A stretch of DNA of 35,300 nt from Patescibacteria group bacterium (lineage in GTDB: Bacteria > Patescibacteriota > Minisyncoccia > UBA6257 > 02-FULL-45-10c). Made by a program: the position numbers and the translations under genes. Below the pieces are notes generated by a model. That model did no database searches, was not told where the DNA came from, and worked only from the letters and a program-made list of their open reading frames with translations. The stretch covers positions 1 to 35,300 of the forward strand of contig JAMCXE010000003.1 in the NCBI GenBank assembly GCA_023474975.1, given 5' to 3'. This document shows positions 1 through 35,300 of the stretch, one piece after another (positions within the stretch are counted from its first letter, which is position 1; every line of letters begins with the position of its first letter).

Positions 1-380
1 GAAGTAATAAAAAAATATTTACCAAAAAATACGATCTGGGTGAAGCTGGCACATGGCGGAAAAGAAAATGAACGGGTAATTTCTTTCGGTTTTTGGATCC
101 TGTACAGATCAAAATGATAGACCTTTAAAAACTTTTGACTTTTTACTTTCGACCCCTGACTTTTTAGCGGATATTTTCGAAAAATTACAAAGGTTGGGCT
201 GGGTACGTGTGTTTTTATACCCAATGCTTTTATAAATCCCTGTGTAAAAGCAGTTTTGCCGGCACCCAAGTCACCGATCAACGCCAAAACCCGGGCATGT
301 TTTCCAACGCCGTCAGAAACTATTTTTTTAGCGAGGCGAATCGCTATTTTTTGTGTTTGTGATCTAGATTTACTTATCAT
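1..380 (-). CDS. tsaE: tRNA threonylcarbamoyladenosine biosynthesis ATPase TsaE/YjeE, N-terminal part (runs off the left edge)
   Basis: Absent from the ORF track because it is open at the window edge. My minus-strand translation from ATG at 378-380 reads MISKSRSQTQKIAIRLAKKIVSDGVGKHARVLALIGDLGAGKTAFTQGFIKALGIKTHVPSPTFVIFRKYPL..VYHFDLYRI. The P-loop GDLGAGKT, SPTF and HFDLYR are the TsaE signature. Residues after DLYR look non-canonical in this frame, so a frameshift or divergence is possible. Confidence 0.6.
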   Translation of the reverse strand, partial: MISKSRSQTQKIAIRLAKKIVSDGVGKHARVLALIGDLGAGKTAFTQGFIKALGIKTHVPSPTFVIFRKYPLKSQGSKVKSQKFLKVYHFDLYRIQKPKEITRSFSFPPCASFTQIVFFGKYFFIT

Positions 381-454
381 GTTCATTTTTCCCTCTTTTT
401 ATCTTAGTCTAACGTATGAGACCGAGAGATTTTTATTAAAATAAATTATTAATT

Positions 455-595
455 TTATCTATCATTCCAAACTCGATTTGGAATCCAGTCTTTTCTAAAT
501 TTCCTTGCCCGCCGGCAGGCAGGAATCTCTCACATAGATTGCCACGCCACAGGCCCCCTCGGTCATAGCCCTACGGATGAGACCTTGCAATGACC
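455..595. repeat. Cluster of GC-rich palindromic repeat fragments
   Basis: Contains ttccaaa..tttggaatccag, the near-palindrome cccgccggcaggcagg, agattgccacgcc (also at about 3244 and 34124) and cttgcaatgac (a variant of the CTCGCAATGAC end motif). Clearly more G+C-rich than the flanking DNA. Confidence 0.5.
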
Positions 596-643
596 GATTA
601 TTTTCCCACTACACCGCGGTATAGTGGCGCTATTTTTTAATTC

Positions 644-1126
644 TTAAAACAATTTAATATCCAATCTCTTTTCTAATTGCAGGATAACATACACCGCCAC
701 CAGTCCCAATATCAACGCCAAAAACAGATCCGTGGCGATCATTTTTCCGTTTGATGGCATTAGTCTTTGATTTAACACTTCGCCATTTGTAAATCCGACT
801 TCGGCGGTTTCGGTTTTCTGATGAGTTATCAATTTTCCTTCAGTTGCCACTCCGCTATATCCCAATTTGTCCACCAAAGCTCCTTTTGCGTCAAAAAGCG
901 AAATAGTTTCGCCATTGTTATTCAAAGAAATTTTTGTCTGAGAATAAGGCAGACTCAAATTCCCGCCGGGCTGTATGGTTCCGCTCAAAGAAAACGATTT
1001 ATTGGAGGCGTCGCTTATTTTCCAGCCGGCTAAATTGACGGCTTTATCGCCGTCATTAAAAATTTTTATATATTCCCCGGCATTATCCGCCCCAACCGGA
1101 TTCGGCAAAAATTCTTGGATAATCAT
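644..1126 (-). CDS. Lamin-tail-domain (LTD) protein with C-terminal membrane anchor
   Basis: 160-aa ORF. EFLPNPVGADNAGEYIKIFNDGDKAVNLAGWKISD ... LNNNGETISLFD matches the LTD pattern. C-terminal hydrophobic helix IATDLFLALILGLVAVYVIL. Confidence 0.7.
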   Translation of the reverse strand: MIIQEFLPNPVGADNAGEYIKIFNDGDKAVNLAGWKISDASNKSFSLSGTIQPGGNLSLPYSQTKISLNNNGETISLFDAKGALVDKLGYSGVATEGKLITHQKTETAEVGFTNGEVLNQRLMPSNGKMIATDLFLALILGLVAVYVILQLEKRLDIKLF

Positions 1127-1251
1127 ACCAGACAGTGAAAATTCGGCTATAAATTATATTTATTGCCAGGCAACGGCCGAATTTATACTGCCTGGCATAT
1201 CCACAATATTTCATCATTGCAAAACAAAAATATGCATCTTGGGGCTCGATC

Positions 1252-2040
1252 TCATCTTAAATATTTATCGCCAAATAATTTTATTAAATCTTGAATAACC
1301 TCTGTGGTAAAATAAGGGTCTATTTTAGTGTCGCTTAATCTCAATTGTAATTCTTCTAAATTTTTAACAATAAAATAATGGGAAGGTTCTAATTTGTTTA
1401 TAATCGCTTTCCCTCCAACAAGAAGGAGCATGTGTTTGGACAAAATATTTTTGCCTTTTTCTTTTAGCCACTTTTCTAAAGCCAAACTGTGACGCAAAAC
1501 TTCCCTAGAAGGACTATTATATTCACCAAGTGTATCTATACAACTATTACCATTGTGCCAATCATGTTTGAAAGTTTCTTTGCCAATAAAATCAAATTTT
1601 CCTTTTATATTTTTAATCTCTATACATATAATTCCCTTGGGTCCAATAATAACCACATCTATATCAAAGTTATTTCCTGAAATTGGAATATGAAAATTTG
1701 GATATATTTTATATCGCTCATCTAAAATTTCTATAAGTTTATTAAAAGTCTTTTTTTCGCCCCAATTTCCTTTCCATGCATTTTTCAAATTATAGATACA
1801 TAAATCTAAATAATCGCCAATTCTTTCAAGAAATTTTAATTCAAGCGTCCCTAGTAAAAAACCAGTAGTAAATGAAATTGCAGATAATACAAATGTTCGG
1901 TCTAGCCATCTTTTATTCACAAAGATGTCTCCAAAACTATATTCTAGTCCAAAATAAGCAATCAAAATTACTACCATTAAAACAAATATAATTTTAAAAA
2001 TATTAAAAATAATAAGTTTTTTAGAATATGACAAATGCAT
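1252..2040 (-). CDS. NERD (nuclease-related domain) protein with N-terminal transmembrane helices
   Basis: 262-aa ORF with two N-terminal hydrophobic helices, then FDIDVVIIGPKGIICIEIKNIKGKF, typical of NERD domains. Starts 3 nt after the ruvB stop, so probably co-transcribed. Confidence 0.6.
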   Translation of the reverse strand: MHLSYSKKLIIFNIFKIIFVLMVVILIAYFGLEYSFGDIFVNKRWLDRTFVLSAISFTTGFLLGTLELKFLERIGDYLDLCIYNLKNAWKGNWGEKKTFNKLIEILDERYKIYPNFHIPISGNNFDIDVVIIGPKGIICIEIKNIKGKFDFIGKETFKHDWHNGNSCIDTLGEYNSPSREVLRHSLALEKWLKEKGKNILSKHMLLLVGGKAIINKLEPSHYFIVKNLEELQLRLSDTKIDPYFTTEVIQDLIKLFGDKYLR

Positions 2041-2043
2041 ACA

Positions 2044-3051
2044 CTAAATCAATTTCTCTCCCTTCGGATCCTTCACTCCCAAATGCTTATAAGCTTCTAC
2101 GGTGACCATTCTGCCTGCCGGAGTGCGGACTAAAAGACCAATACTCATTAAATATGGTTCATAAACATCTTCAATAATTCCGCTGTCGTCGTTAAGCGCG
2201 GCGGAAAGAGTTTGAATGCCCACCGGGCCGCCCTTGAACTTTTCAATAATAGTTAAAAGTAGTTGCCTATCTGTCGGCTCCAGACCGAGATTGTCTACCT
2301 CCAACATTTCTAATGTTTGCTTGGCAATGTCTTCTGTAACTTTTGGTGAATCGTTTACATCGGCGAAATCACGGACGCGGCGGAGCAATCTGTTTGCCGT
2401 TCTCGGAGTGAAACGCGAAGCCCGCGCGATTATATTCAGGGCAACCGGATCGATTTCCAAATTCAAAAGCTTGGCGGAACGTTTCACGATGGCTTCAATA
2501 TCGGGAATTTCGTAATAATCAAGTTTGAAAGTCGCGCCAAAACGGGAACGGAGCGGGCCGGAAAGCAAATTTGCCCTTGTTGTCGCCGCGATCAAAGTGA
2601 ACGGCGGAAGATCTATCGCCAAAGTCCTGGCACCAGCTCCCTTTCCGACTATTAAATGCAATTTCCTATTCTCTAATGCTGGATAAAGCACTTCTTCGAT
2701 CGCGCGGTTCAATCTATGCGCTTCATCAATAAACAAAACATCTCCTTTTTCCAAATTACTCAAAATTGCCGCCAGGTCTCCCATTTTTTCCAATGCCGGA
2801 CCGGAAGTTATTTTCAAATTTGCCGACATTTCCCGCGCGATCAAATATGCCAGCGTTGTTTTTCCAAGCCCTGCCTGTCCATATAAAAGAAGGTGGTCGC
2901 TAACTTCGCCGCGTTTTTTGGCGGCATCCAAAATAGTCTTCAAATTCTTCTTGATCTTCCTTTGCCCTACATATTCATCCCAATGCGACGGTCTTAAAGC
3001 CAGGTCTATCACCTCATCTCCTGCTTGTTTGTTTGTAATTTTGTTAGTCAT
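2044..3051 (-). CDS. ruvB: Holliday junction branch-migration helicase RuvB
   Basis: 335 aa. LRPSHWDEYVGQ, Walker A GQAGLGKTTLA, Walker B VLFIDEAHRL, and a typical RuvB C-terminal winged-helix region. Confidence 0.95.
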   Translation of the reverse strand: MTNKITNKQAGDEVIDLALRPSHWDEYVGQRKIKKNLKTILDAAKKRGEVSDHLLLYGQAGLGKTTLAYLIAREMSANLKITSGPALEKMGDLAAILSNLEKGDVLFIDEAHRLNRAIEEVLYPALENRKLHLIVGKGAGARTLAIDLPPFTLIAATTRANLLSGPLRSRFGATFKLDYYEIPDIEAIVKRSAKLLNLEIDPVALNIIARASRFTPRTANRLLRRVRDFADVNDSPKVTEDIAKQTLEMLEVDNLGLEPTDRQLLLTIIEKFKGGPVGIQTLSAALNDDSGIIEDVYEPYLMSIGLLVRTPAGRMVTVEAYKHLGVKDPKGEKLI

Positions 3052-3060
3052 ATTCTTCGT

Positions 3061-3320
3061 TTGTCGTTCCGGGCTTGACCCGGAATCCAGATCTGGATTC
3101 CCTCCACCAACTGGCGGATTCGCGAGAATGACAGAATTATCTCGCCTTACCTTCTAAAAATACCAAATTTTGTCCGTCATTGCGAGTGCTACTGAAACGA
3201 TCTGACCGTAGGTCATCCAGAGCGAAGCGTGAGGATCTCAAATGGATTGCCACGCTCCAAAAACGGGACTCGCAATGACAAAAGATAAACTCACCACCCC
3301 GCGAACTCCTCGCAATGACT
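3061..3320. repeat. Cluster of GC-rich palindromic repeats (GTCATTGCGAG / CTCGCAATGAC family plus a GGAATCCAGATCTGGATTCC palindrome)
   Basis: Perfect 20-bp palindrome ggaatccagatctggattcc at 3082-3101. GTCATTGCGAG at 3176-3186 pairs with CTCGCAATGAC at 3269-3279 (a 104-bp unit). A further CTCGCAATGAC lies at 3309-3319 and a variant cgcgagaatgac at 3121-3132. Confidence 0.65.
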
Positions 3321-3376
3321 AAAACTGTAATATTTTCAATTTTAAATCGTTATATTCTTCGCACCTTGTCAACCAC

Positions 3377-3405
3377 TTGACAGATTTATTATGTTATGCT
3401 ATCAT
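3377..3405 (+). promoter_or_regulatory. Sigma-70-like promoter: TTGACA, 17 nt, TGcTATCAT (extended -10)
   Basis: TTGACA at 3377-3382, 17-nt spacer, TATCAT at 3400-3405 preceded by TGc. The -35 overlaps the palindrome cttgtcaa-ccac-ttgacag (3365-3383). Confidence 0.45.
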
Positions 3406-3411
3406 ATTCTT

Positions 3412-3626
3412 ATCATTAAAAAGTAAATAGTGTAATAGCCTGTGGGCGGGAGTTGATTTTATATGGACGGTTTGGCTCCGGCGAGACCCATCCTATATGC
3501 AATTCTAACCTTTTTAAAAATTTATTTTTGAAAAGCCCTACAAACCTGTGTCGCTGCCGCGACATATTTGCCCACAGACTATTGCACTCTTTACACTAAA
3601 ACCTCTGCCGAGGTTTTTTTGTTTTT
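3412..3626 (+). ncRNA. Candidate structured small RNA (about 210 nt, family not identified; 6S-like rod is one possibility)
   Basis: Lies between the promoter above and an intrinsic terminator (aacctc-tgcc-gaggtt followed by tttttgttttt, 3599-3626). A long closing stem pairs 3422-3449 (agtaaatagtgtaatagcctgtgggc) with 3571-3597 (gcccacagactattgcactctttacact), with wobble pairs. Internal hairpins are atatgga..tcctatat and gtcgc-tgcc-gcgac. No long ORF. Confidence 0.4.
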
Positions 3627-3635
3627 GGCTTACAA

Positions 3636-4226
3636 TTAATAATAATTACCCAATTCACCCTCCTTTTTTTTAAATTCTTGTTTTTCTATTATTTTCTCTA
3701 ACTCGCTAATTTTATTCCGAAAATCTTGCACATTCAATCCAGTCTTTTCAAGAACGCCAAAGAGTTTTTTTATTTTATCTAGCCTCTGTCCGATCGAGTC
3801 AGGATAGTTCAAAAACGATTCAATTTCATCTTTTTCCTCATTTTTAATTACATTCTTATCTATTTTTTCAACTACGGACTTGATGGTCTTTAATTCATCC
3901 TTAAAAATACCTGCGAGCTCCTCAACTTTTTTATCAAAACTTTCTTGTTCTATTTTTTTATAAAGTTTAATTTTGCCGTTAGAATCAAGTCTGTTTTTAG
4001 CCTGAATGAATTCATCAAAGAGAACAGTGAGGTCGGGCAAAAAATGTTCATTGTAAATACTATAAAAATACTTATTGTTTGGCCCTATTTCTGAGATCAT
4101 TCTATCTAAAATCCCTAATCTACCCGTTGTTATTGACTCCATCCCAACCTCCCTTTCCTGCCCTGATTCTACCGTGTTTTTCAACTTACTTTCAAAATAT
4201 TTTTTAGCGTCAAAATTATTTTCCAT
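3636..4226 (-). CDS. Hypothetical coiled-coil protein (Lys/Glu-rich)
   Basis: 196-aa ORF with an ATG start and coding-like composition. I recognise no domain. Confidence 0.55.
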   Translation of the reverse strand: MENNFDAKKYFESKLKNTVESGQEREVGMESITTGRLGILDRMISEIGPNNKYFYSIYNEHFLPDLTVLFDEFIQAKNRLDSNGKIKLYKKIEQESFDKKVEELAGIFKDELKTIKSVVEKIDKNVIKNEEKDEIESFLNYPDSIGQRLDKIKKLFGVLEKTGLNVQDFRNKISELEKIIEKQEFKKKEGELGNYY

Positions 4227-4253
4227 TTTTTTGTTTTTATCTTAATTTTACAA

Positions 4254-4640
4254 TTATTTTTGATTGTCTTTATTTTGTAATTTTGAAATATTGGGAGTTA
4301 CTAAAAAAATGATGACAATGGTTAAAACTAATAAAAGAGCTGGCGCCCAAATCGCGGTTGATAAGAAACTCTTTACCAACCAGGGAGACGCACTATTAAT
4401 TGGCGCCCCACTACCTAATGAAAATTCCAATAAAAATATTATGGCAAAATCATACAAGACCGACAATAGGGATAAGACCAGCGCTATAGCAAAACTTGAA
4501 AATTTATTATATTTAAAAGTCAATAAATTAAGTAAAATAAATACGGTAATTGCTCCTCCAATTATAAGAAAAAGGCTTTTCCCGCCATACATATAAACAA
4601 CGGCAATGATGCCTACTAAAAGAGTTATGGTCGCTTGCAA
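4254..4640 (-). CDS. Hypothetical integral membrane protein (about 4 TM helices)
   Basis: 128-aa ORF, strongly hydrophobic throughout. The start codon is TTG at 4638-4640, so the start is uncertain. Confidence 0.5.
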   Translation of the reverse strand: MQATITLLVGIIAVVYMYGGKSLFLIIGGAITVFILLNLLTFKYNKFSSFAIALVLSLLSVLYDFAIIFLLEFSLGSGAPINSASPWLVKSFLSTAIWAPALLLVLTIVIIFLVTPNISKLQNKDNQK

Positions 4641-4699
4641 GGAAATAAAAAAACGTATAAGTTTCGAATAAAATCTGGTATTTTCACCGCTGTTTTGAA

Positions 4700-4873
4700 C
4701 TATGGTTTTAGAGGTTTGATCTTTTTTTCATTCTTCCACAATTCCTTATTTAAAATTTCTTGAATATCTTCTTTTTTATATCCCTGCTTAATTAAATCAT
4801 CAGCGATTTTCTCATTAGCAACCAAACCATCTTGTTTTATTTCTGTTATCTTTTTGATTAATTCTTCGTTCAT
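4700..4873 (-). CDS. Small hypothetical protein (57 aa)
   Basis: Below the ORF-track cut-off. My translation reads MNEELIKKITEIKQDGLVANEKIADDLIKQGYKKEDIQEILNKELWKNEKKIKPLKP, with stop TAG at 4700-4702. It sits between pilB and the membrane protein on the same strand. Confidence 0.3.
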   Translation of the reverse strand: MNEELIKKITEIKQDGLVANEKIADDLIKQGYKKEDIQEILNKELWKNEKKIKPLKP

Positions 4874-4896
4874 ATTTTTTTAATTAATTTTTAGAA

Positions 4897-4957
4897 CCTG
4901 GATTCCGGGTCCCTCCTTCGCATAGCTACAGCGGGCGAAGCAAGTTTGGAATGACGT
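4897..4957. repeat. GC-rich repeat fragment (cctggattccggg ... ggaatgacg)
   Basis: Shares the ggattcc/ggaatcc word with 481-489 and 3082-3101, and the gcgaagc and aatgac words with the GTCATTGCGAG family. Confidence 0.45.
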
Positions 4958-5022
4958 AAATTTTGGTTATTTGGACATTTCGTCATTGAGATTTGATTAG
5001 AAATTAGGAATTAGAAATTGTT

Positions 5023-6702
5023 TTAGTTCTCGAGTTCCTCTAATGGTCCCGTTATCTTTTCCACCTCATCAAAAGTGGTAAGCCCTTGAATAACCTTCAA
5101 AATTCCATCTTCCTGCATATTCACCATTCCCTCTTTTTCTTTGGCAAATTCATCTATTTGGATCTCTCCTCCGCCGTTAGTCAAAATTTCTTCGATCTCT
5201 TTGGTAATTTTCAAAAGCTCATAAATACCAACCCTGCCCTTGTATCCAGTGCCTCCGCATTTTTCACAACCAACCGGTTCATAAATATCAAAATTTTTAT
5301 AATCATCCTTGTTCACTCTCGCCGGAAGACCTGCAACAAATTTTTCTAATTTACTTTTCATTTCATCGGAAATAGCCGCTTTTTTCTTGCAGTCAACGCA
5401 AAGTCTTTTAAGAAGACGCTGGGCAATTATCAAATTCATTGCCGGGCCGATGCTAGTAGTCCGCACGCCCAGATCTTCAAGTCTTGGAATAGCTCCGGAC
5501 GCCCTATTTGCATGAACCGTAGAAAACACTAAATGTCCGGTTAAAGACGCCTGTATCGCGATCTCTGCCGTTTCTTTATCTCTAATTTCACCGATCAAAA
5601 TAATATCCGGGTCCTGTCTCATCATAGACCTCAGTCCATTTGCAAAAGTATAGTCGGCTTCTGGATCAACTTGGGTCTGCTCTATTCCCTCCAGATGATA
5701 TTCAATAGGATCTTCGATGGTAATTATTTTACTGTCCGGAGAAGCCTTCTCTCTCAAAAAAGCATAAAGAGTTGTTGTTTTACCGGAACCCGTAGGGCCG
5801 GTATTCAAGATCATTCCATTCGGACGCTTTAGCTCCGTCTCAACTATTTTCAGATCATCGGGACGAAAACCAAGCTGAGCCATTGATAAATTAATAACAC
5901 TCGGATCCAAAATTCTCATTACAATAACCTCGCCATATTCAGAAGGAGCTATAGCTACACGAAGTTCGATATCTTTTCCCTCGCCAAAACCTATCGTAAT
6001 GCGGCCATCTTGAGCTTTATCACCAACATTCAATTTTAGATCGGCTAAAAGTTTTATTCTGGAAAGTAAATGTTTATAAATATTCATATCCAGATCAGAC
6101 ATTACATCTCGAAGATCGCCATCGATGCGATATCTAATTCTGGTCTGTTTTTCGCCCGGCTCAAAATGAATATCGGACGCTCGATTTGCCATAGCTCCGG
6201 CCAAAACGATCTCTAAAATTTGCCCGGTCGGATTATTTCTATAATCAAAAGTAGTGATCGCCTGATGCACATCATCTAGTCTTATTAATTTCTCCTTAAG
6301 AGCGCTCAGTCTGTCTTTATCGATATTTATACGTCCAGTAAGCGGTTCGGTGCTTTTTACTGCAAATTTATAAAAATCCCAGGCTTTTTTTAAACTACTC
6401 ATAGAAACCACAAAGATCTTTGGCTTTAAACCTTTTGCCTCAACAGCTTTTATTTGCGCCAAAGCTTTTGGATCTGAGGGATCAAAAACCACCAAAACAA
6501 CATCCTTACTCTTATTTTCTATCGCAGCAATTTTTGCGTCTATAGCCTCTTTTTCCGGCACAAGTAATAACGCGTCTGTTTCAATAGGCAGTAATGCAAG
6601 GTCTAAATAAGGAAAGGCGAGTCTCTCCGCCCTTCTCTGAGCGTCCCTTTCTTCAGCCTCCCTATTCATTTTTAATAATGTATCTTCCGCTTTTGTTGCC
6701 AT
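5023..6702 (-). CDS. pilB: GspE/PilB-family secretion ATPase (type IV pilus assembly ATPase-like)
   Basis: 559 aa. Walker A GPTGSGKTTT, Asp box/Walker B MRQDPDIILIGEIRD, His box GHLVFSTVHAN, and the tetracysteine motif CVDCKK..CEKCGGTGYKGRVGIYE. Confidence 0.9.
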   Translation of the reverse strand: MATKAEDTLLKMNREAEERDAQRRAERLAFPYLDLALLPIETDALLLVPEKEAIDAKIAAIENKSKDVVLVVFDPSDPKALAQIKAVEAKGLKPKIFVVSMSSLKKAWDFYKFAVKSTEPLTGRINIDKDRLSALKEKLIRLDDVHQAITTFDYRNNPTGQILEIVLAGAMANRASDIHFEPGEKQTRIRYRIDGDLRDVMSDLDMNIYKHLLSRIKLLADLKLNVGDKAQDGRITIGFGEGKDIELRVAIAPSEYGEVIVMRILDPSVINLSMAQLGFRPDDLKIVETELKRPNGMILNTGPTGSGKTTTLYAFLREKASPDSKIITIEDPIEYHLEGIEQTQVDPEADYTFANGLRSMMRQDPDIILIGEIRDKETAEIAIQASLTGHLVFSTVHANRASGAIPRLEDLGVRTTSIGPAMNLIIAQRLLKRLCVDCKKKAAISDEMKSKLEKFVAGLPARVNKDDYKNFDIYEPVGCEKCGGTGYKGRVGIYELLKITKEIEEILTNGGGEIQIDEFAKEKEGMVNMQEDGILKVIQGLTTFDEVEKITGPLEELEN

Positions 6703-7017
6703 ATCAAGTGATCGCGCCTATCGGCCACGAAAAAAGTTTAATTGTTTATAATGCAGTACCGACTTAAGCAAGTCTATCCCACCAAGCAAAGATCGTTTTA
6801 TCAAGACATTGTCCGAAGCGGGACAGCAATATTCTGTCGCGCAGCATATCATTATCGTAAATTAAAAATCCTTCTTATTCAATATCAAAAACTTGATAAC
6901 TTCTACAGCCATATTTTAAATTGTCTAAACTTAATTCGTCATTTTAAATGGTTTGACAAAAATATAAATTTATTTTATTGTTATTAACAGTTCTAAAAAA
7001 TCTATTGGGAGGAACTT

Positions 7018-7389
7018 ATGATGCGCTTAATATTCATTGTTTTCACAAATTTGTTCATCGGCTCAGCATTAAGCATGCTTCGAGATACTCCGCTCAGCAC
7101 AACCGCTGCGCTAAGCATAGGTGCCGCATTCATAATTCTAGCCATACTCCTTACCGGAATGTCATTGCTTATGAAAAAAGATGAATTAAAAAAAGCTAGG
7201 AAGGTGATCAAGGAGGGAGAAGTTTATCATGTACTTTCTCAGTTTACTGCAAGAGAAGCAGGATCATCCGGCGGCGTTATCGGAGCTGTGCGCAACAATA
7301 AAACCAAAAAACTGGAATTCCTGATCTTCGACAAAGAACTTCCCCCCATCTTCAAAAAAGAAGACGGGGAATTAGTTCCTTACCAGTAA
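7018..7389 (+). CDS. Hypothetical small membrane protein
   Basis: 123 aa with two N-terminal hydrophobic helices. Strong SD GGGAGG at 7007-7012, 5 nt before the ATG, and an intrinsic terminator directly downstream. Confidence 0.6.
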   Translation: MMRLIFIVFTNLFIGSALSMLRDTPLSTTAALSIGAAFIILAILLTGMSLLMKKDELKKARKVIKEGEVYHVLSQFTAREAGSSGGVIGAVRNNKTKKLEFLIFDKELPPIFKKEDGELVPYQ

Positions 7390-7394
7390 AAATC

Positions 7395-7423
7395 AGCCCC
7401 GGCCTAAAGTCGGGGCTTTTTTA
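7395..7423 (+). terminator. Rho-independent terminator
   Basis: agccccg-gcctaaagt-cggggct followed by ttttttattt. Confidence 0.7.
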
Positions 7424-7492
7424 TTTAAAATTTTACTTAAAAAATACCCAATCTTTAAAAAATGTTAAGTTTATTTTATAATTAAAATTAAT

Positions 7493-8035
7493 ATGTCTGG
7501 TCACAATAAATGGTCTCAGATAAAACATAAAAAAGGCGTATCCGACGTTAAACGCGGAAATTTGTTTTCCAAGCTTTTGCGTGCGATCTCCATTGCCGCT
7601 AAAGACGAGCCGAATCCACAATTCAATCCCAGGCTCCGGACCGCAGTTGAAACAGCCAAAGAAGCTCTAGTGCCGGCCGAAAACATTGAACGCGCTATAA
7701 ATAAGGCTTCCGAACAGAAAGACCTGTCAGAAATGGTGATCGAAGCATACGGACCGGAAGGATCAGCGATCATTATTGAAGCCATCACCGATAATACCAA
7801 TCGTACTATTTCTGAAGTAAAAAAGATCTTAAGTGACCATAGCGCTAAATTTGCCAATCAAGGAAGCGTGCTCTGGGCGTTTGATGCGCCAATAAAGGGA
7901 AATCCGGAAGCCGCCGAATGGAAGGCTAAATTTCCGCAAAGCATTTCCGAAGAATCAAAAGCAAAACTGGAAAAACTTATTGAAGCCCTGGACGAACATG
8001 ATGACGTCCAAAATATTTTCACGAATACTTTATAA
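7493..8035 (+). CDS. yebC: YebC/PmpR-family protein, short form (180 aa)
   Basis: GHNKWSQIKHKKG, KRGNLFSKL, NPRLRTAVETAK and C-terminal DDVQNIFTN. About 55-60 residues of the canonical middle domain appear to be absent. Confidence 0.85.
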   Translation: MSGHNKWSQIKHKKGVSDVKRGNLFSKLLRAISIAAKDEPNPQFNPRLRTAVETAKEALVPAENIERAINKASEQKDLSEMVIEAYGPEGSAIIIEAITDNTNRTISEVKKILSDHSAKFANQGSVLWAFDAPIKGNPEAAEWKAKFPQSISEESKAKLEKLIEALDEHDDVQNIFTNTL

Positions 8036-8294
8036 ACGCAAATTTTCTATCTTGTCGAAACCTGCGCGGCCGAGCGGGCACGGTGCTCCAGACAATCATT
8101 TTCTCAAAAACAGCATAGTTTTTCCCAGCGGAAAAACCTGCTTCTCTCTCGGCGCTTTATCGCAGACGAACCGTGCTAAAGCGCCCCTAAGATGTTCCTT
8201 AAAAAGGATTGTCTGGAGCGAGCGAGGCGAGGAAATAGTGAGCGAACCCGCCGGGGTGAGCAAAGTGGGTTGAGAAAAATAGAAAATTTGCGTT
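8035..8294. mobile_element. MITE-like, non-coding, GC-rich element with perfect 16-bp terminal inverted repeats
   Basis: aacgcaaattttctat at 8035-8050 is the exact reverse complement of atagaaaatttgcgtt at 8279-8294. A nested perfect 13-bp inverted repeat pairs gctccagacaatc (8085-8097) with gattgtctggagc (8207-8219). The interior is far more G+C-rich than the flanks. The element exactly fills the yebC-ruvC spacer. Confidence 0.55.
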
Positions 8295-8307
8295 ATATAA
8301 TTAAATT

Positions 8308-8790
8308 ATGATTATTTTAGGAATTGATCCAGGCACAACCAGAATCGGATTCGGAATAATTTCTGAGGAAGGTAAAAAACTTTCATTAATTGACTACGGC
8401 GTCATTGAAAGCGCGCCAAAACAAGAAGCCGCAAGATCCATTCCGGAAAACTGCAAAAAACTGGCAGTAATAATAAAGAAGTATAAACCAGAAATAGCTG
8501 GAATAGAAAAAATTTATTTCGCAAAAAATATCAAAACGGGCATATCTGTTGCACAGACCCGCGGAGCGCTGATCCTGGAACTCACAAAGGCAAACATAAA
8601 AGTAAGGGAACTGAGCCCATCAGAAATAAAAAGTGCTGTAGCCGGATATGGACTTGCCGACAAAAAAGCAGTGGCCAAAATGGCAGCTGCCATTTTGGGA
8701 GTAAAAGAAGGTCTAAGGGGATATGACGATGCTTCCGATGCCGTTGCCATTGCCATAGCAACCGCCTTTTCTAAAAGTTTTGGTGAATAA
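8308..8790 (+). CDS. ruvC: Crossover junction endodeoxyribonuclease RuvC
   Basis: 160 aa. ILGIDPGTTRIGFGII at the N-terminus and DASDAVAIAIATA near the C-terminus. Confidence 0.9.
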   Translation: MIILGIDPGTTRIGFGIISEEGKKLSLIDYGVIESAPKQEAARSIPENCKKLAVIIKKYKPEIAGIEKIYFAKNIKTGISVAQTRGALILELTKANIKVRELSPSEIKSAVAGYGLADKKAVAKMAAAILGVKEGLRGYDDASDAVAIAIATAFSKSFGE

Positions 8791-8826
8791 GGGACGTTGA
8801 TCCCCCACATAAACTTATGTAGGGGA

Positions 8827-8854
8827 TTGACACTTTTATTGTCTTTTATATAAT
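8827..8854 (+). promoter_or_regulatory. Consensus sigma-70-like promoter: TTGACA, 16 nt, TATAAT
   Basis: TTGACA at 8827-8832 and TATAAT at 8849-8854, upstream of the 8898 ORF. Confidence 0.5.
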
Positions 8855-8897
8855 TCCTAAAAACCTTTATTAATAAAATATTAATACATACACACAT

Positions 8898-9182
8898 ATG
8901 AAAAAGGCGGCAGTAAAAAGATCTTCAAAGAAAATAAATAGCCCTGTCGGAAAATTCAAAAAACATGAAAAAGAAGAGGGTAAAAATTGGCTGGACGAAG
9001 AAAAAGAATGGAAAAAGGATGAGCTGGAAGACGAGCTACCCATCACAGAAGAAGATACAAAAGATCTATCTAGCGCCGAAGATGAAGATGATTGGATAGA
9101 AAAAGAGACTGGCGGATATGACGAAGAAGAATCCGGAAGCGTAATAGACGATGACATGATAGACGACAAGGATAATTATTAA
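8898..9182 (+). CDS. Small, highly acidic hypothetical protein (basic N-terminus, Asp/Glu-rich tail)
   Basis: 94-aa ORF with a consensus promoter upstream and a strong hairpin downstream. The antisense Ser-rich ORF 8870-9169 is taken to be its shadow. Confidence 0.5.
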   Translation: MKKAAVKRSSKKINSPVGKFKKHEKEEGKNWLDEEKEWKKDELEDELPITEEDTKDLSSAEDEDDWIEKETGGYDEEESGSVIDDDMIDDKDNY

Positions 9183-9187
9183 CATTT

Positions 9188-9216
9188 AATAACGGCCCGC
9201 ACTGCGGGCCGTTATT
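9188..9216 (+). terminator. Terminator-like hairpin (no clear U-tract)
   Basis: aataacggcccgc-act-gcgggccgttatt, a 13-bp perfect stem. Confidence 0.4.
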
Positions 9217-9231
9217 GGCTATAATAAATAT

Positions 9232-11745
9232 ATGAACAAAAAAACAAAACTGCCACTAGGAACCATTGGCATAATATCTCTTTTAGTGATCATAGCGGCG
9301 GGATTATTTTTCTATATTTTAATAATGAAGGACCTGCCTAGTCCTAGCCAGATCGAAAACAGAAAGGTAATAGAATCAACAAAAATATATGACCGCACAG
9401 GCCAAACACTCCTTTATGAAATTCATGGACAAGAAAAAAGAACCGTTATTCCCTTCACCGAAATTCCAGATTACGTTAAAAAAGCGCTAATAGCGCTGGA
9501 AGACCAAACCTTTTATACTCATCCGGCTTTTGATATAAAAGGAATAATAAGAGCCTTTATCTCGGATATTGCTAATGGCGGCGCATCTCAAGGCGGATCT
9601 ACTCTCACCCAACAGTTGGCAAAGAATGCGTTTCTTACCCAAGAAAAAACCATTACGAGAAAGATCAAGGAACTTATTTTAGCTGTTGAGCTTGAGCAAA
9701 AATACAGCAAAGACGAAATACTCGATCTTTATCTTAATCAGAGTCCGTTTGGAGGAAATAATTACGGCATCCAAGCTGCTAGCCAATCTTTTTTTGATAA
9801 AGATGCAAAAGACCTCGATCTGGCGCAATCAGCCCTCATTGTTAGTGTACTTCAAGCCCCAACTTATTACTCTCCTTGGGGTACACACGTTAAAGAACTC
9901 TACGCTCGCAAAGACTATGCTCTGGATCAGATGTATAAATTAGGATATATAACCGAAAAACAGATGAATAACGCTAAAACAGAGACTTTCAAGTTTGCGC
10001 CACAAGCAACCGGAATGAAAGCTCCTCATTTTGTGCAAGCGGTACAGGACTATCTCGACAACAAATATGGAGAAAATTATGTAGAAACCGCAGGACTTAA
10101 AGTTATAACCACCCTAGACTGGAATATGCAGCAATTAGCGGAAAAAGCAATAAAAGATGGCGCAGATAGGAATACTAGTCTTTATCAAGGATACAATGCC
10201 GCCCTTGTAGCTCAGGATGCCACCACCGGCCAAATATTGGCAATGGTAGGCTCTAAAGATTACTTTAGCGCTCCAGAACCAGCCGGATGTATCCCTGGAA
10301 AAAATTGCAAATTCGAAGGAAATTTCAATGTAGCTACTCAAGGGTTAAGACAACCAGGTTCAACAATGAAACCCTTTGCATATATTACCGCATTCGAAAA
10401 AGGATACACTCCAAACACAATGCTCTTTGATGTACCAACGGAATTTACCGCCAATGATCCAAATTGTCCGATCGATAATATAAACTACAACGGTAATAAT
10501 CCCGAATGTTTTCATCCCCAAGATTTTGATCCGGATTTTAAAGGACCGATCGATATGAGAAACTCTCTGGCACAATCAATCAATATAACTTCCGTAAAAA
10601 CTCTGTATTTGGCGGGACTATCGGATACATTGAAAACTGCTTCCGATTTTGGCATAACCACTCTCACTGAAAAAAATCGCTATGGACTATCTCTTGTGCT
10701 CGGAGGCGGAGAAGTTAAATTAATAGATCTGGTCGGCGCATATTCCGTATTCGCCCAAGAAGGAATAAAACACCAGCAATCAATGATCTTAAAAATAACC
10801 AATTCTCAGGGTCAAACGATTGAAGAATATAAAGATCTGGCCACGCGAGTTGTTGATGCCAAATATCCAATTTACATCAATGATATTTTGAGCGATACAG
10901 AAGCACGATCAGGACTACTACAAAACAGCTTGCCACTGACAATATTTGACGGCTATGAAGTCGCTCTAAAAACCGGGACGACCAATGATTATCATGATGC
11001 CTGGACCGTCGGCTACACTCCGGATTTCGTAGTCGGAGTTTGGGCCGGAAATAATGACAACACTCCAATGCAAAGACAAGGAAGCAGTCTTTTAGCTGCT
11101 GTTCCAATGTGGAGCGCATTTATGAAAAATGCTATAAAAACAACCCCTCAAGTTACTTTCTCTAAACCTAACCCGATTCTTGCTCAAAAATCGATACTAA
11201 ATGGACAGTTTACGGTAAATTTTAAGGTCAATGGAAGTTCTTATCCTCAAATCCATAATATACTTTTTTACGTAAACAAAAACGATCCTCAAGGTCTGTA
11301 TCCGGAAAATCCTCAAAACGACCCTCAATTCCAAAATTGGGAGATACCTGTATTGAAATGGGCAAATGACAATATCCCGGATTTTAACTCGACTTACAAC
11401 AAACCAATCCCTATAGATGAAATAAACCGATCTATTAGCGCTAGTACTAATTCCGCGGTAATAAGCGCTAACGTTGATTGGCTAAACCCTAAAAACGGAG
11501 ATTTTATAAAATCCGAAAACACCCAAGTCACGGCAAATATAACCGCTAACTTCGAGATCGGAAAAGTAGAATTATATTTTAACGGATCACTTATAACTAC
11601 CACACCTCAGCAATCCTTTGGAAAAAATTACATATTTAATTACAATTTAAACACTCAGATGGCTGAATCTCAAAACCTGCTTAAACTAAAAATATATGAT
11701 ATCGGAGGAAACTCGCTAGAAAGATCGATAATATTGTTCAAATAA
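9232..11745 (+). CDS. Class A penicillin-binding protein (PBP1A-type glycosyltransferase/transpeptidase) with about 200 aa of unassigned C-terminal extension
   Basis: 837 aa with an N-terminal TM anchor. GT51 motifs EDQTFYTHPAFD and GGSTLTQQLAKN. Transpeptidase motifs STMKPF (SxxK), a SxN-like SIN motif and KTGTT. Confidence 0.9.
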   Translation: MNKKTKLPLGTIGIISLLVIIAAGLFFYILIMKDLPSPSQIENRKVIESTKIYDRTGQTLLYEIHGQEKRTVIPFTEIPDYVKKALIALEDQTFYTHPAFDIKGIIRAFISDIANGGASQGGSTLTQQLAKNAFLTQEKTITRKIKELILAVELEQKYSKDEILDLYLNQSPFGGNNYGIQAASQSFFDKDAKDLDLAQSALIVSVLQAPTYYSPWGTHVKELYARKDYALDQMYKLGYITEKQMNNAKTETFKFAPQATGMKAPHFVQAVQDYLDNKYGENYVETAGLKVITTLDWNMQQLAEKAIKDGADRNTSLYQGYNAALVAQDATTGQILAMVGSKDYFSAPEPAGCIPGKNCKFEGNFNVATQGLRQPGSTMKPFAYITAFEKGYTPNTMLFDVPTEFTANDPNCPIDNINYNGNNPECFHPQDFDPDFKGPIDMRNSLAQSINITSVKTLYLAGLSDTLKTASDFGITTLTEKNRYGLSLVLGGGEVKLIDLVGAYSVFAQEGIKHQQSMILKITNSQGQTIEEYKDLATRVVDAKYPIYINDILSDTEARSGLLQNSLPLTIFDGYEVALKTGTTNDYHDAWTVGYTPDFVVGVWAGNNDNTPMQRQGSSLLAAVPMWSAFMKNAIKTTPQVTFSKPNPILAQKSILNGQFTVNFKVNGSSYPQIHNILFYVNKNDPQGLYPENPQNDPQFQNWEIPVLKWANDNIPDFNSTYNKPIPIDEINRSISASTNSAVISANVDWLNPKNGDFIKSENTQVTANITANFEIGKVELYFNGSLITTTPQQSFGKNYIFNYNLNTQMAESQNLLKLKIYDIGGNSLERSIILFK

Positions 11746-11773
11746 AAAAATAGATCAAAAATCTATCCATTTT

Positions 11774-12904
11774 TTAGCTGTTTTTAATAGGCATCAATAT
11801 ATAGAAATAAGAAAAGTCTTTTTGAGATCTGATCATCGCCGGGTGTTGATCGCCGTTTAATCCAAGCACGATCTCCTCGAGATCAAAGCTTTTCAAACCT
11901 TCAAGCAAAAACCTCCAATTAAATACTATCTCGAAATCTTCACCTTTTGATTTCATGGGTACCAAATAACGATTTTCTCCGATCTGTTGAGTGGACGAAG
12001 AAACCTCCATAACTTTCTTACCCTCCTTGCTTTTCAATTTAACGTCATTTATTTTTCCACTAAAATTACTAACCAGTCTTACCGCATTTGTAAAATTCTC
12101 TTTGGAAACGATACATTCGGTTTCAAATTTTTTAGGAACAATGGGATCATAATCCGGATAAGTTCCATCTATTAAACGCGATATAATTTCAACATCTTCT
12201 CCTTTAAATAAAATTTGATTTGGATCAAAATAAATATGAAGATCATCTTCCGACGCAGAACCTTCTTTTTTTGAAAAAATCCTTGGGATCTCTTGAATTG
12301 TTTTTAGCGGAATTATCGCTTTAAATCCTCTTATAAAGTTAGCTTTATAATCTTTGTCGAATAGAGTTTTTTCGGCCAACCTGACTCCATCAGTAGCTAC
12401 CAATTTCAAACTGGAAATCTGAAAATCGAACAGGATCCCGCTTATTTCCGGCCTTATTTCCGATATCTGAGCGCAATTTATAACTTTTAAAACCGCCTCA
12501 TTAAATACATTACTGCTAATCTTAAGGTTATTTTGCATATTGCCAATTTCGGGAATTATAGGAAAATCTTCTTCGCTCAAACCCTGGATTGCAGCTTCAT
12601 AATTATCTGTTTTTAAGATCAAATTATCTTTTTTTGATTCTAGACTCACTTTCTCACTGTCTAAATTAGAAATGATCCCATTTAAAATAGAAAAAGGAAC
12701 CGTTATTGAACCATCCTCGATTATCTTACCTGAAACATTCTTACTTATCGCTAATTCTAAATTTGTAGCCGTTAAGCGAATTTTGTTATTAAAAGTCTTT
12801 ATTAGGATATTTTTAAGTATGGGTAAATTATTATTTTCAGAAACAGCTTTCACTATTGAGTTCAAACCATCCTTCAAGTTTTCTTTTAGTATGAGTATTT
12901 TCAT
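11774..12904 (-). CDS. dnaN: DNA polymerase III beta sliding clamp
   Basis: 376 aa. The N-terminal pattern MKILILKENLKDGLNSIVKAVS..LPILKNILIK...IRLTATNLELAI is typical of DnaN. Located directly downstream of dnaA. Confidence 0.9.
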   Translation of the reverse strand: MKILILKENLKDGLNSIVKAVSENNNLPILKNILIKTFNNKIRLTATNLELAISKNVSGKIIEDGSITVPFSILNGIISNLDSEKVSLESKKDNLILKTDNYEAAIQGLSEEDFPIIPEIGNMQNNLKISSNVFNEAVLKVINCAQISEIRPEISGILFDFQISSLKLVATDGVRLAEKTLFDKDYKANFIRGFKAIIPLKTIQEIPRIFSKKEGSASEDDLHIYFDPNQILFKGEDVEIISRLIDGTYPDYDPIVPKKFETECIVSKENFTNAVRLVSNFSGKINDVKLKSKEGKKVMEVSSSTQQIGENRYLVPMKSKGEDFEIVFNWRFLLEGLKSFDLEEIVLGLNGDQHPAMIRSQKDFSYFYILMPIKNS

Positions 12905-13138
12905 TTATTTAATTAATTTATATATAAGATAGTAGTAGATGTAGTATTTGATAACATTGTGAATAAGTGCCTTTTGTTTAGTATTTATCGGTGTTAACTC
13001 ATGCACAGCCAGATGTTATTTAAATTTTATAGATTGTTTATAAGTGAAATGATCGTTGGATCTTATTAATTTATCCTATTTTTTATAACAGGGATAACTA
13101 TGGAGTATCCATAGGTTTTCAACAAAGCTACTAACAGT
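12905..13138. other. AT-rich dnaA-dnaN spacer with DnaA-box-like 9-mers (possible oriC part)
   Basis: tgtgaataa at 12958-12966 fits TTATNCACA on the other strand. gtatccata at 13105-13113 has 2 mismatches to TTATCCACA. Confidence 0.3.
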
Positions 13139-14509
13139 TTATTCTTTATTTATAATGTCTTTTATGGCTATTATTTTTTGATTAAGATTTTGATCTTTTT
13201 CTATTTCTGCGGAAAGTTTGTTGTAGGCATAGATTGCGGTTGTATGATCTCTTTTCCCGAGTTTTTCTCCAATAGATGGATAGGACATACCCAGTAATTC
13301 GCGTAAAAGATACATGGCTATTTGTCTTGGTTCAGCTACGCTGTTTTTTCTGCAACGCCCGGTCAGGGAATTGATATCTACTTCAAAATAGTCCGCAACT
13401 GCTTTTATAACTTGAGTGCTGCTTACATTTTTAACTGGCTGTTGAAAGCTTTCGTTAATAATTTCTTCTGCTTGTTTGGCGCTGAGCTCAACATTTTTAG
13501 TGGTTTGTACGAATAAAATTTTATTTAAAACACCCTCTAACTCCCTTAGGTTCTTTTGAACTTTTGAGGCAATGACATCTATTACATTGTCGGATAAGTT
13601 AGCTCCCCTATTTTGTAATTTGGTCTTTAAAATAGCCATTCTTAGCTCATAATCAGGGAAACCGATATCGGCGATCATTCCGCCTTCAAAACGAGATCTT
13701 AATCTCTCTTCGAGCGTAGGAATGAATCTAGGCGGCCTATCAGAGGAAATGATTATTTGTTTATTATTTTCGTACAAAGAATTGAAAGTGTGAAAAAACT
13801 CTTCTTCGGTTGCCGCTTTACCCCCAATGAATTGAATATCATCGATTATCAAAACATCTGTAAGACGATATTTTTCTTTCAGGTCTTCGGTTCTTTTGTT
13901 TTTTATAGACCAAATAACATCGTTCGTGAATTTTTCGGAAGAAACATATTTTACTTTTATTTTGTTGTTGTATTCTTTTTTGATCTCATTGCCTACAGCT
14001 TGAATGAGATGTGTCTTTCCTAGACCTACGCCTCCGTATATAAAAAGTGGATTGTATTTTTTTCCGACATCTTTTATTACTGCTGTAGCTGCAGCATGTG
14101 CTAACTCATTTGATGACCCTACAACAAAGGATTTTAATGTGTATCGGGGATTGAGATTCGTTTCGGGATCAACTTTTAATTCGGCAAACGATTGCTGAAA
14201 TTTTATATCGAAACTATCCGAAGACTTTTGTTTTGTGTGCGTGGCCGAGTGTCCGGAAGAATTTTTATTTTCAACTACATATTCTATTTTTTTTGTGCTT
14301 TCGTCAAAATTTCTTAAAACAGAAAGAATGATCTTGTTATATTTATTCTCTACCCACTCTTTTGCAAAATTATTAGGCAAACTCACAAATACGACACCGT
14401 CCTGTTTGTGAGTCAACCGACTATTTTTTAGCCAGGTAAGAAAATTTGGCCTAGAAATTTGTAATTCTACTTCGCTTAACGTTGATTGCCAAAGATGTTC
14501 TAGTTCCAT
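13139..14509 (-). CDS. dnaA: Chromosomal replication initiator DnaA
   Basis: 456 aa. Walker A GGVGLGKTHL, Walker B LIIDDIQFI, and the domain IV helix-turn-helix region (RDHTTAIYAYNKL). Confidence 0.95.
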   Translation of the reverse strand: MELEHLWQSTLSEVELQISRPNFLTWLKNSRLTHKQDGVVFVSLPNNFAKEWVENKYNKIILSVLRNFDESTKKIEYVVENKNSSGHSATHTKQKSSDSFDIKFQQSFAELKVDPETNLNPRYTLKSFVVGSSNELAHAAATAVIKDVGKKYNPLFIYGGVGLGKTHLIQAVGNEIKKEYNNKIKVKYVSSEKFTNDVIWSIKNKRTEDLKEKYRLTDVLIIDDIQFIGGKAATEEEFFHTFNSLYENNKQIIISSDRPPRFIPTLEERLRSRFEGGMIADIGFPDYELRMAILKTKLQNRGANLSDNVIDVIASKVQKNLRELEGVLNKILFVQTTKNVELSAKQAEEIINESFQQPVKNVSSTQVIKAVADYFEVDINSLTGRCRKNSVAEPRQIAMYLLRELLGMSYPSIGEKLGKRDHTTAIYAYNKLSAEIEKDQNLNQKIIAIKDIINKE

Positions 14510-14871
14510 ACCGGGTTTAAAAGATTTTTAATTAAATGTTTACGACTTAATTTACTACGACTTAATTTATATTGTTATTAAACCACCAAGCCGCTGTCTA
14601 TTTCAATCCCCGTCCGTATCGCATCGATTTTTTTATATTTTTTTGCTATTTGATACAAGTTAATTTTATTACGTAACCAACAGGAGTCAAATAGTGAAAA
14701 TATAACAATGTGTTAATTAGTTGTGGAGAACTTATTTTACACCGATCATGCCCAAGTTGAAAGTCAAAAGTCGAAAGTCGAAAGTTGAAAGTCAAAAAAT
14801 CTGAAAGTTATTAGAAAGTTTTTATTTTTGTAATTTTGACTTTTGAGCTTTGACTTGTTATTCTATTTGAT
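14510..14871. other. Divergent dnaA/rpmH intergenic region; candidate oriC and promoter region
   Basis: Classical oriC location. DnaA-box-like tgtggagaa at 14722-14730 has 1 mismatch to TGTGGATAA. The 13-bp direct repeat acgacttaattta occurs twice at 14542-14569. Contains AT-rich tracts. Confidence 0.4.
14757..14856. repeat. Heptamer tandem repeat NRAAAGT (5-7 copies) followed by its inverted copy, forming a long imperfect palindrome
   Basis: tgaaagt caaaagt cgaaagt cgaaagt tgaaagt at 14758-14792, more copies at 14802-14819, and inverted ttttgacttttgagctttgactt at 14834-14856. Confidence 0.7.
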
Positions 14872-15006
14872 ATGTCACAAACTTATCAACCAGCAAAAAA
14901 GAAGAGGGCTAGAGCGCATGGTTTTCTAAAAAGAATGAAGACGCCGGGTGGAAGGCGCGTTTTGGCAAGCCGCAGAATAAAAGGCAGGAAGAGATTGGCC
15001 GTTTAA
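14872..15006 (+). CDS. rpmH: 50S ribosomal protein L34
   Basis: Below the ORF-track cut-off. My translation reads [44 protein letters not shown] (44 aa, stop TAA 15004-15006). Canonical position upstream of rnpA. Confidence 0.9.
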
Positions 15007-15023
15007 GCCTTGTTTTTAGGGCT

Positions 15024-15350
15024 ATGCTTGCAAAGAAATTCCGCCTGCAAATTCAATCGGTTTTAAACAAAAGCGGTCGCAACATCGGTAACCGCTATTT
15101 TTTATTGAAATTATTTCCCGGATCGGTCAATTACAATCGTTTTGGCGCGGTGATAAGCAAAAAGGTTCATAAAAGTGCCGTTTGGAGGAATCGTTTGAAG
15201 AGAATTATTATGGATGTTGCCGGAAAATTTATTGATGCGGGAGATCGTAATGGTCAAGAAGTCCTTATAATTGTTTCTCCGGCTATGACTAAATTAAAAA
15301 AAGCTGATATTATAAAAGAAATCGATGAATCATTGAGAAAGATTCTCTAA
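15024..15350 (+). CDS. rnpA: RNase P protein component
   Basis: 108 aa. FGAVISKKVHKSAVWRNRLKRII (RNR motif region), in the rpmH-rnpA-yidC synteny. Confidence 0.85.
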   Translation: MLAKKFRLQIQSVLNKSGRNIGNRYFLLKLFPGSVNYNRFGAVISKKVHKSAVWRNRLKRIIMDVAGKFIDAGDRNGQEVLIIVSPAMTKLKKADIIKEIDESLRKIL

Positions 15351-15422
15351 GGCTATAAAATTTAATTTTCAAGCCACTTCTGATTGAAGATTGGGATTTG
15401 AAAATTGAAAATTACAACAATT

Positions 15423-16124
15423 ATGTTCAACACATACCTATACATACCGCTTTTAAATATTCTTATTTTTTTATATAACAATTTTTCTTTTGGAAGCTTG
15501 GGTCTTGCTATTATATTGCTTACTGTTTTGATAAGAGTGATCCTTTTCCCTCTTTTTTATAAAAGCGCAAAAAGCCAAATGATAATGCAGAAGATCCAGC
15601 CGCTTATTCAAAAGATACAGAAGGATCACAAAGAGGACAAAGAAAAGCAGGCGCAGGCTCTAATGGACCTTTACAAGAAATATAAAGTTAATCCGTTTTC
15701 CAGCATTCTTATGCTATTTGTCCAAATTCCTGTATTGATAGCACTATATAGTTTGTTCAGATCCGACTTTTCTGCTATGAATTTTTCGGTTCTGTATAGC
15801 TTCGTCAGCGCTCCGCAGCATATCAATACTTTATTTTTGGGCTTGATAGATCTAAAAAGCAGCAGTATTATAATGGTAGTTTTGGCGGCAATTGCGCAGT
15901 ATTTTCAGGGCGCACTGACGCTTCCCAAAAAAGAAAAAGGAAAGGAAGTGTCCGCGGCAGAAAAAATGACCAGGCAAATGATCTATTATACCCCGCTTTT
16001 TACCGTTCTCGTTCTTTGGAAGATGCCTTCAGCCATTGGTCTTTATTGGTTGGTTACTTCTCTTTTTTCGGTGGGTCAGCAAATTTATATAAATAAAAAA
16101 GTTAAAGTTAATATTAACGAATAA
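15423..16124 (+). CDS. yidC: Membrane protein insertase YidC (short, Oxa1-like form)
   Basis: LLTVLIRVILFPL, KYKVNPFSSILMLFVQIPVLIALY and GLYWLVTSLFSVGQQ. The ORF track starts at TTG 15405; I prefer ATG 15423. Confidence 0.85.
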   Translation: MFNTYLYIPLLNILIFLYNNFSFGSLGLAIILLTVLIRVILFPLFYKSAKSQMIMQKIQPLIQKIQKDHKEDKEKQAQALMDLYKKYKVNPFSSILMLFVQIPVLIALYSLFRSDFSAMNFSVLYSFVSAPQHINTLFLGLIDLKSSSIIMVVLAAIAQYFQGALTLPKKEKGKEVSAAEKMTRQMIYYTPLFTVLVLWKMPSAIGLYWLVTSLFSVGQQIYINKKVKVNINE

Positions 16125-16127
16125 CAT

Positions 16128-16574
16128 ATGAGCAATACAGAAAGCGTTAAAAACAAAATAAAAGAGCTTTTAGAATTGGGAGGGTTCAGAGATTTTTCCG
16201 CAGAAGCCGATATCGAGGGCAAGAGGATTTCGATATTTATTAACGAATTCAACCTCGATAAAAGCGTTCTTCCTAAAATAATTGCCGATTTTGAGAGAGT
16301 GGCCAGACTTATTTCAAAGAAATTAGATCCTGCCATTGAAGATAATTTGATCCTAGATATTAATAATTACAGACGAGAGAGAGAGCGGCTCATCGCTGAA
16401 TTAGCTAAGGCTGCCGCTAGAAAGGTTTTGATCAACAAGCAAGAGGTCACATTGCCGGCGATGAATGCCTTCGAGAGAAGAATAGTCCATATGGAGCTTG
16501 CCAGTAGGCCCGACGTCAAAACCGAAAGCTTTGGAGTGGGTCCAGAAAGGCACATCGTGATCAAGCCAATATAA
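16128..16574 (+). CDS. jag: Jag/KhpB-like RNA-binding protein (KH plus R3H)
   Basis: 148 aa with the R3H region NAFERRIVHMELASRPDVKTESFGVGPERHIVIKP. Lies immediately after yidC, as in many bacteria. Confidence 0.8.
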   Translation: MSNTESVKNKIKELLELGGFRDFSAEADIEGKRISIFINEFNLDKSVLPKIIADFERVARLISKKLDPAIEDNLILDINNYRRERERLIAELAKAAARKVLINKQEVTLPAMNAFERRIVHMELASRPDVKTESFGVGPERHIVIKPI

Positions 16575-16585
16575 TGCATAAAAAT

Positions 16586-16616
16586 AAAAAACCACCCAAA
16601 AAGGGTGGTTTTTTAT
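16586..16616. terminator. Bidirectional rho-independent terminator between convergent genes
   Basis: aaaaaaccaccc-aaaaa-gggtggtttttt, with A/T runs on both sides. Sits between jag (+) and the last gene of the minus-strand cluster. Confidence 0.7.
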
Positions 16617-16618
16617 TG

Positions 16619-17779
16619 CTAAAGGCTGAGCGAGTAAACTTTGTTATCGTAACGATTTACAAATAAAAGGCTGTTATCTTTTATTTTTAGATCATAGGCA
16701 TCAAGCGGGACGTCATTTCCGTCAAATATTTTCGTGATTTTCCCAGTCGGCAGATTCATTTCAAAAATATCATCAACGAAGTAGTCGTTTTTACTATAGT
16801 AATCATCGGGAAGAGCTATCCCCGATCGAATATTCTTAGGAATGCCGCAATATATTATTTGAGAGTTGGAGCTGAATACGCATTTTTCCGGAACGGTTAC
16901 AAATGGAAGGCTGACAAGATTATTGCATAGGTCGTCTACAATGCTTAACTTTGGCATCCTTTCGGCGGAAATCAGTTTTATTCCCAGGTCACCCTTATCC
17001 GCCCATTTTATATCCGTTCCATAATCTCCGCTTGTGAGCATTTTTAGTGTTTTGGTAGCGGTATCGAATGAATAAACATATCCGCTTATATCAATTGCTG
17101 GATCGCTATAAAATAAGATCTTCTGATCGGTTATCCAGTTTAAATTAAGTCCGGCCTGGCTCATATTTTGTAATTGGCTTGTTTTTTGCGTGGTCAGATC
17201 TAGGACGTTAAGAGCTTTTTCGTTGGTATAAGCAACTTTTTTGGAGTCTGGAGAAATGGTAGCCGATATTGTGCTTACCGGAAGGGGCTGCCAGCTGGTG
17301 GAGCTGGCTGAAAAAATACTGAAAGTTGGAAGCTGAGGATAATTAAATTCGGCTATTGCCAGCGAGCCGTCTTTTGACGGGATTATAGAATGCAGATTAG
17401 TAATAGTTTGGGGGCTAACAAGCTGCCTAGTATTGTCGTTATTTATTTTTATAATTTGTCCTGCTAAATTAGCGAAGTAAACACTGCCGTCTTTTGAATT
17501 AAGCCAATATTCGGAAACCGGTGTATCAATAAATATGGAAAGCTTTTGAGTGACCGTTTGAGGGGTTTGGGTTGTCGTTTGCTCGGATGTGTTTATCGGG
17601 GCTCCAATTGCGCCGCCTTCGCCTACATTCGTTACTTCGGTGGTAGGCACCCCTCCTGTTCCGGTTAGATTACCGGTATTTCTTGAATTTAACCACTTCC
17701 AAAGGAAATAAGCGCCAATTATGATCGCGATGACTATTAATACTATAGCTATTATTTTTAATATGCGTTTGTAGTCCAT
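16619..17779 (-). CDS. Membrane-anchored protein with TolB-like (PD40/beta-propeller-like) repeats; last gene of the T4SS-like cluster
   Basis: 386 aa with N-terminal TM helix IIAIVLIVIAIIIGAYFLW. Repeated motifs SKDGSVYF, SKDGSLAIAEF and SPDSKKVAYTNE are typical of PD40-type propeller blades. Confidence 0.55.
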   Translation of the reverse strand: MDYKRILKIIAIVLIVIAIIIGAYFLWKWLNSRNTGNLTGTGGVPTTEVTNVGEGGAIGAPINTSEQTTTQTPQTVTQKLSIFIDTPVSEYWLNSKDGSVYFANLAGQIIKINNDNTRQLVSPQTITNLHSIIPSKDGSLAIAEFNYPQLPTFSIFSASSTSWQPLPVSTISATISPDSKKVAYTNEKALNVLDLTTQKTSQLQNMSQAGLNLNWITDQKILFYSDPAIDISGYVYSFDTATKTLKMLTSGDYGTDIKWADKGDLGIKLISAERMPKLSIVDDLCNNLVSLPFVTVPEKCVFSSNSQIIYCGIPKNIRSGIALPDDYYSKNDYFVDDIFEMNLPTGKITKIFDGNDVPLDAYDLKIKDNSLLFVNRYDNKVYSLSL

Positions 17780-17795
17780 TTGGTTATCTTATTAA

Positions 17796-19142
17796 TTAAG
17801 GAAGGCAGTTTCCGTCCGGTCCCGTATATCCGCTTGCGCAATATTTCGGGGGAACGACCGGTGTTGGAACAACGCATTTTCCCGCAGAATCCTTTCGATA
17901 TCCAGATTCGCAATTATTACAGGTGGTATTTGTGTCGTGTGCATAGCCAGTGGGGCATGGAGTTAGAACTAAATTTGAGGCATTGCATGTACCATCAGGC
18001 TGTCTTACGAGATTGGTTTTACAAACACAGGCTCCGTTAACTAGGTCGTTTCCGTCCGCGCATTTTGTGCAGACCATTTCGCTGGAATTAGAAGACGATA
18101 AACTAGAAACTTGTTGTCCATTATTAGTTGTATTTAAACTAAACATTCCGCCAGTGGTACCGTATACTAAGCACCCAGGTGATCCAGATCCAGAAGTTTC
18201 CGATACTGAATTATTGCTTCCACTAGTAGAACACCCATTTTTTGTGGTTGCGTCTAATTTACAATTTGGTCCACACGGCTGGGATATATTTGAATAATCA
18301 GGGGTTATTTGAGAGCAGTCGGTTACTTGAGTGGCTGGAGGCAAGAAAGAATCTAGATCGATCGGCTCCAGGCCGGGGTTTTTTAAATTAACTAAATTCG
18401 GATTTATTGTGTAAAGAATTAAATAGGCTCCGAGGAGAAGAAGTATTCCGTATATGGCATTCAACATCCACGTCTTACCCTCTTCTTTGGAAGCCATATT
18501 TCCGGCAGACAGGGTGTACAAAGCAGCTCCATATATTACCGCACCTAAAGCCACGAATCCGACGATCATCAGGCCGAATTGATAAAGTCTGGCAATATAT
18601 CCCGCCGGGTTATCAGGGGTTGGACACTGGCCGTTTATTCCAAGAGCGTTGGGATTGCATGGAATAGTAACTTTAAGTTCATACGGTTTTATTGTTGCGC
18701 TAAGATTGGCGTCTTGAGGCATTACGTTTTGAGGTATTGAAGCCATGACACACCTCCATCCAGTACCTGAACCAACAGGACAATCTGTTACCGTGTAAGT
18801 ACAAACTGTACCGCTTGGGCATGGTATTACGGTTTTGTCGCAGAGAGCATTTTTTCCACTAATTGCAGTTCCAACTGATGCGCAATCACCATTAGACTTA
18901 TAAGTTGTTGGTCCGCTTGGTGATGGAGCAATATTTTCCCCAATAGTTCCTTTTGCAACGCATATACCCGGTTCCGGCGTGATATGCCATTCGCAATTTG
19001 TATTTGGTGCCGTGCAACTACTGGAGTCTAGTTTCGAACAATCAATTGATGTTTGTGCAAAACTCACCGGAATTGAATTAAAGACAAATAAAAATCCCAT
19101 CAATGAAACTGCAAATATTTTTTTAAAATAGTTTAAATTCAT
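17796..19142 (-). CDS. Cys-rich secreted/membrane protein containing a VirB2/TrbC-like (T4SS pilin-like) TM hairpin
   Basis: 448 aa with a signal peptide (..IPVSFAQT). The central hairpin is YQFGLMIVGFVALGAVIYGAALYTLSAGNMASKEEGKTWMLNAIYGILLLLGAYLILYTINP. About 28 Cys residues all lie outside the hairpin. The C-terminal motif C-x2-GY-x(6-8)-C occurs three times. Confidence 0.55.
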   Translation of the reverse strand: MNLNYFKKIFAVSLMGFLFVFNSIPVSFAQTSIDCSKLDSSSCTAPNTNCEWHITPEPGICVAKGTIGENIAPSPSGPTTYKSNGDCASVGTAISGKNALCDKTVIPCPSGTVCTYTVTDCPVGSGTGWRCVMASIPQNVMPQDANLSATIKPYELKVTIPCNPNALGINGQCPTPDNPAGYIARLYQFGLMIVGFVALGAVIYGAALYTLSAGNMASKEEGKTWMLNAIYGILLLLGAYLILYTINPNLVNLKNPGLEPIDLDSFLPPATQVTDCSQITPDYSNISQPCGPNCKLDATTKNGCSTSGSNNSVSETSGSGSPGCLVYGTTGGMFSLNTTNNGQQVSSLSSSNSSEMVCTKCADGNDLVNGACVCKTNLVRQPDGTCNASNLVLTPCPTGYAHDTNTTCNNCESGYRKDSAGKCVVPTPVVPPKYCASGYTGPDGNCLP

Positions 19143-19256
19143 TTTTTATTTTTTGTTGTTGTGAGGGATTTGCGATGTGACAACTTGTTAGTGAGATCGT
19201 TTTGGCGGCGCTCGTAATGACGGGTATTTGTAATTTAGTAATTAGTTATTGGCTGA

Positions 19257-20009
19257 TTACTTTATATCTAAATTGACATAATTTCTTGCGAATTCATAGT
19301 AGCTAGCCGGATTTTGAATGGTGATATTTATGCCCGTATTGGCGCCGACCGCAGGATTTCCTTGCGTAGTGGTCGTTAAATTAAGGATGGATGGGTTTCC
19401 AGATTGGCCAGAAACATCGGAGCCGTCAACGTTCCAAGAAATATTAAGCTGGCTTGGATCAGAAACATTGAAGAAATAAGGTATGGCCTGAAGTGGATTG
19501 GTGCCGACCTTAATAGTTCTGGCTGGATAGGGCGCATTTATAACAGCCTTTGCTTGCGTAGTTGGAATTGTAGTTAGCCCCTCTAAATCACCCATTGGAT
19601 ATTTGGCGTCTTTATATTTGGGGATGCTGATGCTTATCTGAGGGTTTACTTGATTGACGGTAAACTTTACAGATTTTAATCCTACCCCCGATTGCAAAAG
19701 ATTGTCGCCTAAATACCAAAGTATGTTTTGCTCGGAAAGATCTACAAATTTGCCCTGATCAAGGCAATCGAAGCTTACTTCTACCGAAGAGCCGATCGTA
19801 GGCATAACTTTCCCCGGGTAATTTGCTGGTACATAATTGGTCGCGCGCCAGGAAATCAAAAAATCAAAGTTGGGATTGATGGGTGTGGTAGTAATAGAAG
19901 GGATGTTTGGGGCAACTTGAGCATTTGCGGATGACCCGATAAGCATTCCTAAAATAGCTAAATACGCTAAGGAAGATGCGTTTTTTTTGATTAGATCGAT
20001 CAGCTTCAT
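19257..20009 (-). CDS. Secreted hypothetical protein (signal peptide, beta-rich)
   Basis: 250 aa. The N-terminal region AYLAILGMLIGSSANAQ looks like a signal peptide. I recognise no domain. Confidence 0.55.
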   Translation of the reverse strand: MKLIDLIKKNASSLAYLAILGMLIGSSANAQVAPNIPSITTTPINPNFDFLISWRATNYVPANYPGKVMPTIGSSVEVSFDCLDQGKFVDLSEQNILWYLGDNLLQSGVGLKSVKFTVNQVNPQISISIPKYKDAKYPMGDLEGLTTIPTTQAKAVINAPYPARTIKVGTNPLQAIPYFFNVSDPSQLNISWNVDGSDVSGQSGNPSILNLTTTTQGNPAVGANTGINITIQNPASYYEFARNYVNLDIK

Positions 20010-20059
20010 AATACTTTTTAATTATACATCAAAACAATAAATCAAAACAATTTAAAGTA

Positions 20060-20521
20060 TTAAACTTTTCCAGTCACAGCAGAAGCCTTGTCCGCGGCCT
20101 TATTTATGACTTTGCCAACGGCGCCAGTTTTTTTCAGTATACTCTCCGCTTTCTTCATACCAAACCAGTCTATGTAAACAACTATTCCCCATCCAATAGT
20201 GGATGGTATGAGCGCGCCGATATATGGCATTGCCGTTATTACCCCTACTACTAAACTGGTCAGCCAGATCTCTTTCCCCATTTTTTTTATGACAATAAAA
20301 TAGAATTCGCTGATCGATGTGCGAATCATGCTTATTATTCCAAAATCAGATAATCCAAACAGAAACAGGAAAAGCTCTAGGGTATCAGATATCAAGTAGA
20401 AAGGAGTTATGATAACTATTTCCCACATTGATAATTTTGGCTTGTATTCTTCCTGTTCATCTTCTTTTTTTGGAGCGGTCGCGCGCTTGTTTGGCCGTAT
20501 TATAGGATTTTGTTCGGGCAT
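20060..20521 (-). CDS. Hypothetical integral membrane protein (3-4 TM)
   Basis: 153 aa with a charged N-terminus followed by hydrophobic helices. Starts 12 nt downstream of the VirB4-like gene. Confidence 0.55.
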   Translation of the reverse strand: MPEQNPIIRPNKRATAPKKEDEQEEYKPKLSMWEIVIITPFYLISDTLELFLFLFGLSDFGIISMIRTSISEFYFIVIKKMGKEIWLTSLVVGVITAMPYIGALIPSTIGWGIVVYIDWFGMKKAESILKKTGAVGKVINKAADKASAVTGKV

Positions 20522-20533
20522 GTTTTGATTTAA

Positions 20534-22249
20534 TTAAGCATTTTGCTGTTGGAGAATTTGCTCTGGTTTTGTAGTAACAATTTTATCTTCAAGATAAGAC
20601 GCTATTATTTTAATGGCAACATGATTAAGTCCGGCAAAGAAAAGTCCCTCACCTACCGCAGCTTCAAGCAGAAGATTTTTTTCGCCCTCTGTAAGTCCAA
20701 AAGATTTTATAATGAGATCTATCATTGTTGGCGACTGTTTCAATAAAAGCTGCAAAGAGGAATTGGTGATGATCGGGCGGCCATAGGGAGATTTAAGGAA
20801 GTCTTCCACGTCTTGTGTGATCGTGGTGACTCCAAGATAATATTTTCTGCATCTCTTTACTAAGCCAAACATAAAAGAGGCTCCGTCTTCGTATTTCATA
20901 AGCACCCACGCCTCATCTACTATCAGTACTCTTTTTTTGAGCTCTGCTCTAATCAAGCTCCAGATGAAATTCAAGACGATATACATAGCGATCGGCCTAA
21001 GCTCTTCTTCCAGGTCACGGATAGAAAAAACTATTAATCGATTTTTTATATCAACATTGGTTGGCTGATTGGTGAAACCGGCGTAGCTGCCTTGAGTATA
21101 TTTATAAAGGCGCTGCGCCATTGTTTTTCCTCCCTCCATGTTTTCCAAAATTTTTTGAAGATCTTCTAGAAGCGGCGGAATCGCTTTGCTAAAATCTTTA
21201 CCCGGAGCGATATCATGAGAGGCGTAGGTTTCGGAAATGGCTCTATCTAAAAGAGCATCTTCTTCTGGGGTAAGCTGGCCCATCATTAATTTTAACAATC
21301 CGGCAATATTAACAATGTGTGAACGCAAAACATCACTTGGATCTTCGTCTTTGGGTATGATCGGAAGGTCGAAGGGATTGATGTGGTGCTGGGAGGCCAG
21401 AGAGATCCTAAAATAACTTCCGCCAACGGAAGATGCCAGCGCTTCATATTCATTTTCCGGATCTATGATCAAGATATCAGTTCCCATCATAAGCAGACGC
21501 AATGCTTCGAGTTTGACTGCATAGCTTTTTCCGGCACCCGCTTTAGCAAAAACAACCATATTGGCATTCTCTAAAGAAAATCTATCAAAAACTATCATCG
21601 AATTATTACTTTCATTGATCCCATAAAGTATTCCGTTGTCGGAGGTAAGATCCGCTGAAGTGAATGGGAAGAATGATGATAGCGGTCCGGAATTGAGAGG
21701 ATTGTAAATTAATAAGCGATCTTGACCGAGCGGAATGGACGAGCTAAATCCTTCAGTTTGTTGAAATAATGCTGGTTTTATATAGACTAGTCGGCTTTCG
21801 AGCAGATTGGTTATTCTCCCTTCTAATTTGTTTAGTTGCTCTATCGTTTCAGCATAAATGGTGATATAGACGCTTACATTAAAAAGCTGTTCGCGCGCTT
21901 GTTGAAGCGAATCTCTTAGTCCCTCAATATCTTGAAATGCGGTTTCAAGCATTGGGTCTCTTACCACGCCCTTTTCTTGTTTTTCATATATTTGAGATTC
22001 GACCTGAGCCGCTTTCTTTCTAAGTTGTTTTAACGCTAGGTTTGTTTCTATAGGATGAACGAAGATAGATATATCTATAAGATCGGGCATATCTATGATT
22101 TGAGAGAACCAGCCAGTGGAAAGAAATCGCGGGTAAGAAAATATAAAAAGAGTTTTGGCTAGCTTGTCGCCAATTTTTATGAAATTTGAATTCACTTCCA
22201 CTGCCGCCGGGGCAATTATGTCTATTATATTTTTTGCTGTATCAGCCAT
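20534..22249 (-). CDS. virB4: VirB4/TrbE/CagE-like type IV secretion ATPase (short form)
   Basis: 571 aa. Walker A FAKAGAGKSYAVK, Walker B RVLIVDEAWVLM, and downstream GVTTITQD. The overall architecture is VirB4/AAA_10-like. Confidence 0.85.
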   Translation of the reverse strand: MADTAKNIIDIIAPAAVEVNSNFIKIGDKLAKTLFIFSYPRFLSTGWFSQIIDMPDLIDISIFVHPIETNLALKQLRKKAAQVESQIYEKQEKGVVRDPMLETAFQDIEGLRDSLQQAREQLFNVSVYITIYAETIEQLNKLEGRITNLLESRLVYIKPALFQQTEGFSSSIPLGQDRLLIYNPLNSGPLSSFFPFTSADLTSDNGILYGINESNNSMIVFDRFSLENANMVVFAKAGAGKSYAVKLEALRLLMMGTDILIIDPENEYEALASSVGGSYFRISLASQHHINPFDLPIIPKDEDPSDVLRSHIVNIAGLLKLMMGQLTPEEDALLDRAISETYASHDIAPGKDFSKAIPPLLEDLQKILENMEGGKTMAQRLYKYTQGSYAGFTNQPTNVDIKNRLIVFSIRDLEEELRPIAMYIVLNFIWSLIRAELKKRVLIVDEAWVLMKYEDGASFMFGLVKRCRKYYLGVTTITQDVEDFLKSPYGRPIITNSSLQLLLKQSPTMIDLIIKSFGLTEGEKNLLLEAAVGEGLFFAGLNHVAIKIIASYLEDKIVTTKPEQILQQQNA

Positions 22250-22270
22250 AATATTTTTTTAAATTCATGT

Positions 22271-22972
22271 TTATTGAGCAACCTTTTTCTCTATTGTGCT
22301 GGGATTGTATAGGTTGTAGAAAAGCTCGGAAAGTTCTTCGTCGTTTAATGGCACAACTCTGAGCCCGATCTGATTTAAGCCGTCGACGACCTCGCCGACC
22401 CTTTGATCGAGTTGTTCAAGATATTCTTTCTCCGTTTGTTTTTTTTCATCCCCCTCATTTTTTTTCTTTCCAAAGAGGCCGAATACGGCGCTCTTAAGGC
22501 CGGCGCCGGTATCTGAAACACGTATGGGATCTAGCGGGACAACCACAAAAAAGTTTTTGGACATTATTGCATTTTGAGAAACAAAGGATTTTATAAATTC
22601 CCTGTATTCAAATATTTGATTCTTCAAAAGCTCGTTGGTCTCTTGATTTTCTCTTTCCTCTACTTTTCTTAAATAATTGTCGATATTTATTTTTCTTGAA
22701 TGTATAAAAATTTGAAGAGTGAAATCAACGGAATTCAAAAAACCTTGAAAGGCGGAGGTTATCATTTCCTGCTCTTCGGCCGATTTGAGATCGAAGTTTA
22801 TTCCCGAAACAATGAGTATCCTCCTATATGCCCCACCCCTTAGCTTTATTACGCCGTTATTAATAGAATCGATATTAACGAATTGTTGTGTAGCGAAAGA
22901 CGGTTCTTTTGATTCTTGTATGTTAGGCATATGTTTAAGTATACAATTGTTTAATTCTTTATTTATAATCAA
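22271..22972 (-). CDS. Hypothetical soluble protein resembling a VirB4 N-terminal module
   Basis: 233 aa. The pattern FVNIDSINNGVIKLRGGAYRRILIVSGINFDLKSAEEQEMITSAFQGFLNSVDFTLQIFIHS parallels the N-terminus of the adjacent ATPase. The track start is TTG 22972; ATG at 22930 is an alternative. Confidence 0.5.
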   Translation of the reverse strand: MIINKELNNCILKHMPNIQESKEPSFATQQFVNIDSINNGVIKLRGGAYRRILIVSGINFDLKSAEEQEMITSAFQGFLNSVDFTLQIFIHSRKINIDNYLRKVEERENQETNELLKNQIFEYREFIKSFVSQNAIMSKNFFVVVPLDPIRVSDTGAGLKSAVFGLFGKKKNEGDEKKQTEKEYLEQLDQRVGEVVDGLNQIGLRVVPLNDEELSELFYNLYNPSTIEKKVAQ

Positions 22973-23471
22973 CTCTTCGGGCCATCTCTTTCTCTCCGGT
23001 TATTTTTCTGAAAACCTCGTATTTTTCCTGATGCGATCTGAATTGATCAAAAATAGCCGGCTGAGTCGTTTTTTCTCTAGCTGGTATGGGGGTTTTTGAA
23101 GTAAGAAGTTTTTGCCATATATCGTTCAATGGATTTGCGCCTTCTTTTATCTGTGCGGGCTCTTTCGTTTTTTCTATTTTTTGGCCGGGGGCGGCAGTTT
23201 TTTTCCAAAGATAAAATTTAGGCTTCCAGAAATAACCAATAGCTGCGCTAACTATTTTAGGCAGTGGAATGCCGTTTATTTTTATGAAGGCCAAAGATAT
23301 TGTAGCTGTATTTATCAGCACTATCGAAAAGGCCCAAAGCCACAAATTAAAGAAGAAGAATAAGAAAAAAGAAAGGCCGGCGCCGATCGTGATGTAGACG
23401 AATTGCTTAAGGGTTAGCGGCCCGATTATCTTGTCTTCTGTGTCTATAAATTGAGGGACTTGAAACTGCAT
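22959..23471 (-). CDS. PrgI/TcpE-family (VirB3-like) membrane protein
   Basis: MQFQVPQFIDTEDKIIGPLTLKQFVYITIGAGLSFFLFFFF.. followed by a second TM helix, which is the characteristic PrgI-family N-terminus. I prefer ATG 23471 over the track's TTG 23483. Confidence 0.6.
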   Translation of the reverse strand: MQFQVPQFIDTEDKIIGPLTLKQFVYITIGAGLSFFLFFFFNLWLWAFSIVLINTATISLAFIKINGIPLPKIVSAAIGYFWKPKFYLWKKTAAPGQKIEKTKEPAQIKEGANPLNDIWQKLLTSKTPIPAREKTTQPAIFDQFRSHQEKYEVFRKITGEKEMARRVDYK

Positions 23472-23507
23472 ATGTTTGACCAACGACTAACAACTGACGA
23501 CTTACGA

Positions 23508-23864
23508 CTAATGAGTTAATAATTTTTTCTTAAAACCACCCAATTGACTAGAGATACTTGATAACTTTACAAAAAGTATATCAAACTCTGCTTTGGTTAT
23601 AAAACCACTATCTTTTAATATATCTGGCGCGGCTAGTGTTTCACTAACGGAGCCTAGTGCTATTTCTATATATCTGTTGAGTTCCTTGTCAGATGTTTTA
23701 CCACTACCCTCGGCGATATTCAGAACAATTGAAAGAGCTGACCGTATTAATTGACTACCTATCTCGTATCTATATTCTTTTGGTGTTTTTTAACTATGTA
23801 TAATTGCTAGCACTTCTTTAGAATCTGTATAAGCTTTCCATTTCAAAAATCTGATTTTTTCCAT
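23508..23864 (-). pseudogene. Four-helix-bundle protein (23S rRNA intervening-sequence protein family) interrupted by an in-frame TAA
   Basis: My translation reads MEKIRFLKWKAYTDSKEVLAIIHS*KTPKEYRYEIGSQLIRSALSIVLNIAEGSGKTSDKELNRYIEIALGSVSETLAAPDILKDSGFITKAEFDILFVKLSSISSQLGGFKKKLLTH. The NIAEGSG..S.KE...Y..IALGS signature is present. The TAA is codon 25 (23790-23792), in the same frame on both sides. Confidence 0.6.
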
Positions 23865-23871
23865 TTTGTCG

Positions 23872-24966
23872 TTAGTTGTTGGTTGTAGGTTGTTTGTTGC
23901 TTCTAAGATCAATCGTATTTCCGTTGAGTTTGGTAAACGTGGATAAATTGATGTAGTCTTCTTTTTTGGGTTCTGGTTTTTGGGGCGCTCCAGATGGGGT
24001 CAGCGGAGTTTTGAAATTGCTGTAATGGACGGTTCTTATTGGCTCGGATTTAGCTGTTTGAGTTGATTCGCTTGGTTTGAGCTCGGAGATCGGTTTTTCA
24101 AATATTTGTGATGGCGGTATTGCTGGATTGGGTGTAACTTTTTCGCTATTGGGTTGAGCGGGTGCAATCGGTTGCCGAGCTTCGATCACGGGTTTGGGAT
24201 TGATAAAAACGGGCATGCTGAATTTTTTTGCGCCCTCTTTTTGCTCGGTTTCTATTTTAATGGATACCGGTTTAACAACATTTGGTTTATTTATGAGCGA
24301 GGGTTCTACTTTTAGGTTCAATGATATTGATTCTTTAGTGATTTGAGGGATCGTGGGTTTTACCGGCTCTGTTTTTGTTTGAATGATAAATGGGGTTTCG
24401 GCAATTGGCGCAGTCGGTTGTGCGGATTTTATTGGTTGTGGATTTATAGATGCGACTCCTGCGCCCATGGTGGGAATTTTTGGTGCGATCGGAGTGGCCG
24501 GCTGAGTCGGCATTGAAGACAGCGGCTTAGCTCCTGAAAATTCCGGATGAATATCGTTTGCTGTCGGGGCGTTGTTTTTTTCAAGATTTACGATTTTGGG
24601 CAATACCTCTTCTTGCGGTTCCTCGGCAATTTTTGGCGGATTATAAATTTTAGCCAGATCGTCTTTAAGGTTGTTAAATAACTTTTGTTTAAGCTCTATC
24701 TCAATGAAATTGGCTTTTTGCATATCAATATCGAAATATTGGTGCAGCTCCGAAGCGATCTCCTCCGGCTTTGTATAGCCCAAAAAAACTTCACCTACCA
24801 GCAAAGCAACATCTTTTACTTTATCCTCGGAAATACTGTAGTCTCGGCAAACACTAGAAATGAGCTGGACGTTTTTGTCGGCCAGCATTTCTTTTTTTAA
24901 TTTTTCTGGAAGCGCTTCAAACCTTTTTTGCGCTTCTTGTTTTTCGGATTCGTAGTTGTTCGTCAT
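23872..24966 (-). CDS. Hypothetical protein with a folded N-terminal domain (about 110 aa) and a long Pro-rich low-complexity tail
   Basis: 364 aa with no TM segment. The tail is rich in P, T, K and I repeats (PKIAEEPQEE.. PTQPATPIAPKIPT.. PVKPTIPQ..). Confidence 0.55.
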   Translation of the reverse strand: MTNNYESEKQEAQKRFEALPEKLKKEMLADKNVQLISSVCRDYSISEDKVKDVALLVGEVFLGYTKPEEIASELHQYFDIDMQKANFIEIELKQKLFNNLKDDLAKIYNPPKIAEEPQEEVLPKIVNLEKNNAPTANDIHPEFSGAKPLSSMPTQPATPIAPKIPTMGAGVASINPQPIKSAQPTAPIAETPFIIQTKTEPVKPTIPQITKESISLNLKVEPSLINKPNVVKPVSIKIETEQKEGAKKFSMPVFINPKPVIEARQPIAPAQPNSEKVTPNPAIPPSQIFEKPISELKPSESTQTAKSEPIRTVHYSNFKTPLTPSGAPQKPEPKKEDYINLSTFTKLNGNTIDLRSNKQPTTNN

Positions 24967-24988
24967 TTGCTATTCCGCTAGTAATTAA

Positions 24989-27019
24989 TTATTTTCCTTC
25001 TTCCTGTTTAGCTTTTGTTTCTTTCATGAATTTTTTTAGTTCTTTTATATCCTTATCTGAGGCATTGTTAGATTTAGATTTTTTAATAAGTTCCTCGCTT
25101 TCGGAGATCTTTTTATGAAGATCGTTAACTTTTTGCAATGTATTTTCTTTAGAATTTTTTACCAGCCTTGTTAGATTGATAATGCGTTCTTGTGCGATTC
25201 TCTTTTCTTCCGGGTTCGTTATTTTAGCTATTTTAGCATTTAGTTCCGCTAGGTCTTTTTCGAATATAGCCGATCTGTCACCTCCACCCGCGTTGCCCCG
25301 AGCTTCTTTTTGTTGGCTTGCGGAAATGATCGTTTGTTGATTTATGCTTATTGGCTGATCTATCGCCGTTTTAGTTGCTCTGACATTCTCTAGTGCTTTG
25401 GCTATACCGTCTCTTTCTTGTTCTAGTTTTGACAAATCTGAACCTTGAGGATTTTTACGCGCAGCATCTATCTCTAGCATTTTCTCCTCCCATTTCTTAT
25501 TAAGCTCCCCTTCCTCTTCTGTTAATGCCGACTTCATTGTTAATTTTTCTTTCTCCGCGAATTCTTTTTCTGGACCAGCTTGCTTTGTTTTTTCATTTTC
25601 TGTACGCTCATTTTCTTTCTCTTTATATTCCTTCTCTTCTTTTAAGCGTAATTTTCTAGAGTTCCAGCCTAAGCCGGCGCCGATTTCTTCTGATGTGGCG
25701 GTATAAATTCCGCTAAGGCCACCATATGTTTTTTGGAAGTCTTCTGAGGATTTGGCGACTTGTCTAAGCGGCCTTGTCGCGCTTCTGACCAAGCCATACT
25801 TTGAATTTTTATACTTTTCACCAAATTCTCCAACTTTCTTAGCAGCAAATCCAAGACCAGTAAGACCTATTGCTGTAGACGCGGTTCCTTTTAAGATGCC
25901 ATTTATTGCTCCGGTTGCAGCATTAGTAGTCCATTTTCCCGCAATGCCAGAACCCTCTTCGGCTTTTTTAATACCATACATCAGTATCGCAACCACCATG
26001 ATCATAGAACCGATGTTCGGACCCATACTTTGTATCACGTGACTCGGGTCGTCAACCAAAGCTTTTTGCATATTTGGTGTGTCCACAATGCCTTGTATTG
26101 CGGTATAGGATTTAAGCGCTATGTAAATGTAAAATCCGGCGATTGGTCCGAAGAATGTTTGCTGTAAAAATTTTTTAGACCAATCTGACCAGCCACTTCC
26201 TCCTATTACCCAACCTATTATTGCAGCCGGTAAAGTTATTAAAAGAATGCCGATAATCACATATCTCATCAAGAACATTGCCGCTAATCCGAACATGGTG
26301 ATGGCGCCAACTGCCGTAATTATATCGGCAAATATCAGGCTTGCTAATACCTGTACTGTGGCTGCGCCAAAATTAAGAAGGGTAGAGTTAGGATCGAGCG
26401 TTGGAGGCTGCAATACTTTATACATTTGCATTGCGCTAGACAGCGCTTGAGCGACGCCGCCGTTACCGGATTGACTATTGAAGGAAGCTAGGAAGAAATT
26501 TGTAAGCATTCCGGCGAAATCAAGAACTACAGTTGCCAGGAGTAAGCTAAAGTTAATAAGAAGAGCCGCTATTATAAGCTTAGGTAGAGCTTTTTTAACT
26601 TGCAGTGAACCGGTATTTAAAATAGTTTCAAATGCAATGATTATTATTAAAAATACAAAGGCGAGATTGGCAATATCCCTGGTTATCGGCCAGCCGATCT
26701 GAACTGCAGGATTATCAACAATATTAGAATTTAATTCCAAAACCCAGTTTAATATTATTCCGCCTAAAAAAAGAGCGAGATGGAAAAAATACCCCAGAAC
26801 ATACAATAGTAAGGTGAGTATCCAGGATACCGCTGTCATTATGCTTTTGCCTGGATTTGTAATGAAATCTAGCGCGCTGGGTGTCGATGGCGCGTTTGAT
26901 GCCACCTGAGTAGCAGATGACGCAGCCTGCTGGGCGTGGGCAAAACTATGCGGTATTAATAAAAACACCGCCACTAATAGTCCGACAAAAATTATTTTCC
27001 TTATGTCTATTTTTTTCAT
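24989..27019 (-). CDS. VirB6/TrbL-like polytopic membrane protein with a long Lys/Glu-rich coiled-coil C-terminal tail
   Basis: 676 aa. Signal peptide (..HSFAHAQQ), about 8 hydrophobic helices over residues 60-400 or so, then about 230 aa of charged coiled coil. The assignment rests on topology and context only. Confidence 0.5.
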   Translation of the reverse strand: MKKIDIRKIIFVGLLVAVFLLIPHSFAHAQQAASSATQVASNAPSTPSALDFITNPGKSIMTAVSWILTLLLYVLGYFFHLALFLGGIILNWVLELNSNIVDNPAVQIGWPITRDIANLAFVFLIIIIAFETILNTGSLQVKKALPKLIIAALLINFSLLLATVVLDFAGMLTNFFLASFNSQSGNGGVAQALSSAMQMYKVLQPPTLDPNSTLLNFGAATVQVLASLIFADIITAVGAITMFGLAAMFLMRYVIIGILLITLPAAIIGWVIGGSGWSDWSKKFLQQTFFGPIAGFYIYIALKSYTAIQGIVDTPNMQKALVDDPSHVIQSMGPNIGSMIMVVAILMYGIKKAEEGSGIAGKWTTNAATGAINGILKGTASTAIGLTGLGFAAKKVGEFGEKYKNSKYGLVRSATRPLRQVAKSSEDFQKTYGGLSGIYTATSEEIGAGLGWNSRKLRLKEEKEYKEKENERTENEKTKQAGPEKEFAEKEKLTMKSALTEEEGELNKKWEEKMLEIDAARKNPQGSDLSKLEQERDGIAKALENVRATKTAIDQPISINQQTIISASQQKEARGNAGGGDRSAIFEKDLAELNAKIAKITNPEEKRIAQERIINLTRLVKNSKENTLQKVNDLHKKISESEELIKKSKSNNASDKDIKELKKFMKETKAKQEEGK

Positions 27020-27042
27020 TTTCTAAGACTGGTTCCAATTAT

Positions 27043-28647
27043 TTATGGTGTAGTAGACGGAGCGGGCGTCATATAGTTGGCACAGGCAGAAAGAATGTCT
27101 TGGTATCCGCCGTTATCAGAATTGGTTTGTAGAATACTATTAGAATAATTTTGTATGCTGGAAAGTTCGGTTTGTGATGTGGCTAGGGCTTGTGTTGCTT
27201 TTTGCTGATCCATGGTTCCGTTAGTTACTAAATTTGAATAAGTCTTAGTCATTAGAGCCTCGCTGGTACTATCTGTTGGATCCATAGCATTAAATTGAGC
27301 TTGAGTGCTTTGTATTATAGCAATATCGTTTTGAACATCAGAAAGCTCTGATTGTAGTCCGTCTAGTGTCGGCTGAATAACATTATTGATCGTATCGGAT
27401 ATTATATTGGAACTGGTTAGATTGGAAATTTGTAATGTCTCTCCGTTGGGAAACGCTTTGGAAAGATCACAGGTAAGGAAATCGTTGAGCGCGGTCTTGA
27501 TAGCAGACTCAGTATTTATCGATTGATTTATGTTGGTTGCGGTGTTTTGTTTTATGCCCAGAACGGTATTAAAGTTAGAATTGAATAATGTGCGATCATT
27601 TTTAAAAATAAGAGAATTGATCTGGGCGAAACTTGCGTTTTGATAATCGGCATAAGCGGTATTGGTATTATCGCTATCTTTGTATCCTAATGCTCCGGCA
27701 ATTCCGTTCATCGCTAATAAGCTATATCGGTATATTACCGCATCGGCTAATGCTCCAATATATCCCGCAACGTCGTCAGCGGTTAATATCCCCGCAACTT
27801 TATTTGTATCGGTATACGTATTCCAAACCGACTGCGCTATTTGATTTCCGGGTGTAAGTGTTCGGCATACCTTCTGGTGAGTTTGAGGATCGATTTTGCA
27901 TTGCTCTTGAGGTTTGTATCCGGCACTGATCTGAGCGTCTATAGTTTTGGACTTCATAACATCGGCAAGAGTTGTTTCTTGTTTATCTTCTGTTATTAGC
28001 GTCGTGCCAAAAAAGTTATTTTGCGGCTCCCATAGGGTGTTATAGGTAAGCCATCTCCCCTTGCTTTGTTTGTCAAAGCTTTTGAAAAGATCGTCTATAT
28101 TTCCAACGATAGTGTTTAATGTGCAAGTTACATCGGCTCCGGGCTGCTGTTGAGGACTGAACAAGCTTAATGCTACGTTAACTTTTATCGGAGAGCAAAG
28201 AAATGGCAATGTTTGCTGAGCGAGCATTCCAACTGCCTCTTGCCCCGCTTGTTGAAAAAAAGCACCCCAATCGGAAACAATCGGACCGCCCTTACCCTCA
28301 AATCCGCCATTTTTGATCCATTCAGCCGCTGCATTGGCTAGCCTATCTAGTACTAATTTTTTTAAAGCTTGACCAGCCACTTGTTTTAAAATAGTAAGAA
28401 AACTTTGTGTTTTATCGCTTGCTGCCTTAGCTGCCACCGCCGCATTGGCGCCCGCCGAAGCCGCGGTGCTTATATTTATAGCTGCAATGTCAATTGCCAT
28501 AGGGCTCATAGGAGATTCAAATGTTGTTGTGATATCCCCGACTCCCAATACTGCGTAAGCTTTTTTGGGCATAAATAATCCCGGACCGAATAATAGGCTT
28601 GTCAGTACTAGCCCAACAACTATTTTTTTATAAAAATTTAAAGACAT
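27043..28647 (-). CDS. Large secreted hypothetical protein
   Basis: 534 aa with a signal peptide (..MPKKAYAV). I recognise no domain. Starts 3 nt after the upstream gene. Confidence 0.55.
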   Translation of the reverse strand: MSLNFYKKIVVGLVLTSLLFGPGLFMPKKAYAVLGVGDITTTFESPMSPMAIDIAAINISTAASAGANAAVAAKAASDKTQSFLTILKQVAGQALKKLVLDRLANAAAEWIKNGGFEGKGGPIVSDWGAFFQQAGQEAVGMLAQQTLPFLCSPIKVNVALSLFSPQQQPGADVTCTLNTIVGNIDDLFKSFDKQSKGRWLTYNTLWEPQNNFFGTTLITEDKQETTLADVMKSKTIDAQISAGYKPQEQCKIDPQTHQKVCRTLTPGNQIAQSVWNTYTDTNKVAGILTADDVAGYIGALADAVIYRYSLLAMNGIAGALGYKDSDNTNTAYADYQNASFAQINSLIFKNDRTLFNSNFNTVLGIKQNTATNINQSINTESAIKTALNDFLTCDLSKAFPNGETLQISNLTSSNIISDTINNVIQPTLDGLQSELSDVQNDIAIIQSTQAQFNAMDPTDSTSEALMTKTYSNLVTNGTMDQQKATQALATSQTELSSIQNYSNSILQTNSDNGGYQDILSACANYMTPAPSTTP

Positions 28648-28650
28648 TTT

Positions 28651-29421
28651 TTATTTAATCAATTGATTATTTTTAATGAATGTATTTTTGTCATTTTTTA
28701 AAACATTATATTGCTGGTAGACATTTGATAGTTCATTAACCGCCAGACTGGCTACGAAAGGATCTTGGTCCATATTGGCCAGGGCTTGATATATATTTTT
28801 TTCAGCGGTTAGTAGCTCTATTTCTTTTTTATCTATAGCTAGAAGTTCCGCCGGAACGGTTAAATTATAAAAATCTTTTATGGTTGAATTATAAACATTG
28901 ACCATCTGGATAAAATCGGAAGATTTAATATTTTCTACAGAAGAAAGAAGGCTTTTTGGTAATTTTTGGCCATTACTTAATATTATTGCATTGAAAGATA
29001 AAAAATAGTTTACAAGAGCATCTTTGCTGTTATCATTGGATATTTTAATGTCAGAATCGTTAATTGTTGGGTATAAACTTTTTGGGTCAAAATTTTTCTG
29101 CGCTTCGGCGAATAGATCATTGGCGAGATTTTCGGGTTTTGGTATAGCAACGTAATTTTGCCCATTCATTGTTATCGCCCCGTTAGGATTGACCGATGTC
29201 ATTTCGGCGGCGATCTTTTTTGCAAAAACCTCGCTTAAATTTACAGTTGAAGATGCTTGGGAGAGGGATATTTCCGTTCCGACCGGATTATTATTTACTA
29301 TATCAAGGCTGCTATTATTCGCTTGGGGGGCGGCCGGAGCAGAGCCGGAAACTATAAAATAAGCTCCGCCAAATCCGAGCCCTAAAAATAAAATAGTAAT
29401 GAGTATCTTTGATCGGCTCAT
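28651..29421 (-). CDS. N-terminally membrane-anchored hypothetical protein; first gene of the T4SS-like cluster
   Basis: 256 aa with TM anchor ILITILFLGLGFGGAYFIV. I recognise no domain. Confidence 0.55.
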   Translation of the reverse strand: MSRSKILITILFLGLGFGGAYFIVSGSAPAAPQANNSSLDIVNNNPVGTEISLSQASSTVNLSEVFAKKIAAEMTSVNPNGAITMNGQNYVAIPKPENLANDLFAEAQKNFDPKSLYPTINDSDIKISNDNSKDALVNYFLSFNAIILSNGQKLPKSLLSSVENIKSSDFIQMVNVYNSTIKDFYNLTVPAELLAIDKKEIELLTAEKNIYQALANMDQDPFVASLAVNELSNVYQQYNVLKNDKNTFIKNNQLIK

Positions 29422-29428
29422 TACTTAT

Positions 29429-29458
29429 ATTATACAACAAATTTAAATAAAAATGTAA
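29429..29458 (-). promoter_or_regulatory. Candidate promoter of the cluster: TTACAT, 18 nt, TATAAT, with the -10 only 7 nt from the ATG
   Basis: The minus strand reads gTTTACAtttttatttaaatttgttgTATAATataagtaATG. TATAAT maps to plus-strand 29429-29434 and the ATG to 29419-29421. Confidence 0.4.
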
Positions 29459-29482
29459 ACTCTAATATGCAAAATATAAAAA

Positions 29483-30511
29483 TTATAGATCCTTAATAAT
29501 TGATGCAAGTTTTAAGATATCGTTTACGGATAAGTTTTGCGGTCTGGAGTTTAGCGGCAGATCTAATGATCCAAGAGCTTTTTCTATTTGTTCTTTCGGA
29601 ATATCCGATCCGGATCTGAGATTGTTTAGCAATGTTTTTCTTGGTTGCTTGAAGATCGTGTGAATTAGTTTGTAATAGTTTTCTATTTCTTTTGCGAGAT
29701 TCTCATTTTTTATCTTGTCATTGCGAGAAGTCTGCGGCGCGGCAATCTCATGATGCATAGATCGCTTCGCTTTGCTCGCAATGACAGATTGGAGACTGTT
29801 AATTTCTTTTTTGGTGATTAGTCTAATAACGGCAGAATCAACATCTGGCGCGGGTTCGAAATCGGTAGGCTTCAGTTTAAAAATAATTTCTGGTTCTGCC
29901 CAGAATTGAGTTGCCGCCGCAAGCAAATTCATTCCGCTATAAACTGTTTTTATTCTGTCATTGCGAGGTCTCGCCCGTAGGGCTGCGACCGAGGGAGTCT
30001 GCGACGCGGCAATCTCATTAAGTCCAGATTGCTTCGGCAGCACTCGCAATGACGGTTTTGGTTGAGCGGCGATTCTTTCGGCTACTTCTTTTTGGACCAT
30101 TATAACGGTCAATTTTGGTTTGTATTCAAGCTCGCTAATAATTCTGAGTAATTTTCCGGTTATGTAATATGGGATATTGCCGACAATATTAAATTTTAAA
30201 TTTTTAATTTTTAATTCCTGAACGATTTTTGGCAGAACCTTTAACGCGTCGCCTTCAATGATTTCAACACCGTTTAGTTTTAAATTTTGAACTTTATTTT
30301 TCAGCTCGGTTGCCAATTCCCGATCTTTTTCTATGGCAATTATTTTAAAATTAGAAAGTGTAAGCTTAAAGCTTTCTGCCATAGGCAGGGTAAGCGCTCC
30401 TTTGCCGGGACCGATCTCGATAATTACATCGCCCTCCTCGATATTCAAGGCCGCGACTATTTTAGAAATAGCAACTTTATTTTTCAAGAAGTGTTGACCG
30501 AGTTTTTGCAT
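29483..30511 (-). CDS. rsmA: 16S rRNA (adenine1518/1519-N6)-dimethyltransferase RsmA/KsgA carrying two in-frame repeat insertions
   Basis: LGQHFLKNKVAISKIV, IIEIGPGKGALT, FNIVGNIPYYIT, MVQKEVAERI and FEPAPDVDSAVIRL. At 342 aa it is longer than is usual for this family because of two GC-rich inserts. Confidence 0.85.
   Translation of the reverse strand: MQKLGQHFLKNKVAISKIVAALNIEEGDVIIEIGPGKGALTLPMAESFKLTLSNFKIIAIEKDRELATELKNKVQNLKLNGVEIIEGDALKVLPKIVQELKIKNLKFNIVGNIPYYITGKLLRIISELEYKPKLTVIMVQKEVAERIAAQPKPSLRVLPKQSGLNEIAASQTPSVAALRARPRNDRIKTVYSGMNLLAAATQFWAEPEIIFKLKPTDFEPAPDVDSAVIRLITKKEINSLQSVIASKAKRSMHHEIAAPQTSRNDKIKNENLAKEIENYYKLIHTIFKQPRKTLLNNLRSGSDIPKEQIEKALGSLDLPLNSRPQNLSVNDILKLASIIKDL
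29717..29785. repeat. 69-bp GTCATTGCGAG...CTCGCAATGAC palindromic element inside the rsmA CDS
   Basis: Ends at 29717-29727 and 29775-29785. 69 bp equals 23 codons. Translated as ..VIASKAKRSMHHEIAAPQTSRND.. Confidence 0.75.
29957..30053. repeat. 97-bp GTCATTGCGAG...CTCGCAATGAC palindromic element inside the rsmA CDS
   Basis: Ends at 29957-29967 and 30043-30053. Shares the core agtctgcgNcgcggcaatctcat with the 69-bp copy. Translated as ..SLRVLPKQSGLNEIAASQTPSVAALRARPRND.. Confidence 0.75.
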
Positions 30512-30536
30512 AAGATAAGTTTAAAGTGTGAATATC

Positions 30537-30556
30537 CCCGCCTGCCGGCAGGCGGG
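30537..30556. repeat. Perfect 20-bp GC palindrome cccgcctgccggcaggcggg between the helicase gene and rsmA
   Basis: Read directly from the sequence. A related near-palindrome lies at about 505-520. No convincing U-tract follows on the minus strand, so its role as a terminator is uncertain. Confidence 0.6.
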
Positions 30557-30584
30557 AAAAATCAAAGATTTTTAAATTTTTTAA

Positions 30585-32510
30585 TTACTCTATATATATC
30601 GTTTCATCGTCCCAGTCGGCGTTCCTTTCTCCATAACTGGAAATTTTTGTAAATTCTATCACATCGCCCGGCAGCTCGCCTAAAAACCTAGAAGGTAAAT
30701 TATAGAAACTTATAAATAATTTTTTCTTGGCGCGAGTCATTGCAACGTACATGAGCCGTCTTTCTTCCTCAATGTCTTCGGCTTTAAAAAAAGACTGCTC
30801 GTGCGGAAGTAGGCCTTCGTTGCAGCCGATCAGAAAAACATTTTCGAATTCCAGCCCCTTTGCCGCATGAATAGTCATTAATTTTACAGCATTCTTCTGG
30901 AGCTTGGGTTTGTCGTCTGATGTTGAGGTTAGGGCTACCTCCTCTAAAAATTTGTAAGGATCTTCATATTGCGAAGCAAAATTGATCAACTCCTTTATAT
31001 TTTCCATTCTTTCGGAAGGATTTTTAAAATTTTTGACAAGATAGCTTGAGTAGTCGGTATTTTCTATGAAATAGCTTATGATCTGAACCAGGGTTAGTTC
31101 CTTGGTTAATTCGGGAAGGCTGGCTGTTATTGTCCGGCTCTTTATTTTTCCCAAACTTTTTTCTAGACGTTCCGCGCTGGCGGCGTCTTTAGGGTTATAG
31201 GCATAGCGAAGTCCGGCAATAATATCTTTGATCTCTTTTCGAGCATAAAATTTAAGTCCGCCATATATTTCATAAGGGATCTTGTTGCGGATAAAAACTT
31301 GTTCCACCGCGCGTGATTGCGCGTTGGTCCTGTAGAGTATCCCCATTTCTCCGGTTTGGGCGCCAGCCCTTACCATTTCTAATATCTTTCCGCAAATACC
31401 CCAAGCTTCTTCGTCGGCATTTTCATAGGCGGAAAGTTTTATTTGCTCCCCTTCGCCGTTTTTTGTCCACAAGTCTTTTGGCTTTTGCTGTTTATTGTTC
31501 TTGATGAGCTCGGAAGAGGCAGAAATTATCATTGCCGTTGAACGATAATTTTGCTCCAATTTTATTATTTTGGCTTTCGGCCAATCGAGTTCAAAATTCA
31601 AGAAATTTCTAAAGTCGGATCCTCTGAACTTATAAATGCTTTGCGCGTCATCTCCGATCGCAAAGATATTTTGATGTTTTTCGGCCAGTAATTTTATAAG
31701 CTGATATTGCGCTGTATTGATATCTTGATATTCGTCTATCAAAATATATTTATATTTTTCTCTATACTTCTCCAGAACCCTCGGTTCGTTTTTAAAAAGT
31801 TGAACAGTCTTGGTAATGAGATCATCAAAATCGAAGGCATTGCTTTTTTTGAGAACATCTTCATATTCTTCGTAAATCGCCGATATCTTTGCTTCGTGCG
31901 CGTTTTCAGAAATTTCATCCATATCTTTCAGTTCGTTTTTTATCTCCGAGATCTTACTCAAAATAGATATAGGATTGAATCTATCTTTGGAAAGCGCCTT
32001 TTCTTTTATTATTTTTTTGACGATGCTCAAAGAATCTTCACTGTCAAAGATAGTGAAATATTTTGTTCGTCCAAAAGCCCCGTTTGGCGAATCGGCCTCG
32101 TTCTTTAATATTTTTGCGCCGAAGGAATGAAATGTGCCAACAAACAGCTTATTTTCAAGGGTTTGTGATTCGTATGATTTTTCCGAAACCTCCGCAGCCG
32201 CATCGGCATGGTCCGCTCGTTGTATTTTTTCCGAGCGGCGATGCGGCGAGGACGAGCGAGTTTCGGGCTGGCGAAACGAAGCGTGTTGAGGTAAAACATG
32301 CGAATTAAAAACCCGGCTTCGCATCTCATTTGCCGCTTTATTGGTAAATGTTATGGCAACGATATTTTCCGGAGCTATTCCGGATCCTAGTAAATGAATT
32401 AAGCGACTGACCAGGGTTTTGGTTTTTCCGGATCCGGCCCCGGCCGCGATCAGTAATGGACCCCGATCGTGTTGCACGGCTTCAAGTTGCTTGTCATTTA
32501 AATTATCCAT
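30585..32510 (-). CDS. UvrD/PcrA/Rep-family ATP-dependent DNA helicase carrying an in-frame GC-rich insertion
   Basis: 641 aa. AGAGSGKTKTL, AITFTNKAANEM, GTFHSFG, ILIDEYQDIN, GDDAQSIYKFRG, QNYRST, MTIHAAKGLEF and VAMTRAKKKL. Confidence 0.9.
   Translation of the reverse strand: MDNLNDKQLEAVQHDRGPLLIAAGAGSGKTKTLVSRLIHLLGSGIAPENIVAITFTNKAANEMRSRVFNSHVLPQHASFRQPETRSSSPHRRSEKIQRADHADAAAEVSEKSYESQTLENKLFVGTFHSFGAKILKNEADSPNGAFGRTKYFTIFDSEDSLSIVKKIIKEKALSKDRFNPISILSKISEIKNELKDMDEISENAHEAKISAIYEEYEDVLKKSNAFDFDDLITKTVQLFKNEPRVLEKYREKYKYILIDEYQDINTAQYQLIKLLAEKHQNIFAIGDDAQSIYKFRGSDFRNFLNFELDWPKAKIIKLEQNYRSTAMIISASSELIKNNKQQKPKDLWTKNGEGEQIKLSAYENADEEAWGICGKILEMVRAGAQTGEMGILYRTNAQSRAVEQVFIRNKIPYEIYGGLKFYARKEIKDIIAGLRYAYNPKDAASAERLEKSLGKIKSRTITASLPELTKELTLVQIISYFIENTDYSSYLVKNFKNPSERMENIKELINFASQYEDPYKFLEEVALTSTSDDKPKLQKNAVKLMTIHAAKGLEFENVFLIGCNEGLLPHEQSFFKAEDIEEERRLMYVAMTRAKKKLFISFYNLPSRFLGELPGDVIEFTKISSYGERNADWDDETIYIE
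32182..32267. repeat. GC-rich nested palindrome inside the helicase CDS
   Basis: ccgaaac...gccgcatcg (32183-32205) pairs with cgatgcggc...gtttcgg (32239-32266). The central hairpin is ccgctcg-ttgtattttttc-cgagcgg. Confidence 0.65.
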
Positions 32511-32547
32511 ATTAGCTATTAATAAAATTTAAAGTATAAAAATCTAG

Positions 32548-32659
32548 TTAATTTTCAATTTCAAAGCTCAATTTTCAATGAAATCACAATGAATCAATTT
32601 ACAAACAAAAACTAGAAAATTAAAGCATTGAAAATTGGTAATTGGTGATTGAAAATTAA
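32548..32659. repeat. AT-rich compound palindrome built from AATTTTCAAT / ATTGAAAATT words in the divergent helicase/M23 promoter region
   Basis: ttaattttcaat (32548-32559) and aattttcaatg (32570-32580) mirror cattgaaaatt (32626-32636) and attgaaaattaa (32648-32659). Confidence 0.6.
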
Positions 32660-32724
32660 TTTTATGGTATTTTGTATATATTATTGATATCTTACGACAA
32701 CAATTAAATAAAGCAAAGGATTTG

Positions 32725-33747
32725 ATGCGCCATTTAAAAGATTGGAAGATCGCCGCGCCCATTATTTTGGTTTTTGTCGCTACATTGTTTAATTGGCGGC
32801 TTTCTATATATTTAGAAAAACCTTGGGGTATTTTCAGCGCTGCCGATTCAGCTTTGGCGGAGGTATCTTCTGATATTCCCGAAAATAATATAGGCGATTC
32901 TGTCGGTGCAATAAGCGGAATGGGATCGATTGATGGAGAAAGTTCTTATAACGTCGCGGATCAGGTAAATTTTGTCATAGTGGACAGTTCTTATCTTTTA
33001 AATAAAGATAATCCGCTTAGCGGCGTTTTGCCCGCACGTGGCGGACTTTTAATATACAAGATCCAAAAAGGTGATAATCTTGCCAAAATCGCTGCAAGCT
33101 TTGGAATATCTTTAAATACTATTTTGTGGGCAAATCCGAATTTAAGATCAAATTCCCTTACGCCCGGAAAAGAAATAGTGATATTGCCCGTATCGGGAGT
33201 TTTATACAACGTTAAATCTGGAGATACGATAGAATCCATCGCTCAGGCGTATTCCGTCGATCCGCAAAAGATCATTTCCTATAATCCGGGACTTTCTCCC
33301 GCCAACCTGAATTCTACGCAAACCATTATTATTCCTAATGGCAAGCCAATAGCCAATACGTACAGTGTCGCCAAAAATTTACCCGATTATCCCGGCTATT
33401 TTGCCATTCCGACCACCGGCTGGAATTGGGGAATTTTGCATAATTATAATGCTGTAGATATTGCAAACGCCTGTGGAACGCCGGTTTATGCTTCGGCTGA
33501 GGGATTGGTGCTGGAACAAACTTCTTCGGGATGGAATGGTGGTTATGGTAGCTATATTTTAATTGAGCATCCAAATAATACAAAAACGCGATATGCGCAT
33601 TTATCTAGATCTGTCGTTTCGGTTGGAGATTATGTTTCGCAAGGAGATCTTATAGGATATATTGGCAATACGGGAGAAACTCATGGACCTACGGGATGCC
33701 ATTTGCATTTTGAGGTGATTGGAGCTAAAAACCCATTTGCTAAATAG
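32725..33747 (+). CDS. Membrane-anchored peptidoglycan hydrolase with two LysM domains and an M23 metallopeptidase domain
   Basis: LysM domains YKIQKGDNLAKIAASFGISLNTILWANP and YNVKSGDTIESIAQAYSVDPQKIISYNP. M23 motifs HNYNAVDIA, GTPVYASAEG and HLHFEV. ATG 32725 is preceded by AAGGA; the track starts at TTG 32722. Confidence 0.85.
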   Translation: MRHLKDWKIAAPIILVFVATLFNWRLSIYLEKPWGIFSAADSALAEVSSDIPENNIGDSVGAISGMGSIDGESSYNVADQVNFVIVDSSYLLNKDNPLSGVLPARGGLLIYKIQKGDNLAKIAASFGISLNTILWANPNLRSNSLTPGKEIVILPVSGVLYNVKSGDTIESIAQAYSVDPQKIISYNPGLSPANLNSTQTIIIPNGKPIANTYSVAKNLPDYPGYFAIPTTGWNWGILHNYNAVDIANACGTPVYASAEGLVLEQTSSGWNGGYGSYILIEHPNNTKTRYAHLSRSVVSVGDYVSQGDLIGYIGNTGETHGPTGCHLHFEVIGAKNPFAK

Positions 33748-34020
33748 TTTCTTGGCGCGATACTTGCAAATTTTGTCTAAAACAAGGAACGAGGATGAAA
33801 TTGCGGCATTAGCTGCATTTCCGACGAGTGACGCAGTTATGGCCATAAATTTGCAGTATCCCTTTGGGTTGTTGAATAAATAAATCATTTCTATGTTGCT
33901 CCTCCTCGATGTGGCTACAGCCACTACTTCGTCGTCGCGCCTTGAACTGATCTATTTATTCGGACAACGCGCTCAAAAACTATTTAGTAAATGGGTTCTA
34001 ATCCATTTGCTAAGTAGTTT
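33730..34020. repeat. Triplicated 20-21-bp segment containing the last codons and stop of the M23 gene (direct, inverted, direct)
   Basis: A is aacccatttgctaaatagttt at 33730-33750. B at 33977-33997 is its reverse complement (20/21). C is atccatttgctaagtagttt at 34001-34020 (18/20, direct). B and C form an 18-bp hairpin with G-U pairs. Confidence 0.7.
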
Positions 34021-34060
34021 TTAGTGAGTGAACTAAACATTATTCTTGTGAGCGACGTCT

Positions 34061-34228
34061 GTCATTGCGAGGCAATCGAAGCAATCTCATAATGTCCGTC
34101 ATTGCGAGCATAGCGAAGCAATCCAGATTGCCACGACTTTATACTGAGCGAAGCCGAATGTACTTTATACTGAGCGAAGCCGAATGTACTTTATACTGAG
34201 CGAAGCCGAATGTACTTCTCGTAATGAC
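34061..34228. repeat. Composite GTCATTGCGAG-family element with an internal tandem expansion
   Basis: GTCATTGCGAG at 34061-34071 and 34098-34108. agattgccacg at about 34124-34134. Closing ctcgtaatgac at 34218-34228. Confidence 0.65.
34138..34215. repeat. Perfect 26-bp tandem repeat, 3 copies (tttatactgagcgaagccgaatgtac)
   Basis: Three identical head-to-tail copies read directly from the sequence, with no spacers. Confidence 0.9.
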
Positions 34229-34321
34229 GAAGCAGAGATGTTTTGCGTTAATGTTTCACAAAAGCGTTAAACATTTGTTTGTTGTTAAACATTTTTATGA
34301 ATATGACATATAAAAAGTTAA

Positions 34322-34377
34322 AGCCCCGCATGTTGTGCGGGGCTTGACCATTTGTTTCACACCGTGAAACAAATGGT
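34322..34377 (-). terminator. Two tandem hairpins downstream of the 34411-35064 gene
   Basis: agccccgca-tgttg-tgcggggct at 34322-34344, followed on the minus strand by ttaacttttta. ccatttgtttcac-accg-gtgaaacaaatgg at 34348-34377. Confidence 0.55.
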
Positions 34378-34410
34378 GGGGTACGTCTAAGGCAGAGCTT
34401 CCTGATCCGG

Positions 34411-35064
34411 CTAGCCGAGAGTTTCTCCCAGCCGAAAGCCTTTAACTTCAGGATCTTTCTGTCCGAGGGCGGATATCGGGTCCTCGAAGACTTTTTCCAG
34501 TATCTGCGCTTGCAGTTTCTGGAGTTCGTCTCCGTTTTGAAGCCGCTCAATAAGGATCTGAACAGCTAAGGCACCGTTACCTTTGACCTCTATCGGTCCA
34601 GGCAGCTCTTTCCTGTTTTTCTTGCCAAGCATCTCCCAACCGCGGACGTAATCTTCCGCCGCTTTTTTGAGAGTGTAAGCAAGAGGCTTTGTCGCATCGG
34701 GGTTGTCAGATAGGTAGTATACCAGCAGCGCTTCGGGAGCGCCCTGTATATACTGCTTCTGAAGTTCGGCTCCCCACCACCTCTTAAGATCGTTGCGCAC
34801 GATCTCGCGATAGGCTTTTGTGAACGCCTTGGTGGTTTCTACGACTTTATTGACCAGTTCGGTTTTTACAGTCTCATCCCGTTGGCCCTTTTTGTTGTGC
34901 CAGGTCAATTCCCTTGCCGCCCTCATTGCGGCGATTGCCAGCTGCATCAGTTCCGGGAATTTGGCTTTGCGAGATTCTTTTTCCCGCATTGCTTTTTCTT
35001 CCTGGAGCTTCTCCATTTTGGCTCTCAGTTCATTGACCTCGTCGGTTCTGTTTTTGCGGCTCAT
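34411..35064 (-). CDS. Hypothetical soluble protein in a G+C-richer segment
   Basis: 217-aa ORF with a strong SD (GAGGAGG, 5 nt before the ATG) and a terminator downstream. I recognise no domain. Composition visibly differs from the rest of the window. Confidence 0.6.
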   Translation of the reverse strand: MSRKNRTDEVNELRAKMEKLQEEKAMREKESRKAKFPELMQLAIAAMRAARELTWHNKKGQRDETVKTELVNKVVETTKAFTKAYREIVRNDLKRWWGAELQKQYIQGAPEALLVYYLSDNPDATKPLAYTLKKAAEDYVRGWEMLGKKNRKELPGPIEVKGNGALAVQILIERLQNGDELQKLQAQILEKVFEDPISALGQKDPEVKGFRLGETLG

Positions 35065-35300
35065 ATAGCCTCCTCATATATACTACTTTTTGGTTTTAGC
35101 TGCCTTTATGCTGCTTTTAAAGAACTAGCTTATTTATATATACTAGCATAATAATAAAAATATGTCAATAGCGTGTACTGGTTCATATGATATCCTCCAC
35201 CCAAGGTTAATAGATATGAACAGAAAAAGAAGATATTCTGGCAGACATATGACTATATATGGATATGTTCTGCCCGGCGCAGTTTCTTTGGCCAACTAGG

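Follow-up and report, generated by a model that had tools for sequence, protein, structure and literature searches.

Positions 16619-29421 of the 35,300-nt stretch of DNA analysed here, which we call the window, contain eleven intact ORFs, all on the minus strand, encoding in transcription order proteins of 256, 534, 676, 364, 174, 233, 571, 153, 250, 448 and 386 aa (Table 1). The source organism belongs to the class Paceibacteria and is close to 'Harrisonbacteria'. The cluster is bounded by rsmA on one side and by a terminator common to the convergent jag gene on the other; an earlier, sequence-only reading of this DNA had likewise placed it between these two core genes, and its ORF coordinates match the sequence. 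That reading had counted twelve co-directional ORFs separated by gaps of 3-114 nt. Eleven of these are intact, while the twelfth, which occupies the 388 nt separating the 364-aa gene from the 174-aa gene, is an unrelated four-helix-bundle gene interrupted by a TAA stop in frame at 23790-23792. The gap sizes hold if this broken gene is counted. The 233-aa ORF, with its TTG start, overlaps the 174-aa ORF by 14 nt. In relatives, the orthologues of D364 and of the PrgI-like protein are adjacent and the four-helix-bundle gene is absent at that position. [quoted passage not shown]

Table 1. Features of the cluster and its borders, in transcription order, with positions in the window.
Feature	Position	Strand	Basis
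Promoter-like element	29429..29459	-	TTTACA 29459-29454, 19-nt spacer, TATAAT 29434-29429; read from sequence
A256, N-terminal TM anchor and mostly helical ectodomain	28651..29421	-	TM scan, AF2
B534, secreted or anchored protein of a large unannotated family	27043..28647	-	motifs, AF2
C676, VirB6/TrbL-like polytopic protein ('extended VirB6')	24989..27019	-	TM scan and orthologue Pfam matches
D364, conserved N-terminal domain of ~100 aa, proline-rich remainder	23872..24966	-	TM scan, alignment
Interrupted 23S_rRNA_IVP four-helix-bundle gene (PF05635)	23508..23864	-	PF05635 E 2.8e-22, read through stop
F174, PrgI/VirB3-like membrane protein	22959..23483	-	PF12666 PrgI E 7.9e-10
G233, detached VirB4 N-terminal domain (TrsD-like)	22271..22972	-	NCBIfam matches
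H571, VirB4 ATPase, C-terminal three quarters, MPF_FATA/CD1110 type	20534..22249	-	NCBIfam, Pfam, motifs
I153, small membrane protein with 2-3 TM segments	20060..20521	-	TM scan, family alignment
J250, secreted protein	19257..20009	-	signal-peptide-like N-terminus read by eye from translation
K448, VirB2-like T4SS pilin domain	17796..19142	-	PF18895, TM scan and orthologues
L386, membrane-anchored TolB-like beta-propeller	16619..17779	-	family profile vs TolB structures
Bidirectional intrinsic terminator, common to convergent jag	16586..16616	.	hairpin with flanking A- and T-runs

The two transcription signals proposed for the cluster fared differently. The motifs of the promoter-like element are present, but in this AT-rich DNA matches to the promoter consensus are no commoner than chance (33 observed vs 37 expected from shuffles). 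Only 7 nt separate the end of TATAAT from the first ATG of the cluster, and a transcript starting there would thus be nearly leaderless. The bidirectional terminator was borne out, with A- and T-runs on each side of a stable hairpin (dG -21.7 kcal/mol, z -6.09) that was equalled in stability by 0 of 200 shuffles.

T4SS signatures had been noticed in four ORFs, and all four assignments found support, those of VirB4 and PrgI through their own profiles and those of the VirB6/TrbL-like protein and the pilin via orthologues. H571 matched the NCBIfam family conju_CD1110 (7.8e-113; 378 bits, cutoff 325) over profile positions 185-733 of 752, also matched Pfam P-loop_TraG and AAA_10, and carries the expected Walker A (AGAGKS) and Walker B (LIVDEAW) motifs. 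G233 matched VirB4_plasma (4.5e-10), TrsD (5e-6) and positions 1-114 of the CD1110 profile, showing that VirB4 is, at the level of sequence, split here into an ORF for a TrsD-like N-terminal domain and an ORF for a CD1110-type ATPase. A relative was encoded in 547 of 599 candidate stretches, and in the best 80 of these 547, all of them Patescibacteria MAGs, VirB4 was 57-89% identical. Since most of the 80 share the split, with the two parts fused into one ORF of 781-790 aa in only five (L007, L009, L011, L058 and L066), it represents a conserved state and not a lesion. The PrgI assignment of F174 was confirmed as well (39.6 bits, cutoff 27); the protein has a TM hairpin at residues 39-67, and its family was found in 41/41 related loci. 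In characterised systems, VirB3 is the membrane anchor of VirB4.

The window copies of the other two components miss the Pfam thresholds, and their VirB6-like and pilin-like identities therefore rest on orthologues. C676 has about eight TM segments followed by a coiled-coil tail of ~230 aa (33% K+E) that matches SMC coiled coils. It has no Pfam match of its own, but TrbL (PF04610) was recognised in 6/47 orthologues (best E 6.2e-6) and TrbL_4 in two, and the family is present in 41/41 loci. K448 begins with a signal peptide and carries a TM hairpin (residues 185-245) between Cys-rich extensions, with 28 Cys in all. Its own match to T4SS_pilin (E 7.3e-4) falls short of the Pfam cutoff, whereas 47/49 orthologues match this family (best 4e-11) and two match TrbC. 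A hydrophobicity scan confirmed the TM and signal-peptide features, as well as the K/E-rich tail, that had been read from the translations.

Seven further ORFs had been described as belonging to no nameable family. This no longer holds for the 233-aa protein, which is the VirB4 N-domain, or for the 386-aa protein, which is a TolB-like propeller, but it stands for the rest. L386 has an N-terminal TM segment at residues 9-27 and weak Pfam propeller matches, and its family profile matched TolB structures with an E of 1.2e-10 (family in 35/41 loci). A256 has a TM segment at residues 6-24 and no Pfam or NCBIfam match; its AF2 model, built from a shallow alignment (pLDDT 66.5), shows helices across residues 62-251 and gave no Foldseek PDB match. 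An HMM match to A256 occurs at the same position in 36/41 loci. B534, likewise present in 36/41, belongs to a family of 3,506 representative clusters at E<=1e-3, but matched nothing in Pfam, NCBIfam or the PDB, or by Foldseek with its AF2 model. Its conserved N-terminal domain has Cys residues and the motifs W-I-x-G-G, P-Q-N-N and T-P-G, and its C-terminal part is a long-helix bundle, of which AF2, again from a shallow alignment, was confident only over the three long helices of residues 351-529. D364 has zero TM segments and 44 Pro, matches no Pfam family even at E<=1, and was detected in 38/41 loci. I153 has no Pfam match and carries the conserved motifs G-L-D-D-F and P-Y-x-G-A-L-P; hhalign found no relationship to the pilin. 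J250 showed no TM segment in the hydrophobicity scan and is probably a beta-sandwich or Ig-like protein, to judge from weak BiPBP_C, Rib and PKD matches of its orthologues and marginal Ig matches in the PDB; it is found in 36/41 loci. These six subunits are co-conserved in the same order. HMM detection reached 35-41 of 41 loci for every subunit family except I153 (22).

Synteny, counted in 41 loci with full flanks, extends beyond the cluster. The order uvrD-rsmA-cluster-jag-yidC-rnpA-rpmH/dnaA-dnaN was collinear in 40/41 related Paceibacteria genomes. Conservation of VirB4 exceeds that of DnaA, with median identities of 67% and 60%, respectively. Such a gene order, shared by an entire class of bacteria with reduced genomes, is incompatible with an ordinary ICE and, as judged from this conservation, the cluster is a vertically inherited core locus; the earlier view of a chromosomal apparatus rather than a conjugative element is thereby upheld. 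Profile searches found no VirD4, relaxase, integrase or peptidoglycan hydrolase inside the cluster, as had been claimed, and no VirD4, relaxase or integrase anywhere in the 35-kb window, which is the scope within which the absence of a coupling protein holds. A LysM-M23 peptidase gene lies at 32722-33747, 3.3 kb upstream of the cluster.

Taken together, component identities and synteny agree with the earlier proposal of a chromosomal T4SS-type envelope machine beside rpmH-rnpA-yidC-jag/dnaA-dnaN, and the locus is very probably a vertically inherited Patescibacteria T4SS derived from Gram-positive (MPF_FATA) conjugation machinery. In the mechanism we propose, hexamers of VirB4 would sit at the cytoplasmic membrane, bound to PrgI and the VirB6-like protein, and would power both the extraction of pilin and its polymerisation into a filament or conduit reaching the host cell. 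A256, B534, J250 and the TolB-like L386 may build the cell-wall-spanning and tip parts, in the roles of VirB8, VirB1 and adhesins in Gram-positive systems, although the wall-spanning part is conjecture because nothing resembling VirB8 or VirB1 was recognised in the cluster. The lack of a coupling protein and relaxase suggests that the cargo passing between epibiont and host would be something other than relaxase-piloted conjugative DNA.

Although the system is real and of biological importance, it was described in print between 2023 and 2025, and the interpretation first offered for this DNA, while supported, is not new (PMC10633639, PMC12102498, PMC12857230). Quinonero-Coronel et al. (2025, Microb Genom 11:001409; PMC12102498) found VirB4 in 2,417/3,035 Patescibacteria genomes as a monophyletic clade nested in MPF_FATA, with TrsD, PrgI, VirB6 and VirB2-like pilins nearby. 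A T4SS cluster beside the replication origin is carried by nearly all ultrasmall Patescibacteria (CPR). In Southlakia epibionticum, epibiotic growth requires SEML1_0006-0019, pilins included (Wang et al. 2023, Cell 186:4803; PMC10633639; PMC12857230), although essentiality is known from this one Saccharibacterium only, whose cluster composition differs. The small residual value of the present locus lies in its conserved unannotated subunits, such as the B534 family without a recognised relative; A256, B534, D364, I153, J250 and L386 are unnamed in the main text of PMC12102498.

What the machine transports, and in which direction, allows several readings, among which uptake of macromolecules from the host seems to us slightly more likely than export of effectors. 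One tentative possibility is that the T4SS works in reverse, like ComB or Ced, and imports host DNA or RNA to feed an organism unable to make nucleotides. The absence in cis of a coupling protein and relaxase fits such a role. ComB and Ced, both importers, are among the systems known to work independently of a T4CP. The T4SS has been proposed as a candidate route of nucleotide acquisition, because ComEC is dispensable and the T4SS essential (PMC11665869), and host-RNA feeding has been reported together with tubular structures, possibly T4SS pili, seen in a cultivated relative where the parasite meets its host (bioRxiv 10.64898/2026.06.21.733656). VirB4 also matches CedB (1.8e-9), but weakly, far under the 700-bit cutoff and only over the common P-loop region, and the cluster contains no recognised nucleic-acid-binding or nuclease component. 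Export of proteins that subvert the host, either injected into its cell or released onto its surface, is possible but rather unlikely. A model for it is offered by the VirB system of Brucella and the Ptl system of Bordetella, both likewise without a coupling protein, and the several cluster proteins with signal peptides could be Sec-exported substrates or tip proteins. Wang et al. suggested that the system 'may instead export proteins' (PMC10633639), and speculation on effector delivery is noted in PMC11665869; against this, no candidate effector or chaperone genes are evident in or beside the cluster, and all its secreted proteins are co-conserved in the manner of structural subunits.

It is doubtful that VirB4, VirB6, VirB3 and the pilin make a host-attachment filament without substrate transfer. 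Gram-positive T4SSs normally lack a pilin, whereas one is present here, and its Cys-rich extensions and the Ig-like and propeller proteins do resemble adhesin modules; yet the group already adheres and moves by means of type IV pili (PMC12857230), a PilB-type ATPase is encoded in the same window (5023-6702), and the extended VirB6-like channel protein is retained in every locus. We consider it most improbable that the cluster still serves conjugation with a relaxase and coupling protein encoded elsewhere. The absence of both covers the visible 35 kb, and VirD4-like homologues are reported in most surveyed Patescibacteria genomes, mostly far from virB4 (PMC12102498). However, relaxases are found in only 103/3,035 genomes, again mostly away from virB4, and the T4CP homologue of S. 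epibionticum is dispensable whereas its T4SS is essential (PMC12102498); throughout the class, moreover, the locus keeps its place by the origin and its collinear order. The same conservation effectively refutes a functionless, decaying remnant of an integrated conjugative element. Loss of relaxase, T4CP, integrase and hydrolase, a VirB4 in two ORFs and a broken gene within the cluster could be taken as decay, but none of the eleven ORFs is disrupted, the VirB4 split is conserved, VirB4 outranks DnaA in conservation, order and position are kept, and no att sites, integrase or tRNA were found at the locus.

Among known systems, ComB of H. pylori and the crenarchaeal Ced likewise combine a VirB4-family ATPase with polytopic membrane proteins, are chromosomal, and lack a relaxase and coupling protein. 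ComB, unlike this locus, has the diderm components VirB7-10, and Ced has CedA, CedA1 and CedA2. Gram-positive MPF_FATA modules (CTn2/CD1110, pCF10 Prg/Pcf and L. paracasei pMGB0734-1) share the PrgI-VirB4 core and the order membrane protein-PrgI-VirB4, and the VirB4 described here clears the cutoff of their CD1110 family. The closest plasmid VirB4s, CD1110-family proteins of Firmicutes and Actinobacteria, are only 30-36% identical. In those modules VirD4, a CHAP hydrolase, MobC and a relaxase, all four absent here, accompany PrgI-VirB4, as do PcfB and SLT-type hydrolases, which this locus also lacks; the modules are mobile, with an unsplit VirB4 of ~800 aa and no pilin, whereas this locus is chromosomally fixed, with a split VirB4 and a pilin. 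The S. epibionticum ML1 cluster (PMC10633639) is likewise a Gram-positive-like T4SS with pilins and without a recognisable relaxase or coupling protein, and, judging by its low locus-tag numbers, it probably lies close to where the genome record begins. It comes from another class (Saccharimonadia), has six divergent pilins against one here, and carries a peptidase and a lysozyme homologue, both essential, directly downstream of virB4, whereas our cluster has no hydrolase. The Paceibacteria arrangement of PMC12102498 has the same MPF_FATA-type VirB4, TrsD-like protein, PrgI/VirB3, VirB6-like protein and VirB2-like pilin, the same lack of a relaxase and nearby T4CP, and the same position near dnaA, dnaN, rnpA, ksgA (rsmA) and rpmH; nothing essential differs, and the window is a further instance of it.

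The cluster comprises eleven intact minus-strand ORFs (256, 534, 676, 364, 174, 233, 571, 153, 250, 448 and 386 aa), designated here by a letter for their order and a number for their length, and their coordinates are exactly those reported in the sequence-only reading. That reading counted twelve ORFs while listing eleven; the eleven stand, and the twelfth is a broken gene of the 23S-rRNA-IVP type that does not belong to the machine. The 364-aa ORF is separated from the 174-aa ORF by 388 nt, and this four-helix-bundle gene lies in them; in relatives the two ORFs are directly adjacent with no such gene at that position, and the gene is therefore a lineage-specific disrupted insertion rather than a machine part. 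The in-frame stop codon within it may be either genuine or an assembly error. At the cluster boundaries, the proposed convergent terminator is convincing, whereas the promoter-like element (TTTACA, 19 nt, TATAAT, reaching to within 7 nt of the ATG) is present as sequence but lacks statistical support, with a sigma-70 scan of this AT-rich stretch returning 33 matches against 37 expected from shuffled sequence, which is chance level. A hydrophobicity scan of the cluster proteins confirmed the presence of N-terminal anchors or signal peptides.

To place the cluster in its wider context, we scanned one genome per species and found 547 loci encoding a relative of the window's VirB4. The best 80 of these come without exception from Patescibacteria MAGs, labelled Harrison-, Wolfe-, Lipton-, Jorgensen-, Colwell-, Zambryskibacteria or Paceibacterota, and their VirB4 proteins are 57-89% identical to that of the window. 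Pfam scans of the window bore out the proposed core-gene flanks, with rsmA, uvrD and a LysM-M23 peptidase on one side and jag, yidC, rnpA and rpmH, followed by dnaA and dnaN, on the other. Conservation of the gene order beside rpmH-rnpA-yidC-jag was examined in 41 loci flanked by 9-10 kb on either side, and the order M23-uvrD-rsmA-A-B-C-D-PrgI-TrsD-VirB4-I-J-pilin-L / jag-yidC-rnpA / dnaA-dnaN proved collinear in 40 of them. Family HMMs located the VirB6-like protein in all 41 loci, the pilin in 39, the unnamed proteins at the expected place in 35-38 and I153, a small ORF directly following the VirB4 gene in this order, in 22. In addition, VirB4 is conserved more strongly than DnaA (median identity 67% versus 60% across the 41-locus set). 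This fixed collinear order, the co-occurrence detected by the HMMs and the conservation of VirB4 show that the cluster belongs to the vertically inherited core genome and is not a mobile element.

The recognisable parts of the machine are of T4SS type. As proposed for a VirB4-like ATPase, H571 carries Walker A and Walker B motifs and matches the NCBIfam conju_CD1110 model (7.8e-113, 378 bits against a cutoff of 325), covering just profile positions 185-733 of 752, and it is thus a VirB4 ATPase of the MPF_FATA (Gram-positive conjugation machinery) type, CD1110 family. Directly upstream, G233 matches VirB4_plasma (4.5e-10), CD1110 positions 1-114 and TrsD (5e-6), and in 5 of the 80 related genomes the TrsD-like and ATPase ORFs are one continuous gene of 781-790 aa that aligns collinearly with G233 and H571. 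These N-terminal matches and fused ORFs indicate that G233 is a split-off N-terminal domain of VirB4, and that split and fused states coexist within the class. The PrgI (VirB3-like) assignment was upheld for F174, which forms a TM hairpin by hydrophobicity and matches PF12666 at 39.6 bits against a cutoff of 27. For C676, the proposed VirB6/TrbL-like protein, the hydrophobicity scan gave about 8 TM segments and a K/E-rich tail; the window copy has no Pfam match, while orthologues match TrbL/VirB6 in 6 of 47 cases and TrbL_4 in 2 of 47. Similarly, the VirB2-like hairpin claimed for K448 is present, but the window copy falls below the cutoff of the T4SS_pilin model PF18895 (E 7.3e-4), whereas 47 of 49 orthologues match over the same hairpin (best 4e-11). 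A VirB2-like pilin, defined as PF18895 or PF04956 near virB4, is thereby found through the K448 orthologues. K448 is an unusually large pilin-domain protein, with 28 cysteines in the extensions flanking its hairpin; its orthologues span 88 to 1,232 aa, and the hairpin is their sole conserved part.

The closest plasmid-borne VirB4s are CD1110-family proteins of Firmicutes and Actinobacteria, at 30-36% identity; this value and the 57-89% identity within the best 80 Patescibacteria relatives serve as proxies for placing the window's VirB4 in the Patescibacteria clade. On grounds of synteny and conservation, both a conjugation reading and an ICE-remnant reading of the cluster were rejected. Among the large ORFs of the 35.3-kb window, Pfam scans found no relaxase domain and no VirD4/TcpA coupling ATPase (T4CP); Pfam found no integrase in the window either, and there are no tRNA or Rfam elements across it. 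No VirB1-type cell-wall hydrolase (CHAP/SLT) lies within the cluster, so that the absences noted from the sequence held, as did the conclusion, strengthened by the fixed position across the class, that this is not a conjugative element. A system lacking both coupling protein and relaxase is unlikely to conjugate, and we regard conjugation by this one as unlikely. The LysM-M23 peptidase outside the cluster, found at the same position in 12 of the 41 relatives, could be a substitute cell-wall hydrolase (VirB1 analogue), although nothing ties it to the T4SS.

The system is already known. Wang et al. 2023 (PMC10633639) described an unusual Gram-positive-like T4SS with pilins, SEML1_0006-0019, in Southlakia epibionticum, encoded by a cluster without recognisable relaxase or coupling protein and required, by Tn-seq, for epibiotic growth of this, the only species in which such a requirement has been shown. 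Quinonero-Coronel et al. 2025 (PMC12102498) found VirB4 in 2,417 of 3,035 Patescibacteria genomes, as a monophyletic clade nested in MPF_FATA, with TrsD as the commonest neighbour of virB4 and PrgI, VirB6 and VirB2-like pilins also close; relaxases occurred in just 103 genomes and VirD4-like genes were mostly distant from virB4. Paceibacteria carry the system in the vicinity of dnaA, dnaN, rnpA, ksgA and rpmH (PMC12102498), a pattern that the window matches, and in a 2025 review the Patescibacteria systems appear as a distinct new arrival in the T4SS superfamily (PMC12857230). The T4SS type, the lack of relaxase and coupling protein and the near-origin position are thus all published. Since the system is explicitly described in the literature, the sequence-only reading agrees with published conclusions almost point for point, and its dedicated chromosomal T4SS-type apparatus, supported here by component identities and synteny, is already in print.

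The seven ORFs said to belong to no nameable family are fewer than claimed: besides the VirB4 N-domain of 233 aa, the 386-aa L386 is predicted to be TolB-like, its family profile matching TolB beta-propellers at 1e-10, and the 250-aa J250 family has weak Ig-like matches. For A256, B534, D364 and I153, Pfam and NCBIfam scans found no family. A word-index search returned 9-14 relatives for B534 and A256, none of them named or carrying a Pfam domain; a profile query gave no gain. An exhaustive profile search recovered 3,506 representative clusters of the B534 family at E<=1e-3 (2,724 at E<=1e-10), and among 67 members Pfam recognised nothing beyond accessory fn3 or PKD domains in occasional proteins and DUF4141 in one, the latter being the sole hint of an otherwise unsupported VirB5-like reading of the helical bundles. 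Sequence-profile searches of the PDB with orthologue alignments of C676, A256 and B534 gave coiled-coil noise alone, and the conserved N-terminal domain of B534 had no relative among PDB sequences. AlphaFold2 models from shallow alignments reached pLDDT 55 for B534, confident at residues 351-529 only as three long helices, and 66.5 for A256, whose helical ectodomain led us to abandon a VirB8/NTF2-like identity; Foldseek with both models found no PDB match at E<0.1. No relationship was seen by hhalign between I153 and the pilin family, or between A256 and B534.

Transcription of the 12.8-kb cluster runs towards the rpmH-dnaA intergenic region, where the origin is presumed to lie, and hence probably head-on to replication. 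Right of dnaA the plus strand has a positive GC skew, and the cluster genes have a GC3 skew of -0.15 when read along their coding strand. A DnaA-box consensus scan found no enrichment. The orientation, convergent with jag, is kept in relatives; the published 'gene dosage' idea leaves it unaddressed. A PilB-type ATPase is encoded in the window, and type IV pilus machinery is therefore also encoded close to the origin. We also observed a palindromic MITE-like repeat with termini TGTCATTGCGAG / CTCGCAATGACA, whose core matches the window 13 times where 0.43 matches are expected. Its two complete copies extend RsmA to 342 aa and divide its Pfam match. The 114 nt that separate J250 from the pilin gene contain one degenerate half-site. 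A YebC/TACO1-family protein retains its N-domain and C-terminus and lacks part of the middle domain, with no frameshift evident in its gene.

Coordinates of features in the window and of the fused gene in related loci
Feature	Position	Strand	Remarks
T4SS-type cluster	16619-29421	-	eleven intact ORFs
Convergent terminator	16586-16616	- and +	hairpin dG -21.7 kcal/mol, z -6.1
K448 (pilin)	17796-19142	-	448 aa
23S-rRNA-IVP-type four-helix-bundle gene	23508-23864	-	PF05635, E 2.8e-22; in-frame TAA at 23790-23792
LysM-LysM-M23 peptidase gene	32722-33747	+	two genes upstream of cluster
rpmH/dnaA	14510-15006		presumed origin region
PilB-type T2SSE ATPase	5023-6702	-	PF00437, E 3e-118
YebC/TACO1-family protein	7493-8035	+	only 180 aa
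MITE-like repeat, two complete copies	29707-29790 and 29947-30058		inside rsmA (29483-30511), in frame
Further MITE-like copies or half-sites	584, 3176, 3269, 3309, 9905, 19211, 34061, 34098, 34218		
Fused TrsD-VirB4 gene	about 9350-11730		in each of the related loci L007, L009, L011, L058, L066

A 2024 perspective regarded the role of the Saccharibacteria T4SS as completely unknown, with nucleotide acquisition or effector delivery proposed (PMC11665869), and a 2026 preprint on a cultivated relative reported host-RNA feeding and, where parasite and host meet, tubular structures that are possibly T4SS pili (bioRxiv 10.64898/2026.06.21.733656). By analogy with established T4SS biology, VirB3/PrgI and the polytopic VirB6-like protein would provide the docking site for VirB4 hexamers, which would energise pilin extraction, polymerisation and substrate passage. 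Since no recognisable VirB8-like or VirB1-like protein is encoded, the Sec-exported or anchored A256, B534, J250 and TolB-like L386 are candidate wall-spanning and distal components. ComB and Ced are importers that work without a T4CP. With these precedents, the organism's nucleotide auxotrophy and the 2026 preprint in mind, we consider uptake of macromolecules from the host slightly more likely than effector export. A fuller version, in which A256, B534, D364, I153, J250 and L386 would form a Paceibacteria-specific extracellular module replacing VirB8, VirB1 and adhesin parts and making a T4CP-independent conduit that imports host nucleic acids, strikes us as improbable.

Taken together, the window offers no new concept, but it is a clean Paceibacteria example of a system that is one of few clues to how ultrasmall host-dependent bacteria, a very large group, live off other cells, and that is essential in the single species tested. 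Beyond the four recognisable parts, the whole eleven-gene set is co-inherited across the class, and several large subunit families without structural or functional assignment will be the obvious targets as soon as genetics is possible in a Paceibacterium. Compared with known systems, no VirB7-10 homologues were found, and a search for a CedB/CedA or ComB2-10 set gave a CedB match in the P-loop region only (1.8e-9, 36.8 bits against a cutoff of 700). A Lacticaseibacillus plasmid module runs PcfB, VirD4, membrane proteins, PrgI, unsplit VirB4, CHAP hydrolase, MobC and relaxase; of this order the window retains the core pair PrgI-VirB4 and one polytopic membrane protein alone, and a pilin and envelope proteins of its own come in addition.

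Follow-up and report, generated by a model that had tools for sequence, protein, structure and literature searches.

The 448-aa product of a minus-strand ORF in a Patescibacterial contig is, with good support, a PF18895 pilin-family component of a chromosomal, oriC-proximal Patescibacterial T4SS, in which the pilin core has been extended at both ends. The ORF lies within a stretch of 35,300 nucleotides, referred to here as the 35-kb window. Patescibacterial T4SS pilins encoded near dnaA are already known (PMC12102498, PMC10633639), whereas the decorated form is apparently new, and no description of it was found in the literature. A preliminary description of this DNA had proposed the ORF without stating its strand; it is real and begins with an ATG. 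Features of the protein and of its gene neighbourhood are listed in Table 1.

Hydropathy analysis gives three hydrophobic segments, at residues 8-29, 183-214 and 224-251. The first of these belongs to a signal peptide, as had been proposed, with KK in the n-region and VSFA-Q in the c-region. Its cleavage site is predicted by the -3/-1 rule, and the FA-Q end is kept in the homologue alignment. The mature protein would be ~419 aa long, comprising a ~110-aa core and flanking domains of 120 aa and 186 aa. Measured up to the hydrophobic helices, the flanks are ~150 aa on the N side (30-182) and ~197 aa on the C side (252-448), close to the ~170 and ~190 aa given earlier for the two Cys-rich domains. 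AlphaFold2 gives the hairpin two confidently modelled helices (179-211 and 216-246; pLDDT 84-91). The N-domain has pLDDT below 50, whilst residues 262-448 have a mean pLDDT of 70.8, rising to 78-93 over 356-448, where the model consists entirely of small beta-hairpins. The polar turn (215-223) is expected to lie on the cytoplasmic side, or towards the lumen if the protein forms a filament; in F- and T-pilus structures the loop lines the lumen.

Table 1. Features of the 448-aa protein and its gene neighbourhood, with positions in the 35-kb window.
Feature	Position	Strand	Basis
Whole ORF: decorated PF18895-family pilin	17796..19142	-	ATG start, 448 aa + stop
Signal peptide, residues 1-29 (MNLNYFKK / hydrophobic core / VSFA-Q)	19056..19142	-	Hydropathy
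Hypervariable N-terminal ectodomain, residues 30-149, 10 Cys	18696..19055	-	Identity, Cys parity
Conserved pilin core, residues 150-262	18357..18695	-	Alignment; minimal-pilin matches
Membrane-proximal loop IPC162...G-x-C173-P, residues 160-174	18621..18665	-	Cys conservation
Hydrophobic helix 1, residues 183-214 (RLYQFGLMIVGFVALGAVIYGAALYTLSAG)	18501..18596	-	Hydropathy, AF2
Polar turn, residues 215-223 (NMASKEEGK)	18474..18500	-	AF2 turn: SAGN 212-215
Hydrophobic helix 2, residues 224-251, LYTINPxL end near-invariant	18390..18473	-	Hydropathy, alignment
C-terminal ectodomain, residues 263-448, 16 Cys	17799..18356	-	Cys count, AF2
Conserved C-domain sub-module, residues 321-395	17958..18182	-	Cys conservation in homologues
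Repeated Cys-stapled mini-modules, residues 358-446	17805..18071	-	Shuffle test
386-aa protein, N-terminal TM anchor, immediately downstream of pilin	16619..17779	-	39 related loci
250-aa secreted protein, immediately upstream of pilin	19257..20009	-	Conserved synteny partner
VirB4-type ATPase (C-terminal portion), same operon, two genes upstream	20534..22249	-	P-loop_TraG 3e-25; NCBIfam conju_CD1110 7.8e-113
TrsD-like protein, equals VirB4 N-terminal part	22271..22972	-	NCBIfam; homologues TraC-like (PF26593) in L001, L003
PrgI (VirB3-like) protein	22959..23483	-	Pfam PF12666, 7.9e-10
Polytopic membrane protein of 676 aa, possible counterpart of VirB6/PrgH	24989..27019	-	Position only; hydrophobic segments

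The pilin-profile similarity that had been suggested for the hairpin was found in PF18895. Residues 185-245 align with profile positions 11-70 of 71 (E 7.3e-4), with a score of 20.0 bits that lies below the gathering cut-off of 26.6 bits. The same profile is matched at E <=0.01 by 85/90 homologues, the best at 5.7e-11. Moreover, five minimal pilins (P0157, P0191, P0163, P0171 and P0182) resemble the query with E-values of 1e-20 to 1e-21 and themselves clear the PF18895 cut-off, with scores of 36-43 bits for these five and of 28-43 bits for the minimal pilins. Minimal members of the family are 120-170 aa long, with a mature length of ~100 aa. Query and minimal pilins have in common the signature YxxxYxF...SAGN...LYTINPxL, in which SAGN is among the best-conserved positions, and SAGN together with LYTINPxL is near-invariant across thousands of clusters. 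Judged from these matches, the hairpin is homologous to bona fide PF18895 members and residues 150-262 are equivalent to a complete mature minimal pilin. The conserved positions appear to spread beyond a single helix face, and a helical-moment test was non-significant in either direction. Side-by-side packing of hairpins is suggested because natural tandem fusions of 3-4 hairpins exist (P0091-P0094, P0099 and L067).

The hairpin had been called VirB2-like, and this label stands in part. It is valid only through the Patescibacterial PF18895 family and the T4SS gene context, whilst comparison with the canonical VirB2 profile was non-significant and the fold search uninformative. None of 90 family members matched PF04956 at E <=0.01. 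An hhalign comparison of the core or hairpin with 8 VirB2/TrbC sequences gave a probability of 1%; with 128 sequences, forming a VirB2 profile of low diversity, it gave P 0.021 and a probability of 2%, with 57 columns collinear over both helices. A Foldseek search of the full-length model, in which the N-domain is unmodelled, returned nothing from the PDB at E <=0.001. The conjugation pilin of A. pernix (8dfu) was matched at E 7 with a target-normalised TM of 0.62, the hairpin fold being too simple to discriminate, and a sequence search of the PDB with the family profile yielded no pilin. The likeness to TrbC/VirB2/TraA pilins resides in other features: a signal peptide followed by two hydrophobic helices with a short polar turn, genes close to virB3/virB4 and an expected N-out/C-out membrane topology. 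However, canonical pilins are small mature hairpins (~70-110 aa), whereas the mature product here is ~4x larger. The host is a monoderm, unlike those of the Gram-negative TrbC/VirB2/TraA systems, and cyclisation, acetylation and a VirB5 tip protein are without evidence here.

About 28 cysteines had been reported, none of them in the hairpin. The total is exactly 28, with 12 within residues 35-173, 16 within 276-446 and none within 174-275, a segment that includes the hairpin. Cys content is 6.2% of the 448-aa protein, compared with 0.33% (13/3939 aa) across 11 other proteins of the same operon. In the C-domain 6/15 Cys-Cys spacings are 10-11 residues, which was reached in 10/20000 shuffles. 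The three C-terminal C-x2-G-Y motifs noted previously are present (CPTGYAHDTNTTC at 396, CESGYRKDSAGKC at 411 and CASGYTGPDGNC at 435), a number reached in 0/20000 shuffles. Thus the Cys pattern of the protein exceeds chance. The mini-modules of residues 358-446 form five C-x(10-11)-C loops, three of which carry C-x2-G-Y; copy number ranges from 0-3 across homologues. C162 and C173 are 100% conserved in the 74 full-architecture homologues, whilst minimal pilins have IPG and no Cys at the site of this loop. In the sub-module of residues 321-395, a further six (C324, C358, C361, C372, C374 and C386) recur in 80-96% of homologues.

An even number of cysteines is found on the N side in 73/74 full-architecture homologues and on both flanks in 71/74; among a wider set of relatives both flanks are even in 177/192, with hairpins that are essentially Cys-free. 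These even counts support an N-out/C-out topology with disulfides, and with it the earlier prediction that both Cys-rich domains lie outside the cell. No match to DsbA, VKOR or MdbA was found among the scanned ORFs of the 35-kb window. MdbA-like oxidoreductases and VKOR are enriched in CPR genomes (PMC6744442).

The suggestion that the C-terminal repeats are EGF-like or furin-like found weak, non-significant support. Like EGF-like, laminin-EGF and furin-like repeats, they are small tandem disulfide-stapled beta-hairpin modules. However, the spacing in these repeats, C-x(10-11)-C and often paired as C-x10/11-C-x1/2-C-x11-C, differs from the six-Cys pattern of EGF. There was no EGF-type Pfam match for the 448-aa protein, although single homologues match cEGF, TIL or TNFR-like Pfam models at ~1e-3. 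The top Foldseek matches of the C-domain (NELL2, netrin, SCARF1, Pfs25 and R-spondin) are weak, the best having an E of 0.12, and the family profile retrieved from the PDB just a fragment of a TIL-like inhibitor (E 1.2). Since the Foldseek matches reach only E >=0.12, we did not adopt an EGF identity for the C-domain.

Some 74 homologues, located on independent contigs and drawn from independent assemblies (JGI, ENA, NCBI and Logan), have the same three-part layout, and the related records are almost all Patescibacteria MAGs. Identity of the four closest homologues to the query is highest in the core (79-85%), falls to 42-72% in the C-domain and is lowest in the N-domain (19-26%). As these alignments go, the core is strongly constrained and the outer parts are variable, in agreement with the earlier expectation of a conserved hairpin between varying ectodomains. 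PF18895 forms range from minimal through C-extended and N+C-extended to giant (>1000 aa, 71 Cys) and enzyme-fused. In the last group an SLT lytic transglycosylase is fused to the hairpin(s) of P0091 (PF01464, 6.5e-19) and, by sequence motif, of P0092. The preliminary description had thought a pilin with two added domains unusual. The layout is real, but it is no one-off: decorated PF18895 proteins form a widespread continuum, along which this architecture is a single point.

We also considered the gene neighbourhood. The gene order is PrgI, TrsD, VirB4, 153-aa, 250-aa, pilin and 386-aa, adjoining jag/yidC/rnpA/dnaA/dnaN, and operon synteny is identical in two related loci (L001 and L003). Scans of the pilin and its neighbours with NCBIfam and PADLOC found nothing beyond VirB4 and TrsD. 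The 676-aa protein had no match in Pfam or in a PDB sequence search, a 534-aa neighbour had none in the PDB sequence search, and the sole Pfam hint for the 386-aa protein is a weak beta-propeller match (E 0.0015). A promoter/terminator scan of the coding strand gave nothing above shuffled expectation, and an Rfam scan of the 35-kb window gave no matches. VirB4 lies within 6 kb in 52/80 related loci. In 39 related loci a homologue of the 386-aa gene directly adjoins a pilin-family gene, and the ORF in this slot ranges continuously from 123-473 aa: 12 are minimal, 14 C-extended, 12 N+C-extended and 1 N-extended only. Therefore, by position the 448-aa protein is an orthologue of the minimal pilins that carries additional domains. 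It is encoded by the only hairpin gene in the 35-kb window, and the syntenic operons of L001-L004 likewise hold a single pilin-family gene.

Published Patescibacterial pilins, namely the array of Ca. Southlakia epibionticum and the VirB2-like genes of Quinonero-Coronel et al. 2025, have a homologous core, the same signature, a signal peptide and a VirB4/TrsD/PrgI cluster near dnaA. VirB2-like pilins have been reported near virB4 and dnaA in Patescibacteria, in arrays of 2-11 (PMC12102498), and in S. epibionticum the pilin array of the T4SS cluster is essential (PMC10633639). In contrast to these pilins, which are described as small, the protein here is 448 aa long, with a 120-aa Cys-rich domain before the core and a 186-aa one after it, and it is encoded by a single gene in its operon rather than by an array. 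It differs from minimal pilins in the extra invariant C162-C173 loop and in scoring below the Pfam cut-off. The Pam pili of CPR (bioRxiv 10.64898/2026.03.03.709456) were set aside, having an Ig-like fold and donor-strand exchange that are unrelated to the hairpin.

Taken overall, the best explanation, to which we give about an even chance of being correct, is a decorated pilin that is assembled into a T4SS surface structure and whose outer domains contact the host. The signal peptide would direct Sec export and be cleaved after VSFA. The N-domain would be translocated, with helix 1 acting as a stop-transfer sequence so that the SAGN/K-E-E-G-K turn remains cytoplasmic, and helix 2 would re-insert, leading to translocation of the C-domain. 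Both flanking domains would then fold extracellularly with intradomain disulfides. The resulting pool of membrane hairpins may be engaged by the VirB4/VirB3/VirB6-like machine encoded upstream and assembled hairpin against hairpin, in the manner suggested for VirB2-type pilins, to give a surface structure associated with the T4SS. In any filament the expected N-out/C-out topology would leave both termini facing outwards; the conserved helices would form the core, and the variable domains would thus coat the outside. The latter could provide a lineage-specific host-contact surface, supplying the adhesin function of the missing PrgB-like protein. We hypothesise that PF18895 proteins polymerise, and infer the host-contact role of the ectodomains.

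An assembled decorated pilin would have to accommodate ~340 outer residues on a core of 80-110 residues, which would weigh heavily on a 5-start filament of the VirB2 type. From F-pilus geometry we estimate an outer surface of ~700 square angstroms per subunit, so that only elongated, radially projecting domains would be expected to fit. A possible, if on balance unlikely, alternative is a non-polymerising, membrane-anchored surface protein. Its hairpin would be a two-pass anchor, bound from the side by the VirB3/VirB6-like membrane complex of the T4SS, and its ectodomains would span the thin wall to serve as a cell-bound adhesin or receptor where contact is made. The mass of the ectodomains relative to the core and the non-significant canonical VirB2 similarity are in keeping with such an anchor, as are the hairpin-SLT fusions (P0091 and P0092), which fit an anchor displaying cargo. 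In addition, no T4SS pilus has been shown from any Patescibacterium in the literature found, and a recent review notes only the pilus-making potential of these systems (PMC12857230). Yet a plain anchor needs neither 60-85% identity nor a near-invariant SAGN and LYTINPxL, minimal members (~100 aa mature) carry almost nothing to anchor, and the tandem fusions suggest that hairpins pack against one another.

The steric problem would be removed if the 448-aa protein were a minor or tip/cap subunit, a rarely incorporated decorated paralogue that presents its adhesive domains, for instance at the tip or on initiation, on a shaft of minimal PF18895 pilins encoded elsewhere; this we consider improbable. 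Other, smaller pilin genes may be present elsewhere in the same genome: related genomes hold arrays of 2-4 mixed short and long pilin-family genes, often away from T4SS genes (21/80 related loci), and arrays of 2-11 pilins are on record (PMC12102498). Against this, the gene is the sole pilin-family gene in the 35-kb window, as is its counterpart in each of the L001-L004 operons, and in other lineages the same slot holds a minimal pilin, which suggests a principal rather than an accessory pilin.

We think it very unlikely that the protein is instead a T4SS substrate or translocon, with a hairpin that inserts into the host envelope and Cys-rich domains that act as targeting modules. The point in its favour is a general one, that Patescibacterial T4SSs, which have neither relaxase nor coupling protein, may be exporters of proteins (PMC10633639, PMC12102498). 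The cleavable Sec signal and the disulfide-rich flanks, however, speak for export by Sec, with co-translational insertion into the membrane of the producer itself, and no data point to protein release. Lastly, an artefact, whether an ORF arising by chance or, as the preliminary description had considered, a fusion of unrelated genes (two or three) through misassembly or a frameshift, can be dismissed with near certainty because the frame is continuous, ~74 independent homologues have the same layout and gene order is conserved; nothing was found in its support.

Returning to the decorated pilin, two known systems offer comparisons. Flagellins are analogous in design, without homology, in that surface regions differing between lineages in sequence, size and domain count accompany a conserved helical core, through which the polymer contacts are presumably made. 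However, the variable part of flagellin is mid-chain, whereas here it is at both termini of a membrane hairpin, and there is no relationship in fold, export route or machinery. PrgB-type adhesins resemble the protein in the proposed role of target-cell contact for a monoderm T4SS, but are unrelated in sequence (no Pfam match); PrgB is a separate sortase-anchored protein, whereas in the 448-aa protein the putative adhesive domains and the pilin-family hairpin form a single chain. A PrgB-like adhesin was not detected in Patescibacteria (PMC12102498). More speculatively, and with a chance that we rate as modest at best, the structure could be a "bottle-brush" T4SS pilus in a monoderm, in which each VirB2-type subunit bears two rapidly replaceable disulfide-rich outer domains, pilin and adhesin are one polypeptide and modules are swapped on a nearly unchanging hairpin core to tune host range. 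If true, the outer-domain principle of flagellin would have been reinvented on a conjugative-pilus scaffold, and the missing PrgB-like adhesin of Patescibacterial T4SSs would be accounted for.

In summary, a T4SS pilin-family protein can carry large, hypervariable surface domains that are predicted to be disulfide-stabilised, and the same gene slot spans bare hairpins to Cys-rich proteins of >1000 aa. Patescibacteria (CPR) account for a substantial part of bacterial diversity and seem to live attached to host cells. In the single species tested genetically, the oriC-proximal T4SS is essential (PMC10633639). The decorated pilin is a concrete candidate for a host-specificity determinant, and the minimal and decorated forms provide a natural series of constructs for the question of pilus formation. 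If the proposed explanation is true, this would be the first pilin-type T4SS subunit with large folded domains at both termini.

The window is a segment of a Patescibacterial chromosome surrounding the replication origin and also encodes rnpA, yidC, jag, dnaA, dnaN, a class A PBP, ruvABC-type genes and a PilB-like ATPase. The 448-aa protein is encoded in a long minus-strand operon (~29421 to 16619) carrying T4SS genes, which lies between ksgA and the oriC genes, the first five named (13139-16574 and 29483-30511). Quinonero-Coronel et al. 2025 described Patescibacterial MPF-FATA-like T4SS with TrsD, PrgI, VirB6 and VirB2-like pilins, often located near dnaA and usually without a relaxase (PMC12102498), and the origin-proximal operon agrees with that placement. 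Gene order is identical in two related loci, L001 (GCA_027372035.1) and the Harrisonbacteria-type L003, both likewise bordered by ksgA and, at the opposite end, by jag/yidC/dnaA. VirB4 is split into a 233-aa TrsD-like ORF and a 571-aa ATPase part; the split recurs in L001 and L003 and is therefore a conserved arrangement rather than a frameshift, and a two-ORF VirB4 is consistent with the MPF-FATA type (PMC12102498).

Features of the T4SS operon, in gene order, and of its surroundings
Feature	Position	Strand	Match or source
Operon gene 1, 256-aa protein		-	
Operon gene 2, 534-aa secreted protein		-	
Operon gene 3, 676-aa polytopic membrane protein		-	
Operon gene 4, 364-aa Pro-rich protein		-	
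Operon gene 5, PrgI/VirB3		-	PF12666, 7.9e-10
Operon gene 6, TrsD-like protein (VirB4 N-terminal part)		-	
Operon gene 7, VirB4		-	conju_CD1110, 7.8e-113
Operon gene 8, 153-aa membrane protein		-	
Operon gene 9, 250-aa secreted protein		-	
Operon gene 10, 448-aa pilin-family protein	17796..19142	-	PF18895, 7.3e-4
Operon gene 11, 386-aa protein, N-terminal anchor	16619-17779	-	
Split VirB4, both ORFs	20534-22972	-	
388-bp stretch between the 364-aa gene and prgI	23484-23871		
LysM x2 + M23 peptidase gene	32722-33747	+	
PilB/GspE-type ATPase gene	5023-6702	-	T2SSE, 3.3e-118
Lamin-tail-domain (LTD) protein, left end	644-1126	-	
NERD nuclease-related protein, left end	1252-2040	-	

An N-terminal TM segment anchors the 386-aa protein, whose large domain is extracytoplasmic; its sole Pfam hint is a weak beta-propeller match (E 0.0015). 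Its homologue directly adjoins a pilin-family gene in 39 loci (among L013-L092), and it is a conserved, uncharacterised pilin partner. The 388-bp stretch within the operon contains no ORF of at least 60 aa and no Rfam match. Just past the operon, with ksgA and a UvrD-type helicase gene intervening, the LysM/M23 peptidase gene could provide a VirB1 substitute; M23/LysM domains have been noted in VirB1-like proteins of Paceibacteria (PMC12102498). The PilB/GspE-type ATPase points to a type IV pilus system encoded in this part of the genome as well.

Direct counting gave 28 cysteines in the 448-aa protein: residues 35-173 hold 12 and residues 276-446 the other 16, the hairpin having none, and the C-x2-G-Y-x(6-8)-C motif occurs at residues 396, 411 and 435, all of which bears out the preliminary description. 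Cysteine makes up 6.2% of the protein, compared to 0.33% (13 in 3939 aa) across the 11 other proteins of the operon. Cysteines in the C-terminal part are not randomly spaced: six spacings of 10-11 residues were reached by only 10 of 20000 shuffles, and the three CxxGY motifs by none of 20000. Residues 8-29, 183-214 and 224-251 form hydrophobic segments. The N-terminus, with a KK n-region, a hydrophobic core and VSFA followed by Q, looks like a Sec signal peptide with a putative cleavage site between A and Q.

The similarity of the hairpin to a pilin profile was recovered, with PF18895 (T4SS_pilin) matching residues 185-245 (E 7.3e-4) at 20.0 bits, under the Pfam cut-off of 26.6 bits. A large-database search returned 90 homologues, every named one from Patescibacteria, and 85 of these match PF18895 (best 5.7e-11). 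When 1.84 billion representative proteins were searched exhaustively, 9632 clusters scored E <=1e-3, of which 1121 reached E <=1e-10. Minimal proteins of 115-170 aa among them match the query at ~E 1e-21 and clear the PF18895 cut-off with 28-43 bits. Membership of the PF18895 superfamily is thus established by transitive homology, despite the protein's own sub-threshold score. The family-wide signature is Y-x3-Y-x-F...G...SAGN...DAK...G-L-x-LLLGAYLILYTINPxLVxL. Just ahead of helix 1, Y-x3-V-x-IP(C/G) corresponds to the mature N-terminus of minimal pilins, and therefore residues 150-262 represent a complete minimal pilin.

The hairpin had been called VirB2-like, which holds for topology and gene context; homology to canonical VirB2 could not be demonstrated. 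Genuine VirB2/TrbC sequences were gathered from plasmids and the protein database for profile-profile comparison. Against 8 of these the probability was 1%, and a hairpin-only profile against 128 gave a collinear 57-column alignment over both helices at P 0.021 and a probability of 2%. PF04956 was matched by none of the 90 homologues, and a Foldseek comparison of the AF2 model with PDB structures gave no significant match (archaeal conjugation pilin 8dfu at E 7). The term therefore rests on topology, context and published structure-based annotation (PMC10633639), not on demonstrable homology. Pam pili, lately reported from CPR, have no relationship to this hairpin: they are Ig-fold, donor-strand filaments.

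Approximately 74 of the 90 homologues share the layout of signal peptide, Cys-rich N-domain, Cys-free hairpin and Cys-rich C-domain, with 107-268 aa ahead of the hairpin and C-domains of 21-233 aa, which excludes a fusion artefact. Scanning 185,579 species genomes identified 215 relatives, from which 80 loci were retrieved. Patescibacteria MAGs make up nearly all of them (Harrison-, Azam-, Wolfe-, Yanofsky-, Sungii- and Magasanikbacteria, Paceibacterota and Saccharibacteria-labelled bins are represented), and in 52 of the loci VirB4 lies <=6 kb away. The pilin-family ORFs beside the 386-aa-gene homologue vary continuously in length from 123 to 473 aa: 12 are minimal, 14 C-extended, 12 extended on both sides and one N-extended only. 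Since this continuum occupies one syntenic slot, the 448-aa protein is orthologous by position to minimal pilins and carries added domains.

Giant C-terminally extended forms occur at loci L055 (1035 aa, 71 Cys), L063 (917 aa, 43 Cys), L051 (747 aa, 50 Cys) and L076 (557 aa, 34 Cys), and some giant Cys-rich members sit beside T4SS genes. Arrays of 2-4 pilin-family genes, with VirB4/PrgI/TrsD absent within 6 kb, were found in 21/80 loci (including L030, L033, L035, L036, L040, L042, L043, L057, L058, L060 and L063), often pairing a long Cys-rich member with a short one of ~150 aa. Natural "poly-pilins" carry several PF18895 hairpins per polypeptide: four in homologues P0091 and P0092, and three in P0093, P0094, P0099, P0120 (891 aa) and a 609-aa ORF of L067. 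P0091 terminates in an SLT lytic-transglycosylase domain confirmed by Pfam (PF01464, 6.5e-19), P0092 probably in a similar one, judging from a sequence motif, and P0093 and P0099 in a Cys-rich domain with a CGLFQ motif. Pilin-family genes were also found in MAGs labelled Gammaproteobacteria (L062, L067, L081), Bdellovibrionales (L082, L086) and Methanoregula (L078), which are probably errors of binning or labelling; in L082 and L086, VirB4-like genes of Patescibacterial type are present too.

Across 74 full-architecture homologues, the mean fraction of residues identical to the query was 0.72 in helix 1, 0.70 in helix 2, 0.43-0.44 in the membrane-proximal flanks, 0.11 in the N-domain and 0.10-0.22 in the C-domain, as anticipated for a conserved hairpin with varying ectodomains. 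Among P0002-P0005, the four nearest homologues, identity is 79-85% for the core, 19-26% for the N-domain and 42-72% for the C-domain; between close relatives the N-domain is effectively swapped out. Among the 74, C162 and C173 (loop IPC...G-x-CP) are 100% conserved, C87, C121, C324, C358 and C361 ~90-96%, and C372, C374 and C386 80-88%. N-side and C-side Cys counts are both even in 71/74 and all 74 hairpins lack Cys; in the wider set, both counts are even in 177/192 relatives. Even counts on each flank independently are what intradomain disulfides predict. Together with the signal-peptide features, this parity offers indirect support for extracytoplasmic, disulfide-bonded flanks, as originally proposed, and for an N-out/C-out topology with a cytoplasmic SAGN/KEEGK turn. 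No oxidoreductase gene is encoded within the window; MdbA-like oxidoreductases and VKOR are reported to be CPR-enriched families (PMC6744442).

AF2 modelled the full-length protein at pLDDT 63.5 (hairpin 84-91, N-domain <50) and the C-domain alone (residues 262-448) at 70.8, with residues 356-448 at 78-93. In the prediction, the C-domain strings together short beta-hairpins. Five C-x(10-11)-C loops (361-372, 374-386, 396-408, 411-423, 435-446) include two pairs linked by 1-2 residues, and repeat copy number is 0-3 among homologues. The EGF- or furin-like character suggested for these repeats stands as a likeness in shape: nearly every weak match at the top of the Foldseek results is a tandem EGF, laminin-EGF or furin-like repeat (NELL2, netrin, SCARF1, Pfs25, R-spondin), but none is significant (best E 0.12). 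In a PDB profile search the hit was a TIL-like inhibitor (E 1.2), and single homologues brush cEGF, TIL or TNFR-like Pfam models at ~1e-3. We describe them as small disulfide-stapled beta-hairpin repeats that resemble EGF-type rods in shape, not as members of the EGF, laminin-EGF or furin families.

VirB2-like pilins of Patescibacteria have already been described in print, along with their arrays, their proximity to dnaA and the fact that they are essential in one species; these studies treat the pilins as small (PMC10633639, PMC12102498, PMC12857230). A full-text literature search returned no account of pilins flanked by Cys-rich ectodomains, disulfide parity, a one-slot length continuum or tandem-hairpin-SLT fusions.

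In summary, the 448-aa protein belongs to the PF18895 superfamily; its gene, placed in a T4SS operon, is positionally orthologous to those of minimal pilins, and its core is conserved while its flanks vary. We propose that Sec would insert it as a hairpin and that a VirB4/VirB3/VirB6-like machine would engage the hairpins for hairpin-to-hairpin assembly. Assembly is supported by the extreme helix conservation, the bare-hairpin orthologues and the natural tandem-hairpin fusions. Against a full filament of this subunit count its outer mass, ~4x that of the core, the unproven VirB2 homology, and the literature found, where no T4SS pilus from any Patescibacterium is shown and PMC12857230 speaks of potential only. 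A rod-like, radially projecting C-domain would ease packing, by geometric reasoning rather than computation. The main rival, a non-polymerising anchored adhesin docked to the T4SS, is less likely. It is improbable that minimal pilins encoded elsewhere build the pilus and that this protein joins it as a minor or tip subunit; its gene is the sole hairpin-encoding gene in the window. Under hairpin-to-hairpin assembly, both termini, and hence both variable domains, would face outward, where they may form a lineage-specific host-contact surface.

Follow-up and report, generated by a model that had tools for sequence, protein, structure and literature searches.

The window analysed here, a 35,300-nt stretch of a Patescibacteria contig, carries the rsmA/ksgA gene on its minus strand (29483-30511) as a single open reading frame of 342 amino acids that holds two palindromes. 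The product is a KsgA/RsmA dimethyltransferase (Pfam RrnaAD, 4.7e-40; best match to solved KsgA structures, 1e-23), and it is longer than RsmA orthologues of the candidate phyla radiation (CPR, Patescibacteria), which typically measure ~264 amino acids. Its catalytic core is intact, with 32 of the 32 columns that are invariant across 119 CPR orthologues retained, invariant motif residues included. The original prediction called this gene essential, which is overstated: E. coli deficient in KsgA are viable, if cold-sensitive and kasugamycin-resistant (PMC8216452).

The smaller palindrome, E1, is 69 bp long (29717-29785, minus strand) and occupies exactly codons 243-265 (VIASKAKRSMHHEIAAPQTSRND), in the linker that joins the methyltransferase domain to the C-terminal domain, after the last strand of the former (site 2). 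The larger one, E2, is 97 bp long (29957-30053, minus strand) and covers approximately residues 153-185 (SLRVLPKQSGLNEIAASQTPSVAALRARPRND), in KsgA loop12 (site 1). The length of E2 is 1 modulo 3, which by itself is out of frame. It adjoins an AT-rich tail of 24 nt (AGAATAAAAACAGTTTATAGCGGA; 29933-29956, minus strand) that encodes RIKTVYSG and that, in a codon-level comparison with empty sites, is also extra relative to orthologues. Because E2 and this tail together give a block of 120-123 nt (29933-30055), the frame is restored at site 1; the block is open in one of its six frames, namely the one in use. The claim that both palindromes sit in the rsmA frame without breaking it is thus correct for the gene as a whole and for E1 taken alone, but E2 is in frame only as part of the larger block. 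The junction peptides encoded at the four insert edges are AAQPKPSLRV, RNDRIKTVYSGMNLL, LQSVIASK and SRNDKIKN. Precise transposition leaves the 24-nt tail unexplained. An 18-nt similarity between the palindrome flanks, considered as a possible part of the element, was rejected at site 2, where the neighbouring KKEIN is native because orthologue P0006 has it too.

Both palindromes are bounded by GTCATTGCGAG/CTCGCAATGAC. The arms are perfect over 12 nt in E1 (TGTCATTGCGAG/CTCGCAATGACA) and over 11 nt in E2, and the two share a 41-nt core with 83% identity. Peak GC content (40-nt windows) reaches 57% in E1 and 75% in E2, compared with 38.8% for the contig, and the predicted hairpins have energies of -27.4 kcal/mol (z -3.1) and -42.6 kcal/mol (z -3.7), respectively. 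The plan of the element is a head-to-head arrangement of REP-like units, YGTC-ATTGCGAG...GAAGCAATC, a loop, then GATTGCTTC...CTCGCAAT-GACR; E2 is such a pair of YGTC-ATTGCGAG units with an added side hairpin.

The same ends recur across the window, where GTCATTGCGAG has nine exact and four one-mismatch sites against 0.43 expected from shuffles (none of 100 shuffles reached 13). A complete intergenic copy of 104 bp lies at 3176-3279 (plus strand) and folds at -42.5 kcal/mol (z -4.8), with a solo intergenic terminus CTCGCAATGAC at 3309-3319 (minus strand). Other intergenic members are a single unit, GTCATTGCGAG-GCAATCGAAGCAATCTCAT, at 34061-34090 (plus strand), a copy with a variant right end (CTCGTAATGAC) at 34098-34228 (plus strand), in which a 26-nt unit is repeated 3.2 times in perfect tandem, and a solo variant terminus (GTCATTACGAG) at 19211-19221 (minus strand). 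A degenerate intergenic copy with the end CTTGCAATGAC occupies 502-596 (minus strand); its segment 556-594 is 87% identical to the first 39 nt of E2, side hairpin included, and the 28 extra nucleotides of E2 were therefore rejected as a nested insertion present only in rsmA. All of the repeat ends listed in the original prediction (3176, 3269, 3309, 34061 and 34098, with variants at 19211 and 34218) were recovered, together with further ones at 584 and 9905, of which the GTCATTGCGAG match at 9905, outside any GC-rich island, is probably due to chance. Directly downstream of ruvB, at 3057-3134 (plus strand), lies a sister-family element of CGTC-1 type (GTCGTTCCGGGC TTGA CCCGGAATCCAG ... GAGAATGAC), whose peptide and sequence type agree with the CGTC-1 family of PMC3733652. 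Elsewhere in the window, a truncation of YebC by a 255-nt GC-rich block (8038-8292) was considered and rejected, as the protein end is normal. Rfam searches gave no family for the elements, whether the window was searched at the gathering score and at E<=1 or seven element-bearing loci were used, and the matches listed in literature searches with the terminal sequence strings were PCR-primer or otherwise unrelated papers.

Comparison with orthologues showed that both segments are missing from most of the 119 CPR RsmA proteins. These alignments rule out that the inserts are ancestral RsmA sequence. The proposal that they are lineage-specific copies of a dispersed repeat is borne out. At the DNA level, site 1 is empty in seven relatives (L001, L002, L123, L125, L126, L127 and L128) and filled by a different element in the eighth sequenced relative; it reads CCN CCR AAA|ATG AAT in relatives and CCA AAA CCGTCATTGCGAG...GACAGAATAAAAACAGTTTATAGCGGA ATG AAT in the window. 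When filled and empty sites were compared, no target-site duplication was seen at E1 or E2. The 'MNPVR...ASNG' element of other CPR RsmA genes has a duplicated ATGAAT. Inserts of at least 8 amino acids occur exactly at site 1 in 12 of the 119 orthologues; they come from unrelated element families, encode unrelated peptides and have a patchy distribution over the tree, being absent even from the nearest relatives (up to 88% identical). At site 2, ATTGCGAG-type elements are present in the window, L123 and L127 and a CGTC-1-type element in L001, all four with a common left junction (AAR/CAA TCY|GYC ATT). Orthologues are collinear with the rsmA flanks, and the gene order around it (M23 peptidase, uvrD, rsmA) is syntenic with L001. 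In CPR RsmA both sites are recurrent insertion hot spots, and many independent insertions of several element families have struck the same two or three positions of the protein.

The family extends well beyond this lineage. Scans for the element architecture, with a search pattern that required both ends, returned at least 120 loci in genomes and at least 120 in metagenomes. Among the matches listed for the genome scan were Alpha-, Gamma- and Deltaproteobacteria, Bacteroidota, Chloroflexi, Planctomycetota, Cyanobacteria and Patescibacteria, and in all of these phyla the listed copies had the same ends and inner stem as E1 and E2, the P1 and P2 stem sequences being conserved across phyla. The position preceding 264 element ends among the matches listed (position -1) was C in 69% and T in 27% (pyrimidine, 96%); this position, left unspecified in the search pattern, gives the YGTC tag. 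About 90% of the copies in the matches listed are intergenic. In-frame copies, again among the matches listed, were found in GuaA, UvrA, class I LysRS, acetyl-CoA synthetase and a MiaB-like enzyme, as well as in a PBP transglycosylase from Patescibacteria, an NTPase and a Wzy_C protein (at its C-terminus). Element length modulo 3 was roughly even in the listed matches (46/48/38), hence the family has no codon periodicity built in. Translations of such elements also recur in metagenome annotation as spurious 'hypothetical proteins', peptides that end in RND or AMT.

These features bring the family close to the CGTC-tagged REP superfamily, which comprises families CGTC-1 to CGTC-4 and includes the Rickettsia elements RPE-4 (CGTC-4) and RPE-6 (CGTC-1) (Di Nocera, De Gregorio, Rocco 2013, BMC Genomics 14:522, PMC3733652). 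CGTC REPs carry a C/T-GTC tag at the outer end of the unit, as does the element here (TGTC in E1, E2 and 34061; CGTC in 3176, 34098 and, in coding orientation, E2). Their stem starts with A-T pairs (ATT...AAT), matched by ATTGC...GCAAT in every copy, and their unpaired tail has a CCA consensus (CCAG/CTCA-type), for which most proteobacterial copies here have GCAATCCAG and low-GC copies, those of the window included, have GCAATCTCA or GCAATCTGG. They are mostly head-to-head dimers with some singletons; here E1, E2 and 3176-3279 are head-to-head pairs and 34061 and the copies in L125 and L127 are singletons, although the proportion of dimers in our scans is biased by the need for both ends. CGTC REPs have no linked transposase gene. 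In both cases a minority of copies lie in frame in housekeeping genes, including repair genes and a dimethyladenosine transferase. In contrast, each CGTC REP unit forms a hairpin of its own (stem of 8-9 bp, loop of 4-5 nt), whereas the canonical ATTGCGAG unit pairs over 5 bp only (ATTGC/GCAAT), at -5.2 kcal/mol compared with -13.6 for a CGTC-1 unit. The stability of the element instead comes from the dimer, which folds as a two-level hairpin and frequently adds a variable side hairpin. Because a single unit folds weakly alone, the element falls outside the published CGTC families in the strict sense; atypical loops are described for Bradyrhizobium CGTC-1 in PMC3733652. Its peptides (VIAS/SLRA/HCE...LAMT/RND) are missing from the list of intragenic CGTC copies in that paper. 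From these comparisons, the family is best regarded as a variant of, or a close sister to, the CGTC-tagged REP superfamily.

The original prediction likened the inserts to Rickettsia palindromic elements (RPE; Ogata et al. 2000, 2002), and the analogy is apt: in both cases palindromic selfish repeats lie in frame in unrelated genes, keep the frame and are placed where the fold tolerates insertion, with translation presumed. RPE-1 measures ~100-150 bp and is confined to Rickettsia, while the element here occurs in many bacterial phyla. What does not hold is the further suggestion of an independent family: since RPE-4 and RPE-6 are themselves CGTC REPs, and the YGTC tag, ATT...AAT ends, CCAG-type tail and head-to-head pairing found here are those of the same superfamily (PMC3733652), the relation to RPEs appears to be that of a sister family. 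When compared with published peptide lists rather than RPE consensus sequences, the E1 and E2 peptides are not of RPE-4/RPE-6 type; the site-2 element of L001 (VIPANEPESR...LDFRFHGND) is. In-frame behaviour of this kind is real, but it was already known from Rickettsia and other bacteria: CGTC REPs have been described in frame in genes such as the dimethyladenosine transferase of R. conorii and a UvrD/REP helicase (PMC3733652), and PMC10969869 provides further published precedent. CGTC REPs were reported from five phyla, Patescibacteria not among them (PMC3733652), and our literature search on palindromic, MITE or REP elements in CPR/Patescibacteria returned nothing relevant; this is apparently the first such case described in Patescibacteria.

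Other small repeats share part of this description. REPIN/RAYT systems also consist of inverted REP pairs that form a long hairpin and are non-autonomous and dispersed, but they have a GTAG tag instead of YGTC, lineage-specific families and a RAYT gene that is present once, with REPs on either side. Bacterial MITEs, some of which have copies in frame (ERIC, QMITE1, Correia, Nezha), are likewise small and non-autonomous, with occasional translational fusions; they possess terminal inverted repeats, a target-site duplication and a parent IS, whereas E1 and E2 have inverted ends of 11-12 nt, and neither a parent IS nor a duplication was found for them. In Neisseria, dRS3 repeats are integration targets for phage or IS110-type recombinases. 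These dRS3/NIME repeats are short ATT...AAT palindromes and were classed as CGTC-1 by Di Nocera et al. No transposase-like Pfam domain and no Y1 transposase/RAYT was detected in the window ORFs tested (35 kb of genome), nor any transposase between the closely spaced paired copies of L018 and L106.

In the KsgA fold, structural alignment places 44 residues at site 1 of the window protein against 6 in B. subtilis KsgA, and 43 residues at site 2 against 11. Site 1 aligns with B. subtilis residues 168-173, including K169 of loop12, and E1 falls in the gap separating residues 211 and 223. An AlphaFold model of the window RsmA has a mean pLDDT of 87.6, which drops to 52-62 over residues 151-190 and to 67-80 over residues 241-270; in this model both inserts are predicted to lie outside the confidently folded core. 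Site 1 is more than inert protein surface: loop12 of KsgA touches h45 and h27 of 16S rRNA and, in rRNA methyltransferases, acts as a determinant of specificity that varies in length. Because it is an rRNA-contacting loop, tolerance of the site-1 insert is not guaranteed.

Overall, we consider it likely that E1 and E2 are palindromic repeats of a known kind fixed in frame in rsmA. Copies of a short, GC-rich, non-autonomous palindromic repeat would have become fixed in two length-variable segments of the gene, loop12 (as the 120-123-nt block) and the linker (69 bp), the survivors being those insertions that kept the frame, lacked stops and fell at tolerant positions. As only such insertions survive, E1 and E2 would look in frame despite the lack of codon periodicity in the family. 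The segments are most likely transcribed and translated, adding ~41 and ~23 flexible residues to an enzyme that is otherwise intact and whose ribosome-binding interface presumably tolerates them. Spread was most likely mediated by a trans-acting enzyme recognising the hairpin and its tag, much as a single-strand HUH/RAYT-type transposase would, or alternatively by templated copying from another copy.

A second palindrome-bearing gene raises the question of whether such sequences do more than persist passively. In uvrD, a GC-rich palindrome unrelated to E1 and E2 (32175-32306, minus strand) lies in frame at residues 69-112; it is missing from PcrA/UvrD structures, is common to the uvrD of L001, and has no further copies among the sequences collected. 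Between the window and L001, third-position identity is 0.95 in the palindrome vs 0.53 in the remaining gene, with 0 synonymous and 10 nonsynonymous differences vs 234 and 95 elsewhere (Fisher p = 6e-6), and one pair of changes is compensatory (CATCGCC/GCCGATG -> CATTGCC/GCCAATG). In this single comparison with L001, the uvrD palindrome thus seems to be conserved at the nucleotide rather than the protein level. L001 and L002 follow the same trend at the rsmA element (0 synonymous, 4 nonsynonymous; p = 0.13).

It is conceivable, though we think it improbable, that palindromes are kept in open reading frames for a nucleotide-level role (as an mRNA or DNA structure, or as a recombination or processing site) and are swapped at the same codons by a site-specific system recognising the GTCAT...ATGAC ends. 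This more-than-passive reading is entertained because different families share these ends at the linker junction and because loop12 has been recurrently struck. The uvrD and L001/L002 comparisons and the stems conserved across phyla among the matches listed are consistent with a nucleotide-level role, and the presence of different families at an identical left junction of site 2 speaks for cassette-like turnover. However, the substitution pattern is significant in one sequence pair, from a different palindrome family, and recent recombination or independent insertion could yield it; the shared junction could stem from a single old insertion that later decayed or expanded in the ordinary way; the searches above found no enzyme; and ~90% of the listed copies are intergenic. 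That palindromes in Patescibacteria are generally maintained as nucleotides in coding regions and re-inserted at identical codons is accordingly doubtful. Were it true, there would have to be a site-specific recombination system that recognises hairpins, and the hairpins would act in cis within mRNAs or DNA; as a side effect, the loop with which a universal ribosome-biogenesis enzyme recognises rRNA might be reshaped.

Co-option of the inserted peptides, such that the unusual 30S subunit of CPR is recognised differently, or better, through an Arg/Lys-rich loop12 extension, is very unlikely. The extension does lie in a length-variable, rRNA-contacting specificity determinant, contains 5 Arg and 2 Lys in the window, and has counterparts of at least 8 residues in 12 of 119 CPR orthologues. 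Nevertheless, these counterparts are of unrelated origin and sequence and scattered on the tree, with none in the nearest relatives (up to 88% identical), AlphaFold predicts the insert as low-confidence coil, and the comparable uvrD insert is without protein-level constraint. CPR genomes are known for intervening sequences in their rRNA genes, and the strong hairpins at the exact boundaries of E1 and E2 could recall a segment that never reaches the mature protein, be it an intron, an intein or a stretch that is bypassed. Such removal is most improbable: at 69-123 nt the segments are far smaller than group I/II introns or inteins, they have no Rfam match at gathering or permissive (E<=1) thresholds and no Hint/intein domain (Pfam shows methyltransferase families only), and the preserved frame and absence of stops would be needless if they were excised. 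Finally, two repeat insertions within one 1-kb gene on a metagenomic contig might suggest a decaying pseudogene or mis-assembly at repeats, which is scarcely credible given the intact 342-codon frame with every invariant residue kept, the collinear flanks and synteny with L001, and the comparable in-frame elements at the same sites in CPR contigs from independent samples.

With the palindromic repeats fixed in frame in rsmA, the candidate phyla radiation joins Rickettsia and a few other phyla as a group with selfish palindromes inside proteins, and the element concerned is spread over many bacterial phyla rather than being lineage-specific. On the practical side, such elements inflate protein lengths. 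With its two inserts, RsmA is a compact natural experiment that could help separate target preference from structural tolerance, test whether inserts of this kind are translated, and guide the search for the enzyme that moves CGTC-type repeats.

The end motif GTCATTGCGAG occurs nine times exactly and four times with one mismatch in the 35.3 kb searched, against a shuffle mean of 0.43 and with 0 of 100 shuffles reaching 13. Two inverted pairs of copies lie within a single ORF, rsmA/ksgA (29483-30511, minus strand), which encodes a KsgA/RsmA dimethyltransferase. One pair bounds E1 (29717-29785, 69 bp, perfect 12-nt arms) and the other E2 (29957-30053, 97 bp, perfect 11-nt arms); with these inverted ends and an intact 342-aa frame, the original prediction of two repeat elements inside the rsmA ORF was borne out. 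E1 and E2 have a common 41-nt core (83% identity), reach a peak GC of 57% and 75% in 40-nt windows (contig, 38.8%) and form stable hairpins as RNA, at -27.4 kcal/mol (z -3.1) for E1 and -42.6 kcal/mol (z -3.7) for E2. In-frame insertion held as predicted for E1, which spans exactly 23 codons (243-265), but E2, being 97 nt long, is not in frame alone: compared with orthologues, the extra block is 120-123 nt (29933-30055) and combines the palindrome with an AT-rich tail of 24 nt encoding RIKTVYSG, and only this block restores the frame. Of the six frames across it, the one in use is the only one open.

That these are copies of a dispersed element was supported by further intergenic copies in the window: a complete one of 104 bp (3176-3279), a solo end (3309), a single unit (34061), a degenerate copy having its side hairpin in common with E2 (502-596), a variant solo end (19211) and a ATTGCGAG-type element (34098-34228), in which 3.2 perfect copies of a 26-nt unit, ACTTTATACTGAGCGAAGCCGAATGT, are nested as a tandem array (34136-34217).

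Other features of the contig were recorded alongside. A GC-rich block of 255 nt between yebC and ruvC (8038-8292) is bounded by a 13-nt inverted repeat (GCAAATTTTCTAT/ATAGAAAATTTGC), has a long hairpin in its interior (GCTCCAGACAATC...GATTGTCTGGAGC) and folds as RNA at -96.1 kcal/mol (z -4.4). No Rfam family matched it and the sequences examined contained no other copy; possible identities are a MITE-like element and a small RNA not yet described. The YebC/TACO1 protein (7493-8035) has only 180 aa and a normal-looking C-terminus, and its match to the Pfam second/third-domain model falls in two stretches, so that part of the usual domain is apparently missing. Regions 11774-16574 and 17796-23483 hold an origin-type neighbourhood (dnaN-dnaA/rnpA-yidC-jag) and a conjugation or type IV secretion-like cluster (a TraG-like P-loop protein, PrgI and a weak T4SS pilin match), surrounded by several ORFs lacking a Pfam match.

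In alignments of 24 and 119 RsmA proteins, both rsmA segments were missing from most orthologues. At the DNA level, the E2 position (site 1) is empty in seven relatives (L001, L002, L123, L125, L126, L127 and L128), where it reads CCN CCR AAA|ATG AAT, while the window reads CCA AAA, then CCGTCATTGCGAG...CTCGCAATGAC AGAATAAAAACAGTTTATAGCGGA, then ATG AAT; this comparison of filled and empty sites revealed no target-site duplication at site 1 of the window. One of these relatives, L001, shows synteny with the window across M23 peptidase, uvrD and rsmA, and its UvrD is 80% identical. The segments are thus lineage-specific, as had been proposed.

The protein core is undisturbed. The product matches Pfam RrnaAD (4.7e-40) and solved KsgA structures (up to 1e-23), its best homologues being Patescibacteria/Parcubacteria RsmA proteins of ~264 aa; all 32 of the 32 residues invariant among aligned orthologues are kept, as is the C-domain motif FKQPRKT (loop14). 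Modelled with AlphaFold from the alignment of 119 sequences, the protein has a mean pLDDT of 87.6, with coil at 52-62 over aa 151-190 and values of 67-80 around aa 241-270. Site 1 comprises 6 residues in B. subtilis KsgA (chain residues 168-173) and 44 in the window protein; site 2, the E1 position in the linker that follows the final methyltransferase-domain strand, comprises 11 (212-222) and 43. The expected location in surface loops stands insofar as the inserts lie outside the confidently modelled core, but the loop at site 1 is no neutral one: it is loop12, which touches h45 and h27 in the 30S-KsgA cryo-EM structure and is described in that study as a length-variable specificity determinant (bioRxiv 10.1101/2021.09.15.460497). 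By structural alignment, the insert replaces the stretch holding K169 of B. subtilis loop12, and the enlarged protein would presumably still be compatible with 30S binding.

A scan for GTCATTGCGAG-N45-75-CTCGCAATGAC in which each species was represented by one genome returned at least 120 loci, and a metagenome scan for the GTCATTGCGAG/CTCGCAATGAC element also at least 120. The genome matches listed include Bradyrhizobium, sphingomonads, Micavibrio, Rickettsiales, Gamma- and Deltaproteobacteria, Mucilaginibacter, Pedobacter, Flavobacterium, Chloroflexi, Planctomycetota, Microcoleus, Patescibacteria and Berkelbacteria. Among the matches listed, all copies have the outer stem GTCATTGCGAG/CTCGCAATGAC and an inner stem (GAAGCAATC(C/T).. 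/ ..GATTGCTTC) with a variable loop, separated by CGAAGC/GCTTCG with 3-nt bulges or by a small GC hairpin; at the base preceding GTCATT, left free in the pattern, 69% of ends have C and 27% have T. This C/T-GTC tag matches that of the CGTC-tagged REP superfamily, which has a CGTC/TGTC tag, stems starting AT and a CCA tail, occurs mostly as head-to-head dimers in five phyla with no linked transposase, and includes the Rickettsia palindromic elements RPE-6 (CGTC-1) and RPE-4 (CGTC-4) of R. conorii (Di Nocera et al. 2013, PMC3733652). Since the stem of a lone ATTGCGAG unit is just 5 bp long (-5 kcal/mol, vs -13.6 for CGTC-1), we file the element as a variant or sister of the superfamily, outside its four families. 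A CGTC-1 type element also lies in the window (3057-3134). The original interpretation is only partly supported: the element, spread across many phyla and carrying the superfamily tag, is not an independent family, and E. coli can grow without KsgA, so that the gene is not essential there (PMC8216452).

Around one copy in ten at low-GC loci lies within a long open frame (7 of the 43 sampled from genomes, E1 and E2 included, and 3 of the 32 sampled from metagenomes). Pfam confirms such host frames as real genes, encoding GMP synthase, UvrA, a Patescibacteria transglycosylase PBP, class I LysRS, acetyl-CoA synthetase, a MiaB-like enzyme, an NTPase and the C-terminus of a Wzy_C protein. Element lengths modulo 3 are roughly even among the matches listed (46/48/38), and one of the three 3'-end frames always contains TGA; the element thus has no built-in codon periodicity, and in-frame copies are survivors of selection. 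One metagenomic class I LysRS with a B3/4 domain (L156) contains two different in-frame palindrome peptides, a ATTGCGAG-type VSLRGMHQTV...TPRND and, upstream, one of RHSGKRS...GQARMTD type.

Inserts of at least 8 aa were found in 35 of 119 CPR RsmA orthologues, concentrated at loop12 (12 sequences), the linker (8) and a site after core column 76 (3, with CGTC-like peptides). On a rough neighbour-joining tree, 15, 10 and 3 changes are needed for 15, 12 and 3 carriers, respectively. Loop12 of nine orthologues contains a different palindrome, CCCGTTAGA...TCTAACGGG (peptide MNPVR...ASNG), exactly at the Met|Asn codon; carriers include L124 (P0007), P0034, P0039, P0050-P0053 and P0081. L124, the one carrier examined as DNA, has the palindrome between two copies of ATGAAT. 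Pairwise identity among the eight carriers compared is only 50-70%, and several have nearest relatives (up to 88% identical) that lack the insert, which suggests target-specific, recurrent insertion of this palindrome in loop12. From such scattered carriers, the two rsmA positions emerge as recurrent, independent insertion hot spots. Linker elements of ATTGCGAG type comprise the window dimer, an L123 dimer with a nested palindrome and a single unit in L127, and L001 has a CGTC-1 type dimer (VIPANEPESR...LDFRFHGND); all four have the same left junction, TCY|GYC ATT, which fits either one old insertion remodelled in place or re-targeting of the junction. The gap separating the rsmA start from the uvrD stop contains a near-perfect palindrome, CCCGCCTGCCGGCAGGCGGG (30529-30564), whose motif is also found in frame in the P0005 RsmA linker (PACRQAG...LPAGR), nested in a ATTGCGAG-type element. 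The C-terminus of P0002 (L002 rsmA 3' end) seems to have been lengthened by a repeat, because its ...FLHQLADSQE resembles LHQLADSRE, translated from the CGTC-1-like element of the window (match at 3100-3134).

The adjoining uvrD also contains a palindromic insert, of 44 codons (window 32175-32306, aa 69-112; L001 2570-2703), common to the window and L001 and absent from PcrA/UvrD structures. Outside it, the two genes have a third-position identity of 53%, and their codon differences number 234 synonymous and 95 nonsynonymous; inside, codon-position identities are 0.89/0.93/0.95, all 10 codon differences are nonsynonymous and none is synonymous (Fisher p = 6e-6 vs the remainder of the gene), and one change in the stem is compensatory. 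The insert is thus conserved or homogenised as nucleic acid, not protein, a result given by one significant sequence pair; the rsmA element common to L001 and L002 follows a similar trend without significance. This pattern argues against protein-level co-option and leaves open a nucleotide-level role for the palindromes. L001 UvrD (2366-4351) has an extra 24-aa segment, INPHTKRESAPSAPIENNSRYGVG (~aa 538-561), absent from the window protein and probably another lineage-specific repeat insertion.

In-frame palindromic repeats are already known, many genes with CGTC copies being tabulated in PMC3733652 (supplementary table), among them R. conorii dimethyladenosine transferase, R. palustris UvrD/REP helicase, PBP1C and RsmE. 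No Rfam family matches the elements, and string and topic searches of the literature returned no description of this ATTGCGAG variant and no account of such repeats in CPR bacteria. The novel aspects are the variant itself, the host phylum, the insertion hot spots at loop12 and the linker, and the signal of conservation at nucleotide level. We propose that these non-autonomous, YGTC-tagged palindromes may spread by a putative trans-acting enzyme or by templated copying, that selection would leave only in-frame, stop-free copies in tolerant segments, and that the surviving copies are most probably translated as flexible extensions.

Follow-up and report, generated by a model that had tools for sequence, protein, structure and literature searches.

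An in-frame palindromic insertion between motifs Ia and Ib of a Patescibacteria helicase gene conserves its hairpin and not its peptide

What kind of DNA can enter the reading frame of a helicase gene and leave that frame open? The question is raised by the window, a stretch of 35,300 nucleotides of a Patescibacteria group bacterium (contig JAMCXE010000003.1, positions 1 to 35,300). A sequence-only reading had noticed an overlong gap between two helicase motifs, encoded by a nested palindrome, and had proposed that a palindromic element colonised the gene in frame at 32151-32309.

The host gene (30585..32510, minus strand) encodes a PcrA/UvrD-type protein of 641 amino acids, which belongs to the UvrD/PcrA/Rep SF1A helicases. 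Pfam assigns UvrD-helicase (2e-82) and UvrD_C (1e-63) to the open reading frame. Its best PDB sequence match is PcrA 1pjr (E 2e-127), and UvrD and Rep are also matched. All the core SF1 motifs are present, with motif residues that are invariant in an alignment of 100 sequences. The AlphaFold model compares with DNA-bound PcrA/UvrD structures (3pjr, 2is1 and 4c30, by Foldseek) at TM values of 0.81-0.82.

PcrA aligns to residues 3-68 and 122-449 of the helicase. Therefore, 53 residues lie here where PcrA has 9. The loop between motifs Ia and Ib has ~10-17 residues in most of 120 orthologues, and 24 of the 120 carry extra sequence in it. The gap is thus far longer than usual, as had been claimed. 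A 363-residue intein in the orthologue P0114 lies at a site other than this loop. In the AlphaFold model, residues 76-116 are coil lacking secondary structure with pLDDT below 50 (30-41 reported for the insert), between a helix (57-69) and a strand (123-126). The check on surface exposure that the earlier reading suggested thus gives a predicted answer: the added peptide would be a disordered surface loop, and the PcrA/UvrD core fold would be kept.

Comparison with an orthologue that keeps the uninterrupted site defines the insert. It consists of 126 nt, or 42 codons (32177..32302, minus strand; residues 71-112, HVLPQHASFRQPETRSSSPHRRSEKIQRADHADAAAEVSEKS), which form a gap against the empty locus L002 and are present in a second carrier, L001. 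The empty site reads GGGTTTTTGAT-TC-ATACGAATCACAAACCC with a single TC; the window and L001 have 126 nt more, and the flanks of L002 are identical to those of the window at 49 of 51 positions. In the alignment of the three, TC stands as a direct repeat at both ends of the insert. The upstream copy, in the sense of the gene, is at 32302..32303 and the downstream copy at 32176..32177 (both minus strand). The borders can be moved by up to 2 nt because of this repeat. Such a 2-bp 'duplication' can be chance or microhomology. The loop lengths of other orthologues suggest an insertion rather than a precise deletion in L002 and L003. So, the in-frame palindromic insertion stood, and its proposed extent was reduced to the narrower segment that the empty site delimits.

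The insert has a G+C content of 57%, compared with 39.6% in the rest of the gene and 38.8% in the window, and contains 18 CpG. It presents no stop codon in the frame of the gene, its length is a multiple of three, and the open reading frame is continuous. Shadow open reading frames cross it on both strands (81 and 51 aa on the plus strand, 74 aa on the minus strand). Both the G+C-rich composition within A+T-rich coding sequence and the long shadow frames had been read correctly from the letters. We found no Pfam domain within the insert, and no promoter- or terminator-like signal in or beside it.

The palindrome is nested at several levels. The outer arms are 22 nt long and 82% complementary (inverted repeat I1). 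One arm (32159..32180) is made of the host codons E-S-Q-T and the end of the insert, and the other (32293..32314) of the host codons R-V-F-N-S and its start. In the empty site of L002, the outer arms GGGTTTTTGATTC/GAATCACAAACCC are 4 nt apart, which indicates that the insert was placed at the centre of a shorter, pre-existing palindrome. Inside is a central hairpin (32197..32247), with a 9-bp stem GCCGCATCG/CGATGCGGC (32197-32205/32239-32247) around a 7-bp stem CCGCTCG/CGAGCGG (32213-32219/32232-32238) and a 12-nt loop. A further 7-bp stem joins 32183-32189 to 32260-32266. The earlier reading had named these inner stems; all are exact, and the outer arm pair is added to them. On the minus strand, a small hairpin GTTTCG/CGAAAC with loop CCAGCC (32260..32277) is supported by folding and by L001. 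Together with a long bulged hairpin, whose 3' bulge is ACCATGC, it forms the G+C-rich two-hairpin core (32183..32283, minus strand) delimited by folding and used for the covariance models R1 and R2.

Two-arm stem patterns of this kind have an expected count of 0.00 in shuffled versions of the window. The fold excess over dinucleotide shuffles is real but moderate, both as RNA (z -2.65, 121 nt) and as DNA (z -2.28), the two foldings that had been suggested. The 177-nt loop folds at z -2.8, with 4 of 300 shuffles as good, and the L001 copy at z -5.0. The minimum free energy of the insert ranges from -44 to -56 kcal/mol, and it ranks third in raw stability among the 130-nt hairpin loci of the window. 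Folding is better for the antisense strand than for the sense; therefore, the transcribed strand is not singled out. The helicase gene was found in no RNA-seq run.

The two carriers allow the peptide and the hairpin to be separated. L001 has the insert at the same codon, 93% identical to the window copy. None of the codon changes between the two inserts is synonymous and nine are nonsynonymous, against 228 synonymous and 92 nonsynonymous changes elsewhere in the gene (Fisher p 2e-5). The amino-acid changes include R to C twice, S to L and H to P. Third positions are identical at 41 of 43 sites in the insert and at 52% in the rest of the gene (p 5e-10). On the other hand, when the structure is predicted from the window alone, the 14 differences within 171 nt break a single pair of it, where about 5.5 would be expected. 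The probability of breaking no more than one is 0.006, and 0.002 under a CpG-aware model; most changes between the carriers are CpG transitions. Two pairs are fully compensatory, although the covariation statistics are thin because only two carriers are known. The small hairpin reads GTTTTG/CAAAAC in L001, and the 9-bp stem reads GCATTG/CAATGC. The all-nonsynonymous changes, the third-position identity and the spared base pairs point to constraint or youth in the DNA or RNA and not in the peptide. The nucleic-acid hairpin is what is conserved.

The sequence-only reading had suggested a search for further genome copies. Neither the window nor nine related loci nor the two whole metagenome assemblies (X1 and X2) with this genome in them contain a second copy with at least 80% identity. 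As a positive control, another palindrome family was readily detected in the same assemblies by the same test. The insert is unrelated to the GTCATTGCGAG family found elsewhere in the window, so it is indeed a second, different palindrome. A search of 1.84 billion protein representatives with the insert peptide gave no hit, and Rfam gave none with the insert, even at E <=10. Word-indexed protein searches with the six-frame peptide and with the flank-plus-insert peptide were empty, yet they also missed P0001 and P0002, which phmmer found, and so carry no information either way. Viral, metagenome and genome collections returned no confirmed locus for the peptide. They did not return the window or L001 either, so their coverage of this lineage is poor. 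Exact-pattern DNA matches in two large collections numbered 46, all in genomes of 58-76% G+C and none extending past the pattern; they are therefore chance. Against plasmids and phages, blastn gave chance matches of 25-33 nt only. A scan of 20 ORFs of at least 110 aa, all other than seven further large ones in 20534-29421, showed no transposase or other mobilising gene. Classical repeated-element behaviour is not demonstrated, given that no near-identical second copy was found.

Conversely, the covariance model of the core detects one diverged relative at 8112..8200 (plus strand; 60% identity; cmsearch 29.4 bits, E 1.5e-5, an E-value only roughly calibrated for a single match of 29 bits). The model scores 130 bits on the core itself, and the runner-up to 8112-8200 in 262 kb scores 17.5 bits. 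The relative has a small hairpin as in the core, with loop CCAGCG, and a long stem with a 3' bulge ACCGTGC. Compared with the helicase copy, 8 of 29 pairs are changed on both sides; the alignment behind the pair counts for the three sequences was fitted to the covariance model. In sequence-only local alignment, 8112-8200 is the best of the window with modest significance (16 of 1000 shuffles are as good). It lies in the yebC-ruvC spacer, where folds and the flanking genes delimit a 272-nt multi-level nested palindrome around it (8036..8307; z -5.0 on the plus strand and -7.1 on the minus strand). Weaker covariance matches (window 34311-34376, L001 2498-2563 and L007 1392-1455) correspond to a conserved two-hairpin terminator downstream of another gene and were rejected. 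With this relative, the core probably belongs to a family, a low-copy and old one. Its members share no conserved encoded peptide: nine of nine changes between the carriers are nonsynonymous, and the relative is intergenic. Of the proposed palindromic 'element', the insertion is confirmed, and a repeated mobile family is reduced to this sole 60% relative.

The insert also differs in age from its host. Outside codons ~62-121 the third positions of the helicase gene are near saturation. Within these codons (32148..32327, minus strand), a 'young patch', they are near-identical between the window and L001, and also in L002 apart from the insert that it lacks. The insert, with ~50 nt of its flanks, is thus of much more recent origin than the gene around it. 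The insert is missing from P0003, the nearest helicase (87%), and present in P0002, which is more distant (84%). The flanks are shared by L002, whose clade stands at ~70% identity, and not by its sister P0030. The loop cassette may have been exchanged laterally between related lineages. A small GIY-YIG gene near the helicase in relatives was considered as a nuclease partner and rejected, as it is absent from the window.

Other palindromes occupy recurrent hotspots in frame in orthologous helicases and in the neighbouring KsgA gene. The helicase has four such hotspots, which follow residues 74, 200, 385 and 540. The Ia/Ib loop folds significantly in L002, L006 and L007. In L005 and L008 the fold is not significant, and L003 (P0003) gives z +1.1. 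In L055, one 66-nt palindrome is found in frame at three sites, the Ia/Ib loop among them. Likewise, the KsgA gene adjoining the helicase has two in-frame palindromic inserts. The loop sequences are unrelated between lineages and mirror palindromic DNA. The Ia/Ib loop is thus a tolerant site, where many orthologues carry other inserts.

We favour, with slightly better than even confidence, an in-frame palindromic insertion like the Rickettsia palindromic elements (RPE), from a low-copy, old family. It would be hairpin-forming DNA not subject to selection as protein, of one kind with RPE and with in-frame MITEs. The 126 nt were inserted into the centre of a short, older palindrome within the loop codons between Ia (TFTNKAA) and Ib (TFHS). 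They would be translated into a disordered surface loop of 42 residues that the helicase tolerates. The hairpin might be kept by arm-to-arm correction (template switching or hairpin mismatch repair), or by selection on DNA or RNA structure. The loop cassette may have been swapped laterally, with the conserved motif codons as anchors for the recombination; site-specific insertion of the core into the hairpin would be the alternative.

Other explanations differ from this insertion model in the source of the hairpin or in what maintains it. An assembly or chimera artefact has to be considered in a metagenomic contig, where errors of assembly can create palindromes. However, the independent assemblies of two runs span the region, X1 with a 24-kb contig and X2 with a separate one; they show 0 differences, their depth is normal and no joints are reported. 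No contig variant lacking the insert was found in runs X1-X4, and L001 comes from an unrelated JGI sample of another study, with the same insert at the same codon. An artefact is practically negligible. It is also very improbable that the 42 residues are an adaptive insertion, for example a partner-binding or regulatory loop of the helicase. The frame is open in two lineages, and the longer loops of 24 of the 120 orthologues could mean that extra length is useful. Nevertheless, all nine substitutions between the carriers alter the amino acid, the predicted loop is unstructured (pLDDT 30-41), the protein representatives hold no similar peptide, loops of different lineages are unrelated and reflect their palindromic DNA, and the closest relative does without the insert.

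More weight goes to two explanations based on the hairpin itself, each of which we still regard as unlikely. The palindrome might have grown in place, by fold-back or template-switch errors at a quasi-palindrome, with no mobile element. The insert is exactly central in a palindrome with 13-bp arms that is present without it in L002. Host sequence on either side, ATGCGAA upstream (I7) and CATACGAA downstream (I1), is complementary to its first bases TTCGCATG, so that these lengthen the old stem. No further copy reaches 80% identity, the palindromes at this loop differ from lineage to lineage, and arm-to-arm templating would give 'compensatory' changes without selection. But local growth offers no nearby template for a 100-nt G+C-rich core of a composition foreign to the gene. 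Nor does it fit a structurally matching relative 24 kb away in other sequence context, or the demonstrably multi-copy palindromes that occupy the loop in orthologues. The hairpin might otherwise be a cis-acting RNA or DNA structure under selection, with the coding loop as mere host. Candidate roles are in mRNA stability or translation pausing, as an antisense RNA, or as a hairpin or cruciform that binds a protein. Such a function would agree with the preserved pairs and two compensatory ones, with conservation at all three codon positions, and with some hairpin kept at the Ia/Ib position in several orthologues. The unpaired motifs (loop CCAGCG, bulge ACCRTGC) are also conserved between the helicase copy and 8112-8200 while their pairs covary, by counts taken from the model-fitted alignment. 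However, unpaired positions are also ~90% identical between the carriers, which youth fits better than structural selection. The empty Rfam search, the lack of promoter- or terminator-like signals in or beside the insert, the better folding of the antisense strand and the unfolded or insignificant loops of P0003/L003, L005 and L008 stand against it as well. Finally, the core could represent an enzyme-less 'homing hairpin' of an undescribed Patescibacteria class. Its unpaired motifs (CCAGCG, ACCRTGC) would be recognised in trans by a protein of the host or of a mobile element, and it would target hairpin centres in genes and spacers and spread with short flanks between the orthologues of different lineages. 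We consider this idea more doubtful than the two preceding ones. If true, surface loops of some housekeeping proteins would be hypervariable 'landing pads'.

The RPE-like insertion therefore remains our preferred reading. To our knowledge, in-frame palindromic DNA in housekeeping genes is textbook matter only for Rickettsia. The in-frame palindromes observed here, at hotspots of an essential-type helicase and in KsgA, extend the phenomenon to the candidate phyla radiation (CPR). Three things can be separated at this locus: a peptide free to change, a hairpin that is kept, and an insert far more recent than its gene. CPR proteins often exceed their homologues in length and have odd low-complexity segments. 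If general, such insertions would bear on how reduced genomes gain new protein loops, on the lengthening and low-complexity segments of CPR proteins, and on gene annotation, as palindromes produce shadow ORFs and odd peptide repeats. For uncultivated bacteria, the helicase loop offers a concrete site at which to study insertion targeted to hairpins or the lateral exchange of short patches.

Several known systems share part of these features. Homing of inteins or introns with co-conversion of flanks resembles the same site occupied in non-sister lineages with unusually similar flanks. However, the insert has only 42 codons, no endonuclease or splicing domain, and empty Pfam and Rfam (E <=10) searches. 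Template-switch mutagenesis of quasi-palindromes (the Ripley model) uses local templates to perfect or lengthen palindromes that already exist. Concerted two-arm changes and stem extension follow from it without selection, but it does not supply a 100-nt core of foreign composition. REP sequences are extragenic, have tens to hundreds of copies and are associated with a RAYT transposase, and the insertion sequence IS1397 targets the hairpin loop of palindromic units. Like REP/BIME with IS1397, the insert shows G+C-rich imperfect hairpins, conserved unpaired bases and a palindrome nested in the centre of another; the helicase and 8112-8200 copies are each central in a locus-specific outer palindrome. 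Unlike them, it lies within a gene, the community assemblies contain just one copy at the 80% identity threshold, and no RAYT was found.

Intragenic bacterial MITEs (ERIC, BOX and Nezha-type) are short, non-autonomous and hairpin-forming, and can make in-frame fusions (PMC10969869). Their defining marks are terminal inverted repeats that match a parent IS, a fixed length of the target-site duplication and presence in multiple copies (PMC10969869). The insert is likewise short, hairpin-forming and fused in frame with its host ORF. It differs in being nearly single-copy, with no parent IS seen and only the 2-bp TC repeat; its outer inverted arms consist mostly of host codons that the empty site has as well.

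The RPE (Ogata et al. 2000) are palindromic DNA of ~100-150 bp placed in frame in unrelated housekeeping genes; they form families that can be recognised in many copies per genome and encode a conserved peptide (summarised in PMC10969869). The insert has no copy at 80% identity or above and a single 60% relative, and its peptide is not conserved. It is also G+C-rich in an A+T-rich genome, inside an older palindrome, younger than its host gene and from the phylum Patescibacteria/CPR. The likeness to RPE lies in the in-frame palindrome, the open host ORF, a peptide placed compatibly with the fold, the absence of a carried transposase and a host with a small, reduced genome.

The helicase gene (30585..32510, minus strand) encodes a 641-residue ORF with the Pfam domains UvrD-helicase (2e-82) and UvrD_C (1e-63). 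Among solved structures, the closest is PcrA (1pjr, E 2e-127), which aligns to residues 3-68 and then from residue 122 on. The spacing from TFTNKAANEMRSRV to FVGTFHS is 53 residues, against nine in PcrA. The sequence-only reading had put this loop between motifs Ia and Ib at about 55 residues, and its claim of an over-long loop holds. We also aligned 120 orthologous helicases, all Patescibacteria/CPR by their source names. Every invariant helicase residue is present, and the loop measures 10-17 residues in most of the set. An AlphaFold model from a 100-sequence alignment has a mean pLDDT of 84 and a TM of ~0.81 to DNA-bound PcrA and UvrD. Residues 76-116, between the motif Ia helix (57-69) and the motif Ib strand (123-126), have pLDDT below 50 and lack secondary structure. 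The loop with the insert is predicted to be exposed and harmless to the helicase. A search of RNA runs found none that contains the gene.

Two related loci define the limits of the insert. P0002, the helicase of L001 (JGI metagenome), shares the long Ia-Ib loop of the window. P0029, the helicase of L002 (GCA_018896875.1), reads ...RRRVFDS-YESQTLENKLFVGTFHS, which corresponds to the window flanks without the middle. In the L002 DNA, the empty site is GGGTTTTTGAT-TC-ATACGAATCACAAACCC. The window and L001 carry 126 extra nucleotides there, with TC on either side. This uninterrupted site places the insert at 32177-32302 (minus strand, shiftable by up to 2 nt), exactly 42 codons (residues 71-112), and confirms the suspected insertion in frame. 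The L002 site is already palindromic (13-nt arms around a 4-nt loop) and folds significantly (z -3.5). Consequently, the insert occupies the middle of an older hairpin, whose stem is lengthened by the first bases of the insert.

The three stems named from the sequence are all exact: 9 bp at 32197-32205/32239-32247, 7 bp at 32213-32219/32232-32238 and 7 bp at 32183-32189/32260-32266. The outer 22-nt arms (32159-32180/32293-32314) are 82% complementary. Shuffled versions of the window yield the arm patterns 0.00 times. Two further observations of that reading also stand. The insert is G+C-rich (57%, with 18 CpG) compared with the remaining gene (39.6%), and shadow ORFs of 81, 51 and 74 codons run across it. 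Its stability exceeds that of dinucleotide shuffles only moderately, as RNA (z -2.65) and as DNA (z -2.28). The 177-nt helicase loop has a z of -2.8, and the orthologous L001 copy -5.0. In raw stability, the locus is third among the 130-nt loci of the 35-kb window.

Between the window and L001, nine of the 126 insert positions have changed, every change being nonsynonymous. Of the codons that differ in the remaining gene, 228 are synonymous and 92 nonsynonymous (Fisher p 2e-5). Within the 171-nt palindrome, 14 differences break one base pair of a structure predicted from the window alone, where ~5.5 would be expected. The probability of at most one broken pair is 0.006, or 0.002 with CpG transitions modelled. 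Four of the differences form two compensatory pairs (CG to UA), in the small hairpin and in the 9-bp stem. Thus, by these substitutions, the peptide is free of constraint and the hairpin is retained. The unpaired positions are also ~90% identical, so structural selection alone is not enough to explain the similarity, and the segment must postdate the divergence of the window and L001 genes by a wide margin.

Third codon positions of the window and L001 agree at 41/43 sites in the insert and at 52% elsewhere in the gene (p 5e-10). This third-position identity stays high from codon ~62 through 121 and falls to the background level a few codons further on. With the loop masked, the window's helicase protein, P0001, is nearest to P0003 of locus L003 (87%), which lacks the insert; P0002 (84%) has it. 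L002 comes from a clade of only ~70% identity, yet 49 of its 51 flank nucleotides match the window. P0030, an 88%-identical sister of the L002 helicase, has an unrelated loop. The simplest reading is a short-patch lateral exchange of a loop-coding cassette, whose crossovers would lie in the conserved codons of motifs Ia and Ib. Alternatively, the hairpin may have been the target of site-specific insertion more than once.

Extra sequence enters these helicases at four hotspots: after residues 74, 200, 384/385 and 538-541. The first, the Ia-Ib loop, is occupied in 24 of 120. The loop DNA of L006, L007 and L002 folds significantly, unlike that of L003, L005 and L008. Hotspot peptides such as NPVR...SNGV, VIASASEAIS and FLDSRFRGNDR point to multi-copy palindromes. 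In locus L055 (1122-3053, P0101), one A+T-rich palindrome of ~66 nt lies in frame at three sites of the one helicase gene, including the Ia-Ib loop, and encodes TNKRIRKFE..SLFAD. The KsgA/RsmA methyltransferase (29483..30511, minus strand) has 342 residues, compared with 256-266 in three orthologues (L002, L003, L008). The surplus comes from two in-frame inserts (about 29717-29785 and 29957-30053) with GTCATTGCGAG/CTCGCAATGAC arms at their borders. There are 13 occurrences of the GTCATTGCGAG 11-mer in the window, where 0.43 would be expected, and parts of the KsgA inserts reach very high copy in the source metagenome. KsgA orthologues have different palindrome-derived inserts, some placed at the same sites and some elsewhere. 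Judging from these examples, in-frame palindromic DNA is common in this Patescibacteria group. The helicase insert is an unusual case, of nearly unique sequence.

Other features were recorded at these loci. At 34057-34228, GTCATTGCGAG units are clustered ahead of three exact 26-nt tandem repeats (34136-34217). In the L001 helicase, residue 541 is followed by another in-frame insert, of 24 residues (INPH...RYGVG), and the P0114 orthologue, unremarkable in other respects, has a 363-residue intein-like insertion after the equivalent of residue 290 (Pfam intein/Hint, precomputed). The divergent spacer between the helicase and a LysM/M23 peptidase gene (32511-32721, 18-24% G+C) is built of short A+T-rich inverted repeats (ttgaaaatt/aattttcaa), with similar units at 15383-15414. 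A two-hairpin structure, GTTTCAC..GTGAAAC followed by a G+C hairpin and a U run, lies 3' of an orthologous 217-244-aa gene in three genomes (window 34311-34376, minus strand; L001 2498-2563; L007 1392-1455). It resembles a conserved terminator or 3' element, and was rejected as a relative of the insert. The genes at and around 11774-14509, dnaN and dnaA accompanied by yidC and an R3H (jag-like) gene, make the window a probable chromosomal origin region. Also present are ruvB, yebC, ruvC, a PBP1-type gene and T4SS/pilus-like genes; a scan of 20 ORFs of at least 110 aa revealed no transposase.

The idea of a repeated element was only partly borne out. No copy of the insert at 80% identity or more was found by blastn and pattern searches of the window and nine related loci, nor in the two whole run assemblies that contain the genome, where only the helicase contig matched. 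As a control, the same procedure on the two inserts in the neighbouring KsgA gene recovered 17 and 10 contigs, some at depths in the thousands. Among 1.84 billion protein-cluster representatives, read exhaustively, the insert peptide had no match at E <=0.001. With peptide-derived and exact DNA patterns, scans of genome and metagenome collections yielded nothing beyond chance hits in G+C-rich genomes, and no match came from plasmids, phages or Rfam. We disregarded word-indexed protein searches, which missed the window's own helicase and P0002 with insert-peptide queries; local phmmer found both (E 2e-14 and 1e-6).

One diverged relative was found. A covariance model of the 101-nt core, built from the window and L001 and run without filters, scored 29.4 bits (E 1.5e-5) at 8112-8200 (plus strand). 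The next-best score was 17.5 bits among 262 kb of strands searched. Identity to the core is 60% (49/81), with a common architecture: a small hairpin GTTTyG/CrAAAC with loop CCAGCG, and a 7-nt 3' bulge in the long stem (ACCGTGC in the relative, ACCATGC in the insert). Eight of 29 pairs are altered on both sides, and 97.6% of cells still pair in an alignment fitted to the model. The site is also the best sequence-only local match in the window, but only modestly significant, with 16 of 1000 shuffles scoring as well. It is the only kin of the insert found, at the centre of the yebC-ruvC spacer (8036-8307), a 272-nt multi-level nested palindrome with fold z of -5.0 (plus) and -7.1 (minus) and single-copy at 80% identity or more in the source runs. 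At both loci, the core is centred within an outer palindrome peculiar to that locus. A second model including the relative found no further member in the sequence searched. We conclude that a family exists, low-copy and old.

We lean towards a passenger hairpin like the Rickettsia palindromic elements (RPE). It would have entered the centre of a pre-existing hairpin in the loop codons, and would be carried along and tolerated as a disordered loop of the helicase. Its symmetry may be maintained by arm-to-arm correction or structural selection, and its arrival in the lineage would be recent, by exchange or insertion. Local growth of the palindrome through template switching accounts for the position and the stem extension, but leaves the foreign core and the distant relative unexplained; we consider it unlikely. 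A selected RNA or DNA structure has a similarly low probability. The covariation and the conserved unpaired motifs agree with it. Against it, the analysis found no matching known family, no signal and no preferred strand, and the insert is absent from close relatives. Far less probable is an adaptive protein loop of the helicase. An artefact is barely credible: contigs from two separate runs of the mine-tailings metagenome cover the insert with 0 differences and no joint, and L001, which also carries it, comes from a different study.

RPE, summarised in PMC10969869, are the precedent for the passenger hairpin. Within the literature searched, there were no reports on RPE-like elements in CPR. 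RPE consist of repeated copies with a conserved family peptide, whereas the searches made, including a test for such a peptide, found neither for the helicase insert. For this reason, it is not filed as an RPE member. In its workings, nevertheless, the insert is like RPE.
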